From NCBI RefSeq assembly GCF_032062105.1, contig NW_026931074.1, positions 217,587 to 281,586 on the forward strand: a stretch of DNA of 64,000 nt, given 5' to 3'. Below the pieces are notes generated by a model. The model made no database searches, had not been told where the DNA came from, and worked only from the letters and a program-made list of their open reading frames with translations. A program made the translations under genes and the position numbers. Of this stretch, positions 1-64,000 are shown piece by piece. Source of the DNA: Saccostrea cucullata. Its lineage: Eukaryota. Each line of letters starts with the position of its first letter. Positions within the stretch are counted from its first letter, which is position 1.

Positions 1-89
1 AAACATCTCAAGTATTCAGCATTGTTCAACATTGGGCGAGCGTATTTCCAGGGATACGGTGTCAAACAGTCTGATGATGAGGCACTGAG
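1..89 (+). CDS. Sel1-like repeat protein, internal exon (partial at window start)
   Basis: Frame 1 translates KHLKYSALFNIGRAYFQGYGVKQSDDEALR, matching the Sel1 consensus (A..LG..Y..G.GV..D...A). The exon ends at a GTAGAG donor at 90. The phase is continuous with the next exon: the 'ag' ending this exon plus the first base 'g' of the next gives AGG. Confidence 0.5.
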
Positions 90-314
90 GTAGAGTCTAA
101 ACTATCAGTTTATTTGAGTGTTTCTTGTTGGTGTTTGTTACTTTAGGTCTACTTTTGTGTTTCTAATAGGATATGAAAGACAAATATTCCTGAATTTTTA
201 TTGTTCCTATGTTGTGAATGAAATGACTAAGTTCTGTTACATGTATCTATAGGCTATTGCTAAGGGTACATATTTCTGCATTCCTTGTTTTGATGTGAGC
301 ATGCGTTTCTACAG

Positions 315-472
315 GTACTGGTTATTAGCTGCTGATGACGGCAATCCCTCAGCTAGCGTCCCCGCTCAGACGACACTCGGCATGTTTTACTCTCGACCTG
401 ACAGTCTTGATCTCAAGAAAGCTTTCTTCTGGCACAATGAAGCTTGTGGAAATGGAAGCTTGGAATCTCAAG
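315..472 (+). CDS. Sel1-like repeat protein exon
   Basis: An acceptor tttctacag ends at 314. The exon translates YWLLAADDGNPSASVPAQTTLGMFYSRPDSLDLKKAFFWHNEACGNGSLESQ, a Sel1 repeat. The donor GTTTGT lies at 473. It is part of listed ORF 295..507. Confidence 0.55.
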
Positions 473-747
473 GTTTGTGGTTCATGGTCCATGTTGTGAA
501 ATCGTAGAAGCAGGTGAACTTAAGTTCCTTACACCTTCAGTGACCTAGGAGCAAAGATTAAAAATATTCAAATCATTAGATAATACCCTGCAAAATAGAA
601 TAAAGAAGTTAAATAAAGTTGACCAACTTGAAAGCAATGTGTCAAATTTATTTCATTTTCAAAGAACATTTATTTCAAACCATTGCCTGCTATTAGTTTT
701 ATATCATCAATTTCCTTCCCAATAAATTCCTGTTTTCTTTTGAACAG

Positions 748-919
748 GTGCATTAGGTGTGATGTATGAGTATGGTATAGGAGTGAAGCAGGACGCAGAC
801 AGTGCGTACGTCTGTCTGAAGGAAGCGTCGGACCGGGGGAATGTGTATGCCATGGGGAATCTTGTGGCTAATTATTACAGAAGGAAACTGTACACTAAGG
901 CAGCTGATCTGGCAGCCAG
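748..919 (+). CDS. Sel1-like repeat protein exon
   Basis: An acceptor ttttgaacag ends at 747. The exon translates GALGVMYEYGIGVKQDADSAYVCLKEASDRGNVYAMGNLVANYYRRKLYTKAADLAAR, a textbook Sel1 repeat. The donor GTGAGA lies at 920. The phase matches the neighbouring exons. Confidence 0.65.
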
Positions 920-1423
920 GTGAGATATAATACTGGTCCACAGGTAACATAAAAACAGTCAAACCGTAACATAAAAACAGTCAAACCTTGTTATCTCAAG
1001 TATAAGGGTCCAAGAAAAAACTTCAGGATAACCAAGGATTTATGATATCCAGGATGTTGAAATAGTACATATCCAACTAGCTCACTTCAACGTATACAGG
1101 GTATTTGAGATATGAAAATTCAACTGTATATCAATACATGTATCATAATTCTGAAATCTTTTTAAAAATTTTGAAGTGACTTCCACTTAATGTTAAATAT
1201 TGCATATGGAATGTCGAAGAAATTCGTGTGAATTAATATTTCATAGTTCCTGTTTATCTTTCAGTGTGCATCTGTCCATAACTGAACTTGCTTATATGAA
1301 CACCATAGTGTATACTCATATTAGAGCGGGGGTATTGCTAGTGAGCATTGGCTCACAGACTTCTTGTTTATCAAATGGTGTTAAAGCTGCAGGAATGTTA
1401 ACACCTAAGTTTTTCTTCCACAG

Positions 1424-1589
1424 GGTTTCACAATTTTCAGATGTCAAGCGATTATCAGAAGAAACAGGCTGTCTGCCCAGCTACCTAGCAAAGGGGATCG
1501 CGATGGGGTGCTTCTACTATGCCAGGTGTCTCCACGAGGGGCACGGGGTGAAGAAGGACGAGGAAGAGGCCAAGAAATATTATTCAAAG
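1424..1589 (+). CDS. Sel1-like repeat protein exon (3'-most seen; gene may continue or terminate by read-through at 1709)
   Basis: An acceptor ttcttccacag ends at 1423. The exon translates RVSQFSDVKRLSEETGCLPSYLAKGIAMGCFYYARCLHEGHGVKKDEEEAKKYYSK and lies within ORF 1200..1709. The donor AAG|GTAATC is at 1590. An alternative acceptor at 1440 is possible. If the 1590 donor is unused, the stop is at 1707-1709. Confidence 0.5.
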
Positions 1590-4500
1590 GTAATCAGGGG
1601 AAAAACTAAAGGTGGAAAAGGTCAAATGTACAATATACTCAGAGGTAGACAAAAGAGGCAAAGAGTGGAGAACTGGGACAAAAAAATTACTATACCTCAA
1701 CTGGAGTGATAAATAATTAACTCTCTCAAACATACACTAATCCTTTATATACATGGATATGGTAGGGGTAGACAACTAGCTAAAAAATGCATATGCCCCA
1801 TAAAATGAGTAAGGCTTTGAAATAATTTCTTAAAATACTCCTCCAAGGTAAACAGTCTAGAAACAACCCTTACAATGCCTATAACCACAAAAATACCATA
1901 TTGTGTTACTCTGCTGTGAAAGAAAAAAAACATTCGTGTTGGAAAATATTCAGTTTTATAAGTTACTATAGAATCCACTGGAAAGCTGCTTCAGTTATGT
2001 CCCTTTTACATGTATTTGAATATTTACTGCAATAAAAAAGAATTAAGCTAGAAATAATATAAAAGGTGTGTTTAATTAAGTTGTAACTTGTTTCTCAGCA
2101 TTATAGAATTAACCTGTTTTTGTGTAAATGGATAGCGCTGATATTTACTTCATTGCCTAGACCATCCCCCACATTTTTTTTAATGCTACATATTGGAATA
2201 TATATTTTATTATTCTACAGGAGTTACAGTTCTTAGGTTGATCTGTAAAAGCATATATACAATAATTCAACAGGAAGGGAAAATAATTGTAATCTGCATA
2301 CAATCTGCAACTGAGAATCTAAACACAAATTTGAAGCTTTTTTTATAATTGATGTAAGTTGGTTATTTTTGTGAAATGACATTCTCTTACACATTAAAAT
2401 TAAATTTGTACAGTGAGACAAATGACATATTTGGTTCATCTGGCATTCCTAATTTTTTAATTCATACATAATGAAGTTTATAAGTATGACAGACTATATA
2501 ATGAATTTTTGAGGAACTAAATAGTGGTGTAAAGGAGTATGTTATTGATGTTATAAAGTAGATATGATGGCCAGAGTGTGGATTTGAGAGGGCACATGAA
2601 CAGGTGCTAAATGTACAAGACTGCTTTATGATAGGAATTATAATATAGCTATAGTTTATCTTTAGGTTTGAATTAATGCCTGTAGAACATAGACAGACTG
2701 CCTTACCACTGACAAAGATTTCCTTTTCACAGTTTAAAAAATGGGACTTCTTTGCTCTATACTGTCAAAGTGTTTTTAGCTCATTTTGACTTCTTTACAA
2801 GAACCACTGGTGTGGTTTTAACCAAAGTTATCACAAAGCATCCTTGGATGAAAGGGATTCTTAATTGTTCAAATGAAGGACTAAGTCCTATTCCAAAGGG
2901 AGATTATATATATAAAAAAAGGCAAACTAGAGTGGAGGACATTAAAAAACCTGTTTCAAATCCTATTGGCCCAGGGACAGGGTGGGGCCACAATATGGCA
3001 TCAAAGTTTTAATTGAAACATATACCAGGTGATTACATTCTTCAACAGTCTTCTGAAAAAAAAGTCTGAAAATTTGAAACAATGTGAAAATTTTCTGACG
3101 TTAATACATCACTGTGTTAATCCTAATAATACAATAATCTACAATCAAACCTTGTTACCTTAATCTTTGGGGAAGTGAAAAAACTGAGGTATTCAAGGAT
3201 TTTAGATGTTGAGGGTAAAATACATAAAGAATATTAATGTTCAAGTACCCAATGACTCCAGATTTGAAATGTATTCTAAATAGATAAAGTAAAAAACAAA
3301 CCAAAAAATACATCAATATGTTTTTAATTTAAATCAATTAGACATCTTTAAATCTAAATTCAAAATCTTATTTCACAATGAAATGGAAATACAAGGAATC
3401 ACTGTCTAGTTTGTTTGGTATGCCAGGGATATCAATGATAGTTGGAACTGGGGAACAATTTATGTATAATATGTTGTCCATTATGCAAAATTATGCAAAT
3501 TATTCCACGTTTTCAACTATCGCTGATGTCCCAACAAACTAAAATTCCTTAAGCATCCCCTTGTAGTGTGGATTCAGAGACCCTTAGAGTGGGCTATGAT
3601 ATGGGGTTGTAATTTTTTTTGAGAAAACAAAAATATTAGAAATCTTCAGAAGAACAGTAGAGCTAATGTTACTCAGCTGAGCAGTATGGCCTATAGGTCT
3701 CTTGTTATTTCAAGGATTATTTTCTCAATCCCCGCAAAACCAAAAATTTATATTATATCACAAAATGATAGAGCAGGTAAAATTTCAATTAAAAAATAAA
3801 CTAAAATTTAAACTTTTAATAAATATTTGTTTTTTATCAGCAAATATTTCTCATAATTATCTTAACCTGATAGCATTGTGTTTCATAACAGATGTCATAT
3901 AGAGTCATTCCTATCAAGGTATTGTCCACAGTCCTATATTGTAAACTTTAGTGTTTGTCTGTACTTTTACATTGTTTATTATGATAATTGATGACAGAGA
4001 GCTACTATAATGTTAATATCTTTAATTTTATGTCAGATAATGCACTTGATGGCCATTTTACTGTTTCATGAAATGTCAGTTTTAACATTTAAGTTAATGT
4101 CAGATGCCCCCACTTACAAACAAAATGTCTGACTTTGCAATTTAAAGTAATACCATTCTGATGACTATAACTTTTTATGAATAATAAATTATTTGTACCT
4201 CCCAGTATCTGGCTACAAAATTCCATATACAATGTATGTAGTGGATTTAATAGATAAAACTCCTGTTCTTTCACTGCTACCCAAAATGTATAATATTAGT
4301 TATCAATGTCCAATCAAGGGTTTACAGAGATTTAGTCAGGGTTGTATTTCATATTGTAAGGCCAAAGAGGGTGTGGAATACAACACAAGATAAATTCCTG
4401 TACACCCATGTATGAATCAGGAGTAAAATTTATTTCCTATGTAATCATGCAAATAATTTAGAAATGAAATGTACATGTATTATTGTTATTTCATTTACTC

Positions 4501-5175
4501 TTACAAACATTTAAACAGCAACAGAGTGAGTTAAGAGAGAGAGAAATCTTAGAATCAGAAGTAGGGGGGAGGGTTAGGTATATATATTGAAAATACACTA
4601 AATATTCTCATAGACATCCAGGAAAATAACATGATTATAAAAAGAACTTAGGTCTGCATACTGCAGTTTATGGTTTCAAGGTGATGTTTCAAGCTTTAGG
4701 GGGGCATTTTCTTCAAGGTCAGAGGCATGTCATCCACCAGAAAAACAAGATTAAAAATTCTAATAATGCACATAAAATCCTGGTTAAATTGTAAAGTTCT
4801 TGACACAGATTTTGAGTTTCAGATTTAGGTGGTGCAAAGTTGATCATTTCAAGAAAAAACAGGATCATGAAGGCCCATAGGTCTCTTGTTATGAAATATA
4901 ATTCTTCTTGTTACCTAAATTCTTCTGAGTGTATCACTGTAGATGTGAATTCAGATATAATAATATAAATGGAAAAGGTGAAGAAACAGTGATTGATTCT
5001 AAGAAAGTTATAAATGATACACCTATGTAAAGAGGGCTTAAAACAAGGACCCTGGATATTACTTAGGTGGGGTCAGGGGCCTAGGAGGAGTAAGCATCCC
5101 ATTGTTGACTGGAAACACTTTAATTTAGGGTGTGAACCCTTTGTAATTGGTAGGAGAAGCCAGAATAATTTTGGA

Positions 5176-5628
5176 AACATAAACATCATAAGTAGGTGAT
5201 AGTTGAATAATACTATTACTACAATGGAAAAGTTAGTTGTCTCGTTTGTCACACAATTTAAGGTCAGCGTTTTTTGTTTTAATGCAACTTTTTTTGCTTA
5301 TTTATTAAAATTAAACAAAAATAAGAAATTATAGGGAAATTTGATATAACTTATTTTTAAACCGATTTTGCTTTAATTTAGTGTGTGTTGAAATCCCTTA
5401 AAGAAAGGGGTAATAAAATATTATTAAGGAAAAAGTTATAAACATCTTTTGAAATTTAAAACTTACCAGTGAGTAACATGATAAACTTGAAAAATTGATC
5501 ATACTTAGGAGAAGCCCCTTTGAGTAGCAAATAAGTTTGGAGACATAAACATCATAAGTAGGTGATAGTGGAATATTACTATTACTACAATGGAAAAGTT
5601 AGTTGTCTCATTTGTCACACAATTTAAT
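5176..5628. repeat. About 87-bp direct repeats (5176-5262 and 5540-5628) flanking a 280-bp AT-rich segment; the internal segment is homologous to 8085-8335
   Basis: Two near-identical copies of acataaacatcataagtaggtgatagtKgaataWtactattactacaatggaaaagttagttgtctcRtttgtcacacaatttaa. The internal sequence (ttaaaattaaacaaaaataagaaattataggg...aaagaaaggggtaataaaatatt) recurs at 8085-8335 with about 75-80% identity. Confidence 0.55.
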
Positions 5629-8600
5629 TGTTAAATATCCTTTATCATCTATAGTCTATAAAACATCCTAATATGAAACAGATGTGGTGTTGTCTATCAT
5701 CTCAAGTTCACTGGCCAGGGATATATCGAGTCAACAAATGAATGAAAATAACTACTGTAATCAATAAAACATTGTCAACATACATGTATCTGAATGTTAA
5801 AATGAAGGCCACAGCAAGTGTTTTCTTTTTCTCACATAAAAGTTTTTAAATCTGTTTCATAATAAGAATAAAAAAATAGGCCAGCTTATAAAGGAGCACA
5901 ATTAGTGCCCATGTGGAATTTGAAGAGATCGTAAAAAGACTTGGTCTCCAGAGACTATATAAATGTTATCAATGAGGAATTCCAGCATATCCTTTTAAAT
6001 AAACATGGAGACAATCAATCTTACAGAAATAGATAGAGAATATTATACATATACTAAGATCCATATCATATACCATGTTTTTGTTCTTTCTGCTTGCCTG
6101 ACATTTTTGCTGGTATATATTGATATTTTATGTTGATTTTTGCTGAATATACATTTTGCACTAATTTGCTGAGTATATAATTTTTTGTTTTTCAGTCTTA
6201 TCAATTTGACCCTGATGTTTGTGCCAGATTACAGAATATTACTCAGCATGGTGTTATATGATTGTTTGTTACTGTGATGTCAGAACATTATGATGTCATC
6301 ATTTTGATACTATTCAGCATTATGAGGGCCTCAGTGGGAATCTGCTGCTGTTTCTACAGTTTTTGATTGTTATACAGTAATGCCTTATGTGTTATATTGT
6401 TTTTGTTTACATTCTCTTTTCTGTGATATGTATTTTTTACATACAATTCTACTGCATTTAAACTGTCCTTTTAAATTATTTTTTTATATCATGTTTACCC
6501 TTGAAAATTTTGTGCCAAGATTAGATTATACAGTTTTCAATGTCAGGTCCAGAAATCATTGCCTAAAAGTATAAAAGCATTACTTACAAAAGCCAAATGT
6601 ACTTGGTCAAATTACCAGTAACTTTATTCTGATATAGTGTTGTCAAAATGACATATTGCCTTGAACCTGTAGAGAATTGCAAACCCTGGAGGCAGACATT
6701 GTGTATTACTGCATGTCCTAGTCAACCTGTCTAAATGTTAATGCGTATATATCAGTCATTTACTTACAGCACTCCCTAAAGTTTTCCTGTTTTAAGATAC
6801 CTAATAAATTAAAATTCACAGACAAAAAAGAATTTATTGCTCTATATTTCTTATGCAAGCAGAGCTCTGGAAAATTGATTTATTTGAACTGGCATGAAGT
6901 GTAAATTGAGTTAAATAGGTTAACTGTGTTGATTGTTCGTCCATATGTATTGATTTTTATAGTACTTCTTGGGCTTGATAGATTTACATTCAACATCAGA
7001 GGCAATCATTGTCCATTTTATAGAAATATTACAAATTTTTTACATGCATGAGTTTTGTCAATCCATATATATAGCATAATTGTAAGTGCACACCTAGTTT
7101 TTCGATAAACCACAAAATTATAACTGGTTTATTGATATATAATTACAATTACCAAACTTGTACTATTATTGTATTTGGCTGAGTAAAAGATACCAAAATG
7201 TATTATGCTACAAGCAATTTAAATTAAAGATCAGTATATCATTATTAAGTTTTTTTAAAAAAAATTACGTAACAGTAAGCTATATACCTTGACCTATTTA
7301 TTTACTGAGTGTACATAGTATTTTCTGTTTTGCACCTGTGTTGTATTTTAGATCCTACATGCTTTTTTTTGTTAGAACCACTTCGTACCTATGTTACAGT
7401 CATGTTTTAAAAACCTCCAGCCAAAAAGAATGTGACATCATGATTCAAAGTTTTTAGTCCTATTCACTGGGGGTATGTCTTAAATAAAATGCATTGTACA
7501 TTAGTCATTTTATAATATTTATTTTGAGTTTAAAAGTCCGGATAATTTTTTTTAAATTCAATTATTGAGCTTTGGAATTATAGGGTTGTCACTGTGTACA
7601 TATTTTGAATATTTCACAAACACATCTTATATAACAAAGGACAGAAAGTTTTTGTACATACATAACAAGTTAAGGATTCATGAATTATTCTGCTAGATTG
7701 TTTTTGAGATAATTTCTGTGTGCAATGTATGTTATTACAATGTATGTTATTACCGAATATATCTGAGCCCTTGAATCAGAATCAAACTGTGATCTTAGGC
7801 ACTTTGTATCATTTGATATATATATATATATTTACTTTTAGTTTGTTTTACTGCACCTTATACATGTATTGTAGCCATTCAGTGGTGTTTGTTATAGATA
7901 TGTGATACTGTTATTTATATGTTTGTAATTTTTCCCTGTTTTTGTATAAAGCATGTCTTTTATAAATCTGTGAAAATTGTTATTTCACTACCCCTACAAA
8001 TTATCCTCCCTATATTTAAGGGGGCTGACTGTGGTTTCCATTATTTCACGCATCATAGTAAAACGTAGCATATTTTACTGTTTAAAGCAAATTTTTTTTT
8101 ACTTAATAAATAAAACAAAACAAAATTAGGAAATTACAGGTTGAACATTTTTATTACAATTTTAAATAACTGATTTTTAAAATGATTTTTTAACTGATAG
8201 GTAGATTTACATGGTAATGGTGTGTTTTTGATGTTAGATAACGTGACGCTCTCAAAGAAGAGGTAATAAAAAATGTTATAAAAGAAAAAGTAATAAATAT
8301 ATGCTTTTGAAATTTAAATCATAGAAATTTGATAATCTCTCCACCATATTTATCATTTTTTGGATAAATCCTTTGCATGCGTCATATTTTGTAGTACTCT
8401 ATAAAAACAAGGAAATTTGTTATTTTTTGGCATTTTGAGATGCCCCCTCTGGAAACAAGGTGATAGAATTTTGTGGTTCTTACATATAATGTACAATATA
8501 GTATTACTCATCATATATTATAGTTTGAGCTAAAAGTCTATTGTAGTATTTGTATAATTTGCTTTAAAGTGCGAAAATTTGGCACTTTCCCATATAATCC

Positions 8601-9966
8601 TATAGTAAATGTACCTGTATTTTGAGACGGCCCCTTAAAAATACCTGTGCGGTAGATTTCCCCCAAACTTGGCATGTACACTGATATCAATGTCAGTTAT
8701 ACATGGTATAAATTAAAATAAAGAGTTTCTCTTTTGTAGTTTTCACACAATAAATCCCAAGTCGGCCCCCTTAATTTATGCTTGGACACTTGCAGCAAGC
8801 AGGAAACAAATTTCCTTGATTTTTTTTATTAATCAATTCACCCATGTAATGAATTGTTCTGCAAAGCCATGGATATGATGAAGTGGGTATGTTGTTTGTT
8901 TATTGTTTTTATATTTACAGATTTCTAAACCTCAGTATCTTGAAAGCTTGGAAGTTCTTGAAAGTTCTTTCAAAGTACATACTGTGAGTTCAAGATACTA
9001 GTAACATTAGTGTTGACTGAATATTTCTCTAGTTTATATAAGGAATGAATTTAAAGCTGTGAGACCCCTGTTAGATTATTTTATGCTCTATCTGTCTGAT
9101 GAATATGAGTTATAGTTATAACAACTATATAATTAGAGTTGAGGGCCCCCCCAAAAAGTTTTTCCAAACATCTAATTGTAAAAATGAAGGGTACCATCAC
9201 TGGTGATGGAATTGGCCAAAAACACATCATGATAAAGAGAGATTTACAGAAAATGATAGAAGTGGCTGAACAGGTGATATTTCTGATGGAGACATTTGAC
9301 ATTGTTGCTTTTAGGTCAAACAGTATTTATATATACCTTCTATGCAGGTACTAAGATTACCATTAAGTAACAGTTTAATTAATGATCTTAGCTGTTAAAG
9401 TGACTAAAAGGCAGTCATTAGCAATCAGTCATACCACCAGTTTATTTTCCTCTATTTATAATCCTCAGTTGTCACTTTCATTGTGATTGGTCAAACCAGC
9501 AGGAAATCTTGGTTTTTGGGGCATTTTTCTTAATGGCAACCAAGAACAAATTCCACATATCTACAGAGCAATTTCCAGGACATAGTACTTAACATAATAA
9601 GGTCTTGTCACTGTTGACAGAACCTTAAACAAGCAAGACTGATTAGAATATAAAATGAACTTTAAAGTAGATACTTTTACCTAGTTTGGCCTGGATGTAA
9701 CTGTCAACCATAAGTACTAAAGTACCAAAGCATGGAGAAAAACTACAATCTAGTACTGGATGTTCCAAGAGTATTGATTCCTGTTTAATCTATAGGTTAA
9801 CTGGTAACTAGTGATCAGTTACAAGACAAGCAATAAAACAGGCCAAAATATTGAATTAGGATATAGGGCAATATATATTGTAAAAATGTATAAATCAATA
9901 CAAAACTCGTAGTTGAACTTTAAGTCATCAAATGGACAAACCAAAGATCATTATGTACAGGAACAG

Positions 9967-10422
9967 TAGGGATGGGTATCGCTTTTCGTAGAGATACCCA
10001 TGTCTCCCACAATATCACGATAATATCATGATATTTTTAAAAGGAGTTTTTACAATGATTTTATAAGAAAAGTCACTATTTTTCTAAAAAAATATGCTAG
10101 AAAAACAAAATTTTACTTTCTTGAAATTTTTATGTATATAAAATCAATTATGTTTGGACAGTAAGATGCCATTCTTTTCACTTTTTACAACATTTTTTAT
10201 ACTTTCTGTAATTGTAATTTGAAAGGTTTGTCATGTTATAAATTTTCAATTTACCCGATATATTCAAAATTTACAACATGACAGGTTGAACAACTAAATG
10301 AATAATTTCTGGACTTTATAATTTGTACCTAAATACCAGTATTTAGGTCTCCGTATCACGATACCTATCACGCAACAAAAAATCGCGATATATCGGTATA
10401 CCGATCAAATCACACATCCCTA
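9967..10422. mobile_element. hAT-like MITE (456 bp) with 8-bp TSD aggaacag
   Basis: Terminal inverted repeats are tagggatgggt at the left and acacatcccta at the right. Identical 8-bp direct repeats aggaacag lie at 9959-9966 and 10423-10430. An 8-bp TSD with TAG-initial TIRs is typical of hAT-superfamily non-autonomous elements. There is no coding capacity. Confidence 0.55.
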
Positions 10423-10464
10423 AGGAACAGACAAGCTTATTCAGAGAACCCATGTCTCCCGCAT

Positions 10465-11630
10465 AAGGGGACGAACATTTGATTCTGAGGGGGGGGCCTG
10501 GCAGATTTTGGAAATAAATAATCTGTCCCTGAAAATGTTGAAAATAAATAATCCGTCCTCCTCTGCAAAGAAAATAAATAATCTGACCTTGACTTATGAT
10601 ATTTAAATATTGTGAAAATACCTTTTTATTTCTGTGTACTTTAACCTCAGAATCTTCAATTCAGCATTTTTTTTTTCTTTCATCGCCATTTTAGAACCAA
10701 ATAATATTTAAAATCAGATTACCAGACTGGATACTTGTAGTCAGTTGATCAACATGACAATGTGCACTAAGTAGATGTGATGAATCACTTTAAATACAAG
10801 CAAATTCTTAAACACCACAAAAGATAAATTTTCTTGTCAAAGAATTATACTACCCGATAAATTAATTACAAAGTAAACAGTGGCGGATTTAAGGAAGGCA
10901 TACATGTGTATGACCCCTCCCCTAAAATTTCAAAGTATGATATGAATTATATTAATATTGCCATAGTATAGTACAGTACCAATATTTTTGTGCCTAGTTT
11001 TACTCTTAAAATGCACACAAACCCAAGAGCTTCAGGGGGCTTCGCCCCCTGGGCCCCCTTCATCCAAAGTATGATATGACTTAAGTATTAATTATGTCAT
11101 ACTTTTGAACATAACTAACCAATTCCTAGATAATTGTGCCTGGTTTTACTCTTAAAATACACAAAAACCCACGAGCTTCAGGGGGCTTCGCCCCCTGGAC
11201 CCCCTTCATTCAAAGTATGATATGACCAATATTAATAATGACATACTTTGCTACATAATAACCAATACCACTATAATTGTCCTGGTTTTACTCTTAAAAT
11301 ACTTGAAAACCCAAGAGCTTCTGGGGAATTTCCCTCCCTTGGCCTCCACCATGTGCTTCGCCCAGGACCCACTGGGGGCCTTAAGGCGGCCCAAGACCTC
11401 TTGCCTGAACGAAGTTATACACGCCCCCCATCCTGAATCCGCCTATGGTATATAAATGATTAGTCTTTTATCAAATTCAATCGATCAAGGTACCGTAAGA
11501 CAAAGAAGAAAATATAATCTGTCCTCGATAATCTTGAAAATAAATAATCTGTCCTTGACAGGCATGAAAATAAATAATCCATCTCAAAAAAATTTGCCAG
11601 GCCCCCCCCTCAGAATCAAATGGTCGTCTC
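10465..11630. mobile_element. Composite non-autonomous element with roughly 40-bp TIRs, G-rich tracts and internal tandem repeats
   Basis: The left end ataaggggacgaacatttgattctgaggggggggcctggcag (10465-10506) is the reverse complement of the right end ctgccaggcccccccctcagaatcaaatggtcgtctcctaagg (11594-11636). Each end is followed or preceded by 3 direct copies of gaaaataaataatcYgtcc. The interior holds about 125-bp tandem units and a G18 tract (11662-11684) just outside the element. Confidence 0.45.
10925..11345. repeat. About 125-bp tandem repeat, 3 copies (inside the composite element)
   Basis: The unit ...tgtgcctRgttttactcttaaaatRcacaaaaacccaMgagcttcagggggcttcgccccctggRcccccttcatYcaaagtatgatatgac is repeated head-to-tail three times. 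The GC-rich core gcttcgcccc..ctgggggcc..aaggcggccc recurs at 38900-38985. Confidence 0.5.
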
Positions 11631-11789
11631 CTAAGGAGATAAAGAACAGCATGCGTGGATCTAAGTGGGGGGGGGGGGGGGTGTTGAAAGGGGTGCACTC
11701 TATGAGGGGTGGGGTGAGGGGTGCATAGGGAGTTATGTTATAAATTTTTTTTTGCAAAAGCTTAAAAGCTTCTTGAGGTATCGCCCATA

Positions 11790-12140
11790 ATCGAAAGTTT
11801 CACACAAAAAGAGAATGTATGGTTTTTGACCTTTGACTTTTTGACCTCAAAATCAATAGGGGTCTTCCATAGTCATTAGCAAGTTGGTATATAAGATTTC
11901 ACTGCAAATGCTCAAAGGCTTCTCAATATTTCACATGAATGAAAGTGTTAAAACAGACAGTATTTATAGATTTATGAATTTGAGCTTTTGACCTCAAACT
12001 CAGTAGGAATCTTCTTTAGCTATAGGAAGCTTTTATGTAAAATTTCATTGCAAAAACTCAAAGGCTTCTTTAGATATCGCATGGAAGCAAATGTGTTACA
12101 GACAGAAATACAGACAGATGGGTGGATGGACAGACAGACC
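11790..12140. repeat. Two tandem copies of a ~150-bp unit followed by (ACAG)n-like tract
   Basis: tttgacctcaaaatcaataggggtcttccatag...ctcaaaggcttct (11826-11960) is repeated as tttgacctcaaactcagtaggaatcttctttag...ctcaaaggcttct (11988-12080). This is followed by acagacagaaatacagacagatgggtggatggacagacagacc and the palindromic motif gtccccc..ggggac, which also occurs at 13003-13030. Confidence 0.4.
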
Positions 12141-14142
12141 CAAATTAATGTCCCCCATTTTCTGTGAAAGCAAGGGGACAAAAAATAGAGGGAAGGTAGA
12201 TTTAATATTAGAAATTAAACTTGATCTGTAAATCATCAATATCAAGACATACCAAATATTAGTTCATTATCATAACAAAAAGAATCTCCAAAAGTGAATT
12301 CATCATAAGAATTTCAAAGTCTGAGGGCCTTAACTTTTGTTAAATTGGATCCATCCAATCAAACACTCAGACTGGATCAGTAAGTCATCAAAAGAAAGAC
12401 CCCGCCCCTACCCCAAGTGAAATAGGATTTTTGAGTTTCAACAATTTCCTTTTATACATACTGTATTTTCTCTTGAGTCCCCTTATCAAAAAGGATGCTA
12501 CATCCCTGGTCTTGGCTGACCATCATACAGAAGGGGTATAAATTTCATTTTATTGAATTAACAATGTGAAAAATTCTAGATTATGGTCAACAAAGTAAAA
12601 AATGATATACTTTTCTGAAAGTTAAACTGGTATGTATAATGTACATGGATAAAAAGAAAGCTCTGTTTTTTGTCTACATTCAAAAGATATTACCAATGTG
12701 AAAATAATTGAAAAGAAAGATTTGCAGTTTAAATTTCAAACCCAGTTCAAAATCACAGTGTCCAAAAAAGCATGTTCAGAAATGTCTTGACACAGGTAAT
12801 GCACATGACAAATTGAATCTTCTCTCAATTGTTAAATTTGTTTTATCAAACTTCAAGATGAGGGGATCAAAATTCATGATACCTGGTACATTTGGAAAGG
12901 TCTTGTTAAGGTAATTATTCTCATCTTTCTCATTCAAAAGTTATGACCAAGGTTAAAGGACTTGTGGCAGACTGACAAACAAATGCATTTTAATGTCCCC
13001 TCGATTTTGTAAAGGTGGGGGACAATTATAATGAAATTAATTATGGTGCACAGTTCTTGTATCTCCATCTCCCTTTCTGCTGTTTACATGTATATGTGTG
13101 TGGTTCATTCTTTATGAGACTAATTGTCCACTATTTTTCCAAGGATATTTCTCTATTTATACCAGAAGAAGCATGTTATTACTTATATCCAGAGAATCAG
13201 TGCATGCATCCCCTACAGTCTCCCTGTCTGTTTTTTATGGCCTCCCACTTGCTCCCTTTTATAAACTCTTCATTGAAGTTTCTGCTGATACATGAATTGT
13301 CATATCATGAAGAATGGTGCATAGACAGTTGACTTGTTAGAATCAACTTTAAATATACTTCAAAAGTGATGTGTTTTGTACATGCCGATATAAATTTACG
13401 AAACAATCTGAGACCCTATGCAAAGACAAAAAAGGTTCATTAGAGAAGACCTAATTCTCAATAAATTCCTCATCAGTGAGCCTAGCAAGGCACCCACTCT
13501 GTCGAGGTCTTGATTGATACCACTTCCCATTTATGGTCTTTTGATGTATGACCATCTTCTGCGATCAAAGTTTGCTACAGTGAGCAGTTTCGTAATTATG
13601 GGCATTAAATATTTCATGACAACTATGACCTTGTCTTCACTGTGCATGTTAGAATTTCTTATTTGCATTCTGTTTGGGAACATGATTTGACACTTTAAAG
13701 CTTTGATTCACATTTCTAAATAAGAACCATTATAGTTCCATTTTCACCTAGATGTAAATCAAATCAAAATCAATAGAATATCTCTCAGGAAAGGAATTCC
13801 AGAAATCATGTCTCTATAATACGTTACAATAAAACTTGCAAGGCCATGTAAGATAAAGCAATAAATACGGTACTTAATTAGATACAATTTTTATTGAATT
13901 ATCGTTTTATCCCAGCATCAATAAAATAACTTTAAATGATATCACTTCTGTGTTCTAGTAGATATTGATAAATATTTGACAAGAGATTTGGTTGACACAT
14001 TTTACTTCATGCTTTATTTACCCTCCAATAATAAATACACTTAAAGGAGATGTACATTCTATGCAAACAAATGACACAAAAACAAGTGATAAAAATCACA
14101 GAAAAAAAGTTATTTGTCAAGCACTACAAAAATAGACTGTTG

Positions 14143-17100
14143 ATATCACTCAGTATAAGACACTGTGTCTGATACATCACTCAGGATAAAACACTGTGTC
14201 TGTGATACATCACTCAGGATAAGACACTGAGTCAATGTGTCTGATACATCACTCAGGATAAGACACTGAGTCTGTAATACAACACTCAGGATAAGACACT
14301 GTGTCTGATACATCACTCAGGATAAGACACTGAGTCTGTGATACATCACTCAGGATAAGACACTGAGTCTGTGATACATCACTCAGGATAAGACACTGAG
14401 TCTGATACATCACTCAGGATAAGACACTGAGTCTGATACATCACTCAGGATAAGACACTGTGTCTGTGATACATCACTCAGGATAAGACACTGAGTCTGT
14501 GATACATCACTCAGGATAAGACACTGAGTCTGTGATACATCACTCAGGATAAGACACTGAGTTGATACATCTCTCAGGATAAGACACTGAGTCTGTGATA
14601 CATCACTCAGGATAAGACCCTGAGTCTGTGATACATCACTCAGGATAAGACACTGAGTCTGTGATACATCACTCAAGATAAGACACTGAGTTTGATACAT
14701 CACTCAGGATAAGACAATGAGTCTGTGATACATCACTCAGGATAAGACACTGTGTCTGATACATCACTCAGGAGTCTGTGATACATCACTCAGGATAAGA
14801 CACTGTGTCTGATACAGCACTCAGGATAAGACACTGAGTCTGTGATACATCACTCAGGATAAGACACCGAGACTGATACATCACTCGGGATAAGACACTG
14901 AGTCTGTGATACATCACTCAGGACAAGACACTGAGTCTCTGATACAGCACTCAGGATAAGACACTGAGTCTGTGATACATCACTAAGGATAAGACACTGA
15001 GTCTGTGATACATCACTCAGGATAAGACAATGTGTCTGATACATCACTCAGGATAATACACTGAGTCTGTGATACACTACTCAGGACAAGACACTGAGTC
15101 TGTGATACATCACTCAGGATAAGACACTGAGTCTGTGATACATCACTCAGGATAAGAGAATGAGTCTGATATCACTCAGGATAAGACACTGAGTCCGTAA
15201 TACAACACTCAGGATAAGACACTGTGTCTGTGATACATCACTCAGGATAAGACACTGAGTCTGTGATACATCACTCAGGATAAGACACTGTGTCTGATAC
15301 ATCACTCAGGATAAGACACTGAGTCTGTATTACATCACTCAGGATAAGACACTGAGTCTGTATTACATCACTCAGGATAAGACACTGAGTCTGATACATC
15401 ACTCAGGATAAGACACTGTGTCTGATACATCACTCAGGATAAGACACTGTGTCTGTGATACATCACTCAGGATAAGACACTGAGTCTGTGATACATCACT
15501 CAGGATAAGACAATGAGTCTGATATCACTCAGGATAAGACACTGAGTCTGTAATGCAACACTCAGGATAAGACACTGTGTCTGATTCATCACTCAGGATA
15601 AGACATTGAGTCTCTAATACAACACTCTGGATAAGACACTGAGTCTGTGATACATCACTCAGGATAAGACACTGAGTCTGTGATACATCACTCAAGATAA
15701 GACACTGAGTCTGATACATCACTCAGGACAAGACACTGAGTCTCTAATACAACACTCTGGATAAGACACTGAGTCTGTGATACATCACTCAGGATAAGAC
15801 ACTGAGTCTGTGATACATCACTCAGGATAAGACACTGAGTCTGTGATACATCACTCAGGATAAGACACTGAGTCTGTGATACATCACTCAGGATAAGACA
15901 CTGAGTCTCTGATACATCACTCAGGATAAGACACTGAGTCTGTGATACATCACTCAGGATAAGACACTGAGTCTGTGATACATCACTCATGATAAGACAC
16001 TGTGTCTGATACATCACTCAAGATAAGACACTGAGTCTGTGATACATCACTCAGGATACAACACTGAGTCTGTGATACATCACTCAGGATAAGACACTGA
16101 GTCTGTGATACATCACTAAGGATAAGACACTGAGTCTGATACATCACTCAGTATAAGACACTGTGTCTGTGATACATCACTCAGGATAAGACACACTGTG
16201 TCTGATACATCACTCAGGATAAGACACTGTGTCTGTGATACATCACTCAGGATAAGACACTGAGTCTGATACATCACTCAGGATAAGACACTGTGTCTGT
16301 GATACATCACTCAGGATAAGACACTGTGTCTGTGATACATCACTCAGGATAAGACACTGTGTCTGATACATCACTCAGGATAAGACACTGAGTCTGTGAT
16401 ACATCACTCAGGATAAGACACTGAGTCTGTAATACATCACTCAGGATAAGACACTGTGTCTGTGATACATCACTCAGGATAAGACACTGTGTCTGAAACA
16501 TCACTCAGGATAAGACACTAAGTCTGTATTACATCACTCAGGATAAGACACTGTGTCTGATACATCACTCAGGATAAGACATTGTGTCTGATACAACACT
16601 CAGGATAAGACACTGAGTCTGTGATACATCACTCAGGATAAGACACTGAGTCTGTGATACATCACTCAGGATAAGATACTGAGTCTGTAATACATCACTC
16701 AGGATAAGACACTGAGTCTGTGATACATCACTCAGGATAAGACACTGAGTCTGTAATACATCACTCAGGATAAGACACTGAGTCTGTGATACATCACTCA
16801 GGATAAGACACTGAGTCTGTGATACATCACTCAGGATAAGACACTGAGTCTGTGATACATCACTCAGGATAAGACACTGTGTCTGATACATCACTCAGGA
16901 TAAGACACTGAGTCTGTGATACATCACTCAGGATAAGATACTGAGTCTGTAATATATCACTCATGATAAGACAATGAATCTGATATCACTCAGGATAAGA
17001 CAAGTCTGACACTGAGTCTGTGTCTGTGATACATCACTCAGGATAAGTCTGTGACACTGATAAATACTGAGTCTCTGATACATCACTCAGGATAAGACAC

Positions 17101-19815
17101 TGTGTCTGATACATCACTCAGGATAAGACATTGAGTCTCTAATACATCACTCAGGATAAGACACTGAGTCTAATACATCACTCAGGATAAGACACTGAGT
17201 CTGTGATACATCACTCAGGATAAGACACTGAGTCTAATACATCACTCAAGATAAGACACAGTGTCTAATACATCACTCAGGATAAGACACTGAGTCTGTG
17301 ATACAACACTCAGGATAAGACACTGTGTCTGATACATCACTCAGGATAAGACAGTGTCTGTGATACATCACTCAGGATAAGACACTGAGTCTGTGACACA
17401 TCACTCAGGATAATACACTGAGTCTGTGATACATCACTCAGGGTAAGACACTGAGTCTGTGATACATCACTCAGGATAAGACACTGAGTCTGTGATACAT
17501 CACTCAGGATAAGACACTGAGTCTGTATTACATCACTCAGGATAAGACATTGAGTCTGTGATACAACACTCAGGATACAACACTGAGTCTGTGATACATC
17601 ACTCAGGATAAGAGACTGTGTCTCATACATCACTCAGGATAAGACACTGAGTCTGTGATACATCACTCAGGATAAGATACTGAGTCTGGGATACATCACT
17701 CAGGATAAGACAATGAGTCTGATATCACTCAGGATAAGACACTGAGTCTGTAATACATCACACAGGATAAGAGACTGTGTTTCATACATCACTCAGGATA
17801 AGACACTGAGTCTGTAATACATCACTCAGGATAAGACACTGAGTCTGTGATACATCACTCAGGATAAGACACTGAGTCTGTGATACATCACTCAAGATAA
17901 GACACTGAGTCTGATACATCACTCAGGACAAGACACTGAGTCTCTAATACAACACTCTGGATAAGACATGAGTCTGTGATACATCACTCAGGATAAGACA
18001 CTGAGTCTGTGATACATCACTCAAGATAAGACACTGAGTCTGATACATCACTCAGAATAAGATACTGTTTGTGTGATACATCACTCAGGATAAGATACTG
18101 AGTCTCTGATACAGCACTCAGGATAAGACACTGAGTCTGTGATACAACACTAAGGATAAGATACTGAGTCTGATACATCACTCAGTATAAGACACTGTGT
18201 CTGATACATCACTCAGGACAAGTGATACATCACTCAGGATAAGACACTGAGTCTGTGATACATCACTCAGGATAAGACACTGAGTCTGTGATACATCACT
18301 CAAGATAAGACACTGAGTCTGATACATCACTCAGAATAAGATACTGTTTCTGTGATACATCACTCAGGATAAGATACTGAGTCTCTGATACAGCACTCAG
18401 GATAAGACACTGAGTCTGTGATACATCACTCAGGATAAGACAATGAGTCTGATACATCACTCAGGATAAGACACTGTGTCTGTGATACATCACTCAGGAT
18501 AAGACACACTGTGTCTGATACATCACTCAGGATAAGACATTGTGTCTGATACATCACTCAGGATAAGACACTGAGTCTGTGATACATCACTCAGGATAAG
18601 ATACTGAGTCTGTAATATATCTCTCATGATAAGACAATGAGTCTGATATCACTCAGGATAAGACACTGAGTCTAATACATCACTCCGGATAAGACACTGT
18701 TTGTGTGATACATCACTCAGGATAAGACACACTGTGTCTGATACATCACTCAGGATAAGACATTGTGTCTGATACATCACTCAGGATAAGACACTGAGTC
18801 TGTGATACATCACTCAGGATAAGATACTGAGTCTGTAATATATCTCTCATGATAAGACAATGAGTCTGATATCACTCAGGATAAGACACTGAGTCTAATA
18901 CATCACTCAGGATAAGACACTGTGTCTGTGATACATCACTCAGGATAAGACATTTGTCTGGTACATCACTCAGGATAATAAACTGAGTCTGTGATACATC
19001 ACTCAGGATAAGACACTGTGTCTGATACATCACTCAGGATAAGACACTGAATCTGTGATACAACACTCAGGATAAGACACTGAGTCTGTGATACATCACT
19101 CAGGATAAGACACTGAGTCTGTGATACATCACTCAGGATAAGATACTGAGTCTGTAATATATCACTCATGATAAGACAATGAGTCTGATATCACTCAGGA
19201 TAAGACCCTGAGTCTGTAATACAACACTCAGAATAAGACACTGTGCCTGTGATACATCACTCAGGATAAGACACTGAGTCTGTGATACATCACTCAGGTT
19301 AAGATACTGAGTCTCTGATACATCACTCAGGATAAGACACTGTGTCTGATACATCACTCAGGATAAGACACTGAGTCTGAAACATCACTCAAGATAAGAC
19401 ACTGTGCCTGTGAAACATCACTCAGGATAAGACACTGAGTCTGTGATACATCACTCAGGATAAGACCCTGAGTCTGTGATACATCACTCAGGATAAGACA
19501 CTGAGTCTGTGATACAACACTCAGGATAAGACACTGTGTCTGATACATCACTCAGGATAAGACAGTGTCTGTGATACATCACTCAGGATAAGACACTGAG
19601 TCTGTGATACATCACTCAGGATAATACACTGAGTCTGTGATACATCACTCAGGATAAGACACTGAGTCTGTGATACATCACTCAGGATAAGACACTGAGT
19701 CTGTGATACATCACTCAGGATAAGACACTGTGTCTGTGATACATCACTCAGGATAAGACAGTGAGTCTGATATCACTCAGGTTAAGACAATGAGTCTGAT
19801 ACATCACTCAGGATT
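14143..19815. repeat. Minisatellite array, about 175 tandem copies of a 31-33-bp unit (gatacatcactcaggataagacactgagtctgt)
   Basis: A direct read shows continuous head-to-tail repetition over about 5.67 kb with point variants (gag/gtg, small indels). Each unit carries the inverted hexamers actcag and ctgagt, so a 6-bp stem-loop is possible. The minus-strand ORFs 14410..19551 (MMYQTQCLILSDVS...) are repeat-translation artefacts. Confidence 0.95.
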
Positions 19816-20139
19816 AAATTGTAATACAGAATTATGAAAAACAGACTCATGGTACATTTAAAACCCGAGTCCAAGTGTGTGATTTATTATTTTATTGAAT
19901 ACCTGGTACATAAACATGACAATGACTGCTGTGTCAGCAGAAATGAACCAGTCACACTTCATTTATGTTAATTTTCATCTGATCCTTACATTAAATCTCA
20001 TCAACAGATTTGCTGAAGTTTGGACGAGTAATTATTCATTTGTTCTTTTGTCCACGATTTTGTCAAACAAATTTACTCATACTTTTTCTCCATTGTTTTC
20101 TGAATAAATACAATTTATATCAAGGAAGATATATGTTAT

Positions 20140-20780
20140 CAATGCACCACAGTAAAATACAATATAGTTTTTTCAATAAAATTTGGAGACAAATTAACAA
20201 TATCTTAATGCATAAACTTTCTTATAGATAAAATTTCCAACACATTTGAGGTATGATTTCATCCATAAATTAGCTACACCTAAGCATACACATCAGGGTA
20301 TAATAATAGCACATGTTTAGGGCTGTCACGGGTCAATGATTTTTTTAGGTTCGGTTTCGGGTATTTCGGTTCGGGTAATTAATGGAATAAAAGCTAATGA
20401 TTTGTATTATTTTCAACAACAAAAAGAATATTTTCATTTAATCTTGAAATAGCAACATTTTAACTAGTTTAAAGTAGCTTCCTGACTAGACAACAATTGT
20501 ACCATATTATTTAAATCACCTTATAATTGCAATGTATTAAGAAATCTCTCGTTTTTGACGCCATTTTTTAGTAAAACCTACACTACTATACAAATGCACC
20601 ACAGTAAAATACAATATAGTTTTTTCAATAAAATTTGGAGACAAATTAACAATATCTTAATGCATTAACTTTCTTATAGATAAAATTTCCAACACATTTG
20701 AATGTAATTGTTCCATAAATTAGCTACACCTAAGGGTACATTTCGGGTATAATGACAGCCCTACACATGTTCCCAATCAC
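20140..20780. repeat. 145-bp direct duplication (20140-20285 and 20591-20740), each followed by a short segment in inverted orientation; foldback or MITE-like
   Basis: The two 145-bp copies (caccacagtaaaatacaatatagttttttcaataaaatttggagacaaattaacaatatcttaatgcat...ccataaattagctacacctaag) are more than 95% identical. The sequence after copy 1 (cacatgtttagggctgtcacgg, 20316-20337) is the reverse complement of the sequence after copy 2 (gacagccctacacatgt, 20750-20766). Confidence 0.5.
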
Positions 20781-20880
20781 AAAATTATACCATACATTTC
20801 ACTGTAAGAAGAATAAACATGTATCATTTAAACTTGTAAAAACACGACTGTAAAATGTTCAGCTCACTCATTGTCACTCT

Positions 20881-20905
20881 CACACACACACACACACACA
20901 CACAC
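20881..20905. repeat. (CA)12 microsatellite
   Basis: The sequence cacacacacacacacacacacacac is read directly. Confidence 0.9.
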
Positions 20906-21772
20906 CTCCTCTTTCAGGCCCTACTACCCTACTACTCTGAAGATACAGTGTCTAATGATGTCAAAGCTACTGCTGATTCCTATTTATCCAGTAAAGACCA
21001 GACAGGTTAACACTTATCAATAAATAATCTGTGATATCATGATACAAATAACCTGTTTTTCCATTCAGCCACAAAGAGGTAGAGTCTATAAAAGGTGCAT
21101 TTTAAAAACTGATAAAGATCAACATAAAAAAAAAACATTTGATTTCCTGAATGAAATATCAAAATCAGCTTTTAAAAAGCAAATCAACAAATTGCAAATT
21201 CAAAACTGATGGTGCAGCAAAGCAAAAATATAATAATAATATCCATACAAAAACAAAGTAAATCTACTCCCCTATACATAATACTTGTCTTCTCAGAACA
21301 CCCAAGATCACCTCATCAGATGATTTAAATTCCTTTAATATTTCTGTGTAATTGATAGATACTTAGCTATTAACATCCTTATTAAAATTTGGCAGTGAAG
21401 TAGAAAAAAAAGCCTCCCTAGAACCCTAAGCTTTCTGTGCTGTCAACGGCAAGATGTAATTTGTGCGTTGTGATTTCCCTAACTCTTTTGAAGAAGCTGA
21501 GATCATGATAATCTATCCCTTGATGCAAACATTAAAAAAGTAAAATACAACATACAATCCCCTGGCTCACAATTAAACTACCTGGTATTCTCACTGAGTT
21601 AGTACACAAGTACTCATCAATCAAGTCCATTTTATGGTGCCAATAAAAATATCTGCTATAGACTAGGAAAATAATTGCAGAGAAAAACAATATCTAACAT
21701 ATCCAGTATACTGCAATATGTTGTCATGGCAATACAGAGTAGACTGGAAGGAATTGAAGAGAGCCATGACAA

Positions 21773-22012
<240 letters not shown>

Positions 22013-22552
22013 TTATTAGACACATATTCTGCAGAGAGGACAAAGACATTCACTGATCACCTACCATATGTACAGGAATTCAAAATTTTGTAAATAAGAT
22101 AGGAACTTATAGACAGGTTTATGGGTTGAAATCTGTTGATTTATTTTACCAAGATCATTCCCAAGATATTTATTCTGGTATACTAACACTTAGTGTCACA
22201 AAATATTTACTTATTTACAGGTCAAAATCAGATCTCTCAAGATTATGGCAAAATAAATTTAGAAAATCTTTAGTCTACTTTAATATTCCTGTATTTGGCA
22301 ATGCATAGATTAACAAATGGAGATGCTGCCAGGGAGACACCCATTTGGTTTATGTATATTTCTATATATATATATATTTACCAAATCTACTTTAGTACCA
22401 TTATCTAATTTGTATGAATAGTTATACACCTCATGACATTATGTATGCAACACTTGAATTAATGCAATGCTTTTTGAATTGTTCAACATTTTCTCATGAT
22501 TATTTACTTTGTCTGCCACCAAGGTCTGAGTTGTTTTCCTTCTATCTAATCC

Positions 22553-22695
22553 TACACTTATCCCCATCCCTGGGCCTATCATTATGTATACTTATTCCCA
22601 CATCCCTGGGCCTATCATTATGTATACTTTTCCCCATCCCTGGGCCTATCATTATGCATACTTTTCCCCACCCTGGGCCTATCATTATGTATATT
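22553..22695. repeat. Intronic minisatellite, 4 copies of a ~36-bp unit (atccctgggcctatcattatgtatacttWtcccc)
   Basis: Four tandem copies are read directly. They begin about 12 nt beyond the GTAGCA splice donor of the 22707-22824 exon on the minus strand. Confidence 0.85.
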
Positions 22696-22706
22696 TTGTG
22701 TGCTAC

Positions 22707-22824
22707 CTTTTCTGTCTCTGTGCCAGTCAGTGGTTCTGCCAGGACATCTATATCTGACATGCTGGCCCCCACTTGGATGAAGCTGTAGGACCCTCTGGTG
22801 TTAATGTTGTTTCCCCATCTCGTC
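22707..22824 (-). CDS. Polyamine/spermine oxidase exon
   Basis: The minus-strand exon lies between acceptor ctctttacag and donor AAG|GTAGCA. It translates TRWGNNINTRGSYSFIQVGASMSDIDVLAEPLTGTETEK, corresponding to the ..RW....YTRGSYSY...G....D...LA.PL segment of vertebrate PAOX/SMOX. The phase is consistent with the flanking exons. Confidence 0.7.
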
Positions 22825-25750
22825 CTGTAAAGAGATCCAAACACTCAGTACAAACCCCACACTACATATACAAACTGACTTGTAGTATCTCTGTAATCTG
22901 CTGCTGTAAGCATATTTTGCCATTTCAAACAAGACAGACATACATCTGTTGATATTCAACTATGCATGACTGGTTTTATATATACGATCAAAATGAAGAC
23001 AAAATGCTCCATTATATATAAATCTTGTGTTTCATTAAACAATAACTTCACAGTAGTTACATTGATGTTTTAGATACTGTACTATGAAAGAAACTAGAAA
23101 ACATTTTAGAAAATAGGCCAGGGAATTGAATCCAGAATTTGGTTATCTAGCATTTCAGCCTATTTTATATCTTGACTCATCAGCAGCTCTGTTTGACTCA
23201 GCTCTATAAGTAACAAATAAATTGAAACACAGCTTACCATTTCCAATCTCTTACAGTATCTTAAAAGTATTATTAAAAAAAATTCTTTCATTTGTTTTAT
23301 TGCGTCCGAAGGGATTGAACCACTCTGTAATTTTTTTTTCTCCTGGTAAAAATGTTATTGTTTCTATTCTATGGCAGGGTCAGAAGGTCACCTGGTGTAG
23401 GTGACAAATATACCTGCTACCTTATACAGGTATTATATTAATTACAAATATTGGCACAGTGCCCCAATTCTTGGCCTGCTTAACCTCCTGATATATCGAT
23501 AGTTGTAAAATTGCCAAAGCTTTGTCTGGGCCCTGCCAACCATTGATCTCGAAACCCAAATAAACATTGCTAGGACCTTGGTCACTTGAAGTATTGATTA
23601 TTTTTGCCACTGTTGTGTACATCTACACTTAAATGCAGGTGTGGAACCAATGACCTAGATTTCTCCAAGTCTGATTTACAAACCAGTTTGAACTTCTGTT
23701 TACAAAAAGCTAGCAATTATGTGGTATTTACAAACTTGTAGTGTTCATAATTATTAGATTCAAGTTCATTCCAATGCAAAAACATAAAATCATATCCACT
23801 TCCTGGTGAATAGCATGAAAGTTATCTCTGTTTTCCTTAGGGACAAAAGGCTCTATAAAATCAACATGCTGGAAAGGAAGAAAAGGTTACAGAAAATGGC
23901 TTTGAATAACTGCATTAGTGCCACTTATTTTACTTTACGAAGAACTAAGATCTTCATATTCCTGAACAAAATCAAGAAAACATGCTGGCATCAGGGACTT
24001 AGCTAACATTACTCTTCATCCTCTGCATCATGAACATAATAGGCCCTGGAATGCATGTGGTATCTCCACTCAGATATAAATGTTAAAGGCATGATGCTGC
24101 AAAAACCTGCTGCCTGCTAATCAGCAGCCAATAAACCTGTTATTGAAGGTTAGTTCCTTCATTTCTAACAACCAACTCTACTGCTGCCTGCAGGAAAATC
24201 ATACAAGGTATGGGGAAATGAGTGGCCCAGTTTTACCTGTAAATCAGCTGATTGGTCACCTGTTCCTCAGTGAAGCAGGGGCCTCATTATCTGAACTAGA
24301 GGTGTGTAAATCATGACAGCTATAAACTAAGGACAGTGGAAGATTACAGAGGTCAAACTAGTACCCTGAGGCCAAGGTCAAGGTCAGCCCATTGGTCATA
24401 TCAGTGTCTTCCTCCCAACATTTTACAATATATCATCAACTTTCTGAGACCTTTAGATCTATTTCTAGAATGGAATGCTGTTGACAGTTGATATGCTTTA
24501 TATTGTTATTTTGCACCTAAATCCAGACAATATTAACAAGGAACATTTTGACTTAATTTCTCCTGCACAATACACCTGGGCAATGTGATGTAAACTGTTC
24601 AAATTGTACAGTCTAGGTGACTGGTTATTATGTCTCCATATTTAATCAAATATGAGTGGATTCAATTAGACTAATGCTTAACTGATTTCCTGACTGAATA
24701 CTGGGTGCCTAGAAAGAAACCCTTTCACCTGGGTGTTATCTATTCTATAGACCCGAGTCAGGCTCCTTTCGATAAATTACCTTGTCAGAAGGGAAGGCAA
24801 TGACTTCAGCAATCGAAAATCAATTTTTCCAATCTCAACTAAAATAACATCATCTTTTGGCTGCTTTCTCAACCAATGACTAGGCAAACTACACGAGCAC
24901 TGAAGCAAGGAACAAATGCAATCTGCAGATCCCCCACTTTATACCATAACAATGCATGCAATTCTGCTATATTCCATCAGACTCAAGAAATCCTTAGTCC
25001 GTGCCTAAATATTGATTGAGGAGGGTTAAAGGTCCTTGTTCGCTCGACATCTGACCTCCCATTCACACCGCTGCAATATATACATATATGACCAAGTGTC
25101 ATGGCCCACAGCTTCATAAAAAAACACAGGCTGTGTGCTGCAGTTTTAAACATAATCTGTCTAGGTATACATTTAGCCTCTTAGAAAACATTACTGTAGT
25201 TAGTTCCAGTTGTCAAATCGAAAATGCTCAGAAATACTGTCATTAATAAAGAATTTTACTATTGTACATCTGAAGAAAAATGTAGGAGTGGGGGATAATC
25301 TTACAATGAACAAGCTTTTATGATGATGAAAATTGAAGGAAGGGAGGCACTTTCTGCATGAACTATTAACATGCTCAGAGTGCACTAAGTAGAGATCTGC
25401 CATTTTTATCAACTTGGTGATGCCATCAACTCCTAGGTTTTTTACCTTTTGACCCCCTGATAAAACCCGTAGAGAACACTTTCTTTCTTCTTAGCAAACT
25501 TGACAATTTAGGGGACATTACACCTTTGGCAGATGCTATATTGATGAGATAAATGTCCAGGTTTTATTATTTCCTGATTAATATTGATGCTTTCTCAGGA
25601 AAAAAATATTTTGATTCAATGTAACCAACAACAAAATATGCTATATATAATCTTGAAAAGGTCAATATATTGGGTGCAAACAATGCCTACTTTAACAAAT
25701 TAATACCAGAAGTTGATAATCTGTTGTTTATAAGATAAAAGCTTAGATAC

Positions 25751-25880
25751 CTGATGATTTTCTTGGGGCTGGGAATGTCATCTTTTTGAAGAAATCTTTT
25801 GAGGACCTCCACTAAATCCTCTGCTATTTGCTCCTCTGTAAGAGATTCCATGTATAGGGCCTCCTTCCCACTCAGCCAGC
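25751..25880 (-). CDS. Polyamine/spermine oxidase exon
   Basis: The minus-strand exon lies between acceptor tatatcttgtag and donor CAG|GTATCT. It translates (G)WLSGKEALYMESLTEEQIAEDLVEVLKRFLQKDDIPSPKKII, parallel to PAOX G(F)IAG.E..FME.LSDEEV......LR...G.P.LP.PK..L. It lies within ORF 25687..25914. Confidence 0.7.
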
Positions 25881-39250: not shown

Positions 39251-40785
39251 ACATCCAGGTAGTACACACCAATATTGTAATCCTAATTGTCATACAATAG
39301 TCTTAGTCCTTTGTCAGACACCAGTTCTTGTCCTGTGTCATAAACAAATCATGGTATTTAGCCGCACATTAGATATAACCCTATGTCACACACTAAGGAA
39401 TCGCACACCATTTAAATGTACAGAACATGTAAATTGGTGTGCCATAGGGCTAAGACTAGTTGCCCCTGTCCTCACTTTTAAATACGATGCTATGTCCCTG
39501 GCTAGGATTCAGCCAGAGAGAAAAAAAAGCAATTCAATCTACCGGAAAAAAAGTCAAGAATGAAAAAAAAATCTACTTTTCCTGTGTGTATTTGGAGGGG
39601 TGAGGTGTAGGCTCTTTCAGTACCATAAACTGATTAATTTAATATCCTTGCCCTTTTTTGAACCTTTTCAAAAGTAAAAAGGTTGTGTTTGGAAAACAGT
39701 GGAAAGACCATCCCCCCACCCTCACATTGCTACATGTGCCTAATAGCCCAATTTGTCATGCCAGACTAGACAAGTCATAATATAAAAGCGGGGGTTAGAG
39801 TCAGAGGAATCTCGGATTACATACACCAGTGCCACTTCTATTTGACATAAAAGTAATGGTCATATCCCAATCCTATTCCATATCATCTCATTTAGGTATA
39901 GTCGTACCGAATATTCTATATCATCTTTGCACACAACAATCACACGTTAAACGTGTTGCAGCAAAGGTACATGCCCAGTATTTGGGCCTTTGGGATCTCT
40001 GTGATACATTTGTATTTTCCAACAATAAGATGGCATTCCAGTCCCCATGTTTTCACGTTTGACATGTACATGTTTATGTTGCGGGGGGACCAGCTGTCAA
40101 AATACGGTGCTAGTTGATCATTTTGTCATTCATAGTTTACTTGATAGAACAAAGCTGATTTTTAACACGTACTCAAAACTTAACATTGAAGTAGATAAAT
40201 AGACCTTAGTTAATAGATGTAGAGTGGGGGATTTCTTTTTGATAATTTTAGACATGTTTTTGAATAATGAATGTATCCTGAAATAGATTTCCCCTTGAAT
40301 ATTGTTGTTAGATATTAGTCAATACTGAAGGCAGCATTTGTGATTTACATTCTATCTATAAGATGCTTACTTTATTTAAACTCACTTGCTACATTTTTAT
40401 TTTAAAAAATGATGAACATAAAAAAATAATCTGCTTTAATATAACCAAACGAGTTCTTCCCCTTAATATTTCTATAAGTCCTAAAAAGTGATAAAAAGGC
40501 TTAGATCTTTATGACTGTAAAGGGAAATGTAATGACCGTAAAAAGTGTGCATGTTGAAAATCAGATTTAAAAAAACAACAGTTCTTCTGCATAATTCACA
40601 ACCAAAATAAATGCAACTAGTCCTCATTGTAACGGGGACCGTTACAGATGTTCCCCAAACGCTCCCCAACTCCCTTTTGGTGCCAAATTCCCTGTAAGCT
40701 TCATTAAATAAGACAAACTTTATGCATTTGAGACTTTAACAAAGTTTACCCAGAAGGGTACCAAGTTCATTCAAATTTTAGCATT

Positions 40786-41700
40786 GCACGCGTGCGCATG
40801 TGAATGCATGTGCATAATGACCATATCGTCTTGTCTATACAATCTATATATTTTAATATACTAAATATTAAAGTATTTAATCCAAAAGCATTAAAAAATA
40901 CGCTCATTCAGGTGTTTTTTTGATTTTACTCATTACATGTGCACGCACGTACATACATGAGCATGGTGACCATACCTTCTTGTAGAAGTCTATTACATCT
41001 ATCTGTGTTCTAAATCCCACTCCGTTTGGTAACCAAGGGAGTTATAACTGTTTAAAGTTTCAGCCAATCAGATTGCAGTGCACGTGTATGGATGTGCATG
41101 GTGACAAAACCTTCTTGCAGAAGTCCATTATATCTATCTATGTTCCAAATCCCATCCTGTTTGGTTGAAAACCAAGGGAGTTATAGCTATTTAAAGTTTC
41201 AACCAATCAGATTGCAGCGCACGTACACGCACGTGTACGGATGTGCATGGCGACCATACCTTCTTGTAGAAGTTTATTATATCTATCTATGCTCAAAATC
41301 CCATCCTGTTTGGTTGAAAACCAAGGGAGTTATAACTATTAAAAGTTTAAGCCAATCAGATTGCAGCGCACGTGCATGCACGTGTTTTCATGATAATTGT
41401 TATATATGATGTTGTAGGATATCCTAATGCATGGCTATGTTCAAAATTTCAAAGGATTTCATCAAAAAACAAGAAAGATATTGAGACTTTGGTTTCAGCC
41501 AATTAGAGCGAAGCGCACGTGCATGCGCGTGAGATCTTGCTAATTTGACCATGTCATGTTGTCTATGCAACTAATATATCCTTATATTATGAGTTTCAAA
41601 GCATTTCATCAAAAAGGTAAAAAGTTACGCCTATATCAATTAAATCGGTCATTTCACGTGTTGCACGTGCACACTCTTGCAAGCACGTGCGCGCAAAATG
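40786..41700. repeat. Tandem satellite of ~142-bp units (3 well-conserved copies at 40936-41380 plus degenerate flanking copies) rich in CACGTG and CCAAT motifs
   Basis: The unit ...gcacgtRYRYgcaYgtg...catggYgaccataccttcttgtagaagtYtattaYatctatctRtgYtcMaaatcccaYcctgtttggttgaaaaccaagggagttataRctRtttaaagtttcaRccaatcagattgcagYgcacgt is repeated head-to-tail. Further decayed copies at 41490-41530 and 41640-41700 retain gccaat..gcgcacgtgcatgcgcgtg. Confidence 0.8.
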
Positions 41701-42260
41701 ACCTTCGTTCCGCAAATCTACATAACATGCCTACTGACCCTAAAAAGGTTTTACCTAAGTCGGATGTGTAGTTTACAAGATCACTCCCGGACAAATAAGT
41801 ACCCAGGAAGAAGAAGAAAAATAATAATAATAATAAGAAACAGAGTAAAAACACAAGGTACAGTGAGCACTGAGCTCACAAAATAATACCCCTGATCCGA
41901 TGTGAGTTGTAGTAACAGAGAGATAGCAATGTATTTGTTTTCATAGTACCGGAAATCCAAATATCTGTCGATTGAAACGAAAATAGGACGTACACAATAG
42001 AACAATGTTGTAAAGATTTTGTGGAAGTCTCATTCATGAAATTCAATTGAGTGTTTTAGGGGTAGTGATGGATAAGCACATGTTATAGATAACCCCAAGT
42101 GTTACAAACATTATACATGTACAATTATGGCTAAACATATTTTATTTTTGTGTTTGAAACAAGTATCCTTACACATTAAAATAAAAAAAAATTCTTGTTG
42201 CAAAGTAAATTCCTATGCCCGTAAGACTGCTGGGTTTTGTATATTTTCAGATACCAACAC

Positions 42261-42803
42261 ATGATGCGAAGCAGTCAAAAATTCGTTCCCCCGACACGTC
42301 CTAGCACTCTGCGTCCAGTGAATCCTGTTGTTGAAGAGTCCACCAGAACTCCTAAATGTCGGCGCCTGTACAGCGACCCAGCAGAGAGTATCTTCAGCAG
42401 TACTCCAGTGCTCACTATCCTCACAGATACAAACAACGTCAGAAGCCCGGACGTCAACAATAAGAACAACGAGGATGTGCCCTCCAATGCTGTTCTCGTC
42501 AGAAGAAAACGGAAGACTTTTTCGGAGAAAGAAAATCAAACGACAGTAGTAACACCAGAACAAGAAGTAGCCCGAACTTTGTCAGCAAGTCCGGTGTTAC
42601 CCCAAAGACCCCAGGCAGACTTCACTCACAAACAGACAAACAGAGTGTTCAAAAAGAATCACATTACGCCTGACCCCATCCCCGCAGTGCTGGAGCAACT
42701 AAGAGATGTGCCCTCCACTACAAACGACTGTGCGAGTATCTTCAACTTCACTCCGAGCCCTCCTCCAAAACGCAAAACCATAGCTGCATCTGAGAAGAAG
42801 AAG
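42261..42803 (+). CDS. Unknown basic S/T/P-rich low-complexity protein, main coding exon (KEN motif; RRKRK basic cluster)
   Basis: An acceptor atattttcag ends at 42250. The first in-frame ATG is at 42261 (MMRSSQKFVPPTRPSTLRPVNPVVEESTRTPKCRRLYSDP...VLVRRKRKTFSEKENQTTVVTPEQE...PSPPPKRKTIAASEKKK). The donor AAG|GTGGGT is at 42804. The ORF 42237..42821 is open throughout. The composition suggests an intrinsically disordered nuclear protein. I could not recognise a family. Confidence 0.5.
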
Positions 42804-43022
42804 GTGGGTGGCTTTTCTTGAAAACGTATTGCATTTTCCCCCAAGGATAACAACGCCTGCTCAGGTAAGTGTCGTACTTCGAAGAGATTTTCCCCTTATA
42901 TATAAAAAAAAATGCATTGCATTTTTGAATGAAATGAAATGAATATAATTACATGTATTTATCGTCAATATAACACATGCAGTTGAATAAAATTAAATGA
43001 ATTACGGTTATTTATCTGTTCA

Positions 43023-43024
<2 letters not shown>

Positions 43025-43114
<90 letters not shown>
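43025..43114. repeat. (AT)45 microsatellite
   Basis: An uninterrupted atat... run is read directly, inside the putative intron after the 42261-42803 exon. Confidence 0.95.
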
Positions 43115-43117
<3 letters not shown>

Positions 43118-43500
43118 ACACCAATGAAAATAACCCTTGTTCATTTTAATTCATTGCTATTTATTCAAGACCTACAAAATGTTGAATTCAGCGAAAAAAT
43201 ATGTAGATGTAATTGGATATGTAGCAACAACATACCCTTATAAAATTAGATACTTATGTAAGCAAATATTTATTTATTGGCACGATGTTTATGTAAATCG
43301 GATAAAAAAAGGGAAGAAATTGTTAAAATTATATTTAATACCCTTACACAAACGGATGGACAGATAAACCGATGACATTTTCCGTCGCACTTCGAAATTA
43401 AATGATTTCCCTAATGACTCCTAATATTTACTCATCATTTACATTTTACGAATATAATTTTGCATTGTAGATTTACTTAGATGTTCTGTTAACTATATAC

Positions 43501-43549
43501 AAGATGAAGAATCAATTACAAGTTCTAAGAGAACGCCGAGAAAACATAG
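43501..43549 (+). CDS. Speculative small exon of the 42261 gene (MKNQLQVLRERRENIA)
   Basis: AG|ATG at 43499-43503 with a weak pyrimidine tract. A perfect GTAAGT donor lies at 43550. The phase would be compatible with the upstream exon ending on a codon boundary. This is weakly supported. Confidence 0.2.
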
Positions 43550-43908
43550 CAAGTAAGTATGCCCTCAATGCATTATTCCTGAAAAGAAATCTTTATTTTA
43601 AATATAACACCAGGTAAACACTAGGAAAACTGAATTTCAATCCATTCGAGCTAAGTTATATTGTTCTAGTTACAGTCTATATTAATTTTTGCCAGCGATA
43701 ATTGTCTATATTCATATTATGAAAGGTTTCTATAGTCTGTAGGGGTTAGCGATAATTCACATCCTTGTTGACAATGATTTTAAATTGACGAACCTGCGCA
43801 GTATTAGAATCTACGGGAATAAAGGTGCGATGTTTGTCCGTCGCATTAATTTTTTTTTCATTATAAATACGTCGCTAATTTGTGTCCTAATTTTTCTTGT
43901 TGGAACAG

Positions 43909-43949
43909 GGAAAACGAAGAAAACCCATGAGATATGCGAAGAAGAGTGA
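43909..43949 (+). CDS. Speculative terminal exon of the 42261 gene (..RKTKKTHEICEEE, stop at 43947-43949)
   Basis: An acceptor tttttcttgttggaacag ends at 43908. It is in frame with the 43501-43549 exon, giving a total CDS of 633 nt, and ends at TGA. This is weakly supported. Confidence 0.2.
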
Positions 43950-46900
43950 GGACAGGGTTATGTGATAAATCGTAAATATTTACAATTTTACATGTAGATA
44001 TGGAATTCATGTGACCTCATTCGGGGCGACAGCGTCATAAAACTCACAACAGCTTGTAATACGAAAAAGTAACAATATTACAATGTGTTCTTTTTGTTTC
44101 ACGTGCTTATTTTTTATATGCGTAAAAAAGAATAAAAATGGAAAGTGTTTCCCCTAACAAACTAAGATGGAAACTGATGACTATTCAAAAGTACTATTAT
44201 TTCTGGGATTTGATTAGTCAGCAGGGTGACATACAGAAATAAGCGAAAACAAATGTAAAAAAAAGAAGTAGATATTAATTTTTTTAGGTAAAAACTAAAT
44301 GTCAGCTATATTTTTGAATCTGAGAAAAGAATTGATAACGACAATTTCTGAAACTTAACAAAAACGGGAAACGGCATCTAAAATCGAAATATATCCTGGT
44401 AAATAAACTAGATATGATAGACTAGGAATTCATATATTTTGGGTAAAATTGTCATGTCTAATAAAAATTCTTCGAAGGAAGGTGGAAAGTGGTGGTGGGG
44501 CATCATATTCTTTCGTCAGGTACTGATGCAGGGACGAAACAACAGGGGGTGCTTTTTCCCCCAAAATTACCTTTACTATAGTAAATGTTCATTGAAAGGA
44601 TGGTTAGCCCCCCGCTTTTTATCATAGTATAATGATATCAAGGAATTGTAGGAAAAAATTGGAAGTGAAAGTAACTTGGCATTGAAAAAGTTGGCCACTA
44701 CACCCCCCCACCCCACCCCCGCCCCGAAATAGGATTTTCGAGTTTGGGCAAATTTTTTTTTTTTTTTTTGCTTGTCAACTTTTTCAGGTAAGTTAAAAAA
44801 AAATTTCTCTGGTTGGCCCCCCACTTTCAAAAACGATGCTACGTGCCTGTGATGCATTCTGTCATATTTGCAGTATGCTTATAACCGGTGTTTATCATAG
44901 AAGCATAAGATTTTTTTTTTATCCCTTACTATATCAAATACTAGAGGTACTGTGAGTACTGTCTGATCTCACTAAATGATACCCCCTCCTCCCATATCAT
45001 AATGACGAAGTCCATGTTTTTAGCTCTGGGAGACCCGAAATAAGTGTTAGATCGAAAAAAAGGAAGTGCACAATGTCATTATGTAATAAACATCTGTGAG
45101 AGTATCAATAAATTTTATTTAGTGGTTTTATTCAGAGGAGTTTCGAATAAGAGATGGATGCCCTTCAATATAAAAGATAGAATGACAGTGTCCATATTTT
45201 GTTATTGAAACCTAAAATATATATCAAATCAAAAAGTAAAATAGGAGGTGCACAATGACACTATATGGCAAAGATTCTGTCTCATTATGTATCATTCAGT
45301 GGTATAAGAGGAGTTGCGGAGAAGAGATGGGTACCCCAAAGCGTAACAGACTGACGGACATCCCGATCACTGTATACCCTCCCACTTTTCAAGCGTGGGG
45401 AGTGGGGGTTATATTAGACAGCGAAATAAAAACAATATTGTGTTCGTGCAGATATTTTGTCTTACATCGTATCTAGGGGGTGAAAACGGGAACAATTTTA
45501 GAGGGAAAAAATTGTAAAGGAGCAACAACAAACAGACGGAAGAACTCACTTACAACTACATGAATAAAAAAAAATTAAAATATTATTTTTTCCTTAATTG
45601 CGCAGAAAAAAATTACCATGCATGTTGTCACAGTTGACCTTACAGACACCCTAACTAGTTAATAGATATTCAGCTTTTGTGAAATGACTTTAAAAAAAAA
45701 ATCAAGAAAATGTTTTTATTTCTCTGCACAGTGTTGCCATGGTTAAGAAAATTTGATACTTTATGAAATTTCTTCAAAATTTTACTCCACCTCTAGTTTT
45801 GGTCCAATTTCACTCGTATATAATGTTTTACATAAGGATATGGACTCAAAGTTTATATGGATGTCCTCCCCAAAGCAAGCTACTCCTTTATGGTTAATGT
45901 GTAGGTTACGAAGTTTCAAATAATCTCAACCTTGAGCCTTGAGAAGTCACCCTCCTTTATCTTAATGTCTCTTCCTCGCACTATATTTACGGTTTAGATT
46001 GAAGATGTCAATATTAAGTCAAGGAATGTTCCTTTTGAGTTTGGAAATGACAGACTTGTGACTTGACTTTTGCCCCTAAAAGACACCAGGCGTTTTCCGT
46101 CTACTATACAGTAAATATGAAGTCTAAAACTAAATGATTGTCAAGGTTAATGTTTGATAGTTCATCATCGTCGCAAACCACGGCCAAAATGTACGATTCT
46201 CTCCCATTCAGGGAAGAGCGCGGACTCTGAACCGTGGCTTGAGACGAAGGATGTTCTTATGTTAGTATTTGTATTTTACTTAACTTGCCTCATATTCTAC
46301 TGATATAGCGATATTTCTAACCACGAATCATGGCATTTATGCAACAATTTAGAAACAAAAGTTTTGATCGCCTAAGGTCGAGCATATTCTATCTGAGTAG
46401 ATTACATGAAATCTTTTAAATCATTGTGACACAGTGACAACAGGAAATCATTAGTGTGAGGTAACTGACTTATCTGTCCCTATAGTTCCACACCCAGAAA
46501 TTAAAGATTCTCGCTATTAGGCCATGTTTAAATTAATGTTTGTTTGCCATCTCCCGACTCAGGGTAAAATTATTGGGTAGGTAGCATTTTTTTCCCAGTA
46601 AATTTCAACGTACCTGTAAATTTCAACATATTTGTTGATGGGGAAAGAGGAAAAAAAAGTGTCCTGGAAGGTAGAAACAAAAATTGTTTTAATGGTATAC
46701 TAAGTACTATAGTCTACATATTCCAAAGTTATATTGCTTGAATGCTATTACTTAGTATAAAAATTACTTTTACATGTATATCAATTTAATAATTCATACT
46801 TGGAACTTCTAGAGCAAAAGCATACTTTGGGTTTGGGGTTTTCAACAACAGAGAATTATGGACTTTTTCCATCACAAACTTTTTAAAACACCACTTGTTA

Positions 46901-46975
46901 TAAGATTATAATTCCAAATTAACCGTCGATTTTCCCGAACTGACATTTGCCAACAAAGATATTGTACTTTCGAAG

Positions 46976-47235
46976 TGTCGCCCACGTGGCGCAGTGGGTA
47001 GGGCGTCTGCTCTAGAGTCGCGAAGTAAGGAGTCTATCCTTACATCGCGGGTTCGAATATCACTGTGAGACGTGAAGACCCGTCCTTCGGATGAGACCGT
47101 ATAAACCGAGGACCCGTGTCGCATTAGGCACTGGCACGAAAAAGATCCCTCGCTGCTCAATGACCCTGATTGCCGAGCATAGGACAAAATTTGTAGCTCT
47201 TCACCGACAAATGGTGGCGTCTCCATATGAGTGAA
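46976..47235 (+). mobile_element. tRNA-derived SINE-like sequence (pol III A box TGGCGCAGTGG and B box GGTTCGAAT), immediately 5' of the LINE
   Basis: gcccacgtggcgcagtgggtagggcgtctgctctagagtcgcgaag...cgcgggttcgaatatcactg carries consensus A and B boxes. It lacks a 3' acceptor-stem complement, so it is not a functional tRNA. A second, truncated copy with about 75% identity over about 60 bp lies at 59993-60055 (gcctgcatggcacagtggttctagcgtttgctctagaatcgaggagtataaagg). Confidence 0.45.
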
Positions 47236-47329
47236 AAATTCTCGAGAGGAACATTAAACAACAAACAATCAATCAATCGAAGTTTTCACATCACTGACTA
47301 GATCCCTTGTGACATTCAAACAAACATTC

Positions 47330-50215
47330 ACCATCAACACTGGAATGTGCAAATAATGTATAGAGGAGGAGATTCAGCACAGATTGCGAGAGAAGTGGGA
47401 ATCAATGAGTGCAGAAAACCACCGGAGCTATTAAGATAAGACTGGCCTCGGGCCAGACCGTCATGTACATTGGGGATGAAGAACTACTTAAGGAAGGATT
47501 TGTCATAATGATCAACCAACGGGCTATAAAATCACTCATGGAATGGACACACATCAGCAAGAGAACAATGGCAGCACGATCCTATTCAAGATACAGGAGA
47601 TTGTCGGTGATCCAAGCATATGCACCACATAATCAAAAGAAAGAAGAGGAGAAAAACCAATTCTTTCAGGAGTAACAAGCGACCTTGGATGAATGTAATA
47701 CGGACAACATCATTATTATCATGGGGGACTCATGGCCAAGATAGGGAGTGGCAATAATGGATATGAAAGAACTATAGGTATCCAAGGACTGGGAACACAG
47801 AACGAGAATGGAGAAATACTGTGTGAATTTAGTCGGACCAAACGGACTTGTAATCATAGGAACACTGTTCCCCCATAAAGACGTACACAAAGCAACTTGG
47901 GTGTCTGCTACTGGAACATTGAAAACCCAGATTGACATCTTCTCATTAGTGGACAGTGGAGATCTTCTGTTCTTGACATCAAGGTTCAGAGGGGAGCGGA
48001 TGCCGACAGCGACCACTAGCTGGTGAAGACCCGAATCAGGATACGGCTCACCACACAAGTATAAGAACAAGTTGAAACCAAGATTGGATGTAGAACGCCT
48101 CAAAAACAACAAAGTAAAAACAATGACTTTGCGAGAAAGAAATTAGAATAGCACAGGGAAAAGACGGATGATATCGAGGAAATGTGGAAAATCAGAAGAT
48201 GGCATATGTGAATTCAGCAGAGAAAGTACTTGGCTACAAACATTAGATCAACGAAAACACCTTGAAGTTGATAGATGAAAGAAAAGACATCAAGAAAAAG
48301 ATAGAGAGCAAAAGATCAGAAAGAGTCAAGACTAGGTTGAATGAAAATTACAAGGAGAGAGACAAAGTCGTCAAGAAAAGCGATAGAGGACAAGAGGAGA
48401 TGGATGGGAGAGAAGGCTGAGCGAGCACATAAAGCAGCCGAGAACAGGAGGTAGAAGGAACTGTACAGCATATTAAAGCAGCTGACAAGAAAGAGTAGTA
48501 AGGAAACAGCAGCGATGAAGAGCAAAGAGGGGGAGCTGCTGAAAATAAAGAAACGAGGCTTGCCAGATGGAGGGAACATTCTGAGGAAGTGCTCATCATG
48601 GACACGCCAGAATCCCCACCACAAGATGAACATGAGGAGGGAGAATAGCTAGACTTCTCGGTTGAGCCACCCACCACACAGGAAATAAGGACTACACTGA
48701 AGACACTTCGGAATGGAAAGGCCCCTGGAGCAGATCAAATAACTGCAGAAAAGTTAAAGGCAGACCTTGATAGGAGTAGCCAAGAATTGAAGCACACCTT
48801 TGACCAGATACGGAAAGAGGAAAAGGTGCCCAAAGAATGAACCAGAGGACTGATCTGTAAAATTCACAAAAGAGGCAACAGGACTGCAGCAAGTGGAAGG
48901 GAGTCACATTGCCCGTAGCCAGCAAAGCACTCATAAGGATCATCATCAAGATAATACAGGCTGGAGTTGACCACACCCTTAGCAAAGAGCAGGCACGGTT
49001 TCAGAAAGGGAGAGGGACTTTTAATCAGATTTTCTTCCTCAGGAACATACTGAAGCAAGACAATGAGTAGAATGCTACACTGTACATCCATTTTGTGGAC
49101 TTTGAGAAAGCTTTCGACTCGGTGCACAGAGACAGCATTTCGGTCATCATGAAGAAATATGGTATACCCATAAACTGATTACGATGGTCAAAGCCCTGTA
49201 TGACAAGTTTGTTCTGTGATTGATGACAACGAGACCAACTACTCCTTTCCTGTGATGACTGGTGTCAAACAAGGATGCTGAATGTCAGGGTTCTTCTTCC
49301 GCCTAGTGATAGACTGGGTGATGCAACAGACTGTCAGAGAAAAGAGAACAGGAATAAGACTTTCACCACTATGCTTGAAAACCTTGACTTTGCTGACGAC
49401 ATTGCCCTACTGTCATCAGCAATGAACTATCTTACGTCAAAGACAACAAAACTGGAAGAAAAATCCGTAAAAGTTGGGTTGAGGCTGAATGCCAAGAAGT
49501 GCAAAGTGATGAAGATAAATAGCAAGAGTAAAATCAGCCTGATAGTCGGAAACGGGGAAGCCGACGAGGCGAACAACTTCACTTACCTCGGTGCCAATCG
49601 ACCGATGATCGGTCGATGTCTGTTGCCCACCACTCAACCCCCCGATGACCTCAGATTCAACGGACACTTGACGATGCTCGGCCATACATCGGCCAATCCT
49701 TGAAAGATGTGTTAATGACGGGTTGCCAACGATTAGTTAAATGGCCTCAGTAACCGTCCTATTACTAAAGGAGTCCAGCCGGCAACCACACCATTTTTAT
49801 CAAAAAACGCATCGGTTTCTAATCGTTTACCCCATTGCTGGATAATGTGACTGATGCTTTACCAAGACAGAGGAAAAGAAGATCATTCAGTCCAAGTGCC
49901 TCAGAAGGATTCTAAAGGTCAGATGGCAGCAGCATATCCCAAACAAGACATCTCTGGAAATGGCAGAAGCAGAAAACATTAGTTGCGAGGTGGGCAGGAG
50001 GAGATGGAATTGGATCGGCCATGTGCTTAGAAAGGATCACACGGATGACTGCGTTGTGACCCTCGGTTGGACGCCTGAGGGGAGAAGAAACGAGGGCAAT
50101 ATGACGGTAGATGGTGCAGGCTGGAACACGGGACGCCGTGCAGCCTCAGACCGGCCTCAGTGGAAAGGAGATATCCAGGCCTTGTGTGCCTCCTGGCACG
50201 GAGAGAATTAAGGTA
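47330..50215 (+). mobile_element. Degenerate RTE-clade non-LTR retrotransposon (APE endonuclease plus reverse transcriptase), frameshifted and interrupted
   Basis: The endonuclease motifs appear in ORFs 47409..47675 (..RRLSVIQAYAPHNQKKEEEKNQFFQE) and 47808..48026 (..KDVHKATWVSATGTLKTQIDIFSLVD..). RT motifs in three frames over 48700-49560 include NGKAPGADQITAEKLKAD, FVDFEKAFDSVHRDSI, NLDFADDIALLS and KCKVMKI. The C-terminal ORF 49960..50211 (EVGRRRWNWIGHVLRKDHTDDCVVTLGWTPEGRRNEG...RPQWKGDIQALCASWHGEN*) is characteristic of RTE-type elements. Multiple stops and frameshifts indicate a dead copy. Confidence 0.75.
49588..49862 (-). mobile_element. Nested insertion of a ~275-bp CCGATG/CGATCG-rich non-autonomous element (antisense) inside the LINE RT region
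   Basis: This segment interrupts the RT reading frame between the FADD motif (about 49380) and the RTE C-terminal motif (49960). Its reverse complement matches the sequence that follows the LINE stop codon (50225-50470), which starts atcagtcacattatSCARCaatgggg... Additional copies lie at 50475-50575, 51290-51385 and 51500-51850. Confidence 0.5.
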
Positions 50216-50224
50216 AAGTAAATT

Positions 50225-51850
50225 ATCAGTCACATTATGCAACAATGGGGTATACGATGAGAAACCGATGCGTTTTTTGATAAAAATGGCGTGTTTGCCG
50301 GCTGGACACCTATAGTAATCGAACGTTGACTGAGGCCATTTGGCGAATCGGTGGGGGTCATGGTCGACCGACGTACGAACGATGTTTACCAATGTATGAG
50401 CGATGTAATATACAACGGCCGGTAACCCTGGAACATCGATTTATCATTAGCAATGCATCGCTTGGCCTTTGTAATTCCGACCGGCAACCATGCCATTTTT
50501 ATCAAAAAACGCATTGGTTGCCCATCGTATACCCCTTCGCTGGATAATGTGACTGATACATTAAGGACTACTAGGCCGATGTGGACCGATGTTGGGGCAT
50601 CGCTCACACCACGAATTACCACTGATTACCACCGGTTTACGGCCACCGGCCGGGAAATTTGACTAAGGCATTAGGTTGGGTTGAATTTTGACTGACATGT
50701 TGCATTCTGATTTCCAGAACTTTCAGTCTAACTTTGGCATATTCACCTGATACAGAGGGATCACAGCAGGTGTACTGGTCGACAGGGGATGCCCACACCT
50801 CTTATGCCTAGGTCACATTTAAGCCGATGGTCGGGTGACTAAATTTTTCTGGTCTTGTCGGCTGAAAAACATGATCGGTCGACACGAGTATTGGGCGACA
50901 CGGAGCAGTCACATTAATTCCTAGGAACACCGATGACTTGGATAAATAACACAACAAATCTTTTTTCTTTAGAAATCAGCAATATTTTTCATAGATCTAT
51001 ATTCAGATAGGTGATGTGAGTGATGTTTGCAAGGCACAGTGGTAGCTTTTTGTAAGATTGTAGCTCAGTGTTAAATCAAGATTTCTTTCTGTCTTACGGA
51101 TTAATTATCTAATGTTATTTCCATTTAAAAATATATATCAATCCATGCATCAACATTTTGTTTGTATTGTGAATCCTTTATGCCTAGGTCACATTTCCCG
51201 GCCGGTAGCCGCAGACCGGTGGTAATCGTTGGTAATCCGTGGTGTTAATGATGCCCCAACATCGGTCCACATCGGCCTAGTAGTCCTCACAGAATCAGTC
51301 ACATTATCCAGCGATGGGTATTCGATGGGCAACCAATGCCTTTTATGATAAAAATGGCGTGGTTGCCGGCCGGACTTTCAAAGGCCCAGCGAAGCATTGC
51401 TAATCATAAAACGATGTTCCAGGATAATCGACCGATGTGTATTACATCGCTCATACATTGGTGAACATCGTTCGAACATCGGTTGACTACGGACCAATGT
51501 CTGGTCGAACATCGACCGATGATCGGCCGTTATCTGTTGGACACCACTCAACCCCCCAATGACCTCAGATTCAACGGATATTGGACGATGCTTGGCCATA
51601 CATCGGCCGATCCGTGAAAGATGTGTTAATGATGGGTTGCCGATGAGGAGCAATGTGAGGCATCGTTGGAGACATCGCTGAATTTTAACTACGAATTATT
51701 TCTTACCGATGACCCCACCGATTCGCAAAATGGCCTCAGTCACCTTCCGATCACTAGTGGTGCCCGGCCGGCAACCACGCCATTTTCATCAAAAAACGCA
51801 TCGGTTTCTCATCGTATACCCTATCGCTGGATAATGTGACTGATACTTTA
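50225..51850. repeat. Cluster of at least 5 full or partial copies of the ~330-bp CGATCG/CCGATG-rich element (LINE 3'UTR-related) in both orientations, forming several long inverted repeats
   Basis: Module A (atcagtcacattatccagcRatggggtaWWcgatgRgaaaccRatgcgttttttgataaaaatggYgtgKttgccgg) lies at 50225-50300 (+), 50480-50570 (-), 51300-51385 (+) and 51780-51850 (-), and also at 49790-49860 (-). Segment 50360-50470 is the reverse complement of 51395-51500. Segment 50575-50660 is the reverse complement of 51195-51290. Direct copies of cctYttatgcctaggtcacattt lie at 50795 and 51175. The ORFs 50027..50662 and 51378..51653 are artefacts. Confidence 0.6.
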
Positions 51851-52859
51851 TAGATTAAATATTCACAAGTCGGCCAATCGTCGCCCGATCATCGAGCTCT
51901 GAGCTACAGTTTAATTTTAACCGTCGGCCGAAATTTTTGAAACCCTTATTGTCAAACGACGGACGACCGACTTAAGAAACTGATCGCCGATGGTCGGACG
52001 ATGATCGAAGGTTAGTCGACGGATAACTTAAATAGAAGAAATCGGCCACCGACGCAGAAAAATTATAACTTGGACCGATGGACACAAAAAAGAGGTCAAA
52101 ATCGGACAAGACAACGGCCGATGAACCGCCGACTGCCACCCGAAGAATCCCATTTTTGCTTCAAAAACCGTCGGCCGTTGGTCGTTTTTGGAAATGTGAC
52201 TGGGGTTTTAAGCACCTTGATCCAACCGCTTGTATTTTCAGGGGAATGTAGCTTTGCTGCTCCGACCCATTTGAAAAAAAATATTTGGTCGGGAGATGGG
52301 AAGCAAACATTTTAATTATCGATGGCGTAATTTCTCTAAATCTACATGTGAAATAGAATATTGAAGGATTGTCCATTTGTAGTTAATTTTGCTTCGTAAA
52401 TGGTAAAATAGAGCATTGAACTAGGCCCTTAGAATAACAATGTTTATTATTGATATAGTTGTATAATTTTTTAGGTCTTGTCTGGTTGTTCCTTGCAGAA
52501 TTATACAATGTTTCCATTTTCAGAAAAAGTAGGAAAGATGGCAAAGAAAGCTGTATTTTTTAAAAGTGATGACACTTTTTTGTGTATTAGGATGTGTTAT
52601 CCGTATCTGGATGATATCTGGATCCATATCTGGATATTCATACCTATTCTTTATTTTTTTTAATGTGGTTTACGATCTGTTGATAAGTTGTGTGAGAAAA
52701 TGTGTTTTATTAACATGTAAAACATTATTGACAAAATTTGCTTGTGAAACACTGACAGCTTTTGGCGAAGGTTGAATTTCTCAAATGCATGTCAAACTCC
52801 AAGGTTAATGTCATAAGGTAAAGGAAAATATTTATATCTATGGAAAGGACTTGCCACAA

Positions 52860-54464
52860 TGTTATGAAAGCCCTAGCACAAACTGTTCAAAAGTTATGTC
52901 CAAGGTTAAAGTTAGGAAAATTCTTCCAAATTAGGACAAACTCTAAGGTCAAGAGATGAAATATTTTGTTACCAAAAGGCTTCTTCAAAATGAATACTAA
53001 TGTGACTGAAATAAAAGAACCATAGCTAAAACCATCAGAAGTTATCGGCAATGTTAAAGTTTTGGTGGACAAACAAAGAAACCCACTGACAGAGCATAAT
53101 TTATATACCCCGAACATTGATATGAGGGTGGGGGTAAAACACGTCATTAGTATATACTAACATTAAAGGGGCATAGACACAGTTTCAGCTAAAACTTTTC
53201 AAATTTATTTTTCCATTTTTACAAATTAACTAAGGTCTTTCTAATGATCATCAAAAATACTCAAGTAGTCGAGATACAAGACAGATTTAGAGCTCCAAAC
53301 TTATGTTATGTAAACAGGGTCCGTGTCATGGTTTGTTTACATAGATTAATATACTAGCATATGTTCGTTCACAGCAGATAATTTCAATGAAGAAGTTAAT
53401 TCTAAATACAATTAGACAGTTTCTAGTGATTTGCTGAATTTCATTGTGTTATCAATAAGATATTTTCTATATGTAAACAATAAAAGGCACGAGCCCTGAT
53501 TACATTTTGAAGAATTTTAAGTTCTGTATCTCGTTTGTTAATCAAGAAATGATGTTCAAATTTTTGCTGATCATTAGATAATGCCTTGATTAGGAATTGT
53601 AAGCATTAAAATTGGTTTAAAAAATTCAGTTGAAACTGTGTCCATGTCCCTTTAATATGTTTCGTATATACAAAAAAATAGTAGTCTTCTAAGAATCAAT
53701 TCAATTATCTTAATTCAAATACAGGTTAGACATATTTTTCAATCGATGTAGGATTTATAACATTTCTTGAGTAGTGCATTTATGTCAATAAAAATACCAT
53801 ACCCACTTATATTTCATATATAAATGTAATGAAGTAGATCAAATCAATATGAGGAAATATTGAGGTTGCAAGCGAAAACAAGATTTGTTTGTGAAACTCA
53901 AGTTTCTCAACTGCAAGTCATATTCCAGGGTTAAGATCAGGAAATGAAAAAATGTTAATCAAAGAGAGGATTCTTCTTGATAATCATACCATTGACATAT
54001 GAAAGTCCAACCACCAACTGTTCAAAGGTTATGGCCAAGATTAAACTTTTTAAAATATAGGTCAAACTCAAAGGGTCAACGGTCAATTTAATGGTACCTA
54101 GGGGAATGCTTTGTCATTAGCAGTATAGAAAAACCTTAGCACTAACTGTTCAAAAGTTTTGACCAAGGTTAAGGTTTTCAAAAGAATGTCAAATTCCAAG
54201 GCAAGGTCAAAATTATTGGTATTTAAACAAAGGTCTTGTCACAAGGAATACATCTGTGAAATATTGAGGCCCTAATACTAACTATTTAAAAGTTTTGACC
54301 AATGTTAGCGTTTTTTATTTAAGTTGGCCAAACTCGAAGGTCAAGGCTTAAAGGTAAAAGTAATATCTATATCCTTGGAAAGGTCTTGTCAGAATAAGTA
54401 CGTATATGTGAAAGATGAAAGCCATAGCTCCATTTGTTCAGAAGTCATGACAAAGGTTAAAATT

Positions 54465-54495
<31 letters not shown>

Positions 54496-55450
54496 GCAAA
54501 AATCAAATATGTTGGCATCCAAAGGAAGACTTTGTCACAAGGAATGCACATGTGAAATATGAAGGCTATAGTCTAAGAAATGTTATGAGTAAGATTATAG
54601 TTTTTAAAGACAAACATACAGACATACGGACGAAAAAGCAAAAACTTTATACTCCCGAATTTTCGATAATGGGGACATAAAACAATGTGAGGAGAGTGGA
54701 AATTTATCACTAGATTTTCACAAATTAAAGATGGCAGCTTACTACAAAATTAAGCATCAGACACAAACATACAAAACCTTTTTGTTGCACAACTTTGAAT
54801 GGTTGAAATATGAAGATAATGAACAGATCAAAAATTCATTCAGATATATATACATGTAGTAAAGTGAGAGCATATACAGAGAGCATGGACCCCACAAATG
54901 GGATCAAATTCCATGAAGGAGTAAGCATCCCCTGTCAAGTGATAGCACCTGAACCGAGTGAACGTGGGAACAATGACATTTTAAACAAGATGTGTTTGTG
55001 GAACACTGATGCCCCTGTATGGCAGCTGATGGCGAGGATTGAAGAGTCTCAAATGTAAGTCAAACTCCAAGGTCAAAGGGCCAAACTTGTTGGTATCCAA
55101 AGCCAGGAAGATCTTGCCACAAGGAATTTAATTGTGAAATAAAAAATTCCTAGTAGTGCTCGCTGTTCAAAATATTTGGTCAAGGTTAAAATTTGGTCAA
55201 ACTCTAAGGTCAAGGTTAAATCGTCCAACTTGTTGGTATCTAAAGGTAGGTCTTGTCACAATGAATACACTTGTGAAATACCGTATGAAAGCCCTAGATT
55301 ACCTGTTTAAAAGTTATGGCCAGATGAAGTTTTTTAAAAATTATTTTCCAGGGTAAAGGCCAAGAGGCCAAATTTATTGACACCCAAAGAAAGGTTTTGT
55401 CACATGTGAAATATGAAAACCATAGCTTAAACCACTCAAAAGTTATGGGC
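52860..55450. repeat. Array of ~110-125-bp tandem or sub-tandem repeats (aactgttcaaaagttatgRccaaggttaaRgtt..aaa...gtcaaactccaaggtcaag...) forming the left arm of the large palindrome
   Basis: Recognisable units start near 52865, 53975, 54120, 54240, 54400, 55060, 55140 and 55280. A T28 tract lies at 54468-54495. The same family occurs in the opposite orientation at 57040-58220, and one more copy lies at 61840-62230. Confidence 0.65.
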
Positions 55451-55765
55451 AAGAATAAAGGTTTTGCGGACAAACTAACAAATAGACAGACGAAGAGGGC
55501 AAAAATATATATTCCTTATCCTCGGTTAAATGCGCATAAAATTAATTTCAAAACGTGTGTAAACGCAAGAAAGGTTAGAGATGAATGTGGAATTGATACC
55601 GGGTATTACATTCATGTAAAAGGTTTTTAATTGAAATTCTGCGTTATAAAATGGAAATACTCATTTAGTGTCAATGGGAATTAGCAAAGATTGGAAGATT
55701 TTTCTTCAAAGACGGCATATACTGTATACTATTGTTAGTGAGAGACTCCAGAACCTTTATGTCTC
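54400..55765. repeat. Left arm of a ~1.35-kb-arm inverted repeat (partner 56790-58125)
   Basis: Several segments match the reverse complement of the right arm: 55641-55765 with 56790-56915 at about 90% identity, 55560-55640 with 56930-57040, 55470-55530 with 57041-57120, and 54820-55075 with 57340-57600 at more than 90%. The spacer 55766-56789 is about 1 kb of unique sequence. Confidence 0.8.
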
Positions 55766-56789
55766 AAGGTAATAGAAGTAGTGCGTAAAGATTCACTGTG
55801 ATTTTTTTTTCGCCAAATATTTCTTTCCAGATGGAAAATCAAAAGATATGACCATTTTGTTGTCTATTTTTATTGAAGAATCAAGTTGATGGTCCAATTT
55901 TATTTGAAATAAAAAAAAAGATTATCACATGAAATTACCACAACTTTTCAAATACAGTGTACCAATATGTTGTTGGGAATAAACTTTAATAAGTTTCTCC
56001 TCCATTGTTTTTAATTCTTTTCCTGAAGATCTAGAGTTAAGATAAAGACTTGGTAGATCATTTACTAGAATCCGAAATGTATCTCTTTGCAGGAATATTA
56101 ATGAGGGTTAGAAATCTAGTATAGGTATGCTAATTCAAATATAATACTGGTATAATTTTGAGAGAGAAAATGTCTCCGTTTAAAAGGGAGGAAATTTTAA
56201 TATAAGCTAGAAAACTACTTGAAAAAGAAAAATATCCTGTAAAAATAAGCTCCAAACAAACAACGATTTTGTCTATAGCAAGTGGAACCAAAATATACCG
56301 ATTTTGTCTTTGAAATCTAGCAAGTAGAACCAGAACATACTGATACTAGAATTAATTACATATGATTTTTTATTCATTCTGGATTTTTGAGGACAGAATA
56401 GATTATATATATTGTTCCCTAACTACGAGATTCAAATATCCACCTTACTCTTTATTGCTTGACGTTTGGCCCATCCTTCGACATAAAACGTAATCAAACT
56501 TTGCATTTCTACATGTACGAGATGCCATTGTCTTAAAACATGACAAAGTTTGCGGTGTACTTTAAGAAAGAAAGATAATTATAGGTTGTAAGTCTGTAAA
56601 TATTTATACACTGGGTAATGATGATTTTTTTCCTCTTCAATTTGTATAAACCTCCAATACCTTATATGAAATAATCATTTTACTCTTATAATGTTTAGCC
56701 AACCTACATTGTATTCACGTAATTTTTGAAGTCAAACATTTCTTTGTCAGTCATTTCAGCCCTACACAATTTGTTCGTAATCGCCAGGA

Positions 56790-57940
56790 AAGAATTCATC
56801 ATGACCTTGAGACATAAAGGTTCTGAAGTCTCTCACTAACAATAGTATATATGCCGTCTTTGAAGAAAATTCTTCCAGTCTTTTCTCATTCCCATTGACA
56901 TTGAATGAGTATTTGCATTTCAAAAACCAGAATTTAAATTAAAAACCTTCTACATGAATGTAATATCAATTCGACATTCAGTTCTAACCTTTTTGCATTT
57001 ACAACTTGTCATAAATTAGAATGTTGACTGATGTTTTGTGCCCTTGAAATCGAGGATTCGGGGTATATAGCTTTTGCCCCGTCTGTCCATCTGTCTGTTT
57101 GTTTATCCACAAAAACTCAAACCTTGTCCGTAGCTTTTGAGTGGTTATAGAGTTATGGCTTTCAGATTTCAGTTGTGTATGCAATTTTCCAAATTTGACC
57201 TCTTGACCTTTACCTTGGAGTTTTACCCACTTTCGCAAAAAAAAATTACCAAACTTTATCCTTGGTCATAACTTTAAATAGTTAGTCTAGGGCTTTCATA
57301 TTTCTCAGATGTGTTCCTTGTGACAAGAATCTTCCTTTGGATGCCAACGACCTTGGAGTTTGACTTACATTGGAGTCTCTTCAATCCTCGCCATCGGCTG
57401 CCATACAGGGGGATCAGTGTTCCACAAACACATCTTGTTTAAAATGTCATTGTTTCCACTTCACTCGGTTCAGGTGCTATCACTTGACAGGAGATGCTTA
57501 CTCCTTCATGGTATCTGATCCCCTCTGTGATGTCTTGAGGCTCTCTCTATGCGTTGTCACTTTACTCTATCTGAATGGATTTTTTTTCAAAGTACGGGCA
57601 ACAAAATTTTACATTGTTTGTGTCTGATGCTAAATTTTGTACTAAGCTGCTGTCTTTAATTTGCTAATAAGCCGGTGATAAATTTCTTTTAATAGCCATT
57701 GCTTTTTTTATGTCCACGTTATCGTAGATTCAGGAGTATATAGTTTTTGCCCTTTCCGTCCCTCCTTTTTTTCTGTTTTCCTGTTTATCCATATCTGTTC
57801 GTCTGTTTTTCCACAAAAACTATAACCTCACTCATAATTTTCGTTAGAGCTATGGCTTTCATATTTCACATGTGTATTCCTCACGACTAAGCCTTTCTTT
57901 TGGTACCAACATATTTGACCTTGGAGTTTGACACTTTTGC

Positions 57941-57972
<32 letters not shown>

Positions 57973-58125
57973 GCCATTACTTCTTAACAGTTAGAGCTAT
58001 GGCTTTCATCTTTCACATATGTACCGTATTTATTCTAGCAAGACATATACAAGGATATAGATATTTTTTACCCTTGACGTCCGACTTTGAGCAACTTCAA
58101 AATAAACTTTAACTTTGGTCATAAC
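56790..58125. repeat. Right arm of the giant inverted repeat, ending with an A30 tract (57938-57967) and 120-bp family subrepeats
   Basis: See the left arm. The right arm carries gagtctcttcaatcctcgccatc...ttgtttatccacaaaaactYaaacc, which is the reverse complement of left-arm segments, plus two copies of gctatggctttcatatttcacatgtgta. Confidence 0.8.
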
Positions 58126-59109
58126 TTTTGAGCAGTTACAGTAGTTATAGGCTAGGGGGCCATCATATTTCACACATGAATTCCTGTTGACAAAATTTTG
58201 TTTAGGTACAAAAAATTATGATCTTAACCTTGGACTCGGATATTTTCCATAAACTTTAGGACAACAATTAAACAAACAATTTCTTTATACTGACCAATAT
58301 TAATGAATTTCGCCCATATTTTATATGATTTGAAATTCTGTCAAGATCCGGTGGTTTGTTACATTAAAGTCCACTGATTGCTTTCGATGTTTCGGATTTA
58401 GAGATTTGAAAATCTAGTTCACTAAAACATGTCCGAACCTCTAATTGAAAAACCTTCTTTTCTAAAATAGCAATTCTTTGTTTAAATGAATCTTCAACAA
58501 TATTTAACAATAAGAAATGTGTCAATCGGCATAAGGCAGATACTGTAAAATCACATATTTTGAGGGGTCAATTTTTCGTGGTTTGAGGAAAAAATATGAG
58601 TCCGCCAGAATCGCTGAGTTGTTATATTTGTGAAAAATTGCATTTCACAGTGGACATAAATTCATGGGTCTCTTCATACCCGCAAAACCACGAAAATTAA
58701 ACCCCCACTAAAATTAGTTATGTCAGTATTGCATTCCCATTATCTATTGACTTTTTGTTAATGACGTGATTTTCTGTGTCAGGATTTTTGTGTACTGTGT
58801 GATTTTTATGTCGATCTAAATGACTAGGACTAGACGCGGTAGACAAGGGATGATTGCTTCTCCTGGGCACCTGATCTAGCCTCTGCAATTCTTGAGTTAT
58901 TTGTATTGTTTGAAGTTTATATGAGATCGATCCTTGTTCGTTCTTACCCTTTATCATGAAAGAAAATCTCTGAAAATAACATTTTAAAGATATATACATT
59001 TTATGTACATTAAGGACAGAAGTATGATATCTTTGTAAAAATGTTATTTTCAACAATCTATCTTTAAATTTTAATGTGTACATGTTATTATGACAATAGG
59101 AAAACACAC

Positions 59110-59215
59110 TGTAAAACGAAATATACTAGCTGCAGAAACTCTAACGTTTTGATTATATATAAAACCATATAACGCTACAGTTTCTGCAGCTAACAAAATA
59201 CACCAGCCTGAAAGC
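59110..59215. repeat. Short palindrome (22-bp arms, 36-bp loop)
   Basis: atactagctgcagaaactctaacgtt ... aacgctacagtttctgcagctaac. The arms share the ctgcag-containing motif also present in the TIRs at 60552-61122. Confidence 0.5.
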
Positions 59216-60551
59216 AAGCATCTGTGGTGAAATAAGTTTATTCAGATTAATTTTTTGTAATGAAAACAATATATTTTGCCAAAATTTAAAAAAGAAATTC
59301 CAGGATACAAGTGTAGTCTCAAATAAAATCAAATCCTCAAAAGGCTCAGCTACATTAAAATTTTGTACAATGAAAACCAATATATAAGTCTATGTTCTTC
59401 GATTTTTTTTTTTTAAATGCGGCATAATCTGTAATTATTAGGAAAGAAATTTTTTCCTTGCTTTCGAAAAGGATAAATTTTAGTGTATATCCTGTACAAC
59501 TGATGATATCCTCAACTCGACTTCCGTGAGCTTAATGATATACGTAAACGAGATCATTCTGCAGGAAGTAATATGACGTCAAAAGTTCTGGAGGGAATGT
59601 TATCCTGTTAATTGTATTAAAAAATACATGTATTCATTTCTCTCATCTTCTGTTTGTAAATATGTAGTGACTACATAGTTTGAATAGAAATAATTAAAGG
59701 AATTATATTCTACTTCGTGCATGGTTTTTTTTCTTGACTTAAAAATGGAGGTTGTTGGAACACTGGGAAAAATATCTATACCCGACACCAATTTGCGTCT
59801 TAGTTTACAACCTGTCTCAATAACCCAGAAATGTCGCAATCAATAGAGAAAAAGACAAATATAAACCGGTCTTTATAACTTAAAAGTCGGAAATATTTGA
59901 AATTGAAAAAAAATGATCCAAACGGCAAGGTTCTCTGTTTGATCTTGAACTTAAAGGAATGACGACAACTTGTTACTAGAAATTCTACTTTTTAGCCTGC
60001 ATGGCACAGTGGTTCTAGCGTTTGCTCTAGAATCGAGGAGTATAAAGGTTTTTATAAATGTAGATTTAGTTATTCTATAAACAAGTTAGGTGCCTGTGAA
60101 GATCTGTATCAGTGTGTTCATAAGAATTTGATGTTACTTTTATAGAAATTATGATCAAGGGATTTTTATTTATAAATACCTCTTGTACCTGTGAATTTAT
60201 TTTCAGAAAATGTTCCGAATATTCGACTGTCGAATAATACAATCGAATATTCGACTAAGAAAAATAATTATTTTCAATATAATGTCATCTGTAGTCTATA
60301 AATTGGGCCAGTCCAAGCTTTTTGTATGTTAAGTGTTCAAGGTCTGTGTTTGCCTTTGTTTTGACACCTTATATTGGGGGGGGGGGGGGTCAAAATCAGG
60401 AGACCTGCAATTGATTACCAGATTCTGGTCGAAATGTTTGGATCTGTCTACAAAATGTCCTGTTAAGTACATTTTAAGCATTTCATACCTTGATAAAATA
60501 AAGTCCGTGGTATAATTTTTTTTATGTGTGTGTTTTTGCGAATAGGTTTTT

Positions 60552-61122
60552 GAAAGATGGGTGGACGCTAGCTGCAGAACTGTAGCTCTCCGAAATTATA
60601 TTTTGACAGACCGAAGAGCTACAGTGCCACCCATTGAAAAAAACTATATTTATTGCGCACAAAAAAGTGCGCTGTTTCTCGGTTTATTTCTCCATGGTTT
60701 TGAAACTTTAACATCAAAATATTACTAACCTTGTGATCCTAACATACCCCTGGTATTCTTTCACTGTTTCCACAAAAAACATTCCTTATAATTGTTATCA
60801 ATAGCCCTCCTTGCCCTGGAATTGAGATGATCGAAAATTTCGCCCATTTATACTGCCATTTTTGTTTGCAAGATAATTCGGTCCAACGCGCTTCGTACAG
60901 TTGTAAACTAAGAGAGTACTTGATAGAGAAGTAAGGACCCTTTTGAAATTTAGCTTTGTTGCCATTGAGGTAAGAATTTGGAAGAATTAATCCAGAACCA
61001 AGCGCAAATTTTTGTGCGCAATAAATATACAGTTTTTTCAATGGGTGGCACTGTAGCTCTCTGGTCTGTCAACATATTTTTTTTCGGAGAGCTACAGTTC
61101 TGCAGCTAGGTGGACGCAAAAC
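60552..61122. mobile_element. MITE or foldback element (about 570 bp) with ~130-bp terminal inverted repeats
   Basis: The left arm ggtggacgctagctgcagaactgtagctctccgaaattatattttgacagaccgaagagctacagtgccacccattgaaaaaaactatatttattgcgcacaaaaa (60552-60665) is the reverse complement of 61000-61122 (tttttgtgcgcaataaatatacagttttttcaatgggtggcactgtagctctctggtctgtcaacatattttttttcggagagctacagttctgcagctaggtggacgc). It has no coding capacity. Confidence 0.65.
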
Positions 61123-63286
61123 AGAAAGAAACTTGGAATAACCTTAAGATGTTTTGGAAGCACGGAAACCGAAATTCATTCAGCTGTTTTCGGTTCGATA
61201 CAGTTTGTTTCCGGAAAGTAAAATGACCTAAATGAACTATACAATTAGCATCTATATTAAAAAAAACCCTTTATATTAGACTTTCATTAAAAGTTTGTGA
61301 ATCTGATTCGACGAGAAACACTTGTTAAAGACACTATAGTACTGTTACTCAATGATAAAACCAAGTATACGTCCTTCAGTTGACAATGGTAAAAAATTTC
61401 AGTGTAAACCTCAGATTCATATGCATTGAATGAAAACATCCCAGTTCGCAGTTTTTCATAGAATAACTAATTAGTAATTCTTAAAGAAGAAAAATGGCAA
61501 AAACCGCATATATTCCCTGGGAAACATATTAGCACCCAGACTAACCAACGACTGCGTTTTCAATCTATCATTATAACCCAGAAATGTCGTAATCAATGCT
61601 ACAATGACACCTTTTCTGTCATTGTAATATGAATTAATATTGACTTTGTACTCAAGGGGGAGAAAGTTTTCTCTTCTTTTAAAGACAAACGACCGATTGA
61701 ACATCTGCACACTATGGGACCCAAGGGCCACAAAGCTAACCTGCAGTCAATAATCAAGCTCGATCGCCGAAATAGAGTTGTAATTATATATTTAATTATA
61801 TATATATACTAAATGTTGATTCGGGAGGGGAATGTTCATTTATTTTAGCCTGACTCTCTGTCTAGCTTTTTGTTTGTCCACATAAACTTTAACATTGTCT
61901 TTATCTTTTGAATAATTAGGTTAAGATTTTTATATTTCTGTGTATGTTTGTGAATGTCTTGTGACAACACCTTAATTTGAGTACCAAATTTAACATTCAT
62001 GATCTTTTAACTTTGGAGTTTTTACTACTTTTCAGAAATATTAACCTTACCTTTAAGTCTTAGATAGTTTGTTTTTTGGTTTTCATAAAACTTTTGTGTT
62101 TTGTGACAGAACCTTTCTTTGGATACTAACAATTTTACGTCTTGGTTTGACCTTGGAGTTTAACCTTCATTTGAAAATCTTACCTTGGCCATTAGCTGTC
62201 ACGGGAGCATCAGTGTTTATTTTTCTGTTAATAGACACACTTTTAGGGTAGGTTGGGATTGTTTCGCTGTATCATCATTATGATAAGGTTGGTTTTTTTA
62301 AATTATGAGTTATCATTAATTTTCTTAGTTCATTTTGAATAATAAATAAAAATAATAAAGGAGTTTCTCTTCCTTTTCACAACAGTGTAGTTGTGTGTGT
62401 GTTCTTTAAAAAGAATAAAACAGATATATTTAAACATTAGATGTTTGGATGAATTCTCTTGTCTGTTAAAGGTTTTTGCAAATGGCATTTGTATTTCTAA
62501 ATTTACACTGATGTCTAGCGGTGAAATCAAATCAACGTTATGTGGAGGGTACATTTGTTAATTAATTTTACTGTATCACCTGTTCAAAGATATTAAATGG
62601 GTCAGGTATAGGTAGGACTGACTATCATCTTCACAACTCACGTCAGCTGCATCTTCAAGAGACGACATCGATATGTATTTTTATGTAATAAGATATTTGT
62701 ACACACTATTTCAATTAAGCGATTCAAAACTCAACTGTACCCATTTAGTTCATTTGAATACACGTGCAAATGAAACAAGATATGTTTGTGAAACTCTGGT
62801 GCCCTCTATAGCAGTTTAAATTCTCAACTCTGACACAGGTCATTGCATCACAAAACGCAGTTTCACAGTTTGTATCACCTTTTTAGCAGAAATCCGAAAA
62901 TAGAAAATACCCAGAAAATTTGTGGAACGCATACGAGTTAGAATATAGGTCCTATAGTTGCCAATATCTGCCATAATTACTCTACATACCGTTAAGAGTA
63001 TCACCAGGAATACTATCAAGGTAAAGTACATATGTATTTTTTAATCAGTGGTTATATAAAAGTGAATAGTGACATTCTTAATTTTTATAAATATATAATT
63101 AAGCATAACAAACTGTTCAAAGTATGTACACCTGAAGACAGATTATAAAATCCAGAAAGCGCTTGTGATACAGTAATTTTGAAACTGTGCTTTTTTCCGC
63201 TATTATAATTATTTTTACTGTGTAACATCAACTTTTGAATTATATGTATCGTTGATCGTCTGATGACTACTTGGTTAAATTTATAG

Positions 63287-64000
63287 ATGTTGAAATTTGG
63301 CATAAATTTTGCCCAACACTACGTGCAGTGTGCGCTTTGTGACCGGAGCGCGGAATACTATTGCTACATCTGCGCCGAGAGATTGTGTCTGGCATGTCGC
63401 GACCACCACATCCAAAGCGACACCACCACCTTCCATGCTATTGTTCTGTACCAGGACAGGCAGCCAGCACCTTCTAAAACAGAGCCCTGTCGCGTTCATC
63501 AAGAATTTTGCTATGAAATGGCCTGTGAGTTATGCAAACTACCAGTCTGCTCAAGATGCAAGGAAGAAGACCACCGAAGCCATACGTTCAAAAACATTAA
63601 CGACGCATTAAAGGAATCGGAAAAGCGTTGCAATATTAAGATTCAGAACATCAAAAAGGCCATCATACCAAAATGGCGGGATACACTATCCACTTTGAGT
63701 GAAGAAAAAGTTGAATCAAAAGAAGAAATCTCTAAAATTAGATCACAATTGCAAGATGATGCAAAGAAACTGAAAGATTTAGTGGACGTTATTGTGGAGA
63801 GAAACTGTCGAAGTCTGGATTGTGAGGAAGAGCGAATTAATGATTACTTGGAAAGGCAGGCAACCCTCATATCAGGATACATTACAAACAATGAACAGTT
63901 AATCGATAACTATGAGGATAAGAAGAGGGGACCTTACGAGAAACTGATGCTGCGGAAAGAGATTTTCGAGTCTGATGTCATGGAATTTGAAGAAACAAAC
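63287..64000 (+). CDS. B-box/B-box/coiled-coil (TRIM-like, RING-less in the visible part) protein, 5' part; CDS runs off the window end
   Basis: ATG at 63287 is preceded by an in-frame TAG. The frame is open to 64000 and is not in the ORF track because there is no stop. The translation MLKFGINFAQHYVQCALCDRSAEYYCYICAERLCLACRDHHIQSDTTTFHAIVLYQ...EPCRVHQEFCYEMACELCKLPVCSRCKEEDHRSHTFKNINDALKESEKRCNIKIQNIKK... contains two B-box zinc-finger C/H arrays followed by a heptad-rich coiled coil. No intron is evident over 714 nt. The ORFs 63309..63611 (+) and 63281..63502 (-) are off-frame artefacts. Confidence 0.65.
   Translation, partial: MLKFGINFAQHYVQCALCDRSAEYYCYICAERLCLACRDHHIQSDTTTFHAIVLYQDRQPAPSKTEPCRVHQEFCYEMACELCKLPVCSRCKEEDHRSHTFKNINDALKESEKRCNIKIQNIKKAIIPKWRDTLSTLSEEKVESKEEISKIRSQLQDDAKKLKDLVDVIVERNCRSLDCEEERINDYLERQATLISGYITNNEQLIDNYEDKKRGPYEKLMLRKEIFESDVMEFEETN

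Follow-up and report, generated by a model that had tools for sequence, protein, structure and literature searches.

The tandem array analysed here is likely a neutral, lineage-specific minisatellite of a bivalve mollusc, located in non-coding DNA past the 3' end of a spermine-oxidase-like gene. It lies in a window of 64,000 nucleotides (the whole stretch of DNA that we analysed), where its extent and one representative unit are as follows:

14145-19814, plus strand: minisatellite array of 175 head-to-tail units with the consensus GATACATCACTCAGGATAAGACACTGAGTCTGT, a mosaic of 33-, 31- and 29-bp units (from TRF, the unit census and the per-column profile)
14340-14372, plus strand: example of a consensus 33-bp unit, with the 6-bp inverted repeat ACTCAG(N9)CTGAGT and a DNA minimum free energy of -4.3 kcal/mol (from sequence and fold)

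For this array of 5670 bp, TRF reports a period of 33 with 175.4 copies, 86% matches, 5% indels and a score of 7288, while periods of 66 and 97 score slightly better than 33 for the same array. Using the anchor CACTCAGGATAAGAC with up to three mismatches for the unit census, we counted 175 units, all on the plus strand, and found no copy outside the array within the 64-kb window. The position and the roughly 175 copies given in the preliminary description are thereby confirmed, and the consensus and the inverted hexamers ACTCAG/CTGAGT that it quoted are also correct. Its impression that the unit repeats extremely regularly, however, is overstated: 43 of 174 units are identical to the consensus, 81 distinct unit sequences occur, and pairs of units differ by a mean edit distance of 4.05 per unit. 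Most units measure 33 bp (113), followed by 31 bp (45) and 29 bp (8), with eight irregular ones and a mean unit length of 32.3 bp.

On either side the array passes sharply into unique DNA, and the flanks contain no degenerate units and have no other copies within the window. Candidate proto-units in the flanks and an inverted CAGACTCA just downstream were also considered, and neither exceeds chance expectation. The head-to-tail period of 33 bp, with its 31- and 29-bp variants, falls into the unit-size range of minisatellites (roughly 10-100 bp), and with 5670 bp at a discrete locus with unique flanks the array falls equally into their size range of about 0.5-30 kb. It is also non-coding, as expected for a minisatellite. 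The gene context is as follows:

21776-37315, minus strand: spermine-oxidase-like flavin amine oxidase gene (Pfam PF01593/PF13450 homologues, mollusc spermine oxidase names, tblastn exon map)
37315-37136, 32363-31455, 25887-25750, 22832-22707 and 21892-21776, minus strand: coding exons of the oxidase (tblastn)
19815-21775, no strand: spacer of 1.96 kb between the array and the stop codon

On one side of the array lies the 3' end of the oxidase, on the other an upstream gene region. Since the last coding exon brings the stop codon to 1.96 kb from the array, the earlier placement about 2 kb past the 3' end of an amine-oxidase gene holds. A 95%-identical transcript from a related species reaches with its 3' UTR into the spacer, down to position 21382, and the spacer carries a local duplication of its own (20141-20310 and 20593-20759, 91% identical, spaced by about 450 bp). 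Within the array, the longest open reading frame comprises 109 amino acids. In five of the six frames, every unit contains a stop; the remaining frame, which is open through the 33-mer (QTQCLILSDVS), is interrupted by the 31-mers, so that a coding repeat was rejected. The sole Pfam match of the array, to a "Colipase-like" family (27.2 bits, barely above the cutoff of 27), is an artefact of periodic cysteines. A CRISPR array was dismissed as well, in agreement with the preliminary description, because the units abut without spacers and the context is an intron-bearing mollusc gene.

The internal organisation of the array is that of a mosaic. Two linked unit subtypes can be distinguished, one of 33 bp that has CTGAGTCTGTGATAC and one of 31 bp in which CTGTGTCTGATAC is enriched, and the 31-bp length variant is associated with the substitution A20T (odds ratio 6.4, Fisher p = 1.5e-6). 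The recurrence of short units at intervals of 3-4 units exceeds that in any of 2000 permutations, which agrees with autocorrelation peaks at 97 and 130 bp and with the better-scoring TRF periods of 66 and 97. This periodicity is loose, and together with block duplications it is the only order above the single unit, as strict higher-order repeats are absent. The clearest blocks are:

18481-18908, plus strand: local duplication of a 7-unit (223-bp) block, with an exact 205-bp repeat at 18481 and 18704
15629-15768, plus strand: arm of a long-range recurrence, a 140-bp exact match to 17829-17968, about 2.2 kb apart

A second pair of blocks separated by about 2.2 kb starts at 17268 and 19479. Such long-range recurrences lie 67-69 units apart, and the mean distance between units is lowest at a lag of 67. 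Moreover, identical units that share several variant sites are found far apart and unclustered, as would result from the copying of units to other places in the array.

Taken together, the subtypes, the 97/130-bp periodicity, the 7-unit duplication and the recurrences at about 2.2 kb fit replication slippage, unequal exchange and block duplication. Most likely, the array has grown and is still being reshuffled by slippage, by unequal exchange between sister chromatids or homologues and by gene conversion, processes that would act on single units as well as on multi-unit blocks and would leave a mosaic of the two linked subtypes, the 33-mer and the 31-mer. Simple models of unequal exchange often predict a gradient of divergence from the edges to the centre, and the absence of such a gradient from the array counts against unequal exchange in this simple form.

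Searches for the unit elsewhere point to a lineage-specific sequence. Neither strand of its core occurs in the supplementary files of the Crassostrea gigas and L. fortunei satellitomes (PMC8268682, PMC12818792), and a 21-mer of the unit had no match among the full texts searched. Scanned for the DNA pattern, collections of metagenomes and of viral and prokaryotic genomes returned nothing but one chance 19-mer in non-repetitive sequence. At the protein level, a word-indexed search with the spurious reading frames of the array and exact look-ups of two of them gave no match. An exhaustive HMMER search with these frames yielded 162 matches, all of them artefacts of repeat against repeat with at most 7/11 identity to the unit peptide, and one that we traced to the DNA of another assembly corresponds to 33-bp arrays of an unrelated unit. 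No homologous array was found in other species among the collections searched, including the orthologous locus of Tegillarca, which contains an unrelated array of 28 copies of 35 bp; likewise, a related ENA contig carries unrelated repeats only. Arrays of similar unit size are commonplace in comparable genomes (the 35-bp array of Tegillarca, the unrelated 33-bp arrays, the satellitomes), which supports the reading as an ordinary minisatellite. Of the explanations offered in the preliminary description, the lineage-specific satellite is the one favoured by the evidence; the unit is absent from both bivalve catalogues and from the collections searched.

A functional role, in which phased protein-binding sites or cruciform- or hairpin-forming units serve as an insulator, a regulatory element or a recombination hotspot, appears very unlikely. 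In its favour, the mean unit length is close to three helical turns (about 3.07), the location between the oxidase and the upstream gene region would suit such an element, and the columns of CACTCAGGATAAGA are the most uniform of the unit (94-100% each). High-frequency variants indeed cluster at columns 15, 20, 25, 27 and 33, in the unit's second half, which could reflect a mild constraint on CACTCAGGATAAGA; this reading is not supported by the rare variants, which as independent changes show no excess conservation and are distributed without preference among stem, loop and spacer (p = 0.80) and between the first 14 columns and the rest (p = 1.0). Each unit also contains GATAAG and TGAGTC, which we take to be putative GATA-like and AP-1-like half-sites, but these would be no more than 6-mer resemblances. 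A more specific version, a helically phased binding platform or recombination-initiating element whose copy number and phasing, but not its exact sequence, would be maintained, is in our view slightly less probable still. The state of the hairpin also counts against this explanation. Of 166 regular units, 92 have an unbroken 6-bp stem, so the earlier statement that every repeat can fold went too far, and a mismatch disrupts the stem in 45% of the units. The stem variant seen most often, A20T, is never compensated; it replaces a T-A pair by T.T in 45 units, with the partner T essentially invariant, and just one of the 166 units has changes on both sides of the stem. Energetically, the DNA hairpin is weak and lies inside the distribution of shuffled sequences (z = -1.16 for a fold of three units, with 13% of shuffles equally stable), and a perfect inverted repeat of at least 6 bp arises in 5.9% of composition-matched shuffled 33-mers. 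The earlier view that the dyad is unusual is accordingly not supported, nor is the idea that it has a meaning. The array has no match to an Rfam family or a tRNA either, and a structured (hairpin) RNA or DNA repeat under selection was rejected. The stem shows no sign of constraint, and in our reading the dyad is incidental to the founder sequence rather than a maintained structure. A build-up of the unit from two halves of 14 and 19 bp (CACTCAG.. and CACTGAG..) was also considered; it is suggestive but not significant, as 6% of shuffles reach an equal score.

Somewhat more credible than a functional role, and nevertheless unlikely, is a transposon-borne or transposon-derived repeat, for example the expanded central repeat of a Helentron-type HINE, in which case the array would belong to a dispersed family. 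Tandem repeats of Helentron-derived elements abound in bivalve genomes, and many satellites there are associated with such elements (PMC7492417, PMC8268682); in addition, the array shares its window with two complete HINE-like elements, which have 166-bp repeats, and with part of a third one. However, although the HINE terminal motif GCTCACCTGAG occurs eight times in the window (0.42 expected), none of these sites is near the array: seven are at or just beside the two 1-kb HINE-like elements and one is at 3672. The arrangement of a HINE/Helentron, with subTIR, IR and microsatellite on one side and subTIR and palindrome on the other, is not seen here, as neither microsatellite nor subTIR nor palindrome occurs within 800 bp of either edge. 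The flanks are unique within the window, the 33-mer resembles neither the HINE repeats nor anything else there, and its 175 units far outnumber the few monomers inside such elements (about six on average in Cg170-type arrays; PMC8268682, PMC7492417). Least probable of all is an assembly artefact with the length or arrangement of the array misreconstructed from repetitive reads. Tandem arrays are liable to collapse or expansion in assemblies, but the degeneracy of this one, with its many distinct units, the irregular interspersion of 33-, 31- and 29-bp lengths and unique irregular units, provides ample anchoring information, and both junctions are clean. At most, an assembly error could affect the copy number, not the existence of the array. 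The neutral minisatellite remains our preferred reading, with neutrality itself judged from one allele of one locus.

Beyond annotation, where it should be masked as a tandem repeat, the array is of little importance, and it should be taken neither for a cluster of structured RNAs nor for a coding repeat, nor for an array of CRISPR type. Should it turn out to be polymorphic, population and parentage studies of the host bivalve could use it as a hypervariable marker. The array and the HINE elements of the same window illustrate the high density of tandem repeats in the euchromatin of bivalves.

In this context, several known systems can be compared with the array. Kasinathan and Henikoff reportedly proposed in 2018 that dyad-symmetric centromere satellites form non-B DNA. 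Dyad structures are a general feature of satellites (PMC10048060), and a short inverted repeat inside each monomer is shared by our array. In contrast to centromere satellites, its 6-bp dyad is within chance expectation and frequently disrupted, and it spans 5.7 kb beside genes rather than a centromere-scale domain. With HINE elements containing central tandem repeats (pearl, Cg_HINE, DTC84, MgE; PMC7492417), the array has in common the type of genome and even the window, and these elements are a known route for the origin and spreading of tandem repeats in bivalves. They consist, however, of a few monomers (of about 166 bp here) between subTIR, IR, microsatellite and palindrome, whereas the array comprises 175 units of 33 bp without these flanks.

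Bivalve satellitomes include 52-129 families of tandem repeats (PMC8268682, PMC12818792), among them the CgiSat families of C. gigas with monomers of 21-3287 bp (PMC8268682) and LfoSat001-129 of L. fortunei (PMC12818792). Like their short-monomer families, the array is a non-coding tandem repeat of a bivalve that resides in gene-rich euchromatin rather than in heterochromatin blocks; unlike them, its unit is missing from both catalogues, and it enters this comparison as one array in the window. The 33-bp repeat of the human myoglobin gene, reportedly used by Jeffreys, is a classic example of a minisatellite, and length polymorphism and hotspot activity are hallmarks of classic human minisatellite loci. 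Although the array has no G-rich core motif and is unrelated in sequence to the classic animal minisatellites, it resembles animal minisatellites and VNTRs in the unit of 10-100 bp, in the kilobase-sized head-to-tail arrangement, in the non-coding, euchromatic and gene-adjacent location, and in the interspersion of unit variants with block duplications. It is a real but ordinary minisatellite.

Tandem Repeats Finder and an anchor census both confirm the existence of the minisatellite, and bear out the consensus and coordinates of the preliminary description. Tandem Repeats Finder returned a single array with a period of 33 bp, 175.4 copies, 86% matches and 5% indels. Using CACTCAGGATAAGAC as anchor and allowing up to three mismatches, we recovered 175 units, all in the same orientation (175/175 on the + strand), and no unit outside the array in the 64-kb window. 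Most units are 33 bp (n=113) or 31 bp (n=45) long, the others being 29 bp (n=8) or irregular (n=8). As 43/174 units are identical to the consensus, with 81 distinct unit sequences and a pairwise edit distance averaging 4.05 per unit, the earlier wording "extremely regular" overstates the case. In the whole array 4 CpG dinucleotides occur vs 237 expected from base composition, because the founder unit was CpG-free and few new CpGs have arisen since. Taken as a whole, this is very probably an ordinary lineage-specific minisatellite of its bivalve mollusc host, evolving neutrally via slippage, unequal exchange and block duplication.

Array and coding exons of the neighbouring spermine-oxidase-like gene
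14145-19814, + strand, minisatellite array (Tandem Repeats Finder)
37315-37136, minus strand, oxidase coding exon 1 (tblastn)
32363-31455, minus strand, oxidase coding exon 2 (tblastn)
25887-25750, minus strand, oxidase coding exon 3 (tblastn)
22832-22707, minus strand, oxidase coding exon 4 (tblastn)
21892-21776, minus strand, oxidase coding exon 5 (tblastn)

The internal architecture gives insights into how the array may have grown. The 31-bp variant has lost GT from TCTGTGATAC, and since this length is linked to the substitution A20T (odds ratio 6.4, p = 1.5e-6), two or more unit subtypes must be intermingled in the array. Short units return at a spacing of 3-4 units, far above random placement (0/2000 permutations), which accounts for the autocorrelation peaks (97 and 130 bp) as well as for the periods 66 and 97 scoring slightly above period 33 in Tandem Repeats Finder. 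On a larger scale, a 205-bp exact repeat is present at 18481 and 18704 (offset 223 bp, 7 units), and blocks reappear 2200-2211 bp apart (67-69 units), a unit lag at which the mean distance is at its minimum. Individual variants are interspersed and not clustered, identical double-variant units lie far apart, and within the array there is neither a strict higher-order repeat nor a divergence gradient from edge to centre. We infer that this structure would have arisen as both single units and blocks underwent slippage, unequal exchange and conversion.

The array is non-coding: in five of the six frames every unit carries a stop codon, and the 31-mers break up the sixth, on the minus strand (QTQCLILSDVS), leaving a longest ORF of 109 aa. 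Its Pfam match to 'Colipase-like' (16565-16894, minus strand; 27.2 bits vs cutoff 27) is a periodic-cysteine artefact, a false call that automated annotation could propagate. No copy of the unit is present in JGI metagenome contigs, IMG/VR or a prokaryotic genome set; one isolated match of a shorter 19-mer, in non-repetitive sequence, is due to chance. The unit was likewise not found in a full-text literature search or in supplements to the satellite catalogues of C. gigas and L. fortunei, and neither word-indexed search nor exact look-up gave a match among spurious satellite-derived ORFs. All matches of an exhaustive HMMER search were other repeats with an 11-residue period, none exceeding 7/11 identity to the unit peptide; one of them, traced to DNA on an ENA contig, has its own unrelated 33-bp unit, whose arrays had been called as a 229-aa 'protein'. 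The orthologous locus of Tegillarca granosa also contains tandem arrays unrelated to our unit.

Unrelated tandem arrays of similar unit size in other mollusc-type assemblies
2306-2649 and 3205-3577, ENA contig, two 33-bp arrays
2614-3668 and 15632-16512, Tegillarca granosa orthologous locus, arrays of 35 bp x28 and 91 bp x9.7

Published bivalve satellitomes comprise 52-129 families, with C. gigas monomers from 21 bp upward (PMC8268682, PMC12818792), and arrays with units of about this length are evidently frequent in genomes of this kind. Besides, the window holds a 149-bp x3.0 tandem repeat (40957-41378, 82% matches) with no second copy in the window.

To the right of the array, a 312-aa minus-strand ORF (31446-32384) encodes a flavin amine oxidase (PF01593/PF13450), whose closest named relatives are spermine oxidases of molluscs (Tegillarca granosa 72%, Mizuhopecten yessoensis 71%, followed by gastropods). 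A transcript-assembly protein from a related species shows 95% identity to this ORF and served as tblastn query for the exon map, which places the right array edge 1.96 kb past the stop codon, as originally described. The 3' UTR of the related transcript is alignable down to 21382, and the array therefore probably lies outside the transcription unit. Between array and 3' UTR, a direct local duplication (20141-20310 / 20593-20759, ~450-bp spacing) shows 91% identity overall and 99% over a 109-bp core, and ~10 bp into the intron after exon 4 there is a 34-bp x4.2 tandem repeat (ACTTTTCCCCATCCCTGGGCCTATCATTATGTAT, 22556-22697). The nearest coding signal to the left is a weak Sel1-repeat ORF (1200-1709, +); this ORF and a second fragment (295-507, +), with a Sel1-repeat signature under the Pfam cutoff (E = 7.7e-6), suggest that the leftmost part of the window belongs to a gene on the + strand, in which case the spacer holding the array would separate convergent genes.

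The dyad of the unit, ACTCAG(N9)CTGAGT, had been proposed to make the array special, which is not borne out by our data. With DNA parameters, a single unit folds at -4.3 kcal/mol and three units at -13.3 kcal/mol vs -8.4 +/- 4.2 for shuffles (z = -1.16), 13% of which equal it in stability. Of composition-matched shuffled 33-mers, 5.9% contain a perfect inverted repeat of at least 6 bp (3-15 nt loop, tandem context). Among regular units the stem is intact in 92/166, carries one mismatch in 57/166 and two or three in 17/166. Variation within the unit even peaks at a stem column: A20 is changed to T in 20/113 33-mers and 26/45 31-mers, whereas T4, its partner, hardly varies at all, so that 45 T.T cells lack compensation and a both-sided change is seen once. 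Rare variants (at most 4 carriers), taken to approximate independent mutations, are equally frequent in stem, loop and spacer columns (binomial p = 0.80 for the stem) and do not distinguish the first 14 columns from the remainder (p = 1.0). The weak fold, chance-level dyad, broken stems and uniform rare variants thus give no evidence of constraint on the stem or any sub-motif, and we regard it as very improbable that the array is a functional platform for binding or cruciform formation, or a recombination hotspot. No Rfam family reached threshold across the window, nor does it contain tRNA genes. The 33-mer may descend from two related half-units (CACTCAG-GATAAGA and CACTGAG-TCTGT-GATACAT; marginally supported, P = 0.06), whose near-palindromic heptamer ACTSAGT would yield the dyad trivially. 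That an assembly artefact has altered the copy number seems hardly credible.

A transposon-derived array, with a non-autonomous Helentron-derived element (HINE) as carrier of the repeats, is unlikely, even though HINE-like elements are present nearby.

HINE-like elements in the window
27763-28763, composite element of ~1 kb, oxidase intron between exons 3 and 2
32870-33811, composite element of ~1 kb, large oxidase intron between exons 2 and 1
near 2782-3024, element fragment

Eight copies of the HINE terminal motif are present in the window vs 0.42 expected, but seven of them are located at or immediately next to the two ~1-kb elements, one at 3672 and none near the array. The array flanks are devoid of subTIR, microsatellite, palindrome and degenerate units and have no further copy within the window, and the 33-mer is dissimilar to HINE repeats; from these sequence features, a transposon origin appears unsupported. 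A different mobile element occupies 47400-50400, where the sequence is GC-rich (0.45) and the AT skew strong (0.31): a non-LTR retrotransposon on the + strand, degenerate and frameshifted, with a weak RVT_1 match in ORF 49275-49703 (E = 2e-6, 28.1 bits vs cutoff 29.6). Each full HINE-like element combines a GGCCCATGGGCC palindrome and a GCTCACCTGAG motif with about three 166-bp tandem repeats, a microsatellite of the type (ACAG/ACGG)n and a subTIR+IR hairpin (GCTCACTTGAG...CTCAGGTGAGC). These composite elements match the published HINE architecture, which is known from oysters and other bivalves as pearl, Cg_HINE, DTC84 and MgE (PMC7492417).

Follow-up and report, generated by a model that had tools for sequence, protein, structure and literature searches.

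A phased CCAAT/CACGTG tandem array near a Saccostrea cucullata gene is probably the internal repeat module of a non-autonomous rolling-circle element

Introduction

The closest described counterparts of the locus reported here are the Cg_HINE/pearl elements, which are non-autonomous oyster Helentrons that carry satDNA-like repeats (Vojvoda Zeljko et al., 2020, PMC7492417; Thomas et al., 2014, PMC4067079). A HINE is laid out as a left-flank microsatellite, a variable spacer and central satDNA-like repeats, and its right flank contains a palindrome 8–35 bp from the end; insertion occurs at a TT target and leaves no duplication (PMC7492417; PMC4067079). A canonical non-autonomous Helitron, by comparison, begins with 5'-TC, ends in palindrome-N~11-CTRR-3', with a palindrome of 16–20 nt, and occupies an A|T target. 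A second relevant system is a regulatory one. ChIP-seq in human cells established a favoured CCAAT-to-E-box distance of 10–12 bp at sites co-bound by NF-Y and USF, and these co-bound sites are frequent in LTR12 repeats (PMC4889920).

The window analyzed in this work is a 64-kb stretch of S. cucullata DNA, in which a tandem array rich in CCAAT and CACGTG motifs had been noted at positions 40786–42260, next to a gene encoding a disordered basic protein. The initial annotation offered two readings of this array, either an enhancer or promoter that derives from a repeat, or simply a satellite. Here we present its structure, its absence from the orthologous locus of Saccostrea echinata and a second copy from a metagenome assembly, and compare the enclosing segment with the oyster HINEs, with canonical Helitrons and with LTR12.

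Results

The tandem array and its units

Tandem Repeats Finder (TRF) detected a tandem array at positions 40957–41378 (period 149, 3.0 copies, 82% matches), and a repeat search gave start-to-start spacings of 135–149. Unit alignment revealed that diverged repeat units extend beyond this core on both sides, with GCACGTG-rich junction blocks at 40786, 40936, 41080, 41229, 41368, 41515 and 41655. The whole array, 40786–41700, is made up of six units of 139–150 bp each and a degenerate seventh: u1 (40786–40935), u2 (40936–41079), u3 (41080–41228), u4 (41229–41367), u5 (41368–41514), u6 (41515–41654) and u7 (from 41655). Three of them, u2–u4, are good units that are 88–91% alike, and u1, u5 and u6 are far more diverged and can be aligned to other units only in part. 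The presence of a tandem array was confirmed, with a period of about 145–149 bp in place of the 142 bp first given. With six to seven units, three of them homogeneous, it is not the long homogeneous array of a classical satellite. It also ends earlier than had been thought: the end lies near 41700 and not at 42260, leaving 551 bp to the exon start at 42251, and the intervening sequence (41700–42250) is unrelated to the array, being composed of the tail of the element described below, another repeat family and unique DNA. The ORFs within the array are short and are frame-shifted from unit to unit.

CCAAT and E-box motifs

A total of four CCAAT boxes were counted in the interval (41064, 41203, 41352 and 41499), one short of the minimum of five in the initial annotation, and three of the four read CCAATCAG. 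The count of more than 10 E-boxes held for the loose CAYRTG pattern, with 11 in the array, but not for perfect CACGTG, of which there are eight, all within 41081–41689. These eight are among only 11 CACGTG in the whole 64-kb window; shuffled sequences gave an expectation of 4.4 per window and about 0.04 for a stretch as long as 41081–41689, and the clustering is far beyond chance. Having been copied from a single ancestral unit, the motif instances do not represent independent events. In each of the four CCAAT-bearing units, CCAAT and the following CACGT[G/A] are separated by exactly 12 nt, which yields four CCAAT-N12-CACGTR composite motifs on the plus strand (span 41064–41521), with the CACGTG/A starts at 41081, 41220, 41369 and 41516.

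Every CACGTG sits in an alternating purine-pyrimidine tract of 13–26 nt at a unit junction, for example GCGCACGTACACGCACGTGTACG at 41217–41239. Such a tract is present at every junction, the others being located at 40785–40816, 40934–40959, 41078–41090, 41366–41385, 41513–41531 and 41662–41695, and of the 34 alternating runs that reach 12 nt or more in the window, 8 belong to the array junctions.

The 12-nt gap observed in all four CCAAT-bearing units lies within the 10–12 bp favoured at human NF-Y/USF sites, a rule that is a vertebrate one and may not be the mollusc's. The motif grammar, CCAATCAG with CACGTG 12 nt further on, resembles that of the human composite site, and it is plausible that the segment carries a candidate NF-Y/USF-type composite site. 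A regulatory explanation can be built on this resemblance, according to which the array was exapted as a lineage-specific enhancer or alternative promoter, serving either LOC134231323 or the divergent amine-oxidase gene through its four phased candidate sites for NF-Y (CCAATCAG) and USF/MAX-type factors (CACGTG). We regard it as unlikely on the present sequence comparisons, though it would be compatible with a transposon origin of the array. The optimal NF-Y core in three units, the fixed 12-nt spacing and the LTR12 precedent would favour it; against it, u1, u6 and u7 are devoid of CCAAT.

Gene context

The first coding exon of LOC134231323 spans 42251–42793 on the plus strand, with an acceptor AG at 42249–42250, the ATG at 42261 and a donor GT at 42794. 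Translation of the exon from 42261 is 100% identical to the NCBI entry uncharacterized protein LOC134231323 [Saccostrea cucullata] of 221 aa. The orthologue in S. echinata is 73% identical, and more distant oyster homologues came only from read assemblies; the product is oyster-restricted and of low complexity, with no Pfam family found in it. The parts conserved among seven oyster homologues are the N-terminus, MRxSQKFVPPTR...CRRLYSDP..IFSSTP, and DCASIFNFTPSPPPKRK. The "KEN-motif gene" label initially attached to this locus does not describe a conserved feature, as KEN occurs in the S. cucullata protein only of the seven and S. echinata has ENVNQ at that place. A Logan contig related to the gene (L003) derives from genomic DNA and not from a transcript, and its similarity to the window is confined to coding sequence.

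The 42251 acceptor is plausible because the polypyrimidine-AG preceding it is also kept in S. echinata. If 42249–42250 is the true acceptor, the array would be either intronic or upstream of a further 5' exon, a placement that counts against the exaptation reading. On the other side of the array, the coding start of the amine-oxidase gene is near 37.3 kb by synteny, and the array-bearing segment is hence situated in a repeat-rich, divergent intergenic/5' region of ~4.9 kb. The position of the array in this divergent region, 0.55–1.5 kb from the first coding exon, is one that exaptation would suit. A bacterial promoter/terminator scan, which is not applicable to a eukaryote, gave no enrichment.

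An empty site in Saccostrea echinata

The S. echinata locus (L001) shares the neighbours of the S. cucullata locus, namely a minus-strand amine-oxidase gene upstream and the orthologue of LOC134231323 downstream, and a blastn comparison of window positions 28000–50000 with L001 revealed that the two are collinear. Positions 39946–40443 of the window correspond to 8341–8811 of L001, and 41951–42861 to 9696–10587; blastn gave no L001 match to 40620–41854. The junction reads ...CTA|AAGGTAC... in S. echinata and ...CTA(1,235 bp)AAGGTAC... in the window. In full, from direct reading and local alignment, the S. echinata junction is ...ACAACCAAAATAAGTCCAGCTA|AAGGTACTGTGAGCACATAGCTCAC... (around the cut, ...CAGCTA|AAGGTACTGTGAGC...), and the filled site in the window is ...ACAACCAAAATAAATGCAACTA(1,235 bp)AAGGTACAGTGAGCACTGAGCTCAC.... 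We refer to the additional segment, 40620–41854, as element A; its low-coordinate boundary is uncertain by ~3 nt because the CTA at 40617–40619 is common to the empty site and to the second copy described below. No target-site duplication was found in the comparison with L001. On the minus strand the empty site reads ...ACCTT|TAG..., that is, a T|T site, as judged from a single site with the 3-nt boundary ambiguity.

The segment missing in S. echinata has sharp edges and comprises the array together with non-repeat flanks of 166 nt and ~150 nt. This is difficult to reconcile with a satellite born locally, in which unique intergenic DNA would have been duplicated in tandem in place, with no mobile element involved. 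The S. echinata gene is intact despite the empty site, which argues against exaptation of the array for LOC134231323. The difference is probably due to a gain in S. cucullata after its split from S. echinata, and a loss in S. echinata could also explain it.

The high-coordinate end of element A, where its microsatellite lies, adjoins a different repeat family with 163-bp units, here called family B. The left end of family B (41855–41889) consists of AAGGTAC, the palindrome GTGAGC-ACTGA-GCTCAC (41863–41879) and AAAATAATA. Copies of the family were located at 41855–~42110, at 44945–~45400 and, as three units, at the orthologous S. echinata position; S. echinata accordingly has family B without element A.

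A second copy in a metagenome assembly

A protein-collection search using the 105-aa ORF that runs across two array units returned one useful match (P0012), which led to an independent 625-bp contig of the ENA metagenome assembly ERZ27264474 (L002). This contig is 88% identical to window positions 40615–41133. The similarity does not extend beyond ...AACTAG; the 88 nt on the left side of this point are unrelated to the left flank in the window. The contig carries the 166-nt unique flank and the palindrome, and its array comprises u1, u2 and the beginning of u3, ordered as in the window. Between the two copies, u1 is 91% identical to u1 and u2 is 92% identical to u2, and within a copy u1 and u2 are ~75% identical (partial alignment). 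Since corresponding units are more alike than neighbouring ones and keep the same order, a heterogeneous array was copied as one piece with its flank. Element A hence appears, from the two copies, to be a dispersed element and not a locally born satellite. What could be said for the latter is that blastn found no further copy of the array or of the element within the 64-kb window, that subterminal inverted repeats are lacking and that there is no target-site duplication; the same 166-nt flank, palindrome and unit order lying beside unrelated DNA in L002 tell against it, as do the sharp-edged non-repeat flanks in the S. echinata gap, and we consider local birth very improbable. Because element A is missing at the orthologous position in S. 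echinata and occurs elsewhere beside other flanking DNA, it does not qualify as an ancestral or conserved regulatory element of LOC134231323.

The degree of conservation between the copies varies along the element. The terminal 57 nt, which include the palindrome, are identical in both and form the best-conserved part, as would be expected of a transposition signal, and the rest is ~88–92% identical. The 166-nt flank as a whole is 91.6% identical. The junction tracts differ at 11 of 83 nt (86.7% identity; 8 of the differences are transitions) and by an additional 10-nt indel, and sequence outside the tracts is 91.6% identical; CpG transitions are among the tract differences. The E-box positions are not the same: L002 has CACGTGCACGCACGTG at the place of CATGTGCACGCACGTA, with two CACGTG against CATGTG and CACGTA in the window, and CGTACGTA (TACGTA) at the place of GCACGTG. 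Turnover of this kind is expected where a cryptically simple tract undergoes CpG decay and slippage, and purifying selection on E-boxes would not give it. That E-box positions shift between copies, and that the junction tracts which hold them are the fastest-evolving part, speaks against the exaptation reading, on whose side stands the 100% identity of the 21 nt around the one CCAAT that both copies cover.

To the left of CTAG, the series of the window recurs in the L002 contig as (TAA)n, AAGAAAC.., AAGGT, a strong palindrome with a 12-bp stem and AATAATAA. Both known copies of element A adjoin an AAGGT-palindrome module at the same end. Element A may tend to land beside AAGGT palindromes; alternatively, the palindrome may be a shared flank module, with L002 showing tandem copies of it.

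Overall, two copies were found, one of them (L002) partial. A protein search with P0012 against 1.84 billion representatives retrieved only P0012 itself, the conserved terminal 22-mer had no match in JGI metagenome contigs or in viral contigs, and a protein-guided metagenome scan gave no further copies. The single 19-mer match in a bacterial genome, of 67% GC (L005), was rejected, since only a 20-mer is common to it and the window, and ~4 such matches are expected by chance in a collection that large. A full-text literature search for the unit and palindrome sequences gave no match, and the supplementary sequences of two C. gigas papers matched only the unrelated 166-bp CL1 family.

Anatomy of element A

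Element A is a 1,235-bp non-coding segment that we orient on the minus strand (40620–41854), its limits being given by the empty site in S. echinata and by the second copy. Read in this orientation, it starts with T-rich GTGTTTTTACTCTGTTTCTT, which is followed by an (ATT)5(CTT)3 microsatellite, a spacer of ~110 nt and the six to seven units of ~145 bp. Next come the 166-nt unique flank, the palindrome GTAACGGTCCCCGTTAC, AATGAGGAC and (TAG)TT. The microsatellite, (GAA)3-(AAT)5 in the plus-strand reading, occupies 41806–41838 (TRF, 41820–41836), ~20 nt from the high-coordinate end. The non-repetitive flank module between array and terminal palindrome, 40620–40785, is the right flank in element orientation, and neither the repeat search nor blastn in the window identified any repeat within it. 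The 17-nt palindrome, GTAACGG-GGA-CCGTTAC (40629–40645, minus strand), which was located by alignment and DNA folding, is the presumed 3'-terminal hairpin. Its distance is 9 nt to the insertion boundary and 12 nt to where ...CTAG ends, and its DNA fold has an energy of -9.5 kcal/mol with z about -2.4 to -2.7 in both copies. The 5' terminus reads GTGTTTTTAC..., with the first TC 10 nt inside. The element had no Rfam match and no tRNA, and no Rep/Hel ORF was detected near it in the window.

These features also bear on whether the segment might be a SINE-like retroposon on the plus strand, whose 3' tail would be (AAT)n/A-rich and whose target-site duplication would have decayed. An A-rich (AAT)5 stretch does lie 16 nt from the high-coordinate end, and the last 17 nt, AAACAGAGTAAAAACAC, are weakly similar to the left host flank, AACCAAAATAAATGCAACTA. 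The A-rich tail, however, is internal and not terminal, the putative duplication is A-rich and ~60% similar, no better than chance, and a head resembling tRNA, 5S or 7SL is absent; moreover, SINEs are not characterized by tandem repeats of 145 bp in their interior or by a palindrome that closes the opposite end. A retroposon origin is therefore, in our estimation, highly unlikely.

Comparison with HINEs and canonical Helitrons

Two textbook HINEs in minus orientation, at ~27766–28751 and 32874–33809 of the window, served as a positive control. Both contain a perfect 11-nt subterminal inverted repeat (subTIR), GCTCACCTGAG, with its IR partner, a (GTCY)n microsatellite, the 3' palindrome GGCCCATGGGCC and 166-bp repeats like those of the C. 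gigas CL1/Cg170 family. Their 5' end, GTTTTTAGCTC..., was observed to resemble that of element A, GTGTTTTTACTC....

Element A is like Cg_HINE/pearl in its oyster host, in its size of ~1 kb, in being non-coding and in its location in or near genes. The likeness extends to the layout: a microsatellite at one end, (ATT)5(CTT)3 at ~20 nt from the 5' end, leads through the ~110-nt spacer to a short central array (units of ~140–170 bp in this class, six to seven of them here) and to a flank with the terminal palindrome, which is 9–12 nt from the end in both copies. Insertion was at TT without duplication, this being one site with a 3-nt ambiguity. Unlike Cg_HINE, element A lacks subterminal inverted repeats, and there is no subTIR/IR pair clearly its own. 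HINE-defining repeats of this type are 11–15 bp long; between the terminal 160 and 200 nt, we found no exact inverted match of at least 9 nt and none of at least 11 nt with at most one mismatch. The arms of the adjoining palindrome, when compared with the other flank, gave a best match with 5 mismatches in 12. Further differences from Cg_HINE are the microsatellite, (ATT)n versus (GTCY)n, and the repeat unit and flanks, which are unrelated to the 166-bp CL1/Cg170 family.

The palindrome-N8-CTAG-T end resembles the 3' end of a canonical Helitron (PMC4067079). In both copies the 17-nt palindrome is followed by 8 nt, CTAG and T (palindrome-AATGAGGA-CTAG-T), although the S. echinata empty site likewise contains the TAG, and the absence of duplication and of coding sequence is likewise shared with canonical non-autonomous Helitrons. 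Unlike these, element A has a 5' end that reads GTGTTTTT... and not TC, and its target is T|T (C|T under the alternative boundary) and not A|T. A canonical Helitron in plus orientation, with a 5' TC at 40621 and the 3' palindrome at 41863–41879 plus CTGA at 41892–41895, was set aside because element A is missing where this palindrome and the sequence downstream of it recur, namely at 44945 and in S. echinata.

From these comparisons, element A is best classified as a putative non-autonomous member of the Helitron superfamily with HINE-like architecture. We file it as HINE-like only, and not as a verified HINE, since it lacks subTIRs, does not begin with TC and occupies a site other than A|T.

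Discussion

In this study, an array that looked like a phased promoter was found to occupy a site in S. cucullata that is empty in S. echinata, to recur in a second copy with an unrelated flank, to lie within a segment with the anatomy described above, and to hold E-boxes that lack positional conservation. The array is probably the central tandem-repeat module of a ~1.24-kb non-autonomous rolling-circle (Helitron/Helentron) element, of a kind common in oysters. The mechanism of spread would be rolling-circle transposition.

According to the model that we propose, element A would have inserted at a T|T site bordering another repeat-bearing element, without a target-site duplication, once the S. 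cucullata lineage had separated from that of S. echinata, unless it was lost from S. echinata. Inside the element, one ancestral unit, composed of CCAATCAG and an alternating GCACGTG-type tract, would have been duplicated, giving rise to the phased CCAAT and CACGTG motifs. The regular phasing would follow from the duplication of that one unit, and it is not a product of selection for transcription-factor sites at LOC134231323. Between the two readings first proposed, our results favour the satellite side, in the form of a repeat module belonging to a mobile element, and a regulatory contribution would be possible alongside it.

The comparison with human LTR12 (ERV9) illustrates how such a contribution might arise. 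As in LTR12, a repeat-borne CCAAT is accompanied by CACGTG at a fixed distance of ~12 bp, and the pair is reiterated within the repeat. Unlike the oyster segment, LTR12 is an LTR retrotransposon from a different phylum whose factor binding was demonstrated by ChIP-seq; the oyster E-boxes, moreover, are not conserved between copies.

The most immediate implication is that a promoter-like phased array can be a by-product of the internal tandem repeat of a transposon, and the value of this finding lies chiefly in correct annotation. Comparison with a sister species directly reveals this for the present array. The locus adds a Saccostrea case to the pattern in oysters whereby short satellite-like arrays are spread by rolling-circle elements, a case that fits the definition of a HINE imperfectly, as it has no subTIRs. 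A more far-reaching and rather improbable proposal is that element A represents a subTIR-less Saccostrea rolling-circle lineage that homes to the palindromic ends of HINEs and spreads NF-Y/USF-type arrays. If this were true, element A would seed lineage-specific promoters or enhancers beside genes, as LTR12 does in primates; and if the motif grammar is functional, it would provide an invertebrate example of transposons distributing NF-Y/USF modules.

HINE elements and other repeats in the window

Two textbook HINEs (non-autonomous Helentrons of the pearl/Cg_HINE-like type) lie on the minus strand at positions 27766-28751 and 32874-33809, where they carry 3.3 and 2.8 copies, respectively, of 166-bp CL1/Cg170-like repeats. 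Each has an (ACAG/ACGG)n microsatellite, a perfect 11-nt subterminal inverted repeat (GCTCACCTGAG) with its inverted partner, and the 3' palindrome GGCCCATGGGCC. Since the amine-oxidase exon at 31446-32384 is flanked by one HINE on either side, both elements are probably intronic.

A scan with the terminal palindrome region of element A, the 1,235-bp HINE-like element containing the CCAAT/CACGTG tandem array, returned an exact 20-nt match at positions 2126-2145 of a 67%-GC betaproteobacterial MAG contig. No similarity between this contig and element A was found beyond these 20 nt, and the match, being consistent with chance for a collection of such size, was rejected.

Elsewhere in the window, a 5.7-kb minisatellite (14145-19814) consists of about 175 copies of a 33-bp unit (ATCACTCAGGATAAGACACTGAGTCTGTGATAC; 86% matches), itself an imperfect palindrome, with higher-order periods of 66 and 97 bp. 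A 142-aa ORF at 49275-49703 on the plus strand, containing LDFADDIALLS and further reverse-transcriptase-like motifs, is probably a non-LTR retrotransposon fragment.

LOC134231323 and its 5' region

The protein encoded by LOC134231323 belongs to no Pfam family; the motifs conserved among seven oyster homologues are MRxSQKFVPPTR, CRRLYSDP..IFSSTP and DCASIFNFTPSPPPKRK. The KEN tripeptide from which the gene took its nickname (window 42525-42533, residues about 98-100) occurs, among these seven, in S. cucullata only. A perfect (AT)45 microsatellite occupies 43025-43114, in the intron 3' of the first coding exon.

A short-array repeat family with 163-bp units, family B, was located at 41855-~42110 and 44945-~45400 of the window and at 9306-~9860 of the orthologous S. 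echinata locus. It starts with AGGTAC and the palindrome GTGAGC..GCTCAC, immediately 3' of CTAG/CTAA, and its edge is the exact insertion point of element A. On the 5' side of LOC134231323, S. cucullata has one unit versus three tandem units at the orthologous S. echinata position. Immediately upstream of the empty site, the S. echinata locus further contains ~350 bp of additional sequence (8811-9190), with G-rich/poly-A blocks and GGGGTGGGTGGGGG, that is missing in S. cucullata. The absence of the ~350 bp from S. cucullata marks the 5' region of LOC134231323 as a repeat-turnover hotspot in both species.

Follow-up and report, generated by a model that had tools for sequence, protein, structure and literature searches.

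A ~4.1-kb imperfect palindrome in Saccostrea intergenic DNA is probably an inverted segmental duplication carrying HINE-type elements

Inverted segmental duplications with a spacer between their two copies are a class of structural variant that originates from replication template switching or fold-back repair. Long inverted arms with tandem repeats and a short non-coding middle characterise the Foldback transposons (Drosophila FB, Galileo, Tetris), which are able to fold back (Dias et al. 2014, PMC4079207). Oysters are rich in elements of the HINE type such as Cg_HINE and Pearl; Cg_HINE of Crassostrea gigas, Pearl (CvA/CvE), MgE and DTC84 are non-autonomous Helentrons whose central repeats resemble satDNA (Vojvoda Zeljko et al. 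2020, PMC7492417). The HINE architecture (Thomas et al. 2014, PMC4067079; Vojvoda Zeljko et al. 2020, PMC7492417) includes subterminal inverted repeats (subTIRs) of 11-15 bp, with a few nucleotides between the 5' subTIR and a T-rich terminus, a short inverted repeat (IR) complementary to the 5' subTIR and 1-22 bp downstream of it, and a 3' palindrome (stem-loop) ~8-35 bp from the 3' end. Here we compare with these systems a palindromic locus of the oyster Saccostrea cucullata, contained in a window of 64,000 nucleotides (contig NW_026931074.1, positions 217,587 to 281,586).

The locus is an imperfect palindrome of ~4.1 kb and is probably an inverted segmental duplication of Saccostrea intergenic DNA, not a mobile element. 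A first-pass annotation had proposed a Foldback-type transposon and, as an alternative, the inverted duplication of a satellite-embedded SINE. The duplication itself is supported by the ends of the arms, by the orthology of a host segment within the left arm (U2) and by an empty site for one of the elements (HINE B) in Saccostrea echinata. The duplicated cargo consists of HINE/Helentron elements and not of a SINE: the A-tract lies internally and a tRNA-like head is lacking.

The inverted repeat is far above chance, with antiparallel blastn self-matches between the arms at E=1.8e-163 and 4.3e-89. A repeat search returned 26 inverted pairs, the top two spanning 111 nt at 95% and 118 nt at 89%. 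The outer limits proposed at first (54400 and 58125) proved too short; the arms run from 54176/54195 to 55773 and from 56801 to 58234/58253, giving ~1.6 kb on the left and ~1.45 kb on the right. No significant homology extends past these limits, either outward (z=1.5) or into the spacer (z=-1.7). Identity was measured at 85-86% over 1,308-1,327 aligned columns (K2P 0.165), lower than the ~90% claimed before; a global alignment of the arms gives 85.3%, individual segments range from 78% to 96%, and ~17% of the left arm is unaligned, one whole extra unit among it. The spacer of 1,027 bp is unique, as had been proposed, without matches elsewhere in the window or in two S. echinata loci (L001 and L002) and without ORFs longer than 53 aa.

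Table 1 Features of the palindrome and the HINE copies of the window. Positions are those of the window.
Feature	Position	Strand	Basis or content
HINE A	52732-53139	-	2 units; outside the palindrome
HINE B	53875-54682 (808 bp)	-	Unit map, flank alignments, absent from S. echinata; T-run, 5' subTIR at 54666-54678, (GTCY)n-like microsatellite, 5 units, 3' end ...ATCTTGTTTT
Left arm	54176-55773	-	blastn self-matches, global alignment, collinear with S. echinata ortholog L002
T28 / A27 tract	54468-54495 / 57941-57967	+ (T28 entry)	Within unit 1 of B and B', an A-run that has expanded
U2	54683-54982	.	Non-HINE DNA between B and C; mirror U2' at 57441-57702
HINE C	54983-55541 (559 bp)	-	Unit map, flank alignments; 5' subTIR at 55525-55537, microsatellite, 3 units, 3' subTIR ATACAGGGGCAT at 55009-55020, palindrome GTGTTCCACAAACAC, end ATCTTGTTT
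U1	55542-55773	.	Non-HINE, inner arm end; mirror U1' at 56801-57033
Spacer	55774-56800	.	Without arm homology
Right arm	56801-58253	+	blastn self-matches, alignment
HINE C'	57034-57440 (407 bp)	+	Mirror of C; 2 units vs 3
HINE B'	57703-58253	+	Mirror of B; 5' flank and units 1-3, without units 4-5 and 3' flank
HINE D	61920-62200	+	Further decayed copy, 2 units

The two arms are composites with the parts U1, C, U2 and B in collinear order. The left arm contains units 3-1 and the 5' flank of HINE B, followed by U2, HINE C and U1; in the right arm, U1' is followed by HINE C', U2' and HINE B', which is truncated at its 3' end. They have private features in common, for example an expanded A/T tract and identical junctions. 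Mirrored units are mutual best matches within the window (B2-B'2, 86%; C3-C'2, 84%); other unit pairings are C1-C'1 at 71% and B3-B'3 at 75%. U1 and U1' are 91% identical. U1 lies upstream of the 5' boundary conserved among the HINE copies and has no further copy in the window, L001 or L002. The U2 stretch 54776-54951 is similar to another dispersed repeat.

Neither arm limit falls on a HINE terminus. The inner one is 232 bp upstream of HINE C, counted from its 5' end, and the right arm terminates within unit 3 of B' (model positions 6-108 of 133). On the left, HINE B runs on outward through units 4-5 and its 3' flank, and its 5' 507 bp alone fall inside the arm. The two arms have no outer terminus in common, and the 50-bp windows at both outer ends have no direct repeats of at least 6 bp between them, although divergence weakens this test.

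The repeat units had been described as one array of tandem 110-125-bp (~120-bp) subrepeats at 52860-55450. Units do occur there, but as separate clusters of 2-5, and their length is ~136 bp; our nhmmer model has a 133-nt consensus and the units are spaced by 122-151 bp. The left-side clusters, of two, five and three units, occupy 52754-53027, 53900-54571 and 55024-55427; the non-unit DNA between them measures 872 bp and 452 bp. Tandem Repeats Finder calls no units because they are only ~60-85% alike. Every such cluster makes up the central repeats of one HINE, and HINE A accounts for the outer part of the supposed array. HINE D shows that the family is dispersed and found in both orientations.

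A run of 30 adenines had been placed at the end of the right arm. The tract is in fact A27, is internal to the arm and is mirrored by T28 in the left arm; at its position the unit consensus has GAAAAAAAC. A retroposon tail was rejected as its origin, the tract being internal to a repeat unit. A SINE was likewise rejected, given the lack of a Pol III head, the non-terminal tract and the absence of a target-site duplication (TSD) at HINE B. ARAGORN and Rfam searches of the window found nothing. An 82-aa ORF at 54810-55058 exists and is non-coding, as annotated; its presumed mirror image is an 85-aa ORF with a TTG start at 57370-57627. Both lie on the + strand of the window and therefore represent opposite strands of homologous sequence, and no homologue or Pfam match was found for either. 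The origin of the window from a Saccostrea oyster is shown by ORF 42237-42821, which has 99% identity to an S. cucullata protein, and by a spermine-oxidase exon with 98.4% identity to S. echinata.

We identify the unit clusters as HINEs by their structure, as compared with the published descriptions of such elements. The order of parts is a T-run, the 5' subTIR (ATGCCCCTGGAT) with its IR, (GTCY)n, 2-5 units, the 3' subTIR (ATACAGGGGCAT), a stem-loop (GTGTTtCACAAACAC) and ATCTTGTTT. The 5' subTIR directly follows TTTT, and the 3' motif is ATACAGGGGCAT in C or ATATGGGGGCAT in E1, the best-kept copy, from S. echinata L001. By eye, the 3' subTIR of C and the 5' subTIR of E1 are complementary at 11/12 positions. 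Within single copies the match is 9/12 in E1, 8/12 in C and 7/12 in C', so the in-arm copies are decayed; HINE B has lost its 3' subTIR. In E1 the 5' subTIR and IR form CCCCTGGATC-GAAA-GATCCTGGGG, a hairpin of -9.5 kcal/mol (z=-5.2, none of 200 shuffles as good), and in B and C' this hairpin has decayed (z about 0).

Runs of GTCT/GTCC/GTTT lie between the left flank and unit 1 in A, B, B', C, C', D and E1, and a microsatellite of the (GTCY)n class has been reported in Cg_HINE_1, 3, 6, 8, 10_13 and 11_12 (PMC7492417). Each copy has 2-5 units, whose orientation relative to the flanks is constant in seven of seven copies. At the 3' end, the palindrome GTGTTTCACAAACAC is followed by ATCTTGTTT, leaving 9 nt to the end; its folding gives z=-2.5 in E1 and -1.0 in C. 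The right flank of HINE C matches that of the L001 copy at ~90%. A T-rich target is seen in one case, the HINE B site, where T-runs border the element and its ends show no adjacent duplication, within a precision limited by ~24% divergence between the species.

The copies share with Cg_HINE and Pearl a left flank that has a subTIR and an IR and closes with a GTCY-type microsatellite, an array of 2-5 monomers whose orientation is fixed, a right flank with subTIR and stem-loop, T-rich insertion sites, a non-coding nature, dense occurrence in both orientations and an ostreid host. In contrast to Cg_HINE, whose monomers mostly measure 160-180 bp (PMC7492417), the monomer here is ~133-147 bp; short Cg_HINE monomers are represented by CL6 (147 bp) and CL12 (138 bp) (PMC7492417). 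The unit family is present in two Saccostrea species and was not found in the one Ostrea edulis locus examined. The copies also resemble DINE-1/HINE families of Drosophila, mites and mosquitoes (PMC4067079): the subTIRs measure 12-13 bp, the 5' one is a few nucleotides away from a T-rich end and has an IR nested at it, a microsatellite and central repeats are present, the 3' stem-loop is 8-35 bp short of the end, and TT/T-rich targets are preferred. These families differ in the phylum of their hosts and in having no sequence similarity to the present one. No autonomous Helentron partner was found in the DNA examined here. The distance from the 3' subTIR to the end is ~26 nt here and 38-60 nt in mite families (PMC4067079).

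The S. echinata locus L002 is collinear with the window, in the same orientation, over 52337-52711, 53669-53874 and 54683-54833. The last block belongs to U2, inside the left arm, and is orthologous to L002 20929-21092. This match (62.7% over 166 bp, E=1.5e-8) is weak alone, and the orthology is credible mainly because it adjoins a strong collinear block. The comparison reaches the 3' end of a lineage-specific LINE, ~1.3 kb past the U2 match. L002 contains no HINE units; HINE A is absent from it, and in place of HINE B there is an uninterrupted A/T-rich (AAAAT)n tract, an empty site that is the kind of target described for HINEs. Alignable orthologous intergenic blocks are 62-77% identical between the species, compared with 85% between the arms.

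We infer that the left arm is the original copy in its ancestral orientation and that the right arm is a derived, inverted copy. Before the duplication, HINE C and HINE B would have been adjacent and in the same orientation, with ~300 bp of U2 between them. A segment of ~1.5 kb would then have been copied in reverse 1,027 bp downstream, one end of it lying midway in the B array and the other past the 5' terminus of C by 232 bp (U1). The identities of arms and orthologous blocks suggest that the species split came first, followed by the insertion of B and then the duplication. The arms have subsequently diverged by ~15% (K2P 0.165), with the gain or loss of one repeat unit. Like other inverted duplications of the spacer type, the locus combines an ancestral-orientation copy contiguous with its flanks, a truncated and reversed derived copy past a short unique spacer, and breakpoints unrelated to element termini. 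Replication template switching or fold-back repair is inferred as the most likely mechanism, junction microhomology being unreadable after ~15% divergence.

On the Foldback reading the palindrome would be a DNA transposon mobilised in trans, with the arms as its long terminal inverted repeats, each composed of tandem subrepeats, on either side of a middle domain. The likeness to FB and Tetris (definition in PMC4079207) is superficial, consisting of long inverted arms with tandem repeats and a non-coding middle of ~1 kb without an ORF. The Foldback reading fails on each feature tested, that is, on termini, TSD, subrepeats and the orthology of U2, and we regard it as highly improbable. The arms have no terminal domain in common, the right one ending in mid-unit where the left HINE array continues, and their ends show neither an 8-10-bp TSD nor any direct repeat of 6 bp or more. 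The subrepeats derive from separate HINE insertions and sit between HINE flanks with termini of their own, HINE B even having its own empty site in S. echinata, and the arms include orthologous host DNA in the form of U2. We surveyed ~140 kb of Saccostrea and Ostrea DNA for further copies of U1, U2 and the spacer, and found none of U1 or the spacer.

In oysters HINEs are densely scattered and lie in either orientation (PMC7492417), as they do in the window; flank capture is known for Helitron-type elements, and part of U2 is repeat-like. The arms could accordingly be read as two independent, opposite insertions of a composite mobile element U1-C-U2-B, for instance a read-through Helentron that transduced its flank. 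This is nevertheless unlikely: the arm limits miss the HINE termini, lying upstream of C and inside a B' unit, U2 is collinear host sequence in S. echinata that adjoins the empty site of B, and U1 is single-copy in all ~140 kb of DNA surveyed. Inverted duplications are also a known class of long-read artefact, produced here, on such a reading, by a palindromic chimeric read or a mis-join. Chimeric palindromes, however, are near-identical and have little or no spacer. An artefact is extremely improbable at this locus because the arms are 85% identical with many indels, including one whole unit, and not ~100% identical, and because they enclose 1,027 bp of unique DNA.

The one activity plausible for the inverted segmental duplication lies at the RNA level, in a hairpin that would form upon read-through transcription. 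Such a transcript had been suggested before and, if made, is predicted to fold into a long imperfect hairpin: in the modelled 4,078-nt read-through RNA, 1,133 of 1,521 pairs are inter-arm (MFE -1,705 kcal/mol, longest helix 47 bp), and perfect complementary runs between the arms reach 42 nt. Extrusion of a cruciform, also suggested, is unlikely across a 1-kb spacer. The predicted pairing and the 42-nt runs raise the possibility that the duplication has been maintained as a functional hairpin-RNA locus, a source of endo-siRNA or piRNA against the HINE family. This would be compatible with the duplication origin and disputes neutrality only. We consider it quite unlikely, since arm decay is consistent with neutrality (K2P 0.165, many indels, loss of a unit) and identity along the arms is heterogeneous and not maintained.

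The divergence of the arms, together with the decayed termini of the in-arm HINEs, therefore makes the palindrome most likely a neutral relic, an ordinary and old structural remnant of the inverted segmental duplication. That it became a co-opted hairpin locus, in which a ~1.4-kb duplex with two HINE copies would give rise to small RNAs silencing the Saccostrea Helentron family, is very unlikely. If true, it would represent a mollusc counterpart of the Drosophila hpRNA loci or of a single-locus piRNA trap.

The palindrome is a genuine inverted repeat: a blastn search of the region against the window returned antiparallel matches, pairing 54195-55197 with 58234-57248 (E=1.8e-163) and 55232-55773 with 57348-56801 (E=4.3e-89). 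Global alignment gives an arm identity of 85-86% over about 1,310-1,330 aligned columns, below the ~90% proposed in the first-pass annotation, with a K2P divergence of 0.165 and identities by segment of 78-96%. The left arm carries ~176 extra bases, which correspond to one repeat unit. The spacer between the arms (1,027 bp) is unique, as had been proposed, and the arm homology stops at both ends, with z=1.5 for an outward extension and z=-1.7 for an extension into the spacer. The A30 tract thought to end the right arm is an A27 run at 57941-57967 that is internal, not terminal, as is its mirror, a T28 run at 54468-54495.

Tandem units are present, although not as the single 110-125-bp array at 52860-55450 first described: they form discrete clusters, and Tandem Repeats Finder called no 110-125-bp array. 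Iterated nhmmer defines a unit of 133 nt with a spacing of 122-151 bp. The best partners within the window are the mirrored units (B2-B'2, 86%; C3-C'2, 84%; B3-B'3, 75%), and unit C2 is without a partner. The third unit of B' breaks off at model position 108; B runs two units further and into its 3' flank.

Coordinates of the palindrome, its components and the unit clusters (primes denote right-arm mirrors; HINE, non-autonomous Helentron; U, non-HINE stretch)
Feature	Position	Orientation	Remark
Left arm	54176-55773		
HINE B	53875-54682		left arm mirror; only 54176-54682 inside arm
U2	54683-54982		left arm mirror
HINE C	54983-55541		left arm mirror
U1	55542-55773		left arm mirror
Spacer	55774-56800		
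Right arm	56801-58253		
U1'	56801-57033	+	right arm
HINE C'	57034-57440	+	right arm
U2'	57441-57702	+	right arm
HINE B'	57703-58253	+	right arm
Cluster A	52754-53027	-	2 units, nhmmer
Cluster B	53900-54571	-	5 units, nhmmer
Cluster C	55024-55427	-	3 units, nhmmer
Cluster C'	57152-57394	+	2 units, nhmmer
Cluster B'	57849-58253	+	3 units, nhmmer
Cluster D	61920-62200	+	2 units, nhmmer

The module that bears the units was derived by aligning the surroundings of all clusters together with a well-preserved copy, E1, from a first Saccostrea echinata locus (L001, approximately 31000-31850, minus strand), which has five units, an intact 5' hairpin and an intact 3' palindrome and served as the reference for the termini. 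It starts with a T-run (TTTT) and the 5' subterminal repeat ATGCCCCTGGAT, directly followed by the complementary inverted repeat GATCCTGGGG, then by GTATATAG-TTTTTGCC and a (GTCY)n microsatellite. Then follow 2-5 units, whose orientation is fixed; the module closes with a 3' subterminal repeat ATACAGGGGCAT that is complementary to its 5' counterpart, the stem-loop GTGTT(T/C)CACAAACAC and the end sequence ATCTTGTTT. Folding of E1 gives -9.5 kcal/mol (z=-5.2) for the 5' hairpin and z=-2.5 for the 3' palindrome; the copies within the arms retain both in decayed form.

By this architecture, as defined by Thomas et al. 2014 (PMC4067079), we class the module as a HINE. Crassostrea gigas satellite-like arrays are carried by 11 Cg_HINE families, detailed in Vojvoda Zeljko et al. 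2020 (PMC7492417), which have a GTCY-type microsatellite and 2-5 monomers of constant orientation and insert at T-rich targets, leaving no target-site duplications (TSDs). The bivalve elements Pearl (now categorised among the non-autonomous Helentrons), MgE and DTC84 have a comparable architecture. The Saccostrea family is present in two Saccostrea species and was not found in the single O. edulis locus examined. L001 also holds a decayed two-unit copy (28804-29049, minus strand). A lone right-flank motif, GGGCACCAGAGTTTCACAAACATATCTTGTTT, lies at window positions 62766-62817 (minus strand) with no recognisable units upstream; it represents either a solo 3' fragment or a HINE whose core differs.

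With element ends set by these termini, each arm is composite (see table). Part of U2 (54776-54951, mirrored at 57471-57586) resembles a dispersed repeat, with 62-73% matches at 10982-11133, 16243-16294, 18970-19116 and 19813-19951 of a second S. echinata locus, L002, and at 3582-3733 of L001; the L002 copies also match window 4950-5119 and 50676-50807.

L001 ends ~6 kb short of the palindrome. L002, the orthologous interval reached via the neighbouring gene, extends to the left arm. It is collinear with the window, in the same orientation, over 52337-52711, 53669-53874 (77% identity, E=5e-40) and 54683-54833, and contains no HINE units. L002 lacks the segment 52712-53668, comprising HINE A and an adjoining MITE, as well as HINE B, whose site is an uninterrupted A/T-rich tract (...GGTGCAAAAAAAAATAAAATAAAATAAAAAATAAAAATAAAAATATG...); the window flanks of B (...GGTTGCAAGCGAAAA and CAATGTGAGG...) align on either side of this tract. 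From this empty site we conclude that B inserted separately, into a T-rich target, as a HINE would predict, and from the collinear match that U2, inside the left arm, is ordinary host DNA in its ancestral orientation. The comparison covers the window up to U2, past whose ortholog L002 runs out in a LINE 3' end; by eye, this belongs to a lineage-specific insertion (~21100-22353) directly after the U2 ortholog. A direct repeat near B (CAATATGAGGA / CAATGTGAGGA) was rejected as a TSD, its left copy lying 25 bp outside the element boundary. The MITE-like element (53150-53668, ~520 bp) directly adjoins HINE A and has terminal inverted repeats of roughly 110 bp (GTATATAC...TTAAAGGGGCATAGACACAGTTTCAGC and mirror), its arms (53147-53258 and 53560-53674) being ~75% identical.

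The first-pass annotation offered two origins, a Foldback-type transposon or an inverted segmental duplication of a satellite-embedded SINE. A Foldback reading takes the arms as terminal repeats of a mobile unit; they are not, because they hold host DNA and two independent HINEs, because the arms are asymmetric at their outer ends, with no outer or inner end coinciding with an element terminus, and because no TSD was found at the arm ends. The same mismatch between HINE termini and arm ends led us to reject an origin of the arms by Helentron read-through transduction. A SINE head is argued against by tRNA and Rfam scans, which gave no match in the whole window. An assembly artefact is argued against by arms that are just 85% identical, by the many indels and by a spacer of 1 kb.

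These comparisons best support a model of inverted segmental duplication in which the left arm would be the original; B inserted first, and a reversed, truncated copy would later have been placed 1,027 bp downstream, likely by replication template switching or fold-back repair. Junction microhomology, inspected by eye, is unreadable at the present arm divergence. The duplication probably postdates the split from S. echinata, because the arms are 85% identical compared with 62-77% in alignable orthologous intergenic blocks.

The 82-aa ORF at 54810-55058 and the 85-aa, TTG-start ORF at 57370-57627 had been read as mirror images. Both exist, but both are on the window's + strand and so lie on opposite strands of homologous sequence. 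They are probably not coding, as first supposed: neither has a homologue or Pfam match, the 82-aa ORF having none among 5.8 billion protein clusters and six arm ORFs having no Pfam match. An 86-aa ORF of HINE A gave just two spurious, low-complexity matches among 1.84 billion representatives. The idea of bivalve 'proteins' made up of such units was dropped as unsupported.

A read-through RNA of 4,078 nt is predicted to form a long imperfect hairpin (MFE -1,705 kcal/mol) in which 1,133 of 1,521 pairs join the two arms, with a longest helix of 47 bp; perfect complementary runs reach 42 nt. Small-RNA production would thus be physically possible. Cruciform extrusion is unlikely across a 1-kb spacer. 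No function is indicated, and upkeep by selection is argued against, since the divergence is consistent with neutrality and a unit has been lost.

The window is AT-rich eukaryotic DNA (GC ~33-35%). An exon of 312 aa from a spermine-oxidase-like gene (31446-32384, minus strand) has 98.4% identity to S. echinata XP_061184283.1, and ORF 42237-42821 shares 99% identity with a protein of S. cucullata, which places the source among the Saccostrea rock oysters, most likely in S. cucullata. A 169-aa ORF at 1200-1709 (plus strand), with a weak Sel1-repeat match (E=7.7e-6, below Pfam's cut-off), is likely to be an exon belonging to a neighbouring gene. A GC-rich, A-skewed stretch at ~47400-50250 is explained by a degraded non-LTR retrotransposon (plus strand), in which ORF 49275-49703 has an RVT_1 match (E=2e-6, just below Pfam's cut-off) beside ORFs that by eye look endonuclease-like or like a LINE C-terminal motif.

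Other arrays include a perfect (AT)45 microsatellite (43025-43114) and, adjoining the spermine-oxidase gene, a 5.7-kb minisatellite (14145-19814) of ~175 copies of the 33-bp unit ATCACTCAGGATAAGACACTGAGTCTGTGATAC (86-87% matches), partly self-complementary by eye (ATCAC.TCAG ... CTGA..GTGAT) and syntenic in S. echinata (L001 23535-25828, ~82-86% identity). A 166-bp monomer forms two short arrays (27924-28471 and 33092-33563; 3.3 and 2.8 copies, 86-89% matches) on either side of the large spermine-oxidase exon; their consensus units share the motif CCCGCCCT.CCCCCGGGG, and their monomer length and copy number are those typical of oyster HINE central repeats of the Cg170/HindIII type. A 149-bp array (40957-41378; 3.0 copies, 82% matches) may be another central repeat of the HINE type.

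What seemed a rare Foldback transposon is thus two well-known things stacked: oyster HINEs with satellite-like cores, already well documented, trapped in an inverted segmental duplication, itself an ordinary and common class of structural variant. The locus opens no new mechanism. Only the short-monomer (~136 bp) HINE family of Saccostrea, described here by its own architecture, may be new, and the locus adds a dated HINE insertion whose site is empty in a sister species. It also bears on the discussion of the oyster 'satDNA library', as an example of segmental duplication, and not transposition alone, dispersing and inverting short satellite-like arrays.
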